A DNA stretch of 64,000 bases, taken from contig OZ316892.1 of assembly GCA_973895155.1 (NCBI GenBank), positions 10,272,283-10,336,282 on the forward strand, given 5' to 3'. How positions within the stretch are numbered: position 1 is the first letter of the stretch; every line of letters starts with the position of its first letter. This document shows, piece by piece, positions 1 to 64,000 of the stretch. The notes under the pieces were generated by a model. That model was given only the letters and a program-made list of their open reading frames with translations, searched no databases and had not been told where the DNA came from. The translations under genes and the position numbers were made by a program. The stretch comes from Marsupella aquatica (Eukaryota > Plantae > Marchantiophyta).

Positions 1-1437
1 GTTATTGCAGCACATATTGCCTATGGCCATAATAGGTTTGGCAAGTGAAGAAGTGCAAGATGCCCTTTGGTCATTGGGAAAACTATTGAGATGGGTATGC
101 TCTAAGGAGATATATACTGATGAGATCCCTGGGATGGAGGTTTTGGCAGCAGAGGTGGTATGCAAGTTGGAGAAGGCCCTTCCTCCTTCCTTTTTTGACT
201 ATCAAGTGCATTTACTTGTTCATCTTGTTCATGAGGTGGCCATTGCAGGTCCTGTGCATTGTCGGTGGATGTATTGGCTAGAATGATACATGGCAGTGTT
301 AAAAGGTTATGTACGTAACCGTGCACGGGTTGAGGGAAGCATGGCTACAGGATACTTAGCAGCTGAGAGTATGTTCTATTGTAGTAACATATTGGCCACA
401 ATTGATTGTACCTCTCCCCGTACTTGGGTAGAGGAGAGGGAAGATGAAGAGGATCGTTTAACAGGTGCTAGGAAAACTCGCATGTTGACACCAGTGGAGG
501 TGAAACAACTGACCACATTCATGTTGAGTAACAGCACTATCATGGAAGAATGGAGGGATTTCTATGAGGATGCCAAAAGTAACAGCACAAGACCAAGGAT
601 TTTTCCAAAGTACCTTGACTATATGAAGGAGAAGTTAGTTGAGGTGGATGACATGGTGGTCAGGGGAGAGAGTGTATTACATTTTCCGGCTATCACAGAT
701 GATGTTCGTACCATTGTTCATGGTCCCTTGAGAGTGGTTACAACAAGGACAGCAATGTGGACACAAGGAAGACATTTCAGGTGATCTCCATCTACCTTAG
801 TAACCTTTGATTTGAATCACTTGGTTTAATTTAATTCATTTGTAATACAAGCACGTATATTGAAGAGGCAGATTCTTGGTGTGTTCAATTAATTGGAATA
901 TGTTTTTGTCTATTTTTGTGTAACATATCCTTATGGTTTGATGGATTTTAGGATTTCTTCCCTTGATGAGAAGAGGGTCGTACCTTTGATTGTGGAGTTC
1001 AAGGACAATTCTCTCAAGATTCCCGCAGCAGTCGCCATGACACAAATATTATTCGAGATGTTGTGCCACATTATGGAAAGGTAGAAGAGATTCTAGTGAT
1101 ATCTTATGATGCACAATCAAAGTTTGAAGAGTATGTCTTCAAGTGCAAGTGGTTCAAAGTGAACCTTGCAGGTAACAATCCTACTGTGGTTCAAGATGAG
1201 TGTGGATTTACACGACTGAAGACGTCTGCCACTAGTTTCCAGCCATCTCATTGGCAAACATCAGAGCCGTTCACTTTTCCAAGTCATGTGGAACAATGTT
1301 TCTATATTCCATACCCCCCAAACCCAGAGGAATGGTCACTTGTCATCACATATGTGCCACGGTCTCGTTCAATCGTTGGGGAAAAGCCTGATATTCTGGT
1401 TGTGTCCCAACCTGAAGATGATGAGGACCAAGTTTGA
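1..1437 (+). pseudogene. CACTA TnpD-like transposase C-terminal part (DUF4218 + DUF4216), disrupted
   Basis: PPSFFDYQVHLLVHL...GPVHCRWMY..E(R)YM..LKGYVRNRARVEGS is DUF4218-like. YGKVEEI...FKCKWF...DECGFT...EPF...QCFY is DUF4216-like. In-frame TGA at 284-286 (probable CGA>TGA), GT-AG intron ~781-951, frameshift near 1000-1060. Confidence 0.85.
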
Positions 1438-2792
1438 GGGGTCTGTGTTTGTGGATATATAGCTACACGGATATATAGTTAGATTTGATGATATGAAGAT
1501 TTCTCTTCTCGGTAGAATGGAGAAATATGCGCTTCTCAATTATCAATAAACTTATGTTTTGTAAGTATATCATTTTCAAATGTTGTTTTCTATATCTCCC
1601 ATCCCTACCCCACACTCACCACACCTTTTGGTAGACTTTATGCAAAGAAAACTCATGTTGCTTGTAGTCCTCTATCCTCCATGCTTTCCTAATCCCCCCC
1701 TAGCTGTTCTCCTTATTACTTATACCCACCTCCCTCCTCCTTTCTTTCATTGTCTGTCCCTCTTATTAAACCCTCCTTCCTCCTTCCTCTCCTTGTCCCA
1801 ACCCCTGGCTTTCTATTTCAACCCTATACTTTCCTTACTTTCCACCCCTGTCCCCCACTCTTACCTATACAACCTAGCTTCTCTCCTCCCTCCTAAACCT
1901 ATACCCTTAAACCTCCCTCATTTCCTTGTCCCTCTCTAAACCAATACCCTCCCTCCTTTCCTTGTCCTTCTCTAAACCCTAAACTCCCTCCTTTTTATTT
2001 TCACTCCCTAAATCCAAACCCTCCCTAAAACTATATCTACATACCCTTCCTCCTCCCTCATTTCCTTGTGCCCCCTAAACCTGTATCCTCCCTCTTGGAT
2101 CCCTCCGTTCCTTGTCCCTCTTAGCCCCATTCCCTTCCTCCTCCTTTTCATTGTCCCTCCCTAAAAATTACATGTATCCACCCTCCTTTACCCTCCCTCC
2201 CCAATCCCATTCCTTTTCCACCTCTTTGAAGCGCTCATAATATTTTGCGAAACATCTTGCGAAACCCCTACACCCGCAAACTCATCGCTACATTTGCGAT
2301 ACTTAACTGCTCCCTAATTGCCATCATCCCCTCATCGCAAACTTCCGAAGATACCACCATCTCAAAGTTGTGAAACCAAAACATTCACAAAATGAGACCC
2401 TAGACAGGCACAGGATTTGCGAGCCTATTACTATCGCAAGTTAGCCATATATTCCACAAACATCGCTCATTTGCGAGACAATAAGACTCGCAAAATATTT
2501 TGAGATGCTTAAATATTCGCAACCATTTAGTTTTCCGGCGCATCTCAATGAATTTGTGAAGCGGTAAAGATCGCTAACTTGTTCAATGGTAATTGCTTTG
2601 GAAATGTTTTGCGATACCTGAAGTGTCGTAAAATGTTGCGATGGTCTAAGTTTCGCAATTATGTGTTGCGATGTGTGTAGATTCGCTAAGTGCGATGCGT
2701 ATCGTATCGCAAGTTTAGCGATGAGATTAATCTTGCAAAGCTTTCTTCCTCTTGTAAAAGGCCTTCGCAAAATTGGCAAATATGTAGTAGTG
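1..2792 (+). mobile_element. CACTA (En/Spm) DNA transposon, 3' portion
   Basis: Transposase remnants at 1-1437. Dense subterminal TCGCAA/TTGCGA repeats in both orientations at ~2230-2770. Terminus TGTAGTAGTG ends at 2792 (reverse complement CACTACTACA). The 5' end is outside the window. Confidence 0.9.
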
Positions 2793-5494
2793 ATTGAAAA
2801 AATCCGTGTAGTCAGACACCGTAGTAGTAGGGGATAGATGACACAAATGAGTAGAGGGTCAGAGCCAGAGCCGAAATTAGGCAAGAGCTGAGGTGAGAGC
2901 CAAAGCAAGACAAATCTAGACACAAGGGCAGGTCAAGCAAGTGTGTTGGGCAATAGATAAACCAACCAAGGCTTCTCTCTCACACTAGTCTGATAATCAC
3001 CTCCCCTTGAATCCAATGGTGATCAAAGAATGTCACATGGATTAGATGACCTATGTTTAATACCACCCCCTTAATTTTCTCCCCTTTCCCTTTTTCTCTG
3101 TCTTTTCCTTTTCATCTTGCGTTTCTCTGTTCCCTCCCCACCACTCACATGAGCTGGAGTGGGCTTGTGGTGTTAGACAAGCCCATGGAGGAGCTGGGCA
3201 CCAGGAGTTGGGGAGTTAAGGTGGGCAGAAGAGTGGAAGGCATATAAGGTGGGATTGGATGGCCATGGAGAAAGTCCTGGTTGGAGGTGTGGGCAATTGT
3301 GCCATGCCTAGGGTCTGCCCAGAGTGGAGAGGGCTGAGTGGGAAAGGAAGGCAAGAGGGAGAAAGGTCGGGAAAGGAATTTGAGACGAAAATTTAATAAA
3401 ATAGTCAAAATTTGCAAAATGGATCCAATTGTGATGAGATACTTAAGACACAGGGACAAGGTAAATATCACCATGCACCCTCATACAGGCAACAATAAAC
3501 CCAAAAATAGTAGCAATGATTCTGGAAAAATTATTAGGCCCTCCTAGTTTGAAAAAAGTTGCCCCTCCCTTCCCTAAAGGAAGTCCTAAAGGGGAAAACT
3601 CCATCAAATAACCACCAACTGAAAAACAAATATGCCCTCCATAACCAATTTAACCGCAAAACCCCCACACGAAAACCTTTCCGCCTCCCCAAAAAATAAT
3701 GGAAAGAGCTGAAACCCGTCTTTAAAAGGGAAAAATTGTTCCAAAAACGAAAGGAAATCCCTACATTGGTCTTCGCTCCCTTTCTCTTCCTAGAGTCTCT
3801 CCTACTAATGATTGAGCGTAGCTTATGCTACTTTACTAGATGTACTCATGTCAACTGCATTTTCCATCTTTGTCGTTTTGGGACACTTGTTCTTATACAT
3901 TCGTCCAAGTTTATAATTGACCCAGAAACAACAAAATAAATGGTTGTCATGAATTCCCGCCTAAATTGAGTTTCTAAGCCTACTGAAATTTGATATTATA
4001 GTAGTGAAGATGATTACTAAGGGTTAGGGGAGTACTGTATATGGTAGCTTGTGCTGTAATGACATTATTACAAGACTTCTTATTGTTGTCTGTTACCTTC
4101 TCTCAATATCCACGATGTTGAGAGTGAGGTGGTTGGCTATGTAAAGAACTCTTCTTTTCTTGCCTCAATTGCCTAATATGGAGAGGGAAACCAAAGCCTG
4201 GATGGGCTGGAAGATTGTCTCTTGTCGTCCCCATGGACTGCGACACCTAAAATGAGCACTTTACAGCTAATGATGAGAGAATCTCGATGATAAATGTTCT
4301 CAATTGACTATTTACCTTCTCTAAGGAGACTCTGTGCACTTAAAACTAAGTTGAAAAATGCATGGAATGGACTGAAGTTTACATTTAATGATGTATTTGA
4401 AATTTTTAGTATCTCCATACGGGCTCAGTAGTCAAAGCACTTATTCTAACAAGAGCAGCCCTCTTTGAAAAACATGATTCCTTAGAGTTTTGCAATGGAG
4501 AAAAATTAGTTACTTGCAGTGCTCTTCGTGACAAGAGAAGCGCTCTCTGAAAAATGAGATTTCTAAACAATATTCCCTTAGATTAAATCTTAAGATAGCT
4601 TAGTAGCAGAAATATAAGTCAAAACCCTGTTTAACACAAGAGAGACACTCTATGAAAGATAGAATATAACTTTGTAGTCTATTATAAAAATAATATTCTT
4701 GAAGAAAATTTAGTTCATTTTGTTTTATGTCGTAAGTGAAGAAACTCTTTGAAAATGTGAAGTGCTTAGTACACACATTGTTTTATTGACCATAAAGGCT
4801 ACATATGGTGCTGAAACACTTGAATATAATTTACTTCTTATCTTTTTTTATTGAACTCTAAAAACATGGTTAGGTTACTACTAGAAGGAGGGAAAGATAA
4901 TAAAAGACTAAAACCCACAATAAAGCAAAGCTTGCAATCAAGGCTGCTCTGGCCACTGACATGATATCTTTTGCAGTTTTGCGGGATCTTTTGGACAGAA
5001 ATGATGATGAAATAAGAGACAAATACTTTTTGGATAGAAATGATGATCTTACAGGGTTGTTTTGAACAGAAGGGTAAAGAACAGCCTCCTAGCATATCTC
5101 TGTGTATTTGACCGGTCCATCCAAGTTTGGCTTGTCCATGGGGGCTTCATCAGTCCATCCAGGCTTTAAGTTCAGGGAAACAGGGGTTTTAAAGAAAGGA
5201 GGATAGTCAAAGTACATTGTTGCAAAAACAATTGGTCAAAAATCTTATCTGCAATCTCTCTTAAACACCTCCCTTGGTAGAAAACTAAAGACAAGCACCT
5301 CCTATTGATCTTGCAATCTCTATTTATCACCCCCCTTTGGACAAAACCCAAACTAAGCACCTCTTATTGATCTTCAGCAAGACAAGTGGAAAGTTACTTT
5401 GGGACTGTCCACTAACCGTCCATTCTTTCTTGCCGATGAAAATTAAAAAAATTGTCAAAGGTTTCATCTAAGCCCCATTGCCGGGTGGTGTTAG

Positions 5495-6090
5495 TGTAAA
5501 AAGAGCAGGGCATGCATGGGACGTAAACTTACCTTGCATCTCTACCTCTCCACACTTACATCAGGGAGACATGACTCCCCTCATGTATGCTTCAATCTGG
5601 AGACTTGTCACCCCCGAACTAACTTAAGTCCCCTATCTTTGGCCCCCATCTGGACTTCAACCAAGTTAACTAGACACAACTTGTTAGCTAACTTCTTAGG
5701 CCCATAACTTTGTAGTTAGGCATTCGTAGGTCAAGGGTGCCGGCTGGTTGGCTCCACCTGAGTGCCGTACAGTTCTCATGTGTGAAGCGTCTGATCGACA
5801 TGATCCAAACTTTGTTACGTGTGGTCCCGACGGTCCACCTTGAGCCCAGCCCATCTCATAGCCCAACTAGCTCCTAAGGCCAGTCCGGGTCCCTTGTGCG
5901 TGACTCTAGCTCAGTGCCTTGCCTTTAGAGAAACACCTGGTTGCTCTCAAGTCTCCTCAAATTGACATGCTTAGTCCCTTCTGGTCATCCCGGCGCCTGG
6001 AGATCACCATAGAGGAGCTTGGCGTTGGAGTCAGTGACGCCAGAGCTGAGACAGTGGTAGGGTAGTTAAGTTCTGCGTCTATTACATGAC
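5495..6090 (-). mobile_element. Diverged Gypsy LTR fragment, same family as the LTR starting ~62640
   Basis: The reverse complement aligns by eye with 62640-63270, e.g. gctctggcgtcactgactccaacgccaagctc vs gctccgacgtcactgacaccaatgccgagctc, and the aagcata(c/t)atgaggggagt block. Confidence 0.7.
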
Positions 6091-6914
6091 AGTATCACTT
6101 TTTCATATTGATCAGACATGCATGCCACAAGGGTGGTGCACAATTCAAAGAATGTGTAGAAGACTACATTATTTAGTTAAAGGCAAGTTGTTGTGGTATC
6201 TTAGAACAAGCCTGGTTATAGTTGAGGTGTGTGATTAGCCACCCGATTAGCCAGTCCCACTTCTAATGGTATTCCTGTAACAAGAAAATGAAGACCGTAG
6301 ACACTAAAGTTGGTTTTTGAAAACTTATGTGTACACTCTAAAAAAATCTATTAGGCATGCACTTTTAGGTCTAGAGTTACTATGTAACCACAGTTACTCT
6401 AACCTCAGGGATCTCACTTCTGCAAACATGACATCATGTGCAACAAATAATAGCTCAGTTGTTTTATTTGTTCTAAGTGAAAACTTAAAAAGTTATGTGT
6501 AAGAACATTGGGGTCATCTAAATCCAATTTTGACTCATTTAAAGAAAAGATAGGGTTTTAAAAACCAATTCCAAGTAAAAAACCTATTCTAGTTTGATAG
6601 AAAAAAATCAACCTATAGAGTCTAGAAGGCCTAAAACAGTGCAAGTGATGGCCCGAGTCTCCATATAGTGAGACCCCCAAGGTCTAACTGGGGATGTAAC
6701 ACCGGGAATCAGGTGCTTGGTTAAGGTTAGGAGCGTTATCACTAACTATCTTCATAGCAGGACTTAGTCAGTGAGTGGAACTTATACTCATTAATAGGCA
6801 GCCAGTTGAAAGATAGGGAGAACTTAGTTTGTTGAGACTCCCTAACTATAGCTGATTTCACTATAGCTCTCTTATGTGTTCCCATGTGTTGAGCATAGAC
6901 AACACTCGTAATGG

Positions 6915-7430
6915 TAAGCACATGACACATCCAACGCGCAAGCAGTTGACACAAGAGATACGTGATTCACCTCCTCGAGGCTACGTCCACGGGAACACAC
7001 AAGAGAGCTTTACTGAACTCTAAGCCCGTCGGCCATACCAAGTCTCCACAGTGTAAGCTCTCCTCATCTCTCAAGTGGCTCCATAACAATGAGCCTAAGT
7101 TCCACTTATCCAAGCAAACACCGCTTGGCATATAGTGTGCATCCTAGTTAACCTAACCACGTCTCCAACTACGGTTAGTCTAACTACGGTTACATGCTGT
7201 AACCCTAGACCTTGAGTAAATACCTAACACCATGGACATAGACTCTAGAGAGGTCAACCAGGTATCTCTTGTGTTTATGTTCCTTGGATGTTTGCACATG
7301 CGCATGCTGTCTATGAATAGGATAATGTCCTGGTTAGAGGGCATTGTGGGATATAATGCCCTGCAAAACAAGGGTAGTAGCCCGAGTTCTGAGGGCATTA
7401 TTTCCATAATGCCCATAACTAGGACATTAA
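6915..7430 (-). mobile_element. Copia-type LTR (solo or partial)
   Basis: Minus strand contains gtggacgtagcc...gtgaatcacgtatctcttgtgt, a plant Copia U5-like motif, ending ...tgtgtCA at 6923. A second copy lies at 10160-10310. No TSD found, so the far end is uncertain. Confidence 0.55.
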
Positions 7431-10159
7431 TGTATGTAAAAACTTGAGTGACTTTTGGATAACAAACAAGAAAAAGTGAATCCCTGAAATAGAAAATTCA
7501 GATTAAAAGGTCATCCAAGAAGTGGTTGCTATGGAATTGGCCAAAAATATATGTTCTTGAGTTATATTAGATTCTATTCATAGATATTTTGTTCGTATCA
7601 CCATATAAGATTTGGTTATCATCTTGAGATTTTGACTAAATTTAATTGTTTTTTGTGTATGGTGAAACTATATTTAATTTTTACTTTTACTATATTTATG
7701 GTGTTTTGTATAATCCCCTCCTCAAAAAAAGGGGTGCATTATGGAGAATTAATGCACTCAAATATACAAAGAGAAAAGTCATGAAAAGCTTTACGATTAG
7801 TAGTCGTTTGCTCATCAAACCCATATTATATGAAAAAGGGGCAAACTAATGGGATTGTTAACTGCCAAAATGCTAAAGCATCTCCAATCCAATGGAGTTT
7901 GGCTTGGGTTAAATGTTTTTATTAAAAAAGGGTGGATTTAATACCCAGTTTGACAATGTCCTATTTTTAGTTCTCTACATGCATGTATCATGGCCAACTG
8001 GAAAGCAACCCCAACACTCTTGCCGGGTAATTTCTTGAAACAGCAAGGGTCAGCATCTAAGACCATAGATTGAAATTTTGAAACCCATCACCAAAACCCT
8101 AGAAAGTCGGCTACTATATAACCTCATCCAGTAAGTACTTAAAAAAACCCATGATTAGTGAAACCCCAATGACATTCTAGTGAGTGTGTTGGACCTGACT
8201 TTTTCTTTTTTCTTTGCACGAATAATTGGTCAACACCGGTGGTATTACAAACCCCAATATGGTTGGCTCTAGATGCTCTAAGTAGTGTTAGTGAAGTGCA
8301 AGCTAAGTCAGAGGGGTACCACCTAGGCCACCAATGGATCTTCACTTTCACCACAAAAAGGACGTAGCCCTTATTGTAAAAAATCACTTGAGGACAAAAC
8401 GAATCCAAATGTTACATGGCCAATGGCCAAGATTGTTCTGATGGGATTGTAAGTTTAGATCTGGTACCCCAAGACTTTGGAAGTGTTGCAAACTTCTCTA
8501 ACATCTAAATGTATGCCCAACTAAACCTTTGTGGAGTGTAGTCAGCAAAATCTAAATGAATTTCCAGGTACTTTCTCTCTCCTTTTTGAGCTAGTCATTG
8601 GTGCCTCCAGTGGTTCCCCCTCTAGCTGGCACTTGACCTTGGGAATACATTTTAATGTTTGTCTTATGTACGTCATGTTGAGCAATTGACTGCTACTCTA
8701 ATTACTTATTCATAGATGATGTAAGGTATGAATTTTGTTTTGTTGGTTAGTAAGTGATAAATGACAGATATAAAGTAGGGGATTGAACAGCTTTCTACTA
8801 CTACTGTAAAGTCTCTAACACAGAACCAGGCCACATGTAACTACTTCTTTTATCATAAAATGAATTACATAAGGTATGTTCCAGGATGAACATGCTAGAC
8901 ATTCAGAAAACAATGTCTATCCATAAATGACCTTGCACCTGGTTTCATGAATTTTTTTTTTCAAAAGATTTGAGATAGCGGTCCCATCCATGCTTATAGC
9001 TCCAGAAACGCGAGTCAAAAACAGGGTTTAAAATTCATTCAATCACTGGGCTGAAAATTCTTGCACTTGTTAAACAACCAACGAAGCTACTATCCGGACA
9101 AATTCTTAAGCAAGAAGTCCATTCGAGTGAATCATACAATGCGCCATCAATCTAGGCATATGTAACTCCAAGTCTTGTCTTATAAAACAAAAATGCCCTC
9201 TCACCAGGAGGTCACCCTATTCGTAAGTGTTGGCTTTACAAGATGCCTGGGCCATTGTCTTATTCTAACACATTGTTTAATGAGTGGAAAGGACTCCAGT
9301 TGACTTGAGACCCATTCAGGTAGTGTGTCTACCGATTTGGCAAGAGTGGGTCCAAGTATATGCTCACATGGTGTGTTTTTTTTTTGTCTGAAAGGGACCA
9401 CATCTCTGACTGGCTTTTTCTTTCTGAGAGGGATTTGTATATATTAAAGTCTCGAGTCTCCCGTTAATTTTTATTTTTATTTGGAAATACGATCAATTGT
9501 AAGGGATAAGATTCAGTTTAGACAATCTGCTTCGAGCATTTATAGATAACATATTCACAAGGTAGCTAGACTTAGCTCACTTAAATCCCTTCAAGATTAT
9601 TCTCTTTGTGCTTTTTCTTTATTTTAGGGAAGAGAATGCTGTTCACATGCATGTGACTCGTTGTCCTCTACTCGTTGTCTTTTTGGTAAAGAAAGTGAGA
9701 TGTCAACTTGCTATAAATATGGGTTTGATTCAAGAATGTGAATGTCAACTTGAATGAAATATGGGATTGATTCAGCCTAATCTGTAAGGTCTGTCTTCCT
9801 GGCCAAGTATGGCAAATGTCACCTTGCCTGAAGAGATGTTAGTACTATTCCTTATCTGATTTTCCCAAGGTATTTTTGACAGCCAGCAGTCAGTTTCTTG
9901 GAGAGGTAGGACCTTGTGATAAACTCTTGAAAATCTGGTATGATTTCAAGTGTGAAGGAGGAGAAAAAGAATTAACCAATTTTTAACTACATTCTCACTA
10001 AAGATATTCTAATTTACAATATTGTCAATCATTGTTTAATTTGATGTATTTACAAATATGTAATGGTTTTCATACATTTACACACTGTCTAGTTACTTTG
10101 TTAAATTTTTTGTCTTTGTATAAAAGCATTGTCTAACATAGATTACATTCACGACAACA

Positions 10160-10310
10160 AGCATATGACACATCCAACGCGCAAGTAGTTAACAAAGAGA
10201 TATATGGTTCACCTCCTCGAGCCTACATCCATGAGAACACACAAAAAAACTTTACTAAACTTTAAACCCATCAACTATACTAAGTCTCCACTATGTAAAC
10301 TCTTTTATCA
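10160..10310 (-). repeat. Second, heavily C>T/G>A-mutated copy of the 6920-7070 LTR segment
   Basis: Direct alignment: tgacacatccaacgcgcaag...ttcacctcctcgag...aagtctccac. Confidence 0.85.
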
Positions 10311-10329
10311 CTTGGGTCTATACATCGGG

Positions 10330-10456
10330 ACTCCTCAAAGTCTCAAACCTTGGTGCCTAGGGTAGTTTTGGGGGCACTCTAGCCCATAATGACTTCCTCA
10401 AAGTCTCAAACCTTGGTGCCTAAGGTACTTTTGGGGCACTATAGCCCATAATGACT
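10330..10456. repeat. ~63-bp tandem duplication
   Basis: tcctcaaagtctcaaaccttggtgccta...ggggcact.tagcccataatgact occurs twice. Confidence 0.85.
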
Positions 10457-11848
10457 CAAAAAGGCCATTACTAAATTAAAGAAAGAAAAGACGGCTGGGC
10501 TAGTACTATAGTAGCCTGTTACTCTTGTAGCCCAGCCACCAAAAAACGAAGGAATCGCAAACAAAGGTGCATCGATGAATGTCAGCCTGAATATCAGCCG
10601 ATCCTTTTGCAAGAGGCAACCAAAACGACAACGCCACACTATAAAGAAGAGTAGAGGGGTGTCGTGCTACTTGAAGAAATGAAAGGTGCTGCCACAAGGC
10701 AATCCGATGAAAACTATTGCATTGTCTCGGATTCTGCGAATTTCTCACTTCTTTGTTCGCCCCAAGGACGGACCCAATTCTCTGATCAGTCGCGAACATT
10801 CAATCGGTCTCTGGATCGCTCAGTCTCTCTCACTCTCGCCCATCAAACAAGCTGCATACATCCCTCTTGTCCAGCCCAGCCCAGCCCACTGCAGTGCATC
10901 GAGTTGCAATCTAGCTGCCCCATTCCATCTACGACTGGACAGGTCGGGGTTGGATTGTCTCTAGAACCATGAATGGAATCTAGTTCCATCTCAGTCTGCT
11001 GCTCTTTCTGATTCTTTATATCGGCCCGGCATGTGTCTGTCGTAGCTTTGAGCAGGACGGAGGGATCGGGTGTGTGTGGACTTTCTGGAAAGTCTGGAAA
11101 ATCCACGCTTTCTGGAACTGGGCTTGATCTGGTGCTCAAGTCCACTTGCATCCCTTCCTTGTTGTTGCTGCTTTCGTGACGTGTTCACTATGTGGAAATT
11201 GGCTCACCGCATCTCCTGATGCTGTCTAGAGTGAGGCTACTTTAAATCAGTTATTGGCTCGGGACATTTCAATGCGGATAAATGATATATGACGGTGAGT
11301 TGCGACGCCGTTGTGATCTTCGAAGGGACGTGCGTGGGGTTGGTCTGGTTTTCAGTGCTGGGAGGGCCCATCATCTTAGTTTGCAGACAGGGCGATTGGG
11401 AGTATACTGTCATTACACAGAAAACGGCCCGGATTTCTGGGCTGGCTTGGTGGAGTCCCGAGCATCATTCAATTCGTTTAGATCGACCTTGCTGTCTGTA
11501 CGTGTCTGAGAGGAAAGGAATCAAGGAAGTGCGCGCTTTGCAGCTATTGGATTTCATCCGTACTTGACCTCAAGCGTCGATCACCTGGTATTCAATTCTC
11601 TATCACCTTCATGCATGTCCAAATTGCCATCCTCGATGAATTCAAAACATTTTGAAAAATTGGTGAGGCGGAGAAATATTTGTTTGTTAGTAAATCCGGC
11701 AGATATGTGTTCGATTTTATGTTTCCTCTTCTAGATTGGTACTGTACAATTCTGAAGTCGGTTGCATCGACCTTCCAGAGAAGAGTGGGCGAAAATTGTC
11801 TACGGAGTGTGTGACAGAGAGGGGGGGTAAGCGCTTGGACGTCTCACC

Positions 11849-12628
11849 ATGGGCAATGTGACGCAATGCCTAGCCGAGCCACCCTCAGTTCGAGTGATGC
11901 GGCCGGATGGAAACGTCATGGAGTATGACTACGGTATCCAGGTAGCAATGTTGATGACGCTATTTCCAGGGCACTTGTTGATTCATTGTCCCACTGACCC
12001 TGCGCCTTCCGGCGAGCGAAATCAATTCAAAGTCATGGAGGTGAACGACCGACTTCGTCTTGGTCAGTCGTACATAATCTATCCAATTCCGTCTCAGTAT
12101 AAAGGGATCTTCAAAGCACCTTCGATTCCGATGGATCGGATGTGTGTTCCTCGTTATTTAAATTCGAGTCTCACCCTGAAGGGCTTTGCGAAGGGCAATA
12201 GTAAGGTCAAACGGACGAGGAGGAGTAAGCTTTGGAGGGTGAAGCTTGTCGCAACGCCCTTCCTTTCGCTCTTTGCTTGCCAACCATCATCTCCGGTGGA
12301 GTCTGACAGAGAATGCATGCCCCTTTTGGAATTGGATGAGTCCACCCCGAGCTTGAACAATATGAAGAGGAAAAGACCAGGTTTTGGGATCGGTGATCAT
12401 CCATCTGTCTGGAAGCCAGATTTAGACGATATTCCAGAAAATCCACGTGGTTTCCATGCCTTGCCTTGGGCATACGAAGAAGCCGAAGAGAAATCACGGC
12501 CCTGCTTGGACAGATTACAGCCACCAAACAGTGATGAAGATTTGGGGCCGAAGATCGGGAGAATGATTGCGCTTTCGATGTCGTCAAGATTCAGCAACCT
12601 CGATGTTAAGGAAGAAATTCCACAGTGA
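11849..12628 (+). CDS. PADRE (DUF4228) domain protein
   Basis: Intact 259-aa ORF. MGN..C N-terminus (myristoylation/palmitoylation-like), RVMRPDG.V.EY...V..LM..FPGH, L..GQSY.IYP, and a WKPDLDDIPE motif matching the PADRE W(R/K)PxLxxIxE motif. Confidence 0.85.
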   Translation: MGNVTQCLAEPPSVRVMRPDGNVMEYDYGIQVAMLMTLFPGHLLIHCPTDPAPSGERNQFKVMEVNDRLRLGQSYIIYPIPSQYKGIFKAPSIPMDRMCVPRYLNSSLTLKGFAKGNSKVKRTRRSKLWRVKLVATPFLSLFACQPSSPVESDRECMPLLELDESTPSLNNMKRKRPGFGIGDHPSVWKPDLDDIPENPRGFHALPWAYEEAEEKSRPCLDRLQPPNSDEDLGPKIGRMIALSMSSRFSNLDVKEEIPQ

Positions 12629-12730
12629 TTCCAAATGTGGGATCTACATCCAGGTTTTGAAAAAAAATTCCGTCAGGACTACAAGCATTCCGAAGTGTTT
12701 CCAGGGTCGAGAGCATCCAGGGTCACGGAG

Positions 12731-13052
12731 CTGCCTTTGGCTAAACTTCTTTTTCAAGATCGAGCTTTAGTACAAGCTGTTTTAACTCACAACAGCAGAA
12801 CGCGGGGCATTCATAGTTCGATCCGAATTACAAGTTTCTTCAATCTAATACTCTCTCTAACGGCGAGAAAACATGTTGGCGAGATCGAGGACATGTCGGG
12901 AAAGTTCGAGAGTCTGCCCTTGGCTAAACTGCTTGTTAGAGCTTTACAACTGTTTAAATCAGCAAAAGCATCAAGCGGGGCATTAAGTCATTAATACTTC
13001 GATCCGAATTACAAATTACTTTCCCTCAAACGGCGAGAAGACATGTTGGAGA
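12731..13052. repeat. Diverged ~185-bp direct duplication downstream of the PADRE gene
   Basis: ctgcc.ttggctaaact...gcggggcatt...ttcgatccgaattacaa...aacggcgagaa.acatgttgg at ~12731 and ~12915. Confidence 0.75.
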
Positions 13053-14529
13053 CAAGAAATCTTGGCGAGAGGGCATCAATTTAGGAACGTTTAACAATCG
13101 GACATATTTTTGAACGTGCTGAGGTGGCCGGCCCTACATTTATCAGCAAGGACTTAAGTCAGCTTGTTCTAAACGAGGAACATCGAGGCAACCCTGTTGC
13201 GACGATCATCTTCGAAATTGATCGAAAGAGGGTTCACTATATCACTGTTCCGCGAGGGCTTTCCATTGCATATTACGGATATTGTTCTATAGATCACTCG
13301 GAAATTCTTAGTATCTGGAGAACATTATTTATTTGCAGCTTGCTGCAGGCTCGGTTACAGAACCAATTAAAGGGATCGATGAAGACCCTCACGGCAGAAT
13401 CAGTTAGTATCAGTCAAAACAATGTTACTGCTACATTGCACTCTCGATCTATGCAAATCTGTAGTCCACGAAAATTTCGGATCCAGCTTTCTCAAGGATT
13501 CCCCCTAGCTGCCGTCCTGAATTTGGATATTTCGTGGATGCTCCTTTGCTTGCGTACGTGTTCTTGCTTGTCCTTACTAAGTGCCAAGGTGCGTCATGGA
13601 CTTCACTGTCTCTCTCGCTCTATCGTCAGCCGTGCTACATACACAGTGGACGATAAGATGGACAATGAATTCTGAGCCCGGATTCTGAGCTGTTAATACG
13701 GACGAACTGTACTTTTTTTGCAATGGGTGATAAGCACTGGAATGTTTTCATCTCGACCGTAGATAACGCACACGTTAAATGAATTTGTTAGTGAAAGTCC
13801 TAAACCGAATCTCTCGGAAATCCGCATGTATTGTACGAGACGGTCATCAGGAACAGTGCAAGGTCCTGAGTGCATTGTATTAGAGCCAGATCGACAGGCT
13901 ACCGTGCCGTTCTGCGATATGATCTAAAATGGTACCACCTGTGCATAATTCCATAAATAATCAGGAAAATAATCAGGATGATGACTATTGTCTTGCTTTC
14001 ACTTGGTTGGATTACTCCAGTTGTAAGTCTAGGAGAGGTAACGTGGTCGTTTTTGATTCGAATGAGATTATTACACTGACAAGAAGATATGGGGGCAGTT
14101 GCGATGCTATGTTTTCTTTTCTTTGTGACCGTCCCGGCCTTCGTTTCGCTCAGCTTGGTGTGCCGTGCTGCTCACTGGGAAGTCTTTTTCACTATTTGAG
14201 ACGCTGGAAGGTGACAACTGTATTGCCACGATTTCCCAGTATGTTTGACCAATTCATATGCTTCAAGCCCGGGTTTATGACTCAGTTACGTTGACTGCAT
14301 CGGTGCATGACAGTGTAATCGGGGATCCTTCACGCTTTTAATTAATATTCTAACTCTCACCGATTCAAAGGATTCCGAATGCTTAACAACTCGGTTGCTT
14401 GATTGTGCCGAATTGCCTTAGACTGCAAGCGATTGGCTCGATCTCCTTCGGCAGGGATCCGGAATCTTGCATGAGCTCAACAGTTAAACGTACTAAGTCG
14501 GACCACCAATTCAAAGGATTTCGGGCTCA

Positions 14530-15325
14530 ATTGCTCAACTACATAACCTGATCTATAAACCGTACAGAATATCAGAAAATTGGAATGTCCCATCAAAAGT
14601 CACTACTAGATGATAAAATGATGAAGATGAACGCCTGCTCCTGGCCGGTGGGTGGTTCTGCAGCTCGTGGCATACAAGTTCGCAAGTAGGGTGCATGCGA
14701 CGTCGAGGACGAATACGTACAGCTGGAATTAAAGCGTGGCGATCTCAATTACTAAACAGTGAAATAGGTTCTTTAAGCACTGATTCGAGATGCGGCCTAT
14801 ATAAGCTCAACTACATAATCTCGTCTACAACGTGCAGACTACAAAAAATTGGCCAGCCATCAACTCAAGGGTTTACATAAATCTAACAGGTCATAAAATG
14901 AAGATAATCATACTCCTCCTGGTAGGTGGTGTCCCAGCTCGTGGCATACAAATTCGCTAGTATGTAGGTGCAAAGTGAATACAGCTGGAAAGCGTGGGTA
15001 TCTGTATTGCAAGACAGTGATCCGGGTTCCGGCCTCAATACGCTCAACAACATAATCTGATCTACAACCTGGACACTCAACAGTCACAAAATGGAAAGCC
15101 ATCAAGAGTCCCCAAAAACATTAACAGATGATAAAATGAAGAAAAACGTACTCTTCCTGGTGGGTGGTTTTCCAGCTCGTGGCATAAAAGTTCAGAAGTA
15201 GGTGCATGCTAGCTCGAGCTCGAGGGTGAGCACAGCTGGAAAGCTTAGTTGGAGATCTCAATCGTCAGTATAGACTGAGTGAGTGTCGACTACAGTGGCA
15301 GTCCACATCAAATAATCTCTACTGT
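14530..15325. repeat. Diverged ~240-270-bp tandem repeat, about 3 copies
   Basis: Recurring gctcaac.acataa.ct / ataaaatgaaga / ctcctgg..ggtggt / cagctcgtggcata / acagctggaa blocks starting near 14533, 14805 and 15042. Confidence 0.8.
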
Positions 15326-16029
15326 ATGGGAAAAGACAGATCGAAAGCGTAACACACCGCAACTACTAACACACCACAAGGAGCACTTTAATGGGATTAG
15401 AACTCAAGAGCAGGTAGTCACTTACGTCAGGGCATGTCTTGAAACAGCTGAAGATCAGGAGGGAAGACTCTTGCATTGCTTCCCTCCGAAAATTCACCTG
15501 AATTCCTTCCGAAACCCGAAGATTCTTCCCTCACTGATTTCAGGGGTTTGATGAGTTCGTTCTATTTTTAGGAAATCAAAAGTTCACTTACAGAATGAGC
15601 AACAAGCATAAAGTCAATGTAGAGTACTGTAGTTATTGGTCGGAAGCTGACGTAGATTTTTGTGACTTGGGGACAACGAAAGCTTGTCTATGCCATGTAG
15701 CAATGTAATGCCAACCTGGGTACATTATTATATGGCCTCGAAATTTTACTTTGTTTAAAATGAAGGTTGAGAAAGTTAATTTTCCATTTTTACAAACTTT
15801 TCGAACCATGAGAAAATGGTCATGATATTTTATTCTCCACAGAATTAAGTTTTATGACTTCACTTTTCTTTAAAAAACAATTAAATATTATATACATGTA
15901 CTGTAGTTACGAGATCCAAAAATCAATCCTTTAGTTTGGCTTTAGACCTCTGAATTAAAGAAAGGTCATAGAATTTGATTTTAACATATCTTTTCACTTT
16001 TACAGAGAAATATACATATACTTTTTACA

Positions 16030-17150
16030 GAAAAAGGCCAAATCGAGTACAAAAGAATAAACAAGAGAGGTCCCAAGTGGACAAAACCAAACGCAAAAGA
16101 AGTGAGCAAAAGGAAACCCTAAAAACCAAAAAAGAGGAACTAAAAGAAGTGAGCAAAAGGAAACCCCTAAAAACCAAGAAAGAGGAACTAAAACTACCGC
16201 AAATGGACCGAGGTCCTCATCATACCTAGCAAATGTGGCAACAAGCTAGTGGTCTACATCAAGTGTCGAAACTAGATCGGCAAGTGGGACAGGAATGTCC
16301 TCTAGGGGGGCTAGCCGTTGCGGAGTCACACTAGCACCCACTGTCAGAGATTGACGATAGACGGCCCGAGCTTGAGCACGCTGTAAGGTGACTGAAATGC
16401 GTTGGCGAAGGTGCGTGGTCAAAACAGATAGCGGGGCCCGGTGGGACCCATCCGGCCGTGAACATCCCGAGCAGCTTGGCAAAGAAGCCCGTCGAACTGA
16501 TGATGGAGACGCCCAAATATCTCAAGAGCAAGGGGCAGGAAGCTATTAGATGAAGCTCGTGCAGCATATTTGGCCTACTTCGTTGTTGCTGCTCGTGATG
16601 CTGCTGCCCCTGCCATTGTTGCCGCTGTTCCAATGATGTCTTGGCGCAATGGGTTTGCCACCACTACATCTGCCAAAGTACAGTGACCTTCACGGACCAT
16701 GGTAAGATCCACCCGTAACCGCTGTGATGGAGGACCAGGTAACTCGAGCACCACCTCCCGCCGCGCGCAGACCAAAGAGTCAGAGAGAACCTGAGCAGTC
16801 GCATCTCTCACAGCGTCGTGAACAAAAATGGTTTCGCCGCCCAAACTGCATCGAAGAAGATGGACACCTGTGGCATCACAAGGCTTCCCACAAGTGCAAG
16901 TAGGAGGTAAACCAGCAAGAAGGGGGTGGGGCAAGCCCATACGAAGACGCATGGCTGTCGCAAACTCCGTTGAAGACATCCGCAGGTGAGGAATGACTGG
17001 ATTGGCCTGAAGCCAGCCTCCTGCGCCCTTCCCTCCGGAAGAAAGAATCCGAGCTCGGTCTGTGTCAGGTGCCTCGGTGAGGATGCTGGAGAGGGTGAAA
17101 GCGTGCATACGCCCAGCAAGGTCTGCCTGAAGACGGACGGGGTCCAAGGA
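16030..17150 (-). mobile_element. 5'-truncated non-LTR retrotransposon with restriction-like endonuclease (CRE/R2-group-like)
   Basis: ORF 16575-17147 and its continuation to ~16246: GAGGWL.A.P, F..AMRLRMG, C-x-C...H...C zinc knuckle, HDAVRD, R.D...D-V-V-V, K..KY, FLPLALE.FG, RQRISVTLQR. One in-frame stop at 16575. T-rich 3' UTR with a 46-bp duplication at 16096-16190. Confidence 0.8.
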
Positions 17151-17760
17151 TAAAAACTCCTGGAAACCTATTCCGTTTTCTCGTGAAGTTACATTATTCC
17201 TTGTCTTAGAAACGTTTCACTCCTAGCTATAGCATATTAATTCATATATGATAAATGTAAACTGACACTATAATGTGTAATTTTACTTTTTTCTTCCTCA
17301 CTTCTGGTCTGGTCTATTTACAAAGTGTCATTCTGATCGGAAGTCTCCCCGGAGGTTGGATTATGGTGACGTAATTCCTGTCAGGAGAAGAGGTTACGAT
17401 TTCTGTAGGGGCCTGCTATAGTCATAATATGTTGTCCTGAAAAGTCTAGCCCGTAACCTCTTTCTGGGCAGGAGTTATGTACACTAGTGCAGGTCTGGGC
17501 TGGGGTTATAGACTGTAACCTACTCCCGGAATATTCAAAGAAGCTTTCCGGCTGCCGCCGGTCAGCTTCTTTTTATATTCCGGACGCAAAGTTACAGCCT
17601 AGTAACCCTACGCCCAGACCTGCATTACCCTATACATATTTCCTAAGCATGAGATGGATCCAAAGTCACTCCACCTTTTCCACAAGCCATGCAGCCCGCA
17701 GCTCTTCCCATAGCTAGATTACTCCTTGAAATCCAGTTGTGAGTTTGACTTGCCAGCTCC

Positions 17761-17924
17761 TGCAGCATCTGGTGGCCTGACCATCTCACTTATGTCCTGC
17801 AAAGTACACTCTTGCTCAACATAGCTTACTATCAACAATAGTGCAGCATCTGGTGGCCTGACCATCTCACTTATGTCCTGCAAAGTACACTCTTGCTCAA
17901 CATAGCTTACTATCAACAATAGTG
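17761..17924. repeat. Exact 81-bp tandem duplication
   Basis: tgcagcatctggtggcc...atcaacaatag at 17761-17841 and 17842-17922. Confidence 0.95.
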
Positions 17925-19229
17925 TACTAATCTCCTATAGGAAGGGGAGCTTCTCACCCAAAATCTGCTATAAACAATGGAGTTGCTGAGCCGGGGCCAC
18001 ACCAGTCACACAGTCAAATTTGACAGGGAATGTCTAAACTTGAATAGAGTCAGGGTCTCCAATGTCAGCTCTAGACTTTCAAGTTTGGAACCTGAAAGAC
18101 TATTTAACTAAAGTCTTATTACCCTTTGGAGGGTGAATTTCATGGGGCAGGGTTTCCGTTAACAAGTTCATATATAAGAAGTAATATATACCTTTTCGGG
18201 GAAAGAAGAACATTGACCCAGGCAAGGAGTTGTATATTCAATTAAAAGGCCTTGACTTGACTTGGCCACCACAACCAGGAGAAACCTATCTATGTTAACA
18301 ACTTCAAGGACCACTTTTTCTTGCCTTTCATGTACTTTGTTTTATTCCTGGTATATAAACTTTGGTCACTTGCATTCAACTTCAAGGATTAAAAAAAACA
18401 AAGCACAAAGTCGGATCTTATCAGGATAATGGAATCTCATTCAAAGCAACTAAAGCTGGAACTCCCTTTTAGGCTGTTTCTCTTCGCATGAGCTGCCAGT
18501 TATAAGGTGCAAATAGGTTCTTTAGTGCACACTCAACAGCTGGGATGACATGAAAAAACCAACCTGCAAACCAGTTGCATGGCCTTTTCAAATAGTTGAA
18601 ACTAAGTGGATCAAGGGAAACACACCTGGAAAACCAAACCCTACCAGCACAAAGAGGGTGAAGCATTCAGGTCCACAAAATTCTGCCATTTAGCTAAAGA
18701 AAAAGGCATAATATTAAGGGGGCTTTACAATAACTCAGACCCAGGTGAGACCCCCAAGTCTGGAATAGGATCATAACAAATGTATTCAAATATGGTAACA
18801 TGCCAAATTTGCTTTAAGGTTGCTCTCGTTTTGGGGGCATATTCTTATTCTTTTCCTCTAGAAAAAAAATTAGAGCTTTGTACAAGTAGAAAGTGCAATT
18901 GGCTTTACAAGAACTTGGGGGCTCATTCATGCCTGTGTCTTATCAACCCGACATAAATGGGCCCAATTAAATGCTAAGTGGAGTGCTTATTTTGTCCACA
19001 AATTTAGACCACGTGGAGTGGTGGTCCATACATTTATAAACTTTGGCTCCATCTTTCAAGGGATTTGCTTTTATTAATTGTTAAAGTTTGTTTCAAGAAT
19101 CTTTTGTAAGTACTCTATGTTTAGAAAAAGACATGATGAGTTGATGACCCTCTAGTTTGCTTTGGCGACGAAAGCTCGGAACTGCCCCCCACGGGCTTGT
19201 AAAACTACCCTTACACAAACCTGCCTAGC

Positions 19230-19760
19230 GGCCCCAGTTTGGACTTGTCGGACAAATAGCAGTATTTACGAAGACAAAAGACATATGTCGTCCCGGTCAC
19301 TCCCGGTCGATCCCAGCCCGGCCCGGCCCGGTCTCCCCACCCTCCCCCCCCCCGCCCCGGCCACCCAATCCTGCCCAAGCCTTCCTCCCCACCCCCCGCC
19401 CCCCCCCGCCCCGGCCTCCCTCCCCGGCCCGGCCAGGTCTCCCGACCCTCCCTCCCCTCCCTCCCCATCCTCCCCCCCGCCCCCCCCCCCCCCCCCCCCG
19501 GCCTCCCTCCCCTCCCCACCCCCCGCCCCGCCAGGCCAGGCCGGGCCGGAGGGTTTTAGGACCTGGCCGGGAAGAAATTTGACCAGGCCGGGAGAGTGTG
19601 GCGCTTGGCCGGGAGGGGTCAGGAGAATTTGACACCGGGCCGGGGAATATAAGGGAATATTGGACAAACGGGTGGACAAATAGACGATTTTTGGACGGAT
19701 AAGTTGTCATTTGTCGTGTCGGACAAGGACACATCTTGTCCAACAGTGAAAACCTGGCTA
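19230..19760. mobile_element. Putative non-autonomous TIR element with a poly-C/G core
   Basis: Imperfect inverted ends (cagtttggacttgtcggacaaa vs reverse complement caggttttcactgttggacaag), repeated ggacaa/ttgtc and ccggcc motifs, and a C-run core at 19310-19545. No clean TSD. Confidence 0.45.
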
Positions 19761-21283
19761 GGGGCACAATCTGGCAAAACCATTAATTATCCTAGTCCTG
19801 TGCTAATGGACCCTATATTTTGCTAAGGTGGCTGTGGTTTTGTCTTAAAGTGCCATTGTCCATGACAAAACCTGGATCCACCATTTTTAGTATATTGTTC
19901 CTCAATTTGTGGAGCAAAGTCTCACCCTACCTTACAGGAGAAGAATGTGAAAAAGGGACCTTGGACTCTTCTCCTTTTATATGGACAGTGGTGGTATAAA
20001 AAAACTTATTAGACCGCAGCTTGCTCCATTTCTATTGAGCATCTTTCATTTATTTTCTCTGGGACACGCATTTTAAGGTGTAGATGGGTGAAACAAGGAA
20101 GATTTATGCCCCAAAGTTTGTGTAAAGCCCAGTAAGAGTGCTATATATCAAGCTTTAAATTAGGGAACTCCCTAAAGAAAACAGGCATGCTAGGGAAGAA
20201 TGGCAGAAGGTCACCCACTTCAGCGAGAAACCCATGACTATGCAAGTCAAAGCATGCTCATGCCCAGCAATGATGTCGCAGCCAGATTAGTTTTAAGGTT
20301 TTCTTTTTCTTTTTCAGGGTTGCCTATTTACGTTTCCATATTCATTTCTGACTGTTAGATCTCTATAGATTTAAATAATACCTTCATATTCTGGCTAGTG
20401 GAGTGGTTTAGGGTTTAGGTGAAAGACCGGCTAAGAAAAAGACAGAAAGTATGACTACACAAGTGGCAGCTTTCTGCCAGGAGGTCAAAATTGGCAAATG
20501 TAAGCCACTAGAACAACCTCTGGTTACAGCCTCTAAACCTGTAGAAGCATCCTCCTTTTTTTGTTGTGAGTCAGCCACATTGAGAGCGCACTTGTCAGCA
20601 AGTTGAATTGCCAGTTGTATGGCTGGTTTTCCCCCTTTCGTTACCTGGAAAAAGTTGGAACGAGATACTTCACCCTTTTTTGAGGAAAAGTGGGAAACAT
20701 ACACTTCACCAAAGACTGCAAATGGTTCTGTAAGGTGATAACCAATATTGTTTGTGGTAATTTGGAAGCCAGATTTGGGGACACCAAAGCTCCCATTGAC
20801 CAAATATAACTCCCATCCACGGAAGTCACTCTGTGAAGGGCCATACATCACTTGCAATGGTGGTTTGGGTTATGTGTTTGTGACCAAAAGCGTTGATCCA
20901 CTTACACTTACACATGGTGCCAGGGATTTTGGAAAGAACTTCTCCTGCACAGGGTTACTAAAAAAACAATTCAATGGTTTCATCAGTTCTTGGGACTGCA
21001 GTTGCCCTATCTGGAGACAGGCGAGACAGACACAGGCGCGCAGGCGGCAGCTAGATGACCCGCTCCAGGGCTTACTCCAAAGGTCTACCAGACTTTTCAG
21101 TTTATTACTCAATAGTGCTTTAGGTTTTGTGTCGGTGATGGGACTCTTGGGCATTTGGCTCTTGGTCTTCATGTTTTTTTCTCCAAATTTCTCCCCTTTG
21201 TTTGGTCTCCTGGCTCTCCTGCCTTTGGGATCCTGTCCATGGTTAGGAGCCTTTGGTTTTGCCGCACCATGATAAATAGTGGT

Positions 21284-21656
21284 TATTAGGGTGTCTCAAA
21301 GCTGAGTCATTAGTGAAAGTGACAGATGTGGTACATCCTATAACTCCGATTATGAGACCTAGTTATGAAATTTTAAAATGGGAGTTAGCATTGACCCACC
21401 CCATAAGGCAAGAGTTATGGTCTCACTTGTCTCATAGCCTATATCATTTTCCCCTCCATTCTTGATTAGCCGTGTCTTCATTGTGAATTCTCGAGTCCCA
21501 GATTTCCAGATTTGTGCCTACAATTATAGGAAAGTTATGGGTTAAGTGTTGAACCCACAGGTGGTGTTCCTGAGGGTAGCTGAAAATAGGCTCCCATAAC
21601 TTTTAGTTATAAGAGTGCCTTATCTTGTCAACTGCACACTTTGAGACGCCCTATTG
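21284..21656. mobile_element. MITE-like element (CAATAGGG..TCTCAAAG TIR family)
   Basis: tattagggtgtctcaaag ... ctttgagacgccctattg, with further imperfect internal symmetry. The TIR matches that of 36267-36555. Confidence 0.65.
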
Positions 21657-24521
21657 AAGGAATCTCTTCTGAACTCCAGACTTTGAGGCGCCCTTTTTTT
21701 CCGACATTGCTATATGGCGAATACCTTCTACCTTATTTTGTCTTAATAGAAATATGAGTTCTGAATTTTCTTTTAAATCTGGCCTAGTGTATCATTTCAC
21801 TTTGTATTGGTTTGAATTTAACAAATTATCTAACCCCTTTAATTATATGATTTCATTTGATTTGATATGTTTTATTGTGATAGCTTATCATGTATTTGAT
21901 GAGATTTTTTTCTGTCATTCATCCTCTATTGCACGAGATGGTCAGACTCACCAGGATGCACCCAGTACAAAAACCAGAGATGCCCTGTAGGTTATATGTC
22001 CATTGGTGAAAAACTTTCCAACCCTTATGGTTTAGAGGCTAACAGGTGTCACCTAAATAGTGAATCTTTCAATAGGGCCTAAAAGTAGAGTACAAAGCTA
22101 GAGTATAAAGCTAACATACTTTTTTGTCAACCACAAAATACTATACCTCTAAGATACATTGACTTATAAGTTATGTATTTGTTTTTCACCTAAAAAGTAC
22201 GGTAGTTTCTTCACTTAAAGGTGTGCATTTTTATTCTATTTATTTATTTGATTCCCTGTTTTAATGCATTTGAATACTATGCTATAATTGCTATTCTATA
22301 TTTACATAGGATACAATTGACATTATTGTCAATAAGTTAAAATAGCTGTGTCTTAGAAGGAACATGCTATATTGAAAGAATCTCTGGTTGGAACCTATTG
22401 TAGGCTGGTAGCCCCTCTTATCCACCTGCAATCTCCTCAATAAAAAAATGCGTGCCCATGAGACGAGTGGTCCTAAAGACTAAAACACTCAGCCCTGTTC
22501 CTCAAAATGTGTCTCCTCATTGACCCAGGCGATTAGACGAGTAGACGATAAAAGCACCACTCAGCAGCTACGAGTGGGCTAGATGTAGAGTGGATTGAAG
22601 CTTTGACGGGTTGTGCTCTCGCTCAGCTGAGCATCGTATTCTGTGGGTCTCTCGTCCCAGATTCTCACCTGCAATGGACTCGTCATTCTGGAGTTCACAC
22701 ATTGATGTTGTTGATGTTTAGCAGGTGGTAGTGGAGGAGCACTTCTTCAGATAGTCCAGAAGGAGTGCTTTGGAAGTTGTCTTTCTAGGATTGGAACGAG
22801 ACGAGAGTCCGCCCATTTATGTTAATGTTTAAAGCAGGTGGTAGCAGAGGAGCTCGTCTTTACATATCGATTAGAACTTGTCTTTTCCAGGATTGGAACG
22901 ATCGTTCGTCAATTTCTGTAAAACATGAATGAGGACGTAACATATGCCAATTGGATTAAGCACCCTGTAGAACCTTTAAAGCAGCAGTTGGAAACAGAAC
23001 TGTTTGCCATTAGCTCACTTTGTGGGCCCTTAGGAGCTGTAATCTGCAATCCTGGGTTGGGCTTGCCCTATGCTTCCATTACAGCAGGGGGCATCCATTT
23101 ACCTGAGCAGTGCTGCTCTAAAATGGACTCCATAGACTCCAGCTAAAATGAGAGGAGTTCAATCTGCTTCCTCCACGCCCATCTACAATCAGTTTCACCA
23201 GCATCTCTTCCCTACTCCTCTGCGACGGGAGGGAACTTATAGAAGGGATGAAAGGCCATTGAGGGCAGCATTCTGGAAAGTCTGGGTAGCTGACGGGACA
23301 GACAGAGCAAGGGAGGAGAAGAGGAGGAAGGGGTGTGGTACGGGCTGGCCAGAGATGCAGGGAAGGGCATCTGAAAGTTTTTCTCATGTAGTGTTTAGGA
23401 AATGGCTCTTAAGTTCCACCGTTTGAGTGAATGTCATGAGGGTAATTATCGTTTTCTCAATTGGGTCTAGTTGTGATAGTTGTGAGGAGATTATCCGTAG
23501 TGTTTTGCACTATTACCGTCACAGATCCATCGTTCGTTGTATCTCGGAATCATAGTCGTCCCTACAAATAGAGAGGCTATCGCTGGGGCTGTTTTTTCAT
23601 GTTCCAGGCAAGATGATGCCGAAATTCGGAGTGAAGGAAACAGGGAGACAAGACTGATTTATAGCCAGATTTGCTGGAAGGGAGAGGAAGGAGGATTTCG
23701 TAGGGTGATACACAAATTGTCAAAGTGCAAGGGAGGATTTCATTTGCATTATATACATATCTCCCCAGTTTGCTAGGAAGATTATGGAATACTCTTCTCG
23801 TCAGCATTGGGTATAAATTTTCGAATTCAGAAAGTGGCCACACTTTTCAAGGAAAACTTCGGAAATTTTAAACAAGTGGAATTCAGAATTATCCTGGAGA
23901 TACTGGCCGAATTTTTGGAAAAAACTCTGAAAACAGACTGTCCTGCGAATTCGTAGCCACCATCTCGCTGGAGGCAGAGGAGAAAGGGCCAGTCTCGTGA
24001 GCGCCGTACATAATTCTTTTGAGGCAATATAGTGGCCGCGGAATTGTGGGGAAGAATCTGAAAACCAGCTTTTTACCTGCAAATTCGTAGCCACCATCTT
24101 GCTCAAAGCAGAGCAAGGAAGGTCCGTTGGTGTTGTACACGAATCTCTGAAGCCAGACACCGACTGCAAATTATCTGGTAAGCTTAAATTGACATCCTTG
24201 GTAGCAACTTAGTGAGACTATGATATGCTGCGGGGTAACACCTGAAGCTACTTCAAACCTGACGTTCTTCAAAGCTTTCGTGGTCATGATTGCAGCCAAC
24301 AAAGCCTGGTATTTGCATACATGACCATTCTAGTTTTCTTTCCATTCTTCAACGTCTTTGTCAAGGGTGTTCTTTCGTCTTTTGTCCCAATACTTCTACC
24401 TCTCATTGACGCAAATTATATCTTCCTCAATTTTGCACATGCAGCTCGTTATCTAACCTTGGACATATTGGCATTTGCTTGAAGACAGTCATTGCAAAGC
24501 GTTACTTTTACTTTGTGATCT

Positions 24522-24857
24522 TCTGCTTTATCTGCAGGGCTTGTCTAATTATTCATCCGGAATCTTTTAGATCCTAATTTTCAGTATTTTGTACGTCCTG
24601 ATTCGGCTTTGGCCGGGAAGACAGTTATAAAGCATTACCCTTAGTTCGTGATTATCTGCTTTATCTGCAGGGCTTGTCTAATTATTCATCCGGAATCTTT
24701 TAGATCCTAATTTTCAGTATTTTGTACGTCCTGATTTGGCTTTGACCGGGAAGACACTTATAAAGCATTACCTTTAGTTCGTGATTATCTGCTTTATCTG
24801 CAGGCTATTCTAAAAATTCATCCTGTAGATCCTGGTTTTCGGTATTTTGTACGTCCT
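24522..24857. repeat. ~133-bp tandem repeat, 2.5 copies
   Basis: tctgctttatctgcagg...tattttgtacgtcct at ~24522, ~24655 and ~24788. Confidence 0.9.
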
Positions 24858-25730
24858 CGTCACTACATTTCATCATCGGGTGCACAATCGAATGCTGTAT
24901 GTGTAGAATCTTCCTTCTCGGGTGAGTTTTTCAAACCTGCAGATGCCGCCCTGGAAAAAGTGCCAGTTTCCTCAAATGAGGCGAAATCGAGGTTGTGGTT
25001 CCGTATAGTGAGGCTTAACAACTCCGGAAGTCTCTGTTTAAGCTTGCCAGTAGAGTTGTCAGTCCTACTTTGATGTCCCCCTTTTCTGTACGCTTTGCTG
25101 ATGTGCTGCTTAGATCTACGATTCACTAGATCTCCATTGGTGGCTGGGCTCATGCTAATGGTTATGTTCGTCAAGTTTGTCAGACTGCCTGCGTTCCATT
25201 TTGTAGGATAAAGTACTTATTCAGTAGCAGCTATCGGATGTGAACGGTCGTTTACCACGTCACTTGATATGTGCTGAATAGTTTTGCTCCCTTGTCGCGG
25301 GCATGGAACATTGAAATCGGTTTTGATCTTCCTTGTACTCCCATTTCTGAATTGCTGCGTATGACGTAGGACTCTGTGTCCTGCCTGTAGGGTGAAGATT
25401 TAGGATTGAGACAATTCCACCTTTAGAGTCCCCCTTCATAAAGCAACGGACACCCTGTCAATTGCGTTTTCTTTTGGTAGATTGTATCTTTTTTTTAATT
25501 GTTTTGTGGATAACTAGAATCGTTAGTTAACTCTTGGGTAGCAAGTTGGTTTCAGTTACTACTTCGTTTTCCAATGTCCAATTTTGATTCCCCCAATGTT
25601 CTGAATTGCTCGCTTGAGCTTGGGCTACTGTGACTCGTCTTTCCCCGAACGTCTCAGACTCATTCAATGAGCTTTCTTGAAACGAGGTCAAAGATATTGA
25701 GTGAGAAGTCAACTCAAAATCCCGTTCCTA

Positions 25731-25858
25731 TTCTGAGTTCGCTCTACTGATGGGCCCCCTCAGATGAAACTCATTGTGTGATGTCCTGCATTCTGAGTTC
25801 GCTCTACTGATGGACCCCCTCAGATGAAACTCATTGTGTGATGTCCTGCATTCTGAGT
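25731..25858. repeat. 60-bp tandem duplication
   Basis: ttctgagttcgctctactgatgg.ccccctcagatgaaactcattgtgtgatgtcctgca twice, with one mismatch. Confidence 0.95.
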
Positions 25859-26104
25859 AGCGAACCTCGATCTTTGTGCTCTATCCAGTATCTCGTTGTC
25901 ATCGTAGGATGACGGCTCAGTCGTTGTCTAGCTTTGCAAGGTACCAAGGACACCAACCGTTCGGTTCTCATCGCCAAATTCCAAACCGAAAGGTTTCATT
26001 TTGGGGGCTGCAAAATGTAAATCAACCACTATAATATCTAATCCCAGCCAAAAGAAGTTGTAGATGGGCTCACTTTTGGAGGGAATCCATAAAAGTCTTC
26101 AGAT

Positions 26105-26590
26105 TCATACTCTCTTCTTGGGCCCTGGGATTATCAGAGACTAGGGTAGACTATAAACTTGAGCAAACACAATAATTACAATTCACATAAGTACATCCAG
26201 GTAGAGTGGTATAGTAGATGTAACCTGTACAGGTATAAGTGTACACTCATTTCTTGGGCCCTGGGATTTTCTGAAAATAGACTGGGGTAGACTCTAAACT
26301 TGAGCAAATACAATAATTACAATTCACACAAGTACATCCAGGTAGAGTGGTATAGTAGATGTAAGCTGTACAGGTATAAGCGTACACTCATTTCTTGGGC
26401 CCTGGGATTTTCTGAAAATAGACTTGGGTAGACTATAAACTTGAGCAAATACTATAATTACAATTCACACAAGTACATCCAGGTAGAGTGGTATAGTAGA
26501 TGTAAGCTGTACAGGTATAAGCGTACACTCATTTCTTGGGCCCTGGGATTTTCTGAAAATGGGGCAGACTATAAACTTGAGCAAATATAT
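26105..26590. repeat. ~140-bp tandem repeat, about 3.4 copies
   Basis: ttcttgggccctgggatt...aaacttgagcaaa...gtacatccaggtagagtggtatagtagatgtaa repeated. A partial echo lies at ~26912-26965. Confidence 0.95.
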
Positions 26591-27049
26591 AGGAATTTGT
26601 CCCGGAAGTATAATGAGTACAACTAGTCGCGATTACCCCTTCTTTGAACGTGAATAGCGGAGAGGATAACAAAAGTGTTAGCAAAATATATTCTCTATTC
26701 ATATTCTTTGAAGGTTAATGAAATGATATGACCCTGAATGTAAATACTTAGAAATTATAAAAAAAAACTTGCGTGTACTGATATATATCATAGTCATGAG
26801 TTTTTTCCATCCACATGATGGCCATGGCATTACAGTCTAGAGGCTTCACTCTAGACCTAAGCTCTTAAAAGTAGACTTCAGTTGGCGTTTTTATAGTCAG
26901 ATTTACCTAAGAACATCCAGGTAGAGTGGTGTAAGAAGTGCAAGCTATATAGGTACAAGCTTACACTTCAATCAGTAATGGCTAGGGAGAGAGAAGACCA
27001 GGATCTCTTTCCTTTTTTAATAGTTTTTCCCTTTCTAAGACAGGTTGGT

Positions 27050-28110
27050 TTGTTGTTATTTTGTTTTTTATGAGATCATAATTGTTTTTGGGTGGTTCTT
27101 GTGTGGTGGGGCTTGTTTTTCCATGTGGGGAAAGAGAGGGGCAACTTGTTTGAAGGCGCCAGTATTTTGGGGTTGATTGTTACTTGTATGGAGACGTAGG
27201 GTGCTTATTTATCTTGGCCCCCTTTGACTCTCTTTAGCCTGTCGGCACCATGGGAGCCCTCTTGAATTGCTGTTACATTATGATGTAGTCCCACAACATT
27301 GTTTTGCACATCGACTAGTTTCCGCAATGACATCTTTTGCACAATGTTATCATTTCCACATGACATGGTGGCATGCACTGAACCCCTAAATGTAATCATA
27401 CATGGTCAACAGTAGTGTAATACCACCTCCTTCCATGACGTACCAAGGTGCTTCTACAACTAAGTTGCTTCAAGTCCCTATTAGAGCGGCTCAAAATTGG
27501 ATGATTCCTGCATATTAATAACTTCTTCCTGCAACTCAAGAGTTATAGAACTCCCATAAAAGTTGTGGAAACTAATATCTGGCTCCCCTAAGGAAGGCCA
27601 AGGGCTCAAGGCTTAACCAACAACCACCACTTTCCAGTGACTTGAGGTGCAAATTCATAAATCCAGAAAGATGCAATTGAAGGCACCTGGGCTTTGGGCC
27701 TCATGTGAGGATGCCTACTGCATTCAGAGTGGCAAATGAACGAGACAGGAGGAAAAAGGATACATTCTGCCAGACTGATGTGAGGCAGTAACGTCTCCCT
27801 CATTGGATGAGTCAATCTTGCTTCCCCCTGATTTTTCAAAATCAATAACTTGGTCCTGTAACCTGAGTTGCAGAACTAACCCCAAACTCACAACTCAGGC
27901 CCACCAGCCTGTGACACCTTAGATCAAACCCGAGCAATGAGGTTTTGAACACATGGTTAAAGATTTCCAGGCCTCTTTAGCTGGCACCGGTGCAACATGC
28001 GTAGCATGGGGCCAAAACCCAGATGCATGCCCGAAAACCTTCGAGCAAATTTTGCCTATGGCAGCGCCGCTCCTGGAAACTGGTGCGGATGCTCTTAGTG
28101 TCTCATAAGA
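27050..28110 (-). mobile_element. Possible degenerate L1-like LINE 3' end
   Basis: Frameshifted minus-strand pieces (GFRACIW, HRCQ, EIFNHVF) resemble a zf-RVT region, followed by an A-rich minus-strand tail. Very decayed. Confidence 0.3.
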
Positions 28111-28286
28111 CACCAGTGAAGACTCCCAGAAAAGCTTGAATTGATAGTCTTGGGGTTAGGTTAGTCTACACCAGTGAAGACTCCCAGAAAAGCTCAAACT
28201 ACTAAACTAGTCTTGGGGTTAGGTTAGTCTACACCAGTGAAGACTCCCAGAAAAGCTTAAACTAGGCTTGAGGTCAGGTTAGTCTC
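28110..28286. repeat. ~60-bp tandem repeat x3 just upstream of the 28338 gene
   Basis: acaccagtgaagactcccagaaaagct...ggttagtct occurs three times. Confidence 0.9.
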
Positions 28287-28337
28287 GCATTTGGCAGACA
28301 GACACAGACAGAGAGGTGAGGGAGAAAGAGGTGAGCT

Positions 28338-28931
28338 ATGGCGTTAGGCTGCAACCTGTTCACATGTGTAGCAGCCCACCCCAATTCCTTCAACAGCGCA
28401 GCCTGCCCCTTCAGGCTCCATCGCCATCTCTCTGCCGCCATTTCTGCACCATTTGAGCAGAAAGAGCAGAGATTCTTGACATGGGCATTCCGTGGATCTG
28501 TGGAGACCAAAGCCCAGAAGCTCATAATGCTGCAACACAGACGAAGCGAGCTCAGCTGCAATGCAGAAGTGGCGAGTGGGGAAGGTGCACGAGGGGCGGA
28601 GATTGGTGGGGCTGAAGAAGTAGCAGTGCCTGATTTCGATATTTCTTGGTTGGAAGCTTATACGGATCGCTTTCGTGGGGAGGTCTTGTGTATCAACGCT
28701 CTGTTGGAGGATGAGGAGGAAGAAGATCAGGTGCTTGTGTTCAAAGGGTTCTCTTCATCTCTGATTCGAGCAACGCCTGACGATCCCTCGGAACCAATTC
28801 TTCCCCCAACTTCAGTGATCCAGAGCATCGACAGAATGCGGGCCCCTTACAACCCGTCTCAACCTCAGTACATAGATCAGGGTTTAAGCTGGCAGGAATT
28901 CCATCAATTGTTGGAGGAGAAAGGCCTGTGA
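28338..28931 (+). CDS. Conserved plant/cyanobacterial protein of unknown function (DUF7734-like), probable plastid transit peptide
   Basis: Intact 197-aa ORF. C-terminal LE.YT...EVL...D.VLVFKGFSSSL..T..DP..P.LP....I.SIDR...PYNP..PQYI..GL.W..F is a conserved cyanobacterial/plant domain. The N-terminus is Ser/Ala/Arg-rich. Confidence 0.8.
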   Translation: MALGCNLFTCVAAHPNSFNSAACPFRLHRHLSAAISAPFEQKEQRFLTWAFRGSVETKAQKLIMLQHRRSELSCNAEVASGEGARGAEIGGAEEVAVPDFDISWLEAYTDRFRGEVLCINALLEDEEEEDQVLVFKGFSSSLIRATPDDPSEPILPPTSVIQSIDRMRAPYNPSQPQYIDQGLSWQEFHQLLEEKGL

Positions 28932-29095
28932 ATCGACAGATGTCCGTGTATATATAGAGCACAGTTTAAGCTGACAGGAGTTCCATCAATTGTTGGAGGA
29001 GAAAGGCCTGTGAACAGAGCGATGTCCTTGTACATAGAGCAGGGTTTAAGCGGGCAGGATTTCCATGAATATTTGGAGGAGAACGGCAGTGAATT
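28860..29095 (+). repeat. Three degenerate tandem copies of the gene's 3' end
   Basis: tatagagca.ggtttaagc.g.cagga.ttccat.aat..ttgg.ggagaa.ggc.gtgaa is repeated twice after the coding copy. Confidence 0.85.
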
Positions 29096-29978
29096 GAGCG
29101 TTCTCCTTTGTTCCTGTGGCTTGTCAAATTACTTTAGCAGGGCAACGAAATCTACCTCTGTAAGTGTGCTGTTAATAGGATCCCTTTTGACATGGATTCA
29201 GGCGTTCATCGCCGAATTGGAGACCTTGAATTCAATCAAAGCTTCCGATTCAAATTGAATTTAGAGTGACCCCTCGACCTGTTTGAATATCGTGCCGCTT
29301 CACCTCTGCTATTGATCTCTTCTTTGTCCCAATAAGTTCAGCTAAAAGGTCATCATAGACCTAGTTCAATAGCATGCCGTCACCTCTGCCGCTGATTGCG
29401 TCGTTGGCCCAATGAGTGGAGCTAAGGGGTCATCAGCGACGTACTTGAATATCGTGACTTCACCACTGTTAGTGATCTCCTCTTTGGCCCAATGAGGTGA
29501 GCTGAAATGGTCATCGAAGCTGGGAGGGCATTTTCCTGCCTGGCGTAGCGAACTGCTCACCTCAGTTCACTTCTATCAGTGTAACACGAGACAAGGTGTT
29601 CAAGAGGCTTTGCGAGATGGCGAAAAGGCTCTCGACAGTTTTTCAAGACGTCGTCAACACTACGACGAAATTGCTAATATGTCGGGTTCCATGTTCCAAA
29701 CGAAAATGTCGTATACGAATGTTACTTTGTTTGTGTGTTGGTCTTGTCTGCGTCACCTTTTCCCAAACAAACAAGTTCTTCTGGTGAGAGTACACTGTGA
29801 AAGGCATATCATACCCAGAAACAACTCGGTTTTGACAACGCTCTCAGTGATCCAGAGTTTTCCTGAGTGGTATGAATACCCCACCTGACAAATGCATCCG
29901 CCTCCGTGAATTGGTGGGTACAAGATCGAAGACTGTCTTGCGGTTTTGTAAAAGTTTCAACAATAAAGTTATCCTTAA

Positions 29979-30669
29979 TGTAAAGGGGCCAAACTCAAGG
30001 CCAGAGTCCCTATTTGGTCTTTTAAGTGAGTTTCCTTAAACTCTCCTAAAGTTCCCTTGTAAGAACTGAGTCAAGTAAATAAGCAGGTGAGTTAAGAGAG
30101 TTAACCTCCCACTTGAGTTAGAAGATACCCGATGGAGGCAAGGATGGAGCGATGGAGGAACCAAAGCTGGGCTGCAGTGCTCAGCAGCTCGAAGCTATGG
30201 AGGGCTGGGCAATGTCAGGCCTGAGCAGCAGCGATGGAGGCACAATCAGGGGCACGATGCAGTGTGGAGCAATGGAGGCAAGGAAGCTAGGCAGTGCTCG
30301 ATCAGCAGCTTGAAGCTATGGAGGGCTTGAGCAATGTCGGGCCTGAGCAGGAAGGCACGATGCAACATTGGAGGCACGATGGGCCTGGGCAGGAAAGAGC
30401 AGAACGTCCTGGCACTAACTCACGGCTGGCACTAACTCGCGGCTGACACTAACTCGCGGTGAGAAGGGCCCGACACTGTTGGAAGGACAAAAAAGGGGAT
30501 TCACCATGTTTCTCGCCCCTGAGTACTTGAAGTTTCCATTTAAGTTAACTCACCCTTTAATTTAGGTACAAGTCACGACCAGTCGCCCTTAATCACTCAC
30601 ATTGCGGATAACTTTAATTGGTAATATTCGCCGCTCAAACAAGTTCATCGGTTATAGTGTAACAAGGAT
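29979..30669. mobile_element. Possible solo-LTR-like insertion with internal tandem repeats
   Basis: Starts TGTAAAG after cttaa. ...gtgtaaCA at 30664, with cttaa again at 30670-30674. Internal ~120-bp duplicate (cagcagct.gaagctatggagggct) and a 17-bp triple (g.cactaactc.cggct). The end is imperfect. Confidence 0.4.
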
Positions 30670-31571
30670 CTTAATTTCACGGACCCACAGCTTTCAGAAA
30701 AGACGCAAGTACACATCCTCCATATGATTTGATACCAGCTCTCATAATTCTGAAACCGCATAAAGCCATCGTTTGGACACTGCAAGGCCAAATTACCGTA
30801 TTTATCCGTGGTGAAATAAGACGTAGGACAATAGGCAGTATAACTCGTGCTGTCACTGGATCTGAGAAACTCTGAGAGAAGAAATCCACATCACATGCTC
30901 GCAGCACAACTATATCCACGAAGATTCAGAATAATCTCCCCAAGTGGTACTCTGCAACAGGACAGCATCTTAAGACGAGTCCTTCGTGAGCTAAACACCG
31001 AAGGAATATCACCAATCTCCAAATTCACAACTGCCTCTAAAACTGTTTTGTAAAGCACCCTGGAGGACAGTCCGTAATGGTGGCTGCTCAAGCTTTCGTT
31101 AGCAGATTCAGCTAAATTCTGATTAACTTTACTCTGAACGGGGTCGGTCCACTCCTTAAGAACGGCAGATAGAAAGTAGGTCCAGTAATACACGCTATTT
31201 GTCCCGACAAACTCCAATCTTTAACCAGCAAAGATATGACTATTCTGACACGTTTGCTAGAAACCCACTCTCACCACTAGAGAGCGTGACCAAGACCTCT
31301 CAACAATGCAACCATAACTAATTCGGTCAGAAGGTTATCATTACTCTTGGTAATCTAAACAGTCCAGAGACCAGTTGCACTCTCCAAGGAGGTTGCTTCC
31401 TGTATACACAGAGGGCTATTATAGACTCTCGTGAATCTCAGTCATTCGCTGAATGGCCATCCCTTTTAGAGGAACGATCTCGTCTTGACCTAGAGCCAAC
31501 GTTCCGACTATTCAGTTTGAGACTTTTGAATGTGTTGGTCAGTTAATCTCTCAGAAGGTGTCTCACTGATT

Positions 31572-34500
31572 TCACTCTAAGCGCCGGATAACTGACTCAG
31601 AAAACTTCTGTTGTCTGCGCACACAAACACATATGAAATGTCCATCAGCTAACCTGCACTGTACTGATTCACAAATTCTCCCAGTGGAAGAGACAAAATG
31701 AGGAGTTCCTAGCTATGTAGGTGTATAACCTTAGTCAATAAGAAGCGGACCTATCAAGTCAAATGATTACTTACTTTTTCTCAGTGAGCTTGATACTAGG
31801 CCTGTAGTACTTCAGGTAACCATCCCAAGGAACTTTTTTGATTCCTGCTCTGTCCGCTATCAGGTCACGAACCCTGTTAAGAAAAACTTCAGTCGTCCAC
31901 TCTTTACATAATATATTTTCATTTGCAAGCACTTCCATCGTGGTCAAGATTCCAGTGCCAGTATGTAAGCTGAAACTGATCTCAGTTGGCCACTGGAACT
32001 GAAATGAAACTTAATGGCAATTGACCACTCCAAGTATGAAATCATTGTGAAAGAAAGGTAGGTAATATGAGAGACGCACCTTTCAGCAAATTCAATGGGT
32101 GTTTCACCCTTTTGGAGGGTTTGAGGTTCAAGGTACCACACATCGCAAACCACCGCCCACGACGTCATGAGGCGTATCAAATGCATGGTGAATGATTGCC
32201 TGCCAAAACACATTGAGTAGGTTTCAAAAGACAATAATGACATTAACTCATGGGATTGTTGCTGTCGACGTCATAAACGAGGGTAAGTTCCAGAATCTCG
32301 CAATCATGAGAAGGCAGACAACAGTCTTAACGATATCGTAAGCTCTCCTTTTCTAATGTTTCAATGGTCACCCTCCGTCGTCTCTGGAAATCCTCCCTAA
32401 AAAGTCCAAAAGGATTCCCTAAATCCGACTAACGTCACTTTCTTCTATCTAACATGAAAGAGCCTCTGGCAAGGAACCTCCGCGCGTGTACATTGTACTA
32501 CTAGAGACTATTGTAAACCACGAGAGCATATGCACGCTCTTAGAATCAAGAGCATGGATTGGGGTCCCTTATAACATTAAACAAACTTATATTCCAGCGG
32601 AAGCCCTGAACATATCAATCAATCAATATCTATATACACATCCATATAAACAAAATTGAGCCCTGAGAGGGCTAGTAGAACATCACAGAGAAAGGGAAAA
32701 TACTGAAGACCGGGGGAACTCTACGACGTCGATATGGAGAGCATACTTCTTGCTGTTCCAGAAAGCATCAACAAAAATCTTGTTGTACTTAATGGCAATC
32801 GGACACACTGTGCAGTCGAGTTCAAAAGCACCCTGACACAAGCACAAGTATGTTAAAACCGTCGCAGAAATACAGATACAACAGTACAGCAGCCATCAAA
32901 GTAAGAAGCCTAGATGAAGTGACATGCCGATATACCTTCTTGAACATCACCGTGTACTCGTTGTTGACGCATGTTCCTTCTGGGAAAACAAGCAATGGAT
33001 TGCTTTTAGGATTTTCAACGTGGTGCTTGAGCCTGAAAGATCCATGAGCCATGCAAAGATATCAGCATTATACATGACCCTTTGCACCTTGAAGGAAGGG
33101 TAAAAACTGGAGCAGGGAACTATCCAAAATAGTTACTTTGTTGTCAGGAAAGCATAATCGAGTAAGACCAGCAAGGGCTGGAAAGCAAAAATGACAACTA
33201 GACGTGTCGTCCTAATGAACCAGTCTTCAACTTACTTCTGAGCCACAATCATCCGGTCTTTAGATTCTGTGCGGTTGAACCAAATACACCCCAAGCTTTC
33301 CAAGACAGTACTCTGAAGCAGCCCTGAGAGGATCAGTTCAAATTTTAGCATGCTATCGTAAAATAGTTTGGAGCTGAATGGATAAGACGATATGGAAACA
33401 GAGAGCAAAGTGTCTTCAGCCTCAACAGCATCTCAGGTGACTTACCAACCCATCCAGGATGCTTTTGCATAATCACTGCAAATGCAGTCATTTGCTCCAA
33501 AATAATAAAATCAATCATGGACGTATGATTTGCCACAAAAACCTGGAGGCCAACAGAAACTAGATATAAGTCAATGAACATCTGCCAGCTCAATCAAACA
33601 CCCAATCAGTTTCAATAATCCATACCTTCATTCCAATACGTTAATGAAGATCAGGGGCATGCAGGCACCTTCATTCTGTATTGACATTATCTTTTTCTAT
33701 AAGACAGATCGAGAATCACAGGGCTCACCTGCTTGGCACGCCGACTGGGTTTGGGTCCGTGATACCGAACGACCCCAGTCCATGAGGCAACAAACACACT
33801 ACAGATGAACTCCACCAAACCCCGCTGTTGTCCACATCCAAAGAATGGAACAAACCAGGTAAGAAGAAAAATAGACTTAGCCCCGAACAGTTCGGACACG
33901 AGCAACCTAAAAGGTTTGAAAATTACAAGAGGCTTCGTTCTTTTATACAGAATTCTTGAAAGCTGACACCACCCTATCATGGGGCCAGGAACTCGGCCTC
34001 AAGAATTTATGGCCTTAGCAACGAGCACATGCATCAGACATGGCCTTCTTACAGAACCCACTTGCTCATCCCTACTCTGTCTAATAACCTGTGGTTTCGT
34101 CATATAACCCACCTCGAGCTTTTGCCGGAGCTCGTCGTGCTTCGTCATCCCAAAATGGACTGGAAGAAACAGTCCTAGGAAAATAATCCATCCTACAATA
34201 AGGAGAACCAGCCTGCAACACCCAACCAGTGAAAGGCTTGAGAAGTAACACCGGAGTTCGGCAACGCTACACCTATTCTTGTGGTCCGGAGTAAAGAAGA
34301 GTTGTGCATGCATCGAATAAACCAGTCAGAGAGGGGCATCTTATAAATGTACCTAATAGGAAACAAAATTCCGTATCGTATAATGACTCCACATATCCAG
34401 AGTGGGAATAGGTACATATTCCAGTTCCATGGCTCTGGAGCATTGGACTTGAAGCACCTTGTGAAAGAGTCCTGTCACATAAATGAAGGATATGAAGTCA

Positions 34501-35574
34501 ACAGCCTACATAATTGTCAGCAAGAAACTGGCAGTTAGAATCGAGGAGAAAGAAAGAGCGTGCATGCTAGAAGATGCTGTGTAAAACGTGTCATTATAGA
34601 ACTATCATGATCTATTAACCAGCATAAAAGACACTAAGCGGAATTAAAGAGCTTACGTCTATGATGGCACTTGCGGCCTCATTCAATGTAGGAGAAATGT
34701 CCAAAAGATCACGTCTGGTTGCCGTCAAGGAGAATGGACCATAATAGAGTATTAACTTACTTTAATCCACCCATGGAAGAAAGAGCATTCACACTAATCA
34801 GAAAATAGCTTGAGACCCAGTATGTATCGAAGCTCATGAAACAGAAATTGAAGCCAAACGAAATAAGACACCAGGAGCAAAAGTCAGATAGCATCACCCT
34901 GAAAAATCTTGACAATTTCGAATCATATTAAAGAATAGCTGAAGCTATCAAAAGAAACGTTTAACTGAGAATTCTGAACCAGCGAGGGAAACCCCAGCTC
35001 AAAAGGATCATCTCACATATTTACGTGCGTATGATACTTCTTCCTCGTTCAATTATTCTAACGATGATGTTCTCCATATTATCTGCTTCACATGATCTTT
35101 GGATAATAATACTAAAGGACCTTAACTGATCAATCTCCTTAATTGTGTCCGGTCTTCTAGACCTACACTGAGATGTGGAGCTCTGTCGATACAGTTCCGA
35201 GCTGAGAGCCGAGAATTCAGAGCATCACGTCTCTTTTGATAAATTGAATACAAAGGACTGAATAAATTGATGTTGGATTCGCTTTACGAAAATACAGACC
35301 TTGCTATGACACCCAAGACCACGTATGGCCTAAATCTGAGGAAAATGAAGAACACAGACGCCATCATCATGCACTGGACAGCACAAAGCCAGAGCAAAGC
35401 ACAGCAAGGAACACGATAAAACGGATACAGGAGTATTTTCTCATCTGTTTTGATCTCCAAACGGCCCGAGTCGACGAACAAGTCTTCAGCATGCCGCTGG
35501 TACAAATTGATTTCAGACAACGACGGTCTGAACAGAGACGCGTCTCGCTCTTCTCCAACCGGGCTGTCAGCCAT
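31572..35574 (-). CDS. GPAT9: Glycerol-3-phosphate acyltransferase 9 (ER GPAT), 12 coding exons
   Basis: GT-AG exons: 35574-35429, 34714-34657, 34471-34353, 34212-34113, 33824-33729, 33542-33446, 33323-33236, 33032-32936, 32832-32747, 32199-32080, 31873-31775, 31614-31572. Motifs RDLLDISP, DSFTRCFKS.PEPWNWN.YLFPLW, VFVANHTSMIDF (HxxxxD), FPEGTCVNN, KYNKIFVDAFWNS, WDGYLKY.RPS. Confidence 0.96.
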
Positions 35575-35670
35575 CCCTTACCAGTCAATTCATTCTCCGT
35601 CTGCTGCTCTACCCCCTCCGCCTCCTCCCCTCTTTTCAACTCAGCCACAGAATCAACGAATCCTGCCAAG

Positions 35671-35800
35671 ATATTGCAGATCAAATCAACCTCTCTCAGT
35701 CAATCAATCCACCAGTGCTACAGCCAGTCCAACTAACATATTGCAGATCAAATCAACCTTTCTCAGTCAATCAATCCACCACTGCTACAGCCAGTCCAAC
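35671..35800. repeat. ~67-bp tandem duplication in the GPAT9 5' region
   Basis: atattgcagatcaaatcaacct.tctcagtcaatcaatccacca.tgctacagccagtccaac occurs twice. Confidence 0.9.
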
Positions 35801-36137
35801 GGTACCGTAAGAAACACATGGTACTCTTCTTTCTCCACCATCTCACCCGTTTTCGAACCCCCGCCCCCCGCACTAAGCTTGAGCTTGACCTCTTCTTCCA
35901 CCCATAGCTCGCCCCGCCCCTAAATCATTCTCGTCTTGGAAAGAACGCCACTCTCTTGATTCGATCAGTCTCCGGGTGGAATTGGAATGGAATGGAAGGG
36001 AAGGGAAGGGAAGAAGAATGCAAAAATGGACGAAGCAAAATGATCGAGCGAAAGACGGAAATGGGGTTCTACAACTGGAATCTCTCCTTGGACATACAGG
36101 AACCAGAGCCACAGCATCGAGGGGCCAAGGTAAAAGC

Positions 36138-36900
36138 GCCCCCAATCCCCCATTCGCCCCCTTTCAAGGGGCCCTCAAGAAGCAGTCCAGTTTGATTGGC
36201 TCCCATTCTCAGGGAGGCCCACTTTGCTCTGCCCAAGTGCCCTGCACCCCTCCTCCAAGTACAGTGCAATAGGGGGTCTCAAAGCTCCAAAGTTGATGAT
36301 GATGTCTTTTGGTACACAAACAAATGGCTATAGCTTTTTCAAAGGGTTGTGTAAAAGTTTGTTTTTTTTCAAGCGCCCCCCTACAGTGACTTATGACCAA
36401 TTTTCATGGCAAAAACCCCCCTACAGTGACTTATGACCAATTTTCATGGCAAAAAGTTATGTATTATGAATTTAGTGGGCCATAACTTTTTCTGTCCATA
36501 ACCTTCACTATCAAGCTAAGGTATATCAAATTTTGAGGTTTGAGACCCCTTATTGTGTGATTTATGTAAAGGCCTATGTACTTGGAATATAAAGCTCCCA
36601 TGGACACAAGGTTGGTTTTGTAACGCCCCATTTGCCCCCTTGCACGCCACCCTTGAGAGGCAGTCCAGTTTGATAGGTTGGCATTTTCAAGGAGGGACAG
36701 TTTGCTCTGCCTAGTTGCACCTTGCTATAAGTTGCACCCCCTATAAATGCAAGATCTGGCTTATATAGCCCCCAATCCCCCATCTAACCCCTGTCAAGGA
36801 ACACTCAAGTAGCAGTCCAGTGAGAGTCCAGTTTCATTGGTTTACATTTTTTGAGAGGTACAATGCGCTCTTCCTAAGTGCACCCTCCTGTAAGTGCAGT
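36138..36900. repeat. Three diverged ~130-bp repeats upstream of GPAT9, interrupted by a MITE
   Basis: ccccaatcccccat...gcagtccagttt.attgg...tgctct.cc.a.gtg..c near 36140, 36625 and 36770. Confidence 0.75.
36267..36555. mobile_element. MITE with ~25-bp TIR CAATAGGGGGTCTCAAAGCTC
   Basis: caatagggggtctcaaagctccaaa ... ttttgaggtttgagaccccttattg. Internal ~40-bp duplication at 36376-36455. No clear TSD. Confidence 0.7.
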
Positions 36901-39900
36901 ATCTGGTTTACAGCAAGCCCATTGTACAACGTAAAGCTCCTGTAGACACACACGTTAGTTAGTTAGTTAATGTTTGGTTTGTGTCTGTTGGGGTTTAGTG
37001 AGGGGTATGACTACCATGCGAGGAAACAGGAAAAAAAATGCTCGTAACAGGATTTTATTTGCTGTAAGAAGGTTTTTTTTGGCAGAATGGGCCCTTTTTC
37101 TCTCATAACAAGGTTCAGATGTCAACCCGCTAGTAATAACTTGCCTCGCTAGCCAAAAATGGCCGAGCAGTTTGTTTGGATTTATCAGAGAAGGTCCTGT
37201 AAGCTAAGCACAATTCAGGCAAACATTACTAACGGTCTGGAGTTCTACTTTTCATTTCCAACTAGGGGATCGACATGGGCAATCATACACATTAGACCAC
37301 CCCACTACAAACATGATATTACACCTTATGACGGGAAAATAACCTCGTCATTCATAGTCTGATACAATCACACCTCATTCAATAATGTAATATGATTCAG
37401 GCATCCTATTTAGTATGCACAAGGAAAAACAACAAGAGTGTTTCTCTGAATAACCACCATTTGTTCAAATAATACACTATAAATGAACTCTTTTAAAAAT
37501 GAAGGCTAGCGACCTCGCTAGCAAAAAAACAACCAACATATGGTATTTTTGTATATGCTTGAAAAGAACATTCCTTTATTAATGGAAATATCTATGCTCA
37601 CAACTTAGAAACAAAATATTCTACTCCTTATGGTCATGATATCATGGTCAAAATATCTCACCCTCTGAGAAATCTAAATTAATTAAAACAAAATCCAACT
37701 TACTTCTCACTTAAAAACAAAACTCTTTCCAAAGAGGACCTGTCCATCTCAAACCTCAATTGCCCGTTGAGTAAGATTGGAAATTTCAGCTATGGTTAAA
37801 ATAGGCTGCTTAACAATATCATCACTATCCAAGTTCAAATTAAACGGTAAACATTCTTAAAAACCCAAAGAATATGTTTGCAAGACATATAAGGTTTTCC
37901 ATGCAAATGCCTCTTGAAGAAATCTGGACAGGAACAACAAGGAAAAGAGCACAACTGAATCCAATATTTACTCGACTTACTTGGATTGTTTTCATGAGTA
38001 GCAATCAAAAACTGTGATCCCCATCCGTTTCCTTGGATGACTTTCTCAGAAGCTACGACCCTCATTTGTTCGTCATTTGCAGCCTGAATCCTTTTCAAGA
38101 GTTCTCCTGTGAAGTTGAAACGTTGTCGAGTACCTTTTCCATTCCGTGTCTTCATTCGTCTATTTGGGTAGGTTACATCAACCTTCTCTGGAAAAGAGTT
38201 CACGTCAATGCGAAGTTCCACCCGGTAATTTGGAGGAGAAACAATGCCATCTGGTTGGCAGTCCATGTAGTAGAGACCCTCAATTTGAAAACCCATCTGA
38301 ATCAAGAAGTTGATTTCAGGAGGTGTCAACCCTGTCCCTCGATGAACTTTCAGAGATTCAGGAACTAAAGGAAGTTGGGAAATCGACTTGCGACCCCTTG
38401 TTTTGTGATAGATATTGTTTGGACAGAAGTACAGAAGTTGAGTGTGCAGCGAAGTGATTCTCAAACCGTGGATGGCAACCCCAACAACACCGCATGATCT
38501 TTTGTGATACCCGACTTCCTTGATGAAGTTCCTACACTCGTCTCTTCCAGAAATGGTTCGATCCATAGACCCATTGCAGACTGGACCATTTCCGTTTCCA
38601 CACCTCTGGAAGTGCCAAGTCCCAAATGGTATGTCTACTTCATGTACAGCTGGTATTCACCGAGGTGGAATATGAATCGGTTCCCCTGTACCAAGAGGAG
38701 ATACAGCTTCTTCATGCAACGGCCTTGGAATTTCTTGAGTGTCATCAATCGACATATCAGTGCCATTTTCTTCATTATCAGAAAGAAGGATCACAACGGA
38801 TGGGTCCGAAACAACTTCTGGACCTCTAGACGACATTGAGTGATGGAGTATTCCGGAAGTTTCCAAAACATCTTGCTTATCTTCCACCACTTTCACACTT
38901 CCAAAATCCGAATATAGATTTCTAGGATGTACCCCCCTGGTCACTGCCTCGGTTCGCATTACCCTATCATGTCGATGAGAGTCTTCAGCACCAATTCTTG
39001 CCGAAGCAGGACCTTTTCGCTTTCCAGACTTTGTGCAAAGATCCCCGTGAAGTGGTTGGGTACAATGGAAATCGTACTTTGGAGATGACTAAAGCAAAAG
39101 ATTTGATGCTTTCTCGAAAGCATCAAGAGATCCAAGAGTATCTGCATTCCGATATGCAAGTTCAAAAATGGTTGGTCCATGTCCCCTGTGACATCCCTAA
39201 ATGTACGCAGCAAACACAGCAATCTGTTCACCAGCTCAATTTTGATCCAATTCACAAGCTTCCAACAATCCGATCTTCCTCTTCATTTGACAGGCTCTCA
39301 TTGACGCATGTACAGATTCTGCTCCAGTACAATTTGGCATCAATGCTGACTCCTTTGTTGTTTGAGTCTGAAATCCAATACAAAAACAACATAAGATTGT
39401 GTATCATGATGAAAGGGCCACAAACATAAACTCCCACTTAACCAGAATGCTAGCGACCTCGCTAGCCAACTCAAGTGGTTTACTTCACTTACCAGTCTGA
39501 AGTAGTTTCCCCACTATCGCCAACGAACAACCCACTAGGCAATCCAGCCTTGCAAAGCCCTCAATTTACCATGATGACAATTCCCAGATTTCCACCACTC
39601 TTGAATCTCGTTTGCCACTCTGTATGCCTCAACATATGTTGGAGCATTCCAAAATTTCTCCCACATCTTGTAATGCTCTGAATGTTTCCCGTCACGAATT
39701 CCCTCCAATGTATGACGTCTCAGAGACTGAGACAAATGGAATGCATCACTATGTTCTCTTTCTGGGAACCGGACACCATCAAAGAAAACATTTCTCACAG
39801 CAATCCATCCAGCTTCAGCATTGTCAGCCATAAAACCTGTTATCTCTACCTCACTAATACCATTCTCAGCAGCAACCTCCAACATTAAACGCCATGCAGT

Positions 39901-40576
39901 TTCCAAAGAGTCAGCATCCTCAGCTTTCAATTCACAAGTGAATATTGTACAAAGAGCACGGTAAGTGTGATCATAAACATGAGCACTGAAAGTGAGCCAA
40001 CCTGTTGTTATCCTATGCATCACGTCAAAACTCACCCATGCCCCCTCTAAAGTTCCTCCTCTTTGCATGCGACGGAGAATGTCAACACCTGAACCTGGAC
40101 CCTTGGTACTCATCTTGAACACATGAGCCCGGATGGACTTCCCAGCCTGTCCAGGGAACATGAACCTCTGAAGGAATGGAAATCTCACACGCGTTTGCAT
40201 CTCACGAAGTGAATCCAACTCACCTTTCTTGGGATTTCCTATCTTAACACTTCGAAAAATTGCATGGAACTTTGTCGGCGATGACACAACTTTCATTGAA
40301 TTCCACAATTCAACCTCCTCTTCTTTTGAAAGATCTTGGCATGACTCGGGATGCAAAAGCGATATCAATGTACCTATAGAAATGTTCTTCACCCTGGAGG
40401 GTGTTGCTAGTGGATGAGCTATCTGAACGCCTTGAATAACTTCTTCCGCTTTCTTCTTGGCAACTCGACACTTCCCCGTTCGAACTGGATGATCATGAAA
40501 TCCCATATGCACAGCAAGTCGAGACATATGCTTTGATATATGTGAATCCAAGGCCGGTTTTGCGTACACATAAAAC

Positions 40577-40968
40577 ATCTTTCATGACTTGTTGGACCAA
40601 GGAGTGGTCGTCTTTATTGACGACATGAGAAGTTGCTCAGAGAAGTGTTCTCTTGCCTTCGTAAGGCTCGTCTCTTTGCTAAACCTAGCAAGTGCGAGTT
40701 TGCGATGAACGAGATTCAATGGCCATACCTTTACCCGAAGGGGATTACGCCTAGTCAGGACAAGCTTAAAGAGATCAAAGAATGGGAGCGTCCATCCAAT
40801 GTAAGGCACGTTAGAGCCTTCTTGGGGTTTACGGGGTTCTATCAGAGATACATGAAAGACTGCAAGGATCGCAAGGCCCCTAAATGCGCTAATGTTGAAA
40901 AAAAAGTGTTTGTGTGGACACAGGATTGCGAGTTAGCATTCTTAGAACTCAAGCGGCTAATGATAATG
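40577..40968 (+). repeat. Duplicated chromovirus RT fragment (copy of ~58093-58522)
   Basis: Near-identical to 58093-58522 except for a 31-bp deletion between ACAT microhomologies, a 5-bp deletion, a 1-bp deletion and a few substitutions. Confidence 0.95.
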
Positions 40969-42030
40969 TGTGACACGGGTAACGTGTCACTTGACCGAAC
41001 CCAGGTCGTAGATTAGGACTTCTACGGTCATTAGGACCGTAGCTGTAGTGTAGAATAGCACGTATAGCCGTCTGTTGCCATTATGATTAGATTAGGAGTA
41101 GGTTAAGCTGATCGAATCATTACGAGTTCAGGAAGGGGATTATTACGCACGACCGAGGTACGGTGGCGGCAGCGGAGTAAAAATCAGCTAGAAGAATCAC
41201 GCTTGGACCGAGGCGCCGACTTCAGCTCGCTATCAATAACCAAAATGGCCTGGCCTTCTCACGCTCGGGCTCATCCTGGCACCTTCATAAGAGAGGAGCC
41301 GATGGTGCTGCGGGCCATTTGCTCATGTCTACCTTTCTTTGAATTCGCGGACGTTGCCACCCACTCGCCCTGCTGATCGAATCGAGTCGACCTTTACAAG
41401 GAGATTATCGAGGGAGAAGGCTTAGTTATCTCAGCAGAGGGAAGGTGAGGCACGGGGAGTCCCGGCCTGAGCAGGGTCAGAGTGCACCAAGGAGTGAGAG
41501 CCAGAGTCGAGCTTGTTGGGCAAGTGCGAGGCAGGGCCTCGTAGAGACTGGGCATCGACTGCCGTTGGGCATGCTGACCCCCTTTGAAGTCGAGTCAACC
41601 ATGTAAACTGATGCTCCACTGAGTAAATGTAGTCTTTTCCCCCTAATGTTTCTGCAAGTAACTGGTGTTGTGTGTATGCTTTGTCTGGGTAAAGGCGCCA
41701 TTTTAAGGGACGTACAGGGTGCGGACTAATGGTAGGGATTGCCACTCATTGTATGTCACAAGGTCCTGTCGTGTCGATGGCTTGAAAGGCCCCAAGCCGG
41801 GAGTTAGTCCGAGTCACTAACTGAGGGAATATTCCAGCGGTGGAAAACAAATATACCTATGACTAGTACGAATTATTCAGGTGTTATACCGGTAAGTATA
41901 TCGACTTAGCCCGACTTAGGGCTAATTGAGGTCACTACACACCTCCTTGCCCGAACCCTCACCCTTACTGGTGGTCGAGGTCGCACCATGGCACTAAACT
42001 GGATTTAAGGCCCAGGTTAGCGCCGCGACA
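40969..42030 (+). mobile_element. 5' LTR (1062 bp, TG...CA) of a non-chromovirus Ty3/Gypsy element
   Basis: Near-identical to 58523-59584. Preceded by TAATG and followed by a PBS-like TGGCGCTAGATGGAGGGG at 42048. Confidence 0.95.
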
Positions 42031-42144
42031 TACGGCGACCGGTTTTTTGGCGCTAGATGGAGGGGGCACTCATTTTGCCTTACCAGTGGAGCCGTGTAGT
42101 GAGCTAGTAACTTTTGATTTTGTACTCGACGTGTAGGAAGGGGC

Positions 42145-45100
42145 ATGCCCCTTACCCGGTCACGTTCTGCGTATTTACAACAACCGGACGGAGCATCAAG
42201 GTTGGAAGAGAATACCGCATCCGGCGAAGCGAGGAGCTCGGCTTCCCAAGCAGGATCGCGTGTTGTGATGGGTACCCAAGCACCAATGGCGGGAGGAACT
42301 CCACCGGTTCCACCAGCCCCGCAAGTACCAGGTGCGTTGCGGCCCCCTACGGCTCAGAACATGTCTCAGCGATCCCGGTTTCACTATCAACCCTTTAAGG
42401 GACGACCCACGGACGACCCTGATGAATGGATAGCTGAGTTCGAGGCCACGGCCAAGGCGAATGGTGAGGAAGCCATTAAGCTAACCATTCTTCCAGGCGT
42501 GCTACAAGGAGAAGCGCGCCCGTGGTATAACTTACAACCCCCGGGTTTCACATGGGGCCAGTTCCAAACGGCGTTCTTGCAAGAATTTCGGCCCGTCGGG
42601 ATCGAATCTCGGGCCCTGTCAAAAATCGGACGAATGCAAATGGGTAAGCATGACTCACTTCGCAAATTTCTGCAACGGTTCCAGAAGGTTGCCGCCAAGA
42701 TTCGACCTAAGCCAGATGACTCTTTGCTGAGGAAATGGTTCGTCAACGCGCTACCCCAGAGGATGGCGTTCTCGGTACTAGAAAAGAAGACCACCACTCT
42801 GCAACAAGCAATTGATAGTGCCGAATCCTTCAGGGAATCGCACTACGCCTCTCAGCTTAATCGGAGGACCAAGCATAAGAAGAGCAGGAGGTATCATACC
42901 TTCAGCGACTTTGACTCTGAATACGACGAGAAAAAAAGGAAGAAGAAATGACGACATAAGAGGAAGGGCCAGACCAGCTCTTTGTCAGACTCTGATTCAG
43001 AGTCTAGTGATTCCCTGTCCAGTAGCCCGACGTCAACTGGCTCATCCTCCAACGAGACCGAGTCAGAATCTCGAAACCACCGAAGAAAGAAGGGATCACG
43101 GTCAGATATGGGTAAACATAAACCGCGAGCCAAAGTCGTCACCACGGACCCAAAGGCTGCTGAGGTAGAAAAGCTGAACGAAATCACAGACCGGCTGAAG
43201 GCACTGTCGGTGCACTTGGCGGAAAAACCTCCGGACAAGAAGAAACCACCGGAAATCCGAGCGCATGCTTGGTGCTCCAAGTGTTATCAGTCGGGACATG
43301 TGGTGCAAGAATGTCCAAGATGGAACACTCGCGTGCACCAGATGGAGTTGGAGCCCGGACAGTCCGAGCCAGAGGGATGCACGATGGAGTACTTCTTCGA
43401 GGATCCAGGTGAGGCGGTGTTCCAGATGAGTATGACGGGACCTCGCACCCTAAGCGGCCACAATCCAGGGTTCCATACCCCTTATCCATACCCGGTGAAT
43501 GGGCGTGGCCCCCAGATGGTCAGCAATCCAAGTATCCCACCTAAACCCGGAGTTTGGACCCCGGTTTGCTATAATTGCGAGAAACCTGGTCACTTTGCCC
43601 GAGAGTGCACGGAGCAACGAAAGCAAGGGGATGGGAGAGCGCTTCCATTGTGCCAAGTCTGTCGAACCGAAGCACACTCCACGTCAAATTGCCCCTTGGT
43701 GCTAGCCGCGAAGGCCGGTGCCGTCAGAGCTGCTCAACCTGCGGCCCCACCAATTACGGATGCAGTAGTACAAATGGTAACAATGGAATGGCAGGACGAC
43801 TCCACCGAGTGGATCGACCTTATAGAAGCAGTTGAGCAAACGGGAACACACGCGGACGAGTGCTACCGCGTTTCTACTCGGTCGTCCCGCAAGAAGGACA
43901 AGTACAAAGAACGAGTTCGGAAGGATGCCCAACATAAAGAGGCGGTCCTGGATAAGAATGTTCCAATGGAACCCGACGAGCTAAAAGACTACCAGCGGGA
44001 TAACCCGAAGCTATTTTACCCGCGAGTAGAGGAACTGGTCAAAAAGCAATTGGAAGCCTACGAGGCCCAAGAGCACGAAAAAGCCATTAAGAAGGATATT
44101 GCCGATGCAAAGGCAATAGAAGAAGCCGAGGAAGCGGAGACTGCCTTGCAAGCTGAAGTCAAGGGACCAGAAGCATTAAAATCTGCGACCCCACCATCTA
44201 ACCAATACGACATCAAAAAGGATGTTCAGAACTGTGCAGCTACAGCCACTGTCGGACAACTATTACAGGATAACCCGAAGTATCGGCAACAACTCAAAGA
44301 GATGCTGATAGGAAACCCTGGGCCCTCAGCGTTACTAATGCAGGGAGGACGTGCGAACAACGCAAGATAATTTTTAATGTAATGCAAACTAATTTTTATA
44401 ATATTTTTTAAAGTAGGCAACATCCATGTATATACATTCATCACAATATTAGTAATAAGGCTCTTATCAAATACATGTCACATTAATCTTATGCAAGGGT
44501 GCCTAAAATGCCAAGGACACGTGTCACTATATGGTTGGCACACATGTCATCACTTCATTGGCACACATGTCCATATAGTAAATCAGACATTTAATTATTT
44601 ATCCTCTTAAGGCAAGTTTGGTTTCATGGGCTTGCATGGTAGACTTGTTTACCCGCATGTGTTAAGTTGAGAGTTAAGTAAATGTTGGGTCAGGATTTTG
44701 GGGCCCAACTCGTTTGGGTTCTGGGATTGATGGGGACCCATGAATCAATCCCACATAGACAAACAAGATTACTTTTGAATTCCCTCGAATCAAATGGCCA
44801 GGTATGAGGCCAGGTGTGTTTGTGTGTGGGGTGGTGTACTCCCTTGATCATTGGGTTGGGGGGGTACCCGGTGCTCACAGTTGTTTGATTGCAGATATGG
44901 CAGGAAAATTACCCACCATGTCTAAGTAACAATTTCAGCCAAAGGAGATTTGATGGTATTACTCTCCACAAATTTCAGTAGTCATTTTTTGTATTATTAG
45001 TACTTTGTGTCTAGAATATATATGATTAATGTGTGGTTTGATGTGTCAGGTTGCATGAAAGAAGTTGCCAAAAACTCTACTTATCATTTGGTGTTAATGG

Positions 45101-48100
45101 TTGATGTCATACCATTCTTAGTCAAGATAGAATAATTTAGCAATTGGAGTTTACATAAGTAGTATATATGCAATTATTCCTCCAGGACCAAGGATATAGC
45201 ATAGCATAATAATGCCTTTGTACTAGTTCAGTTTATCTCTATGAGGTCTACAAGTTGCCTGAGTTATAGTCATATACTCTAGGAAGAACTATAAATCTTT
45301 AGTATTAATTTTGTTATGATCTACATAAAATATGTACCGTGAACATCAGCGTAACATAATATTCCCCTATGCAAAATAGAATCTTTTATGTTTCAGTATG
45401 ATATTTACAATTTTTAAAAATTCAAGGGTTTTTTTAATTCCTTGAAAAACTTTGTTATAATTTACAAAAGGATAAATTTTTATAGGAAAAAATAATGTTT
45501 TTACATTAACAAGGGATTTTTTTTTGTGAACAAAAATATTAAGAAGGGGTACACGGGGGGTGTCTGTTCTCAGGGGGGTTCACTTAATATAGTAAGAGTG
45601 AGGGCCCAGGGATAGGAAAGAGGAGGCGACGGCTACCTCGGGTAAGCACCTTAGCCGACTGTATGATGATTTACCAGGACTTAGGAGCGCCGGAAGTCTC
45701 TATCGAGATAGCGGGTTGTACTGTTCGGTTTGTACCGGTAGACGGCGGGTCCGGTGTAAACATCATGACGGAAGACACTTCCGTAAGGTTGGGATATACG
45801 TCTTATCAACCCACGGCGCACGCCATTCGGTTAGCAAACGGCGCCAGGATCATGCCACTGGGGACGTTAACCAAGATATCCACGTGGATTGGAGGCCTCG
45901 AGTTTTTCCTAAATTACCTAGTGATGCGACCAGTTCGACCCTCTTCTTATCCAGTACTGCTGGGCAGACCCTGGTTATACGGTGTCCGAGTCGTGACTGA
46001 CTGGGGAAGGAAGGAATTACGATTCGGTAACCCGACTACGACGGTATCATGGAAGGAAGAAGACTACCAGGGCGAAACACCCCAGGGACCCGACGAATAT
46101 GACTCGGAGGAGGACATCTCAGAAGAAGAGGTGAATATGGTGGAGTTAATCTCTCTCCTGGATGAAGAGGAAGTCTTCGGGGTAAGTGTTGTCCGAGAAA
46201 CCCATTTTCTGAACCAGCCTAGGCCAGCAGCCCAAATCGAAACACCCGGGAGGCCAGAAGGAGATGATGCGGCAATGGGCGGGGCATTCCCCGGAGAAGT
46301 GAGCCCTACGAAGGCAGTTGGGCGGCTTGCCTTGCCCGGTTTACCTGAAGAAAACGCTACTCAGACCGCCACTCCTCCCACAAAGAAAAAGGTTACCTGG
46401 AGCCCCGAGATTCTGTCCGTAATAGAGGAACCCAAGGAGCTCCCAAGGGAGCGGCCGACAGTCTGGGGACCCATGGCCTACGATGGCACCAGACTAGAGG
46501 AATTGGAGGCTCATCTTGATCGGACCACGAGAGACCATGTGGATGTAATCCGCAAGGAGCACTATGGCAATTACACCACAAGGAGGGAGAGAACATTCAA
46601 CGTCGGTTATGGCCTACGAGCGCCAGAGGAAAAGGCCATCCAAGAAATCCTATCGGAATATGAGGACGTCTTCGCATGAAGTCACCGAGACTTAACCGGG
46701 ATTTCACCAGCCTACGGCAAACACGTCATTGATCTAAACTTGGGTGCTCATGCCGTCCGAGAAAGACAATGAAGACTAAACCCAAGACATTCCATCTTGG
46801 TAAAGGAGGAGTTAGATCAACTGATCGTGGCAGACATAATCTACCCCGTCTTATCTAGTGAATGGGTATCCCCCATTGTGGTGGTTCCTAAGAAGGTAGG
46901 GCTACTAGGACACCGAGTGTCCAAACGGGGGATCGAGGTGGACCAAGAGAAGGTGGCCGCGTGGATGAATGTCCCTTACCCAGCGGACCAGAAGGCGGTG
47001 CGATCCTTCTTAGGTTGCGTAGGGTACTACCGACGATTCATTCAGGATTTCGCTAAGATAGCCCTACCCCTCACAGAATTGATGAAGCAAGACGCGGTCA
47101 TAGAAATGACTCCCCGTCGAAAATCAGCCTTTGACGAACTAAAAAAACAGCTAACGATGGCTCCGATTCTGACTACCCCCGATTGGAACAAGGAGTTCCA
47201 TGTATATGTCGATGTGTCTGGGTTCTGCATCGGCTCAGTCCTAAGCCAATTGGACGACAAAAAATATGACCACCCCATTTACTTTGCGAGCCGACAACTG
47301 TTTGCCGTAGAGAAAAACTATTCGCCCATAGATCGGGAGGCCTTGGGGATCATCTACTCGTGCAAAAAGTTTCGCCATTATCTATTGGGGTATAAGGTGG
47401 TATTCCATACTGATCATGACAGCCTGAAGTACATGGTAAACAAAGCAGACTTAACGGGGAGAATAGCCCGTTGGGTCCTGCTACTCCAAGAATTTAACTA
47501 TGAAGTCAGGGTGCGACCAGGGAAAGCTCACGTAAATGCGGACTTCTTCTCGAGGATTGAAGGGGAATCGGACGACGCACCTGTCGATGATGCATTCCCG
47601 GATGAGGAGTTATTCCGCGTAGAAACGGACCAACTAACATGGTACGGGGACCTAATCACCTTCCTCTTAACGGCCCGCATTCCAAGTAACACAAACCAAG
47701 AGGCCACGTCGGTCTTTCTGCGCAAGGCCACACCATACATGATGATCCGCGGACATCTGCATAAGGAAGGCATCGATGGGAAGATCCGTCGATGCCTAGA
47801 TTATAACGAGACGATCATTGTCATGCGAGCTATGCACGAGGAAGAGGCAGGAGGACACTTCGCCCCGGTCACCACGGCTCACAAAATCTTGGACGTAGGT
47901 TATTGGTGGCCTACGCTCCATCACGACGTAGCCCATTTTATCCGAGGTTGCGACTTGTGTCAGCGTGCAGGCAAACCTCGCAGGTCGGGTAATCATCCTC
48001 TTACCCCGATCTTTCCCCTTGCCCCGTTTGAGAAATGGGGCATTGATTATATAGGACCTTTCACTCCGGTAACCCGAGGTCGGCGTTGCCGGTATATTCT

Positions 48101-48140
48101 TCTGGCTATCGACTACTCGACTAAATGGATCGAGGCCCGG
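42145..48140 (+). pseudogene. Ty3/Gypsy (Athila/Tat-like non-chromovirus) gag-pol, disrupted and 3'-truncated in integrase
   Basis: Retrotrans-gag (FKG...DPDEWI..FE, L.GEA..WY), CCHC knuckles (CSKCYQSGHVVQEC, CYNCEKPGHFAREC), protease VDGGSGVN, RT remnant (EWVSPIVVVPKK then LLGH), RNase H (FHVYVDVS, PIYFASRQL, TDHDSL) and integrase HHCC plus PFEKWGIDYIGP...KWIEAR, which ends abruptly at ~48140. In-frame stops at 42949 and 46677. Confidence 0.92.
44316..45611. mobile_element. Non-autonomous TIR element (1296 bp) inserted in gag-pol
   Basis: TIR CCCTGGGCCCTCA...TGAGGGCCCAGGG, extending imperfectly to ~22 bp. 8-bp TSD ATAGGAAA at 44308-44315 and 45612-45619. Removing it restores the frame MLIGK|RRRRLPRV. 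AT-rich non-coding interior. Confidence 0.93.
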
Positions 48141-49758
48141 AAACAAGCTCAACAATATCTCCAGACTTGACCTCCCAAACTCTTCCTCCATCAAGACTTC
48201 TTGGAATGAATTCATCCTTTCGATCACCATGAACAGAAACAAGAAAAAATAGCTTTGAGATGTAGTCACCATTCGTGATACCAAATCTCGTCAAGAGGAA
48301 TGACTCAGTCACCGGGGTGATCTTCCTCATGGAAGACACCTCCAAGTTAACAACATCACCATTGCTCCTTTGCCAGAATATGACCACCAAAGCCATCGAA
48401 TTGAGATGAAGAAACATTACCAAAGGTAGTGGTATAGAAGATATGTAAGAAAGTCCAAAAACTACATCTAACGGGATTAAATGTGAACGTTGAGGGAACG
48501 TTGAATAAACGACAAAATGTCCAACGGATACATCAAATCAAGGAGATGTAATATAGCTAGCGATGTCGCTAGCAAAATCCTCTCAATTTTGATTAACCAG
48601 TAGACATGTCATATTCTATATAGAGTGATCATTTAGAGACTATTTAGAGACCATTTAGGGACATGTAGGGTATGATTTCAGGGAATATTCTGTCAAGCCC
48701 TTCAATTTTGGGGAAAAGACAAAGGAAATATAGAAGATTAGTTTTAAAGACTACCTTTTGTCAAACTTCACAAACCAAAACCTTCAACTCAGAAAGAATG
48801 TATTGCCAGCGATCTTGCCTGCAAAAATCCAAACGGTCCTAGAGGATCCATTGAGTCAATGACTAATACACAAAGTTGTCAAATAAACCCTAGTTATCAG
48901 GTCAGCGATGTCGCTAGCAAAATCCCCAATATTCACCTTATCTCTTTGATGTAGTAAAGGTCAATATCCCTAATATTTTGGTGTCTTATTCAATACCCTA
49001 GTTAAGCTACCGATCTCGCTACCCATAATGGATGACCAGGAAACAACGAGTTAACAGATATTTTCCATCTCACATCTTTAATGTTTATACTTTCTTTAGA
49101 CAAATGTTGGTTTGGGGAAAGGCATTTAGAGTCCCTCAAAATTAAACAAGAATAAGAAACTCTTAAAATACCCTAAAACATTCTTGTGTGTTAATATATT
49201 ACCGTTGAAAATCTGATGTCCATTTGGAAAGCGATCTCGCTGGCTTAAATCTCAAACTTTAATGACCAGGAAATATATGGGTATGGTTTACTCATAAGTC
49301 TTTCCCAACGGTAAAATGGAAGGTTGGTCAATGTTAAAATTGATAGTTTCCGTTAACAACCTCTAAAGGGAACGTCGCATGGGGGTTAATGCTGAATATT
49401 ACGGTTATTCTAGTTGCTCAGGGTATTCATGACGTTCCAACTTCAACCGATGATGTTTAAAAGAGACTTGCATTTTTTTATTGCCATCTATGAGGGACGT
49501 TGGATTATTCCCTGTCAATGTCAGATATCCAGTTCACTGTATGTGGATTACTTAGGATTCTCCCTCTAATCCAACTTTGGATTCCGAGCTTGGTCCTTTG
49601 CTAATCTCGGTCGTCCTCCTCCGTTTTACTTTGGATACTCTCTCAAATGAGACTTTGGATACTCCCTCTAATCTGACTTTGGATACCAATTAGAAGTCAC
49701 CATACCCGCTGCAACGCTTCATTCGTGTGTTACTCCCTTCCATTTTCTTTATCAGCCG

Positions 49759-52700
49759 ATGGCAAATTTTGCATCACCAGAGTCTATCTCTTCTCAAGCT
49801 TCACAGTCTACAGCTTCTCAGTGTCGAGAGACAAGGTCTTCGACTACCAACAAGGCACTAGCTTCGGGTTTGAAGACACCTCGTCGAAGGAAACTTGTTG
49901 ATCCGATGGAGATTCTGCCACCACCGATGGAGTCTTCTAAGTCGGAACAGTTCTCCGTGGTGATCAATCGTCACCTCTACCACTTTGGGCCAAACAAATT
50001 TGGGTATCCCCTTGTTCCCCCTCGAATTCCACTGTGTAGGATGCAAAACATGCAGCTCGTCAGGTCGCTGCAGACTGATTCCAATGCAATCGAAACCCTC
50101 AAGAATGAGTTTTGAGCTCAGGGTTACATTGAGGACGCGCCCAGGTTTTACGTTCAGATGACGAACGAGAATGGTGAGGTTCAGTTCATCAATGACACCA
50201 TTCGAATGGGTTGGGATCCGATACGGGCGTTGCAGAACAAAGAGAGAGAGTGTGATTCTCATCCGAACTTTGCTGTATTGAAGGACAAAATGTTTTACGT
50301 TTTTGACGGTAATCATCGTCTATACTCGTGGAATCTGCTGGCCATCGAGAATCCACATGATATCAAATATCATCCTCGTGTTGTCACCAAGATTTTCAAA
50401 GGGGAGAAAGACACGTTTGTGCAGATTGAATCTGCAATGCATGCCCTGAATCGGTGAGCATCGGATCTGTTCTTATTGATTCAATGCTGTCTGTCACTTC
50501 ACATTTCGGGTTTTCTTATCTAGGATTTGTACTCGAAACATCTTTGATACTTTTGTTCATTGGCAGGCTCACTCAATGCCACGTTGAGAATTCATGGGTC
50601 CTTGAAGCAGATCGTGTCCAGAAGATACTGAACACGGACTTGTCGGTCTACAAGGATTTGATTGATGCAGACAATTTCAAGTTGTTCCAACAAAAGATGC
50701 AAAATGTGAAGAAACCCTCCTGGTATTCAAAAAAATGACCCTGGATGCTTGTATTTACATTCTTTCAGCTGCAAATATAGCTTCCCAAACTACGGATTTG
50801 CAGAAGAAGTTTTCTCTCAAGGAGGATCTTGGAGAACCTTTGTCAAAAGTTGCAAAGGACATTGCTCTACGAGAAATGATGAAGGAGCAACTATCTGATT
50901 GGAATGTTAAAGTTCCAAAAATTGCTCCTCTTCTCAATCCCGAATTCGGGGATTTCTTTGAGAAATGTGTGGAGATGCACAACTACTGTGAGAAAGAACG
51001 GAAGGAAGCACAAAGGACTGATGATAAAGGGAGAGGAAATGTCTCATGTGGTCTTGATCGAACAAGGCTTTTCACCGGGGTAACATCTCTCAGCCCACTG
51101 CTTTGTTGCAATCTACTTGAAGCGCAGTGCAAGCCCGAGCTACGGAAGCAATATTTTCATCCTGGGCAATTCTCAGATAGTGAGACTAAACTCTGGCTGC
51201 ACAGGTGGGCTACGTGGGAACAAGTAGAGTCGATTGCTAGATCTCTTTTGTCCGAAGCTATTTCAGAAATGATTCTAAGTTTCCCTGAATCTCGAGTTCT
51301 TTCAGCCTCAGAGAAGAACAAGGCATCACTTGTTCTTGATGTTAGTGATGATTTTGAGGACTTTTTGCAGCAAGTTAAATCCAGGTTTTTCAAGAGCATT
51401 TGGGCCCCAAAAGTAGGGGAAAAGATAGATATTGTCGCATTTCGGAGAAGGGCAAAAAGATATGTATACCGATTTTTTGTTGACCGGGAGGTGGCCAATA
51501 GAGCATTCTGGTGGTGTTACCCCGCGTGTTTCTCCCAGTGGGCTGAATATGTGACTGACGATTTAGGAAATAAAAAATGTGGTGACTACTCAATGTACCC
51601 TTGTGAAGACGTTGAGCCACTCCGGAAGATGAGTGAATGGGAGCAGAAGATGAGTGAATGGGAGGTTTTACACTGTCCATGGTACTTAGATTCAGAGAAT
51701 TGGTCACTGACATTTGATGGGACAGAGAAGCTTGCTTTGCAAAAGATAAATCGTGGGTTAGTCCCAGAGTTTTCTATTTCTGAATCAAAAATGCCCAGCC
51801 TCGAAGCAGTGCAGGCCGGGTGTGAGGCGATGGAGCAAGCTTGCCTTGGTGTTGCACCAATTGTTGATAGAAGCCGTTCCAGAAAATTGAAGAAGGACGT
51901 TGTGAAGGAGGTGTCGAAAGAGACCTCTCAGGTTTCCGGCAGGAGAAGTAATTGTGCTCATCGTCCTAACTCTCAATCGGCTTCTAATGTTTAGTCCTTT
52001 CTTTGCAAATTCTCGTTTTCTCAGGTTTTTGGTTCTCTTTTGTTTTCCAGAAAAGAGAAGATCGACTGGTTCAGAGAGTGTCCAGACTGTGCAGAATCGT
52101 GGGCGACAGGATCCCATTGAACCTGAATCTCCGGATTTTGAGATTGTGACGAAACCGATTGGTGATAAGCTTAAGAAGAAGAGAAAGGTTCAAGTGCTCT
52201 CAGATTCAGAAGATGAGGAAGGGTAGATCAGTGAGGGTGTGATGAGGATATGTGGACTTCAACTGGATGGGAATCAACATTTCTTTGCCAGGAGTAATTT
52301 GCGTTTCACTGCAGACTCAATTGCTTTGAAGAAAGTTCGACCTTCGTGGATGGGGGAGGGGGATCGTTGGCTGAGTGAGATTTTGAGTTCTTCAGAACAT
52401 CCGAATCCCCTAAGAATCAATGGCAAGCCTTACACCGGCACCAGTGCCCATCTTGGGTTCATTGCTCTTCCTACAGGACTAAGGCCTCGTGTTACTGATG
52501 TGAAGGTGCTAGAATGGAATGTTTGGATGGAGAAACTTCCTTATTACTTCTTCGGAGTCATGAGGCCGATGTTGTCCGATGATGGATATGTGGCTGTTCT
52601 CCATAGTGGAGAATTTAACCACATGAAGCAGATTTTTGCTGCCATTGAGCAGAAGAATAAATTCAAACATCTTCGCCAGTACCACGTTTTGTTGAGTAGC

Positions 52701-53354
52701 CCAATGTGGATGCCAGACATCGATGTTGAGGTGAGATGTCAAGATTTTTTGGTTTAAATTATAGGTGTTTTTTGCCAGCGAGGTCGCTGGCCTTCACAGC
52801 CTCAGTATTTGACATATTTTTTGCTTTTCCAGGTTTGCAATCTCAGTCTGGATTTGTTTTGTCAAACTGAATTCGATGGGAAGATCCCCAAGGACCCGAA
52901 GTACATCCCCATGGCAACATCTGAGGATGCATCTCATAAGAAGTTACTCACTCTTTGTTACCCAAAAATAAATGTCAGGACTGAGTTAGCTTTTGCAGGG
53001 TCTTGTCGATTATCTGTTGGATTCATGCAGGCGGTGATGGAGCTTTTGACAAAGCCAAGAGACATTGTGCTAGATTGGAATGTTGGAGATGGAAGTTCAT
53101 TCCGAGCGGGGGAACTCTTGGGGAGGTTTGTAGTTGGGGTTGAGGATAGGGAATTTCTCCATGATGCTGCGCAGGAGTCGTTGAAGTTGGTTCTGGATCG
53201 TCATAAGAAAATTGAAGACATCACTGTCGGGATGGGTACTGATCATTGGAGGACGGGGATTCAGATGACGAGTTTACTCTTGCCGGATCGAGTGGTGGAA
53301 GAACGAAAGTTTCTGCTCCGGATGGGAAAGATGACCACGATGAATTTGACCTAG
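49759..53354 (+). pseudogene. MULE second gene: ParB/Srx-like domain + long middle region + beta-class N4/N6 DNA methyltransferase-like domain
   Basis: Exon 1 from ATG 49759 reads through a probable CGA>TGA at 50113: IPLCRM...VR.L....I..LK..F...GY...FYV...FYVFDGNHRLYSW (DGNHR at 50305-50319). Introns at 50454-50566, ~51930-52050 and 52731-52832. A-run frameshift at ~50735 and in-frame TAG at 52224. MTase-like AHLGFIALPTG (motif IV position), RPMLSDDGYVAV, then ELLTKPRDIVLDWNVGDGSSFRAGELLGRFVVGVE (motif I region). Confidence 0.75.
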
Positions 53355-53433
53355 AGTAATGTACTTATCCTGTCTCATACCAAATCCAACTGTGTTTAGA
53401 AAGTTAAGTTCAGTTTTTTCCACCTTGAATTAA

Positions 53434-53811
53434 TTGGCTGCTGATTTTGCTTCTTACAATGATCGGCGTGTAGATTGGTTCTTGGAGGAGAGATTTTGGC
53501 TCCGAAAGGAAATTGAGGGCGCTTTTCTCTTCTCGCCTGAGAAATCGTTCACTCTACCTTGCTATGCGGAGAAGTCTACAATTGAAGCTGATGAGACTTT
53601 TGTTATGACTTGGGAAGGAAAAGGTCGGAGGTCAGATCGTGGCGCTCGGAGGAATTTGTACAGCCTTCCTTTCATTGATGTTGAGGCGGGTCATGTGAAG
53701 AGATATGTGGACGAGTCCGCTGAGTCAACTGATAGGGAGTTTAGCAGTGAGGAAATCAATAGTAGTAGAAGGAGTGATTTGGAATCAGATGAAAGTCATT
53801 CCACAAATTAG
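53434..53811 (+). CDS. Small ORF or extra exon inside the MULE, acidic C-terminus, unknown function
   Basis: 125-codon open frame with non-ATG start between the MTase-like gene and the right TIR. Contains LPFIDVEAG and an acidic Ser-rich tail. Confidence 0.35.
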   Translation: MAADFASYNDRRVDWFLEERFWLRKEIEGAFLFSPEKSFTLPCYAEKSTIEADETFVMTWEGKGRRSDRGARRNLYSLPFIDVEAGHVKRYVDESAESTDREFSSEEINSSRRSDLESDESHSTN

Positions 53812-56054
53812 TGTGAAGTTTTATTCTGCTTGTGTGTCCCCTGAATGGGAAGCAACAGAATAAGCTTGATCTCTTTAGCCATTCTGGAGAACTTACTCTC
53901 AGTTTCAATAAAGTAATCGAGGCAGCCAATTTTGATGAGTGGGAAATGTCTGTAACTTGAGTATAATCTTTATTGGTTTTCTTGTTTTGTTCAGTTTTGT
54001 GTATGATGGAAGGCTAGCGCCCTCGCTTACAACCCATGTGCATTATGAAAGGTTTGACAAATGCTTACTTAGTTTGGTTGTGTGAATTCCTTTCTAGGCA
54101 CTAAATATGCCATTCAAAAAATGACATATCCCTCGCTAGCAAAAGCTCTTGTCGCTAGCAATTTCTCCTGTTTCCTTGCATGGTACAAACCCCCTTTAGT
54201 GAGTCCATCTGAGCACATTGTCAAACCTTTATGTCCATCTGGGCTTTTCTTACTCATTCTTCCCTTTTTTCCCAACATATTTTCCAATTTTTTCCTTCTA
54301 TGAGTGTTATAAGGTCTCCACTGGACTACAAAAAGAAAAGTGCATGTTCTCTATAAGAGTGCTATTAATACACTTATTGGTAGGAGTTGCTATTTGGTCC
54401 GGGTCCATCAGCGATTGGATGAGCGAGGGTATGTGGTGAGGGTGTGCCCCATGTTTAGAGTTTGCAGAATCTCTTGTGCAAAGTATCTAGAAGTGTGAAG
54501 TCTTGTGCTTGCACTTACAGCATAGTTTACATCTATGTAGGTGCAAGAGCATTTGGGTTTGCACATCTTGCTTAGTGCAGACTATGGATAAGTGCAAGTC
54601 TGGGCCTTCTTCCTGAGGCCTTGCACATCTTCTCAGTTTTATCTAATGACACTTGTCATTGCAAGTGTCAAGTTGTGCACCAATTACAGGTGTCTGGCAT
54701 CAGGGACAAATCCTATCATTATTGTTGTCTTAACATTTCCCAAGCTAGTGAGGGCTCTATGAGAATAATATAGTCAAAGTTCTATAAGTGTAAGGCCTCA
54801 GGACGAAGGCCCCTGCATTGTAGCAAGTCATAAGACCAATTTGAGAAATGGTGCATTTATTGATTGACTATAATAGACTGTACATTTAGAGGATACATAT
54901 ATATAATGAACTAGTAGAGTGAAGGAAAACAAAGTAAAGGTACAGTCAGCTCCTCCCTTGATACCACTGAAGGAATCCCCTCAACACACCATTCATAAGT
55001 TCAGTTTGGGAACTTCATCCCTCAACTCCTGCCTCTTATCTATAAGTGCAACATTTAGTAGATGGCCAGACGCTATGGTTGCACTTATGTGTAACTGCAC
55101 TCTATTGCGTTTTTGTTATGGTTTTTCTCATAAGGATAGGACTGCATCAACACTTGTAAAGGTCTTGTGCCTCGGTCTACAGTGGGTTCCATGTCAAACA
55201 CAACAGTTTGGGTAATAAACACCCTAGACTGTTTTTTTGAGAGTTTAAAGCATTTTAAGTTCAATGCTTTATGCTGAAAAATGGATTAAAAAGCACCTTG
55301 TTATTAATTTCACAAAAATTATAAGTATTCCACTAAACCCAAAAACATCCCTATACTTACTCACTGGTGTGGATATTAAGAGGAAAATAGTGAGGACCCA
55401 GGGAAGACGTATTGTATCTATAAAATAATTTGTTGTTGTAGTGAGCCTCTTTGTCACTTAGACTAACTGCAAAAAAGTCCATTTTCCCACTCAAAAAGAG
55501 AAAGAACCTCCTCCCTTGCAATAAGTCAGGGTTTTATTAAGTGCATGGGGGAGCAGTTATTCATGCTCACTTAGGCAGGATCGACTATACTCCTAATAGT
55601 CATTGTGCCTATTCTCTACTTGCACACTCAACTTAATGATGATTGAGTGCATAATTTCTCAAATTGCATTTATGACTGGCTGCAATTAACATGGAAGTGC
55701 ACATAGGGGCCTTTGTCCCAAGGTCTTGCACTTAGGGATGATGGACTATATTGCTCCTCTAGAGTCCTCACTATACTAGCTTGGGAATCTACATCTATAA
55801 TAAGGGATCCCGCCAAATCCCTCTCATCGTCCGTTTACAAAAAGAGACAAAGGAGGGAACATTGCTTTACCGTCAGACATGTGCAGGAATATTCACGACT
55901 CTTGGATTGGGGGACAAGGTGCCCATAATTTGAATAGACTTAGGATAAAGTATACTTAGTTATGCTAATTATTAGGGACTACTATGTCCTTAGCGCGCGT
56001 GCTAAGCATGAATTAGACCGGATCACTCATTAACCGCCATGCTGGCGGCGTCAC

Positions 56055-59000
56055 AAACTTACGATGGGGCCTATGAGCAAAGTGGACAAAAGTTCCTGAG
56101 TTGGCTCTCCACAATGGAGATTCATCTTCAAGCGTGCGTTGAGCGATCCACTTGGGCTACCGCAACTGCTCCTTACCTGAAGGACTATGCCTTGACTTAG
56201 TACAAGTCTTGGAAGAAGTCACGAGAGGACTCTTCCTTGCCGTTAACTTGGGAAATCATGGTTGAGGGTCTCCGTGCTCATGTCACCACTAAGTACTCAG
56301 AGCGGCACGCTCATAAATGTGTAACGGAGATGAGTTTTACGGGTGATATCCAAAAGTTCATAACTTATTACCAGAACCAGTTGGCGTGTATCCCGGCGGG
56401 GCAAGAGACCCTACATACGCAGCTTCACAACTTTATAGTGAAGCTCCCACCGTTGCTCAGGGAAAAGTTATAGGAAAAGCGTCATGAGTTTAAAACGCTT
56501 TCTGACGCTTTCGACAAGGCCACTACGTTGGTGAATAACCGACCGGACTTGGCAAAGGTGGGTGGCAAGGGAACTGAGGGGGAAGTTGGGAAAGCAAAAG
56601 GTCCCAAGAACAAGGGTAAGCAACCGGAGGGGGCGGGGGCCGGTGATTTGGATCCTCGGCCCCTAAATGGAGAAGCAAAGCGCAACTGAAAGGCCGACAA
56701 CTTCAAGAAATGAACCTCATCGGCACAGAAAGCAAAGAAGTAGGCGCTCATGGAGCAGAGGTGTGCGGGAGGTTCATGCTACACATGTGGCGCCATGGGC
56801 CATCAAAGTAAGGATTGCCCCTCAAAGGGTGGCAAGCCGAGTGAAGATGGAGGGCAAAAGGGCATTAAGGTAAGTATCGCTCTAACCAAACCCTTAGTAG
56901 TTGACGAGGTCCCTGTGGGGATGTTCTTGCCGGAGAGAAGGTGTTGTTGCAAGGGAAAGTACCTAAGGTTAAGACAATGGATCCTGAAAAGCTGATATTT
57001 GTGAATGTCACTTCTAACAGTAATCTGGGTGTTGCGTTGGTAGATACAGGTGCGACCGCCTACTTCATAAGTGGGTAGGTAGCGGCACGTCTTGGGGTGG
57101 ACGTGCAAGAGTTGCTACAACCGTTAGTGTGCAAGTTTGCCAACGACACAAAAAGGATAGTGTCAAGAGTGGTGCATAGACTTGGGTAGAGGTCATACGC
57201 GAACAACAAAATTTTGTTAGTCAAGAGATGTTCTACGTTCTAGATGGTCTAGCGGTAGACTTCATTTTGTCGGTAGGTTATCTCAAGAAGCACAATGTTA
57301 CCTTGAAACCGGGGGATGAGGTGCTTCATGCATTTTCCCAATAAGGGCGATGAGCCCATCGTTGTACACAAAATTACCAAAAATAAATAAATATTTCTCA
57401 AAGTAAAGTGTCGTGGTTGTCTCCGTGTGTATCGGCAAAGCAATGGTGGAAAGGCTTCAAGGGTGGGCATGAATGTCTTTTCTTTCATCTCCACCCAGTT
57501 AAGGAGGCTGCCTCGTAGCCAAAGGTTAAGTCAGCTAAGGTCGGGCCCGACTGCGGTCAAATTAATGAAATTTTAGAGGAATTCAATGATGTGCTCTCGC
57601 AGAAGCTACCTAAAGGTTTACCCCCGCGGAGAGAAGTGGATCACCAAGTTGAGTTGGAGCCAGGTTAGGCTCCTCAGGCTAAAGCTCCTTATCGTCTGAA
57701 CCTGAATGAATGAATGATGTTGAAGAACACCTTGGAAGAATTGATCAACCAAGGTTCATTCGTCCTAGTACGAGTCCTTATGAGGCGCCCGTGCTGTTGG
57801 TGTCCAAAAAGGATGGTACTTTAAGATTGTGCGCAGATTATCGAGCCCTCAATAAGCAAACGGTAAAGAACAAATACCCGTTACCTCATATCCAGGATGA
57901 CCTCTTCGATTGCCTCTCCGTGGCTAAGAAGTTTTCAAAGGTGGACTTGTAGTCTGGGTATTACCAAATTTGCATGGCTAAGGGAGACGAGTATAAGACC
58001 ACGATGCGCACAAGGTTTGGATCCTACAAATTTTTGGTTATGTTGTTCGGGTTGTGTAATGCAACCGTAACATTCATGAAGATGATGAATACCATCTTTC
58101 ATGACTTGTTGGACCAAGGAGTGGTCGTCTTTATTGACGACATCCTAATCTACTCAAAAATGTTGGAGGAACATGAGAAGTTGCTCAGAGAAGTGTTCTC
58201 TTGCCTTCGTAAGGCTCGTCTCTTTGCTAAACCTAGCAAGTGCGAGTTTGCGATGAACGAGATTCAATTCCTTGGCCATACCTTTACCCGAAGGGGATTA
58301 CGCCTAGTCAGGACAAGCTTAAAGAGATCAAAGAATGGGAGCGCCCATCCAATGTAAGGCACGTTAGAGCCTTCTTGGGGTTTACGGGGTTCTATCAGAG
58401 ATACATGAAAGACTGCAAGGATCGCAAGGCCCCTAAATGCGCTAATGTTGAAAAACAAAGTGTTTGTGTGGACACAGGATTGCGAGTTAGCATTCTTAGA
58501 ACTCAAGCGGCTAATGATAATGTGTGACACGGGTAACGTGTCACTTGACCGAACCCAGGTCGTAGATTAGGACTTCTACGGTCATTAGGACCGTAGCTAT
58601 AGTGTAGAATAGCATGTATAGCCGTCTGTTGCCATTATGATTAGATTAGGAGTAGGTTAAGCTGATCGAATCATTACGAGTTCAGGAAGGGGATTATTAC
58701 GCACGACCGAGGTATGGTGGCGGCAGCGGAGTAAAAATCAGTTAGAAGAATCACGCTTGGACCGAGGCGCCGACTTCATCTCGCTATCAATGACCAAAAC
58801 GGCCTGGCCTTCTCACGCTTGGGCTCATCCTGGCACCTTCATAAGAGAGGAGCCGATGGTGCTGCGGGCCATTTGCTCATGTCTACCTTTCTTTGAATTC
58901 GCGGACGTTGCCACCCACTCGCCCTGCTGATCGAATCGAGTCGACCTTTACAAGGAGATTATCGAGGGAGAAGGCTTAGTTATCTCAGCAGAGGGAAGGT

Positions 59001-61448
59001 GAGGCACGGGGAGTCCCGGCCTGAGCAGGGTCAGAGTGCACCAAGGAGTGAGAGCTAGAGTCGAGCTTGTTGGGCAAGTGCGAGGCAGGGCCTCGTAGAG
59101 ACTGGGCATCGACTGCCGTTGGGCATGCTGACCCCCTTTGAAGTCGAGTCAACCATGTAAACTGATGCTCCGCTGAGTAAATGTAGTCTTTTCCCCCTAA
59201 TGTTTCTGCAAGTAACTGGTGTTGTGTGTATGCTTTGTCTGGGTAAAGGTGCCATTTTAAGGGACGTACAGGGTGCGGACTAATGGTAGGGATTGCCACT
59301 CATTGTATGTCACAAGGTCCTGTTGTGTCGATGGCTTGAAAGGCCCCAAGCCGGGAGTTAGTCCAAGTCATTAACTGAGGGAATATTCCAGCGGTGGAAA
59401 ACAAATATACCTATGACTAGTACAAATTATTCAGGTGTTATACCGGTAAGTATATCGACTTAGCCCGACTTAGGGCTAATTGAGGTCACTACACACCTCC
59501 TTGCCCGAACCCTCACCATTACTGGTGGTCGAGGTCGCACCATGGCACTAAACTGGATTTAAGGCCCAGGTTAGCGGCGCGACATAATGCCACCAGTTCT
59601 AAAGTTACCTGAGATGGTGAAGCCGTTCGAGATTTGGATAGACGCAAGTGATTATGTCATTGGCGCCTGTCTTCACCAAGATGGGCGTCCTGTGGCCTTC
59701 AAGTCATGTAAGTTGGAAAATCATTGGATCACACCAGAAAGGGAAATGTATGCAGTGATCTACGCGTTGAAGAAGTGGGAGATTTACCTTAAGAACGGTC
59801 CCAAAAGTGATAATACACATGCACTGGTAGATGTTCTTGGCGGACTTCAATTTTGAAGTCCGTCACGTTCCTGGGAAGACAAACACGATAGCTGACGTGT
59901 TATATCGCGTAAGGACCATCATCGTGTCAATGGGATCACGATGCTCAAATCCGAGTGGCCAAAGGTTTTGGCCCAGGCGTATGGGAATGACAAGTTAGCC
60001 AAGGAATGGCAAAGCAATGGGGGTAGCCAAGGCAAGGTGAGGCACATCTCATTGGGGTTGGATACAACGTATAATGTCCAGTTATGGCGATACAAGCAGA
60101 GGCGTGTGTACATCCCAGAGTTTCTAAGATTAGAGGTTCTGCAAAACTACCACGACTTGCCCTGGGGAGGGCATGGCGGACAAGCTGCTACGTATCACAA
60201 CATGTCGCAAGATGTGTATTGGCCAGACATGAAGCAATTGGTTATTCACCACGTGCAAAGTTGTTACTCATGCCAAAAGAACCGACTGGTCTACTGGGCA
60301 AAATGAGGACTTTTGCAACCCTTACCAGTAGCTGCGGCTCCATGGGAGTCCATCTCCATGGACTTCATTGTTGGGTTACCTGAGTCCCACGATAATAACT
60401 CCATCTTAACAATTATGGATCATTTCTCCAAGATGGCGTATTTCTCGCCGACTACAAAAATATGGTTTTGGCCCAAGAGGTTGCCGGTCTAGTTTTTGAC
60501 AATGTCTTTTGACAATGGGGATTGCTGTTGCATATCCTGTCCGACCGCGATACCAAGTTCACGGGCCATTTCTGGAAGGCATTGTTCTGGTTATCCAGAA
60601 TGGACCTGACTAGAGGATCAGCGTATCATCATGAGACGGATGGCCAAATGGAATGGGTGAATGGTATCATGGAGGACTACTTGCGTCACTAGTGATGGCC
60701 AATCAAAAGGATTGGGCAAAGCACTTAACAATGGCCGAGTTTAGGTACATAACTCGACCAAGCATTTGACGACGGGGTTTGTGCCGTTTATGTTGGCCAC
60801 AGGGAGGATGCCAAGGGCGCCCTCCTAGTTCATAAATCTGGAAGCTTGGCAGATGGAAAGCAAGGTTTCTTCTGCATATGATTTTATTCGGTGCGACGCC
60901 TAGTTGTGGAAGCGACTACCAAGGGAATGACCCTTGCCCAAAGTCGGTACAAGGAGAAAGGGGATAAACATCGACGCCAGGTAAGCTTTGAAATTGGGGA
61001 GAGCGTTTGGTTGCAGTTGAGTCCTTGAGCAATACCACGGGAACATAAGTAGGAAGCTAGCTCCCAGATATGCAGGCCCTATCGCATCATACGTTGGGCC
61101 CACAAGGATAATCTGGTTTCGGTGGTGTTGGAGACACCCAAGGAAATGGGCGTGGGCAAAAGCTACCATGTTAGCCGGCTCAAGAAATTTGTCAAAGACA
61201 ATGATCCCAACCGGGATCAAGTCTTGCGTCCGGACGCCATGCTAATGGAGGACGCTGAGGAGTTTGAGGTGGAGGCAATTCTGGACCACCATTACAAACG
61301 CAAGTTGGGAAGGCAAATCTTAGAGTATTTGGTGAAGTGGGCTGGCTATGATCAGGTCGAGAGTAGTTGGGAACCGGAAGAAAATTTGGGTAATGCCCCG
61401 GAGATCCTTGGAAGCTATCATAAGCAAAGCCGCCTACCGCCGTTGTGA
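56055..61448 (+). pseudogene. Chromovirus (Ty3/Gypsy) gag-pol with chromodomain, degenerate, 5' LTR missing
   Basis: gag plus CYTCGAMGHQSKDC, protease LVDTGAT (~57040), RT ([40 protein letters not shown]), RNase H (DASDY.IGA), integrase (GGH.G...TY, PWESISMDFI.GLP, SDRD.KF) and chromodomain EEFEVEAILDH...EYLVKWAGY...SWEPEENL. Many stops and frameshifts. Confidence 0.93.
58523..59584 (+). mobile_element. Solo LTR (1062 bp) inserted in the chromovirus RT-RNase H linker
   Basis: TG...CA ends with 5-bp TSD TAATG at 58518-58522 and 59585-59589. Removal restores LMIM|PPVLKLP. Confidence 0.95.
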
Positions 61449-62627
61449 ACTGGTATAGGCAGCTGTAGGTACCTTTGTGAGTTATATCCTAGTTTCACTC
61501 CTCCCGGCCTCTTGAGGATAAAGTTGGATTACGTGGGCGCTAGAGGTTGTTGGGCGGCCAATTGCTATTTGCAAGTGGAAGTTGATGGTGCTCGCCTCAC
61601 AATTGTGGGCTGGTTGGTTCAAACTAAAGGGGAGTACCCAGGGGGAGAACAATGGGTCCAACGAGTTTGGAGTTAGCTTACCCGCTTGGACTGGCATCCT
61701 ACTTGGATAAGTGGGATAGGTTGGAATTTCCTAAGTCTAGAATGCACATACCAACCTGGTTTGCATTAGCCTTATGGGCAAACCAATTGTTACCTCATAA
61801 AAATTTTAAGACCTAAAGTGGTCTAGGCGTGTTGGAACGTTTATTGAGGTCACGCGGACGTTGTCGTGCCAAAAGATTTTGGCTTAGGAATGGCTTTTAT
61901 AGGGATTGATGGGCGAGGCGTCCCTGTTCAGTTGCATGTATGCTGACTCGGAAAGGTTGCTTGGTTGCTTGGTTGGATGGATTGAGGTTTGATGTTTGGG
62001 TGACTCATCATCACCAGGTTTGGTGTTTGGGTGAGTCACCAGGCTTGGAGTTTGGATGAGCCTCGTTGATGGCAGCTGGCTCAGGTTGGTTTCGGATGCT
62101 ATTTAAGCCTTGAGCTTTGGCTCATTGCGGTTCTCTGTTGGCTATCGAGTTCTGTTGTGTTCCGTTCTGTGAGTTTCGCTGTGTTCTGTGGAATTCGACT
62201 ATTGTGCGGCAATTTTGGTGTTTTGTGCAAGTGTTGGATCCGGTGTGGGTTCTCGAGCTTGGAGTCTCGTTGATCCAGGCTCGAGTTTCTTGTGAGCTAG
62301 GTTAGGACTAGTCGAGTAGCTAGTCAAGTTTTGGATTTTGTGAGATAAGGAGGAGAGTTTTTCCGTCAAATTTTGAGTAGATAGCCACTCGAGGAGTTCA
62401 GCTTGACAAGTTAGAGGTAGCGGCCCGCCGTAGGGCCAGCTACTAGACTCTTGCGAGCAAGCTTACTCGAGGGCACCCATTGTAACCATTGAGAGAAAAG
62501 TAAAAAAATTAAGGAGTGAGAGTTCGCTCCGAAAAGTGCTTGTTGCCTGTCCCAATCGCAGCCAAAAATGCGCAGTTTACCCGAGGAGCCCCTAACTTCT
62601 AGTCCACGCAACAACGTGACCATTTTT

Positions 62628-64000
62628 AAGGGGGGGTGCAAGTCACGGAACTCGATACCTCAACACTAAGCTCCGACGTCACTGACACCAATGCCGAGCT
62701 CCCTTATGGTCCAGGCCCATATAGGCCATCCAGAGAGGACTTAGCATAGGGAGACTTGTGGGCAATGAGACGTGGCACTGGCGAAGGCAAGGTGCCAAGC
62801 TGGTGACACACACTAAGGACTTAGGCTAGCTGAGAGCTGGTCGGGTCAAGGGGATAAGGGGCTAGGCTCAAGGTTGACCGTCCGGACCCCCGGACAAACT
62901 TTGAGTTTTGAGGGCTTGAGTGTGAGCTCCTCTTGGGCCCAAGGCCAATGGAGTTGATGCCATGGGCAACAGACGCTTGGGGCGCGAGTTACGGCCTGAT
63001 CCGGGTTTGGCCGATCGGGGACCCCAAGTAGCAATGAGACCTGAGGGCCTAAGCATGAGCACTAGGTTGGCCCGATCACAACGGGCTAACTAAGGCACTC
63101 CGCTTGCGGACGCCTAACGAGAAAGTTATGGGCGTTGCCAGTTGGTGGCGCGCCCAATATGCAAGATAGGGTCCGGGTTGGGGGCCAAAAGTTTAGGGAC
63201 CAAAGCTGGTCCAGGGGTGACAGGTCTCTAGAAGCATATATGAGGGGAGTGGTGTCTCCCTGGGGGCTAAGGGGCGAGCCGAAGTTGTGAGCCGCGTCGG
63301 TCGCAACACTAAGGGAAACCACCAAACGGATATGACGATATCTTCCCAACGGGAAGTCTGTTGGAGGACTTCTTGGGTGAGTTGGAAAGCTCTCAAAGAA
63401 GGCTACGTCTTCTTGAGCTCAGTTGGGTCTAGGGACACCATGGGTTCTTGGGGTTTGCGGGTGTTATCTCGCCCATTTGCCAAATCCTACCGAAATAGCA
63501 GCCATGTCGCGTTCAGTCTCCCAAGGGAGCTTGCATTGGGGAGACAAGGCCAAGTAGCGTGGAGGATGATTTCCAAGGGTGCTTGGCCCCTAGACCATCA
63601 GTGGGGAAAACCGGGAGTTGGTTGCTAGAGTCGGGGCCATTCTGGTCCCGACATGTTGGGACAAGCTTTAGGACAAGCTATGCTAATTGGGCCATGAGCA
63701 TGTCCTGGGGTCAGGGCGGTCAGTTGGTGATGGATGTACGAGGGGAAACCCGGGCTGCGCCCAAGGAAGGAGCTATTATGGACGTCAAACAGTGGGCGTG
63801 GGTTCTGGTTCCAGCTTATGGCGTTGGGAGGACCTATCACTGACCTATTTACCAATGTCCGTTGAGCTTGATTTAGGATGCTAGACTTGGGAGTTCTAGA
63901 TCCTGAAGGGTTACTTACCAAGGTGCTTGGTTGTTTGTGCAGACTATGAGGACCGTTGAGTAGCGGTCGTGTTGGAGAGCAAGTGCGGCTTCGTATGGGA
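62628..64000 (+). mobile_element. PPT and 3' LTR, probably of the chromovirus; runs off the window
   Basis: Polypurine tract aaggggggg at 62628-62636, followed by sequence homologous to the LTR fragment at 5495-6090. LTR start is ~62637-62641. Confidence 0.65.

Follow-up and report, generated by a model that had tools for sequence, protein, structure and literature searches.

Why would a liverwort transposon carry, beside its transposase, a second large gene that seems to join a ParB domain to a DNA amino-methyltransferase? The window analysed here, a 64-kb stretch of the Marsupella aquatica genome, holds a dead copy of such a Mutator-like element. We read the ~1,100-residue product of the second gene, with a probability of about one half, as a non-catalytic DNA-binding helper that would act at the element's own palindromes and keep the element open and expressed.

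The element and its two genes

The 17.2-kb element is real. It is flanked by an exact 9-bp target-site duplication, TTTAGTGAG (36994..37002, identical to 54195..54203), within the 8–11 bp of Mutator/MULE elements, and bounded by terminal inverted repeats (37003..37062, plus strand, and 54135..54194, minus strand, the latter from terminal comparison; contig depth drops steeply past ~54300). As the first-pass annotation had proposed, these structures enclose both a transposase gene and a head-to-head second gene. The repeats are present, though short and imperfect, and are best over the first 28 bases, of which 22 are complementary in an end-to-end comparison. Their local score of 55.5 exceeds that of 280 of 281 random pairs (at most 46); the remaining pair, which scores 154, probably represents a genuine repeat.

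The Mutator/MULE signature includes a DDE transposase in which a (C/D)xxH motif follows the second D. The 3' part of a DDE-type transposase gene lies on the minus strand (37750..40581, 3' end approximate), with an intron near 39371-39480, two Asp motifs (VSFDVMH and GFMADNAE) followed by DxFH, and a C-terminal SWIM-like CxC...CxH pattern, in agreement with the earlier description. Its open reading frames, which are interrupted by several in-frame stops, have relatives at 37–72% identity; these share the two conserved Asp motifs and DxFH/CLFH, while the third acidic residue was not located. A Pfam scan of 17 and 19 proteins gave no MULE or SWIM match for the transposase, and a metagenome scan with it (86 stretches) confirmed no relative. 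A probable 5' stub of the gene (48166..48400, minus strand) weakly matches the N-termini of three Riccia transposases (hhalign score 21.2 vs at most 17.4 in 25 shuffles, probability 10%; BLASTP E 0.12). Between the two parts lies a block foreign to the original element (40582..48165, plus strand), 7.6 kb of Ty3/gypsy-derived DNA with a reverse transcriptase fragment, gag, zinc knuckle, protease, RNase H and integrase zinc finger, which displaces ~150–200 transposase codons. The first-pass annotation was silent both on this block and on the degenerate catalytic motif described below.

The accessory gene (49759-53359, plus strand) comprises four exons and 1,094 codons; its three introns (113, 103 and 102 bp) are all GT-AG and have consistent phases. 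This confirms the spliced plus-strand gene of ~1000 codons that had been proposed, with its end moved to 53359, since the earlier end at 53354 is a stop in a shifted frame. Exon 1 (49759..50453) has a low-complexity start followed by the ParB-like domain; exon 2 (50567..51947) encodes an all-helical domain of ~400 residues; exon 3 (52051..52730) encodes a basic/acidic linker and the first half of the methyltransferase-like domain; and exon 4 (52833..53359) its second half, with the motif I region (DIVLDWNVGDG) and an acidic tail. The DGNHR motif, the L.KP.DIVLD..VG.G stretch and a motif IV region preceding motif I, all named in the earlier description, were found in the gene. The window copy is dead: exon 1 has a TGA at 50113, exon 2 a frameshift in an A-run near 50728, exon 3 a TAG at 52224 and exon 4 a frameshift near 53243; the first-pass annotation had noted stops and a single frameshift.

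Downstream lies a third conserved open frame (LPxYA ... PFIDxEA; 53434..53811, plus strand), whose conserved part is not preceded by an in-frame start. It matches sequence that six Riccia models carry as a fusion after their methyltransferase-like domain (hhalign probability 92%), and is either a last exon or a small separate gene. The central helical domain was modelled at pLDDT >90. Searched inside a 906-residue model, it matched nothing in PDB or BFVD with Foldseek at E<=0.001; ESM Atlas returned no usable match, VIA rows came mostly from the other domain, and a metagenome scan with the domain (79 stretches) confirmed no relative. It is thus a predicted helical fold that found no match within that larger model, and is not to be called a new fold.

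The ParB-like domain and a candidate binding site

The N-terminal domain is probably ParB-like, a moderate assignment made from sequence comparison. Exon 1 contains the motifs IPLCR..R, E.LK.EF...GY.E, DGNHR, PRV and MHALN, and the domain follows the ParB/Srx order of strand, helix, strand, GxxR helix, strand, and helix with a conserved Asn. With a 40-residue insertion set aside, it aligns colinearly with the Spo0J and phage ParB_N profiles (hhalign probability 47–70%, scores 26–28.6 vs at most 17.6 for shuffles); the signal comes from the N-terminal half, the C-terminal half alone giving <1%. DGNHR occurs in eight of nine sequences among the matches listed, and the ESM Atlas returned a ParB_N cluster (0.92, 127 shared features) at rank 27. 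No ParB match was obtained with Pfam, PHROGs, NCBIfam, the PDB sequence profile or phage tblastn, and the predicted model lies mostly at pLDDT <50. The ParB claim of the first-pass annotation has moderate support, from the colinear profile alignment and the Atlas cluster.

An 18-bp palindrome, GCTAGCGA-NN-TCGCTAGC, a pattern picked after inspection of the data, has eight matches in the window against 0.9 expected, and all eight fall within the 3.4 kb of non-coding DNA of the element. They lie downstream of the transposase (37505..37522), in the transposase intron (39449..39466), in accessory gene intron 3 (52774..52791), near the right end as a degenerate copy (54013..54030), and, for the other four (48559, 48904, 49009, 49230), in the spacer between the head-to-head genes (48401..49758). 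In contig alignments this spacer is common to diverged copies; a sigma-70 scan of it gave chance-level results. The CpG content is 0.56 both in the element's non-coding DNA and outside, and therefore no footprint of protection is seen in the dead window copy.

What would bind these sites? Half-sites occur at 37146, 54133 and 54152, within the terminal repeats or close to them, and for this reason the transposase could just as well be the binder. The same half-sites, together with the short and imperfect repeats and the report that transposases can themselves bind and activate their own elements (partial account in bioRxiv 10.64898/2026.08.24.746577), fit the strongest competing explanation, which we consider possible although on the unlikely side: that the accessory protein is a MURB-like transposition cofactor, whose ParB-like clamp would bridge or compact the element and help pair its ends, the palindromes being transposase sites and silencing unaffected. 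Against it, the full palindromes are distant from the ends, in introns and in the promoter that the two genes share, and similar ParB modules occur beside unrelated transposases (Sola, Plavaka, Zisupton), which fits a role at the level of DNA better than a partner-specific one.

The methyltransferase-like domain and the gene family

The proposal that the C-terminal domain has a beta-class amino-methyltransferase fold, with the motif IV region before motif I, is supported by predicted structure. The window exons are 24% identical to the corresponding domain of a Riccia relative (E 1e-9), and the model of that relative, at a mean pLDDT of 56.5, matched CcrM in Foldseek with E 2.7e-7 (37 matches at E<=0.001). 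In VIA its best seven rows were all beta-class methyltransferases (top Z 9.3, rmsd 4.7, 163 aligned). Structural matches were at 10–17% identity. Exon 4 compared with Pfam N6_N4_Mtase gave E 5e-5, below the acceptance cut-off, and a scan of prokaryote genomes with the Riccia domain (209 stretches) confirmed no close relative. The half with motif I gave a profile match probability of 95%, reading DFAGGWG in Riccia and DWNVGDG here vs the SAM-binding form FxGxG.

Motif IV is degenerate. In beta-class enzymes the target base stacks on its aromatic residue (PMC10406627). With the register inferred from strand context and VIA range offsets, 25 relatives read DLPS (nine), DLPT (five), DMPT (four), DLSS (two) and five other forms once each; the fourth residue is aromatic in none, vs D-I/L-P-Y in 62 of 66 bacterial loci. 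The catalytic form (D/N/S)PP(Y/F/W) was found neither in the window nor in the relatives, and hhalign of this half against bacterial methyltransferases left motif IV unaligned. The window reads ALPTG at this position (52464-52478), codons covered in all four runs with no variant listed, an Asp-to-Ala change of the Marsupella lineage. Yet the domain appears to be maintained: from 52170 to 52560, 20 of the 33 listed differences among copies are synonymous vs 22–29% expected (p 2e-6 to 1e-4), and in the methyltransferase-like part 12 of 14 are. Because the aromatic residue is absent throughout and the window has ALPT, while the differences are nonetheless largely synonymous, the domain is likely a maintained pseudo-enzyme and no writer of 4mC or 6mA; the earlier suggestion that the gene marks the element's DNA thus runs against the motif, in which the Marsupella lineage has also lost the Asp.

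Could the protein, for all its unusual motif IV, still be an active amino-methyltransferase that writes 4mC or 6mA on the element? We think this doubtful. The beta-class fold and motif order speak for it, as do the first-position Asp, kept in 23 of 25 relatives, the motif I region, conserved in 23 relatives, the purifying selection, and the catalytic function predicted for the comparable Ectocarpus protein (PMC12477816). On the other side are the missing base-stacking aromatic, the loss of the Asp in the Marsupella lineage in a region still constrained, and a genome-wide count of only 4,071 methylated adenines in Riccia (PMC11735767; not resolved by element).

The gene belongs to a multicopy family. 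Its region is covered by 407, 313, 1,282 and 882 contigs in four runs of two organisms; cover spans the interval between the transposase stub and the right end and falls beyond the latter, none of the contigs spans the whole element, and diverged copies share the spacer and ends. Three of the four lesions are absent from other copies, since at 50728 and 53243 these have the bases missing from the present copy, and at 52224 they have a sense codon. Riccia sorocarpa has 42 gene models at 36 loci, mostly fragmentary, and relatives also occur in Calypogeia fissa. The near-complete Riccia relative P0105 has 1,207 aa; P0104, considered as a source of the methyltransferase domain, was rejected as an N-terminal fragment. 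A word-based search of exon 3 against longer proteins confirmed none of 276 candidates. Identity to named relatives is 27–33% for the accessory protein and 39–61% for the transposase; the former diverges faster. The differences between family copies indicate purifying selection, and a multicopy gene is seen in the hundreds of contigs, the 36 Riccia loci and Calypogeia; captured host fragments in few copies without purifying selection, the mark of a Pack-MULE, were not what was found. That a host gene was captured just once, as in a Pack-MULE, or that a family of host genes lies in the element by chance, is very improbable: none of the four Riccia transposase models found adjoins an accessory-gene model (nearest 24 genes away), few models as these are, but the gene is complete in four exons, its many diverged copies have a common spacer and ends and show selection, the Riccia loci are numerous if mostly fragmentary, the downstream frame is conserved, and one palindrome recurs in introns of both genes.

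Known counterparts and a proposed role

Accessory genes of this class have already been published for algal transposons (PMC12477816, as far as described there). The Ectocarpus Sola1-1 transposon encodes a 1,104-aa ParB and N4/N6-methyltransferase accessory protein, and that account points to similar proteins in transposons of green and red algae (PMC12477816; Iyer, Abhiman and Aravind 2011 being cited for the green-algal relatives). Compared by description only, the Sola1-1_Ec32 protein is likewise a single polypeptide with both domains (1,104 aa there, 1,094 here), encoded opposite the transposase strand in a large element with terminal inverted repeats and proposed to bind its own element; it differs in its Sola-1 host with a 4-bp duplication in a brown alga, vs a Mutator-like one with 9 bp in a plant, and in its predicted catalysis, vs a degenerate motif IV here. 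The PAG2/PAG3 module, outlined as common to several transposon superfamilies including Mutator, similarly fuses a ParB-like domain to a DNA-modifying fold, with inverted repeats nearby, in red-algal Plavaka and Chondrus Mutator elements; in that outline, however, the fusion is to a 2OG oxygenase, the adenine methylase lies in a separate SET-domain gene, and the repeats form tandem arrays rather than single dispersed palindromes (bioRxiv 10.1101/2025.02.11.637652).

Phage and prophage ParB_N and N6_N4_Mtase fusions such as L078 share the domain order and beta-class motif order, but have ~420 aa and DPPY, whereas the liverwort gene has a 400-residue helical domain in between, introns, a 40-residue ParB-like insertion and no DPPY. 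Marchantia DN4MT1 is also a beta-class amino-methyltransferase in a liverwort; it differs in being encoded by a tandem pair of host genes, in having TSPPY and in its demonstrated activity, and ParB is not mentioned in the account consulted (bioRxiv 10.1101/2021.02.12.428880). Conserved or transposon-borne methyltransferase folds with a disrupted active site are described in part for DIRS1 retrotransposons (inactive N6A-methyltransferase domains) and METTL14; the former belong to another methyltransferase group, the latter to an RNA complex, and neither has a ParB-like domain in that description (PMC4738411).

By analogy, the best reading is that the accessory protein would bind its own element in the manner of VANC of VANDAL MULEs. 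Like VANC as partly described, it is an accessory gene product of a Mutator-like host, diverges faster than the transposase and is associated with a short motif confined to non-coding DNA, VANC21 sites lying in introns, intergenic and terminal regions (PMC5735166). Unlike in that description, the motif here is palindromic rather than set in the same orientation, and the terminal repeats are kept; no Pfam match to DUF1985 or DUF287, the domains of VANC, was found in window open reading frames or full-length relatives. A dimer of the accessory protein may load at GCTAGCGA-NN-TCGCTAGC sites, much like ParB at parS; beta-class methyltransferases likewise act as dimers. The methyltransferase-like domain could help to grip the DNA or read its bases, and may still hold SAM. 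By binding in the promoter common to both genes, in the introns and at the ends, the protein might keep host methylation away from these CpG-containing sites or bring in a host eraser, in parallel with VANC on VANDAL elements.

Going further is tentative, and we hold it rather unlikely that the full scheme is correct: liverwort-type Mutator elements would carry an ancient, transposon-hopping anti-silencing machine of prokaryotic parts, in which ParB-type clamps load at parS-like palindromes and spread, a disarmed amino-methyltransferase fold grips or flips bases at CpG sites, and the element escapes host methylation, making it a second, independent counterpart of flowering-plant VANC. In the accounts available, countering the silencing of its own plant element has been shown only for VANC and recently for TnpA and a transposase (PMC5735166; bioRxiv 10.64898/2026.08.24.746577; bioRxiv 10.1101/2025.02.11.637652).

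The literature searched yielded no Mutator-like counterpart from land plants whose active site is dead, and the algal accessory genes that join ParB to a methylase have up to now, where described, been presented as predicted writers. The present locus indicates that the family reaches land plants, that its catalytic motif is lost while the domain is conserved, and that the DNA shows a candidate binding site. Near-complete Riccia relatives such as P0105, and a transformable liverwort model, make it directly testable whether the protein is a writer, a reader or a shield.

The element and its transposase

The nine bases flanking 37003–54194 are identical on both sides, and the ends of the element are imperfect inverted repeats, with 22 of the outermost 28 bases complementary and a local score of 55.5, higher than that of 280 of 281 random pairs. 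Both genes lie inside, confirming the first-pass annotation in its claim that TIRs and a 9-bp TSD enclose them. The element, originally about 10 kb in size, is filed as Mutator-like because of its TIRs, its 9-bp TSD and motifs known from that superfamily. Its transposase gene, on the minus strand, contains several stops. A search at E ≤ 0.001 gives 30 relatives, and those with a named source come from the liverworts Calypogeia fissa and Riccia sorocarpa, pointing to a liverwort or another bryophyte as host. The relatives share two Asp motifs and a DxFH motif, and a CxC...CxH pattern stands at the end of the gene, in keeping with the proposed DDE/SWIM transposase, but a Pfam scan named neither part. 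Since the relatives match only from 40581 downstream, the retrotransposon-derived block at 40582–48165 (Pfam gag, zinc knuckle, protease, RNase H and integrase zinc finger) replaces part of the transposase coding sequence; a weakly matching 5' stub lies near 48166–48400.

Within this block, an AT-rich stretch of 1.2 kb between the gag and protease frames (44370–45590) is possibly a further insertion. A 1.5-kb retrotransposon-derived stretch, consisting of an RT fragment and a non-coding part, is found both inside (40576–42044) and outside (58093–59598) the element; the copies are 96% identical and appear to start at one common truncated point. Directly right of the element, 54602–55787 holds nested inverted repeats, possibly MITE-like. 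Elsewhere in the window, 5562–6050 and 62666–63262, separated by 57 kb, are similar in inverted orientation across several hundred bases and represent either a further repeat present twice or the two termini of a much larger element; short inverted matches 23 kb apart (3549–3746 and 27013–27154) are possibly TIRs of another element. Tandem repeats with units of 141, 133 and roughly 81 bases, together with a low-complexity tract rich in C, occupy 26109–26967, 24496–24804, 28869–29112 and 19297–19551. An open frame at 11831–12625 with a PADRE domain (Pfam E 1e-15), a land-plant family, is probably a host gene.

The accessory gene and its copies

The accessory gene has 1,094 codons over four plus-strand exons (49759–50453, 50567–51947, 52051–52730 and 52833–53359) separated by GT-AG introns of consistent phase; all four exons match, in order and at 24–39% identity, the near-complete Riccia relative P0105 (1,207 aa). 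Two stops and two frameshifts inactivate this copy, where stops and a single frameshift had been claimed. Logan contigs of two organisms (four runs, two studies) show other copies with an extra base at both frameshift sites and with Ser or Leu in place of the second stop; the 40 of 951 rows listed do not include the first stop. Contigs matching the element numbered 407, 313, 1,282 and 882 in the four runs, many at 80–95% identity. They cover the transposase stub, spacer, accessory gene and right end, past which depth drops, and none in these runs spans the whole stretch. Between 52170 and 52560, 20 of the 33 listed differences from other copies are synonymous against an expected 22–29% (p 2e-6 to 1e-4), as are 12 of 14 in the part beyond 52400, which lies in the MTase-like domain; these counts are of sites, not independent events, and include the window copy's own lesions. 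In exon 2, a short tandem duplication (51628–51660, KMSEWE twice) is missing from 22 aligned relatives, and other copies end abruptly at 51646.

Searched without a profile, the central domain returned 102 clusters, and among the 24 looked up were 12 from Riccia and 2 from Calypogeia; the Riccia C-domain as query added 26 Riccia models. The 42 Riccia accessory-gene models found map to 36 loci. The expectation that the gene sits beside the transposase held in the window's lineage, where alone linkage is shown, but in Riccia the 4 transposase models found by a word-based, length-limited search each lie at least 24 genes from the nearest accessory model, which may count against that reading. A third open frame (53434–53811) has a counterpart in six Riccia models, in which the matching stretch follows the MTase-like domain within one fused protein (probability 92%); the order is thus conserved. 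This frame had no Pfam match; it encodes acidic residues after a PFIDxEA motif, a stretch reminiscent of the acidic motifs with which Spt5, for example, binds histones.

Domains of the accessory protein

The proposed ParB-like domain was detected by no library profile search, and its structure model is unreliable. Set against 35 ParB_N domains and the N-domains of 14 phage ParB-MTases, profiles of 7–11 family rows gave probabilities of 47–70% (pairwise E 4e-5 to 2e-4) and scores of 26–28.6 against shuffled maxima up to 17.6. The strands and helices of the domain are colinear after leaving out a 40-residue insertion, but the C-terminal half alone was not significant in the profile comparison. 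These alignments support a ParB-like N-terminal domain with moderate confidence. In the ESM Atlas, the nearest neighbors of the Riccia N-domain (P0105 residues 155–335) were cnidarian clusters and fungal clusters (0.96), the latter with DUF3723 in 31–47% of members; a ParB_N cluster came next (0.92). DUF3723 is described as a conserved Starship cargo gene, and this proximity hints at a ParB-like module common to accessory genes of unrelated giant transposons. The central 400 residues are confidently modeled as helices, for which no match was found (Foldseek PDB/BFVD, VIA and Atlas, inside a 906-residue model).

For the last exon, Pfam gives a sub-threshold match to N6_N4_Mtase (E 5e-5). Structure searches with a model of P0106, another Riccia relative (mean pLDDT 56.5), supported the MTase fold: Foldseek placed beta-class amino-MTases first (CcrM, E 2.7e-7), and the top seven VIA rows were all beta-class (M.MboII, Z 9.3, rmsd 4.7, 163 aligned). 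Where the first strand ends, the position of DPPY in beta-class enzymes, the family has D-L/M-P/S-T/S, with an aromatic fourth residue in 0 of 25 proteins (segment located by an anchor pattern); the nearest bacterial family has D-I/L-P-Y in 62 of 66 loci. The VIA range against CcrM, offset by one, would put family Asp30 on Asp31 of the CcrM DPPY if gap-free, a register that hhalign did not confirm. The target base is described as stacking on the Tyr of motif IV (PMC10406627). The window's lineage has ALPTG, with no variant listed in four runs at depths of 219–4,702. From the missing aromatic residue and the ALPTG reading without listed variants we take the domain to be, in all likelihood, a pseudo-enzyme that is being maintained; these features disfavor the earlier suggestion that it marks DNA.

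A candidate target site and a proposed role

Allowing one mismatch, the pattern AGCGANNTCGCT, picked after being seen in the data, has 8 matches in the window against 0.9 expected. All 8 fall in the element's 3.4 kb of non-coding DNA: 3' of the transposase, in its intron, in the spacer (four), in accessory intron 3 and near the right end. Half-sites of the palindrome lie in or beside the TIRs. This placement resembles that of the element-specific motif described for VANC21, in introns, spacer and ends (PMC5735166). ParB is reported to bind inverted repeats (bioRxiv 10.1101/2025.02.11.637652) and beta-class MTases to act as dimers (PMC10406627); the palindrome would suit a dimer of the accessory protein. 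On these grounds we favor, with a probability of about one half, a non-catalytic helper that would bind its own element and keep it active, perhaps with an effect on methylation. The protein may instead be a transposition cofactor, which we consider a possible but weaker reading. An active writer (methyltransferase) is unlikely, the beta-class fold being set against the degenerate motif IV, and chance capture of the gene is very improbable.

Related arrangements are known. Ectocarpus Sola1-1_Ec32 is described as encoding, opposite its transposase, a 1,104-aa accessory protein that joins a ParB-like and an N4C/N6A MTase part, and the same paper cites comparable proteins from transposons of green and red algae (PMC12477816). 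Red-algal Plavaka and Chondrus Mutator elements are described as carrying genes of two other types, ParB-2OG oxygenase and N6A methylase-SET (bioRxiv 10.1101/2025.02.11.637652). ParB-linked and inactive transposon-borne MTases were described by Iyer et al. (2016; PMC4738411), and the present family is not among them in the passages covered. DN4MT1, as described, carries TSPPY and comprises a pair of host genes, whereas the present family has a degenerate motif IV and is transposon-borne. A full-text literature search returned no report of the accessory gene in land-plant Mutator elements, although Iyer et al. (2011) or the bioRxiv supplements may list bryophyte members; this absence is only weakly established, because the same searches also missed the Ectocarpus Sola1-1_Ec32 paper. 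The observation is real, and it adds to these known arrangements a land-plant Mutator-like host, the loss of the catalytic motif while selection continues, and a candidate target site.

Follow-up and report, generated by a model that had tools for sequence, protein, structure and literature searches.

The window, that is, the whole 64,000-nt stretch of Marsupella aquatica DNA analysed here, contains a 17.2-kb Mutator element (MULE) at 37003-54194 with two divergent genes, one for the transposase and one for an accessory protein. Its features are given below and include the twelve palindromic sites (nine full copies of 8-2-8 form, three half-sites), all assigned by sequence match and without strand; L001 is a 2,078-nt contig from a relative of the element.

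36994..37002 (+): left 9-bp target-site duplication TTTAGTGAG (sequence; identical copy at 54195-54203)
37003..37035 (+): imperfect inverted repeat at the left terminus, about 33 bp (sequence; sequencing depth jumps and loose ends occur at 37002/37003)
37146..37153: half-site TCGCTAGC in the subterminal part of the left end
37505..37522: perfect palindrome, downstream of the transposase gene
37835..39367 (-): transposase second exon, broken by stops and shifts (start homologous to the L001 exon after the intron)
39368..39492 (-): transposase intron (GT at 39492, AG end predicted; homologous ORFs end there)
39449..39466: perfect palindrome within the transposase intron (L001 carries three related sites in the equivalent intron)
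39493..40581 (-): catalytic region of the transposase, with two in-frame stops; a homologue has the IS256/Mutator fold (homology, structure model)
40582..48140 (+): inserted Ty3/gypsy-type retroelement fragments, palindrome-free (sequence)
48141..48396 (-): N-terminal part of the transposase, with its ATG at 48396 (sequence)
48397..49758 (no strand): intergenic region of the divergent genes with five sites, probably a shared promoter (sequence)
48556..48573: perfect palindrome, intergenic
48805..48822: degenerate palindrome, 4 mismatches, intergenic; C at 48816 in other copies
48901..48918: palindrome, 2 mismatches, intergenic
49006..49023: palindrome, 2 mismatches, intergenic; G at 49010 in other copies
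49227..49244: palindrome, 3 mismatches, intergenic
49759..53811 (+): accessory gene, probably about 5 exons, broken by stops and a frameshift (homology, models)
52731..52832 (+): intron within the methyltransferase-like domain (GT..AG; a single Riccia protein spans both flanks)
52774..52791: palindrome in this intron, a symmetric variant, GCCAGCGA-GG-TCGCTGGC
54013..54030: palindrome, 3 mismatches, downstream of the accessory gene
54133..54159: two half-sites (54133, 54152) adjoining the right terminal repeat
54162..54194 (-): right terminal inverted repeat (sequence)
54195..54203 (+): right 9-bp target-site duplication (sequence)

The 9-bp duplication lies within the range of 8-11 bp given for MULEs (PMC6446971); an 8-bp version was dropped because the 9-bp version fits with terminal repeats of equal length. 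A depth jump and loose ends in public sequencing runs confirmed the left terminus. The retroelement insert, at which no target duplication was seen, takes the place of about 190 transposase codons, including the GCM-like domain. Stops and frameshifts break both genes in the window's copy, which also shows methylation-type decay: among the 40 listed of 961 differences, 11 are changes from C to T or from G to A in the direction of the window, of which 9 stand in CG or CHG context and one within a palindromic site.

The sequence-only reading had reported the twelve sites as confined to non-coding parts of the element. All 12 coordinates were correct on re-check, and the confinement held, with 12/12 sites in non-coding DNA of the element and none in exons, the retroelement insert or the 46.8 kb outside. 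The palindrome GCTAGCGANNTCGCTAGC occurs three times perfectly in the 64-kb window and eight times at up to 3 mismatches, compared to 0.10 expected (0/100 shuffles reached 8), and the ninth copy, at 48805, has 4 mismatches. All ten occurrences of the exact half-site TCGCTAGC in the 64 kb fall in the element's non-coding DNA, with none in 46,808 nt outside the element, the 7,559-nt insert or 6,670 nt of exons. With refined borders, this non-coding DNA comprises 3,089 nt (4.8% of the window; 32% of the DNA that belongs to the element itself), within which all twelve sites fall (p about 1e-6). Leave-one-out weight-matrix scores of the nine full sites ranged from 14.0 to 28.2, whereas the maximum outside the element's own DNA was 7.8, and background appeared at 5 mismatches (7 matches outside the element, 1 in a transposase exon). 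The sites are located at the element ends, in the shared promoter and in two introns, 7/12 lying in introns or promoter. That the palindromes at 39449 and 52774 are intronic, as previously assigned, was supported by GT..AG ends and by the point where homology to relatives ends. In public runs, the 37505 site showed no variant among the 40 listed of 64 rows and its flanks were variable; contigs from three of four runs skip 37315-37525 and are therefore without this site. Scans with the exact motif returned 50 viral loci and at least 120 prokaryotic loci; none of the viral loci or of the 80 prokaryotic loci listed encodes a relative, and these matches look like chance.

The palindromes persist in a relative, L001, the transposase of which is 60% identical to that of the element. 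Three sites of the form GCTAG(C/T)GC-NN-GCGCTAGC lie in its same transposase intron (0/200 shuffles reached 3). Compared with the window's sites, both arms differ in the innermost base, which is what co-divergence of site and binder would produce. At 48816 and 49010 the motif letters are restored in other family copies, and a divergent contig (loose end at 50564) carries a site in another accessory-gene intron. The named homologues looked up came from Riccia sorocarpa and Calypogeia fissa. Searches for relatives of the transposase or accessory protein gave 1 match in metagenomes and none in viral contigs or prokaryotic genomes; no longer protein was found among 574 candidates with the ParB-like part as query, and two unbroken ORFs had no usable match in the Atlas. 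No RNA data set was listed as containing the sequence, which has no bearing on whether the element is expressed.

The sites share an 8-2-8 architecture with a near-invariant arm, G-n-n-AGCGA, and a spacer of always 2 bp; as in ParB-parS systems, a palindromic site of about 16 bp is present in several copies, here nine full ones. Pairs are broken in 5/9 full sites, mostly at arm positions 2-3. The two arms at 52774 are indeed changed in concert, as had been pointed out, but this does not prove compensation: because the GCCAGCGA arm also occurs unpaired at 48805 and 49227, it represents a tolerated half-site variant. Since half-site variants recur unpaired and the spacer is constant at 2 bp, the palindromes fit the site of a protein dimer rather than a hairpin in RNA. 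The reported retention of CpGs was reproduced numerically (20/21 half-sites; observed/expected 1.03 vs 0.39 in other non-coding DNA), but follows to a large extent from how the motif is defined, and the CpG at 48816 was lost from the window's copy while other copies keep it. Retention as a sign of protection was therefore rejected as circular, one site having decayed.

The accessory protein consists of a ParB/Srx-like domain with a DGNHR motif, a helical middle, a linker and a beta-class N4/N6 methyltransferase-like domain. Fold comparisons were made on a model of the Riccia homologue P0120 (pLDDT 73), a distant homologue and not the window's protein, in which the DGNHR region has a homologous stretch. 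This model matched ParB (Z 8.5, rmsd 2.5, 99 aligned), KorB (Z 8.3, rmsd 5.9, 203/209 aligned across residues 147-523) and Noc (Z 7.9), and a structural search ranked KorB, PadC, pNOB8 ParB and Srx first to fourth of 48,161 chains. The ParB/Srx nucleotide-binding fold is thus found in the homologue model over 95-99 residues at rmsd 2.5-2.8 and at Z 7-8.5, a Z range near the noise level of structural comparison. Foldseek gave no match at E<=0.001, and none of 77 alignment members had a TIGR00180 match among the 25 listed of 26 families. The P-motif is DGNHR, not GERR as in the canonical ParB proteins compared, with GxxR kept. Structural alignments extend loosely across the helical region in the place of the ParB DNA-binding domain, these two-domain matches having an rmsd of 4-14, and structure suggests a putative DNA-binding domain of ParB type after the N-terminal fold. 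Profile alignment placed the N-terminal domain in register (3/60 shuffles as good), whereas the DNA-binding domain scored below the shuffle mean (30/40 as good). Profile comparison with 29 ParB proteins detected no helix-turn-helix match, and the N-terminal positive control failed likewise.

Within the methyltransferase-like domain, motif IV precedes motif I and a SAM-binding motif I is present, the arrangement of the beta class. The domain matches phage DNA methyltransferase families and, under the cut-off, Pfam N6_N4_Mtase (E 5e-5); sequence searches of the PDB gave a DpnA-like alignment (E 0.15) and otherwise no significant match. The catalytic consensus of beta-class N4/N6 methyltransferases is (D/N/S)PP(Y/F/W), the DPPY type. 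At this position, the window has ALPTG and 18 Riccia homologues have D-(L/M/I)-P-(T/S/I)-G. Because the usual catalytic motif is lost, the domain is more likely to be a changed or non-catalytic module than an ordinary 4mC/6mA writer. A close link to Marchantia DN4MT1, which has TSPPY, was rejected, the two being set apart by this motif alone. Of the earlier designation as a ParB/MTase protein, the ParB-like fold and the N4/N6-type domain stand, qualified by the degenerate catalytic motif, the DGNHR in place of GERR and the failed sequence test for a helix-turn-helix.

ParB-family dimers bind two-fold symmetric palindromes (PMC7383237). We favour, with modest confidence, the reading that the ParB-like protein docks at the sites and controls the element, probably to counter silencing by the host, the binding itself being a prediction. 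Dimers of the element's own protein would bind the palindromes, may load and spread in a nucleotide-dependent manner as KorB or VirB do, and would mark element copies as self; the shared promoter would probably thereby be kept active against host methylation silencing. As the regulatory outcome, anti-silencing taken singly is possible though below even chances, and self-repression of the KorB type is rather unlikely. A far-reaching version appears doubtful to us: a ParB-parS sliding clamp in plant chromatin that loads at private 18-bp palindromes and spreads, with an altered methyltransferase-like domain writing or shielding a non-5mC mark and with site and protein co-diverging between families, would be a second, unrelated invention of VANC-like anti-silencing.

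The transposase remains a real rival binder through a predicted GCM-like DNA-binding domain. Its second exon ends in a CxCxxF..CKH stretch that we take to be SWIM-like, and a modelled homologue matches ISCth4 (E 6e-4) and the GCM domain (1odh, E 0.017, prob 0.95), giving an IS256/Mutator DDE transposase with a WRKY-GCM1-type domain, although the GCM part is deleted in the window's copy; searches of Pfam with the transposase gave no match. The sites could then be subterminal or internal helper or autoregulatory sites, an explanation we regard as unlikely but serious. The only relative with DNA, L001, was found by its transposase and carries its sites in the transposase intron, the AtMu1 transposase alone activates and hypomethylates its own copies (10.64898/2026.08.24.746577), and the left terminal repeat and the CC-spacer sites have the 6-mer CCTCGC in common. 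However, the terminal repeats agree with the half-site in no more than 5/8 letters, 7/12 sites lie more than 2 kb from either end, and in the two published cases compared binding is terminal, AtMu1 transposase peaking at TIRs and TnpA at the termini (10.64898/2026.08.24.746577). Two half-sites, 35 and 54 bp from the right end, adjoin the right terminal repeat, the place where transposase binding is expected, which counts against the ParB-like reading.

Recruitment of a dimeric host transcription or chromatin factor, activating the element in some cell type, is improbable. Host-factor sites are frequent in transposons (10.64898/2026.08.24.746577) and the shared promoter holds a cluster of five sites, but a palindrome with 16-bp specificity that 46.8 kb of host DNA lacks, and of which both arms differ in L001, fits a co-evolving element protein better than a conserved host factor.

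Slightly less probable again is that the copies are functionless or structural, either short hairpins that multiplied through template switching or small duplications, or stems in the RNA that aid splicing. The sites at 37505, 52774 and 54013 have asymmetric flanks in common and would therefore have spread by copying, and one L001 site has grown into a perfect inverted repeat of 29 bp, which points to palindrome self-correction. Folding of the 52774 intron was better than in 193/200 shuffles, but a motif-free intron folded equally well (7/200), the 39449 intron was no better than chance (26/200), and Rfam gave no match. Furthermore, the broken pairs, the three half-sites and the constant spacer indicate that sequence was kept, not pairing, and the motif persists over 40% protein divergence. 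The promoter had no match among plasmids. Methylation of the sites (4mC or 6mA) by the methyltransferase-like domain itself is the least credible explanation: 4mC occurs in Marchantia sperm and the family matches above point that way, but the TSPPY/DPPY-type motif is replaced and a bipartite 16-bp site is long for a stand-alone methyltransferase.

Published systems resemble parts of the favoured docking of the ParB-like protein. The general idea that ParB-bearing accessory genes bind their own transposon has already been published for brown and red algae. The Ectocarpus element Sola1-1_Ec32 has an accessory gene of about 1,100-1,200 aa with a ParB-like domain followed by an N4/N6 methyltransferase on the strand opposite the transposase, as here, and its authors propose that the protein binds and modifies its own transposon (PMC12477816). 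That is a Sola element of a brown alga, whereas ours is a Mutator element of a land plant; the likeness to the liverwort protein is one of domain description, and the accessible text describes no target motif (PMC12477816). PAG3 of the Bostrychia element Plavaka, which belongs to another transposon superfamily, likewise is an accessory gene with a ParB-like N-terminal domain and inverted repeats within the element; in the available part of the preprint self-binding is only proposed, and homologous accessory genes are reported in Chondrus Mutator elements (10.1101/2025.02.11.637652). In contrast to the fused methyltransferase-like domain and the single sites across ends, promoter and introns found here, PAG3 fuses ParB to a 2OG-oxygenase, with the methyltransferase in a separate gene, and its repeats are tandem arrays beside the gene (10.1101/2025.02.11.637652). 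Across the accessible algal reports self-binding is a proposal, with candidate repeats mentioned in one (10.1101/2025.02.11.637652).

The Mutator-type VANDAL elements of Arabidopsis combine an accessory gene, VANC, with a motif specific to the family that occurs in introns, between genes and in the non-coding DNA of the ends (PMC5735166). The suggested VANC-like spread across ends, intergenic DNA and introns applied to 12/12 sites. However, VANC motifs are 8-9-bp non-palindromic words in tandem repeats (PMC5735166), whereas here single 18-bp two-fold sites lie 96 bp to kilobases apart and no tandem array contains them. The matches of the accessory protein are to ParB folds and methyltransferases. 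Distance control of transcription by ParB-fold clamps loading at a 16-bp operator or at virS is described for KorB-OB of RK2 (PMC11790492) and VirB of Shigella (PMC10770331). KorB is among the best structural matches of the homologue model; both are bacterial CTPases, whereas the eukaryotic protein has a DGNHR P-motif, long insertions and a fused methyltransferase-like domain.

In the literature covered, mostly without subscription journals and preprint supplements, no land-plant MULE with such a gene or sites was found; new here is a land-plant, dispersed-site variant with a defined candidate site. If the accessory protein binds, this would be a eukaryotic use of ParB-parS-like recognition and possibly add to VANC another sequence-specific means of anti-silencing; with the transposase as binder, the finding would come down to an unusual array of transposase sites inside the element. 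The candidate site is known at single-base resolution, together with its tolerated positions and a second variant in L001, and the protein-site pairing is therefore directly testable by swap.

The palindromic sites described here, each full site having arms of 8 bp and a spacer of 2 bp, were located relative to the following features of the Marsupella aquatica window:

37003-54194, Mutator element (MULE); target duplication of 9 bp, terminal repeats imperfect and about 33 bp long
within the MULE, minus strand, transposase gene
within the MULE, plus strand, divergent from the transposase gene, accessory gene (ParB-like and methyltransferase-like), broken in the window copy
40582-48140, retroelement fragments standing in for about 190 transposase codons, including the GCM-like part
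36148-36881 and 54602-55773, dispersed repeats of 93 bp together with long, imperfect inverted ones around the MULE, likely an older non-autonomous element
287-1434, CACTA transposase fragments (DUF4218, DUF4216) at the window start
also in the window, plant genes (PADRE, DUF7734) and chromodomain retroelement pieces

Every copy of the palindrome named by the sequence-only reading was found in the window, and its proposed confinement to the non-coding DNA of the element was borne out. A window scan gave 8 matches with up to 3 mismatches, compared to 0.10 expected. All 10 exact half-sites of the whole 64 kb and all nine full sites detected at up to 4 mismatches mapped to the non-coding DNA of the MULE, and neither class occurred in the exons, in the retroelement insert or anywhere in the 46,808 nt beyond the element. 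This non-coding DNA, which contains all 12 sites, comprises 3,089 nt or 32% of the element's own sequence. In a leave-one-out weight matrix the nine full sites scored 14.0 to 28.2, and no score outside exceeded 7.8. That the palindrome is a real, conserved cis-element is well supported.

The element belongs to a multicopy family, as implied by contigs of four public runs (two organisms, two studies, one possibly the window's own source): depth jumps and the flanks vary at 37002/37003, and 325 to 1,282 contigs match the right half at 80-100% likeness. Across 21 half-sites, arm positions G1 and C6 were invariant, A4, G5, G7 and A8 had one variant each and positions 2 and 3 were often variable; the spacer was 2 bp in every full site. 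The arms of the intron site starting at 52774 are changed in concert as described earlier, but its GCC arm also occurs unpaired elsewhere, and five of the nine full sites have broken pairs, which argues that sequence rather than pairing is maintained. Among the 40 listed of 961 differences, other family copies restored letters of the motif at two positions, 48816 and 49010, and showed at 54028 an arm variant that recurs. A single divergent contig carried a site within the first accessory-gene intron, where the window copy has none. The site at 37505-37522 had no variant among the 40 of 64 entries listed, with seven in the preceding 38 bp, and was skipped entirely by contigs of three of the runs.

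CpG retention (observed/expected 1.03 in the motif vs 0.39 in the surrounding DNA) loses much of its force as a sign of protection, since the motif was itself defined by its CG. Eleven of the same 40 listed differences (of 961) were C>T or G>A toward the window copy, 9 of them in CG or CHG context and one inside a site. Judged by its sequence, the window copy has decayed like methylated DNA; the pattern is consistent with selection acting in active copies and furnishes no evidence that the sites are locally protected.

The strongest evidence for the sites comes from L001, a short contig that was the sole relative with DNA among 131 candidate stretches. Its transposase is 60% identical to that of the window, and the same transposase intron contains three sites in which the innermost arm base differs on both sides; the contig is too short to reach an accessory gene. 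One of these intron sites is lengthened to a perfect 29-bp inverted repeat (L001:1172-1231), which suggests that the palindrome corrected itself or that a tiny hairpin was inserted.

The middle ORF of the accessory gene had 101 relatives at E<=0.001, and a full-length Riccia relative of 1,207 aa aligned with every part of the gene. At least 38 proteins annotated in Riccia sorocarpa belong to this family, P0110, P0112, P0113 and P0118 among them; the automatic name 'trimethylguanosine synthase' of some members looks like a mislabel. The C-terminal domain weakly matches N4/N6 methyltransferases with motif IV preceding motif I, and the catalytic position reads ALPTG in the window; in 18 homologues it is D-(L/M/I)-P-(T/S/I)-G. 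A structure model of Riccia homologue P0120, built from 77 sequences, had ParB, KorB, Noc, PadC and sulfiredoxin as top matches in three structure searches, with no Foldseek match reaching E<=0.001. The predicted N-terminal fold matched tightly (rmsd 2.5 over 99 residues, Z 8.5), and our own profile alignment brought the N-terminal ParB motifs into register, a result equalled by 3 of 60 shuffles. A DNA-binding domain is plausible from the model: alignments extended over that of ParB in KorB (203/209 residues, rmsd 5.9) and Spo0J (167/186 residues, rmsd 4.3), but the same profile alignment gave it no support (30 of 40 shuffles equally good) and a profile comparison with 29 ParB proteins detected neither domain. 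By eye, a conserved G-x-x-R helix resembles G201-R204 of ParB, as numbered in PMC7383237.

The two-fold sites with fixed spacer imply a dimeric binder, and two products of the element are candidates for it, the ParB-like protein and the transposase. We lean slightly towards the ParB-like protein, since ParB-family dimers are described as binding palindromes of this kind (PMC7383237) and since 7 of the 12 sites lie in introns or the promoter. This resembles VANC, the accessory regulator of Arabidopsis VANDAL MULEs, reported to bind in introns, intergenic and terminal non-coding DNA (PMC5735166), and is unlike the AtMu1 transposase and TnpA, reported to bind termini (10.64898/2026.08.24.746577). 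A ParB-domain accessory gene of another transposon superfamily, also described with inverted repeats beside it (10.1101/2025.02.11.637652), points the same way. Binding by the transposase, the less likely but real alternative, draws mainly on those half-sites that lie next to the right end; the terminal repeats, however, agree with the half-site at just 5 of 8 letters, again favouring the ParB-like protein. The nucleotide preference of such proteins is reportedly not readable from sequence (10.1101/2025.10.10.680097). A ParB-like dimer would dock at the palindromes and, by analogy, might counteract silencing as do VANC or VirB (PMC10770331) or alternatively repress its own element as does KorB (PMC11790492).

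The system is alike to VANDAL/VANC in layout and to ParB-parS in site shape, and by the tests made is a member of neither. Its type is already in print as a hypothesis: a Sola element of Ectocarpus is described as carrying an accessory gene of 1,104 aa that combines ParB and methyltransferase parts, and the element is proposed to modify itself by this means (PMC12477816). Methyltransferases are also reported in retrotransposons (PMC5890265). No comparable land-plant element is mentioned in the available portions of Iyer 2016, the MULE survey PMC6446971 or a plant TIR survey. The novel features are a Mutator host from a land plant, single sites that are dispersed, a defined motif and a variant of that motif specific to a family. 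Two exact 18-bp palindrome copies 190 bp apart, with more GCTAGC words, also occur in a bacterial contig (L122:3915-4210, Solirubrobacteraceae MAG) upstream of a small gene that by eye resembles a ribbon-helix-helix regulator; they are probably an unrelated operator.

For the window as a whole, the named homologues looked up belong to two liverworts, Riccia sorocarpa and Calypogeia fissa, in line with a likely non-seed land-plant host. The transposase has 7 longer homologues (39-59% identity). One modelled homologue resembles the IS256/Mutator transposase ISCth4 plus a GCM DNA-binding domain; no Pfam family covers this clade. Its transposases start with a predicted ubiquitin-like beta-grasp domain (homologue P0003, residues 1-82; window 48141-48396; weak Foldseek matches), which the accessory protein might contact. 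Within the insert, the gag-pol fragment is interrupted at 44316-45611 by AT-rich DNA of 1.25 kb that has inverted ends of 22 bp. On its left side (40576-41197) the insert shares 98-100% identity with a chromodomain Ty3/gypsy element lying 17.5 kb off (58093-58751 onward); the junction shows 6-bp microhomology and no target duplication, and repair of a break may have captured this DNA.
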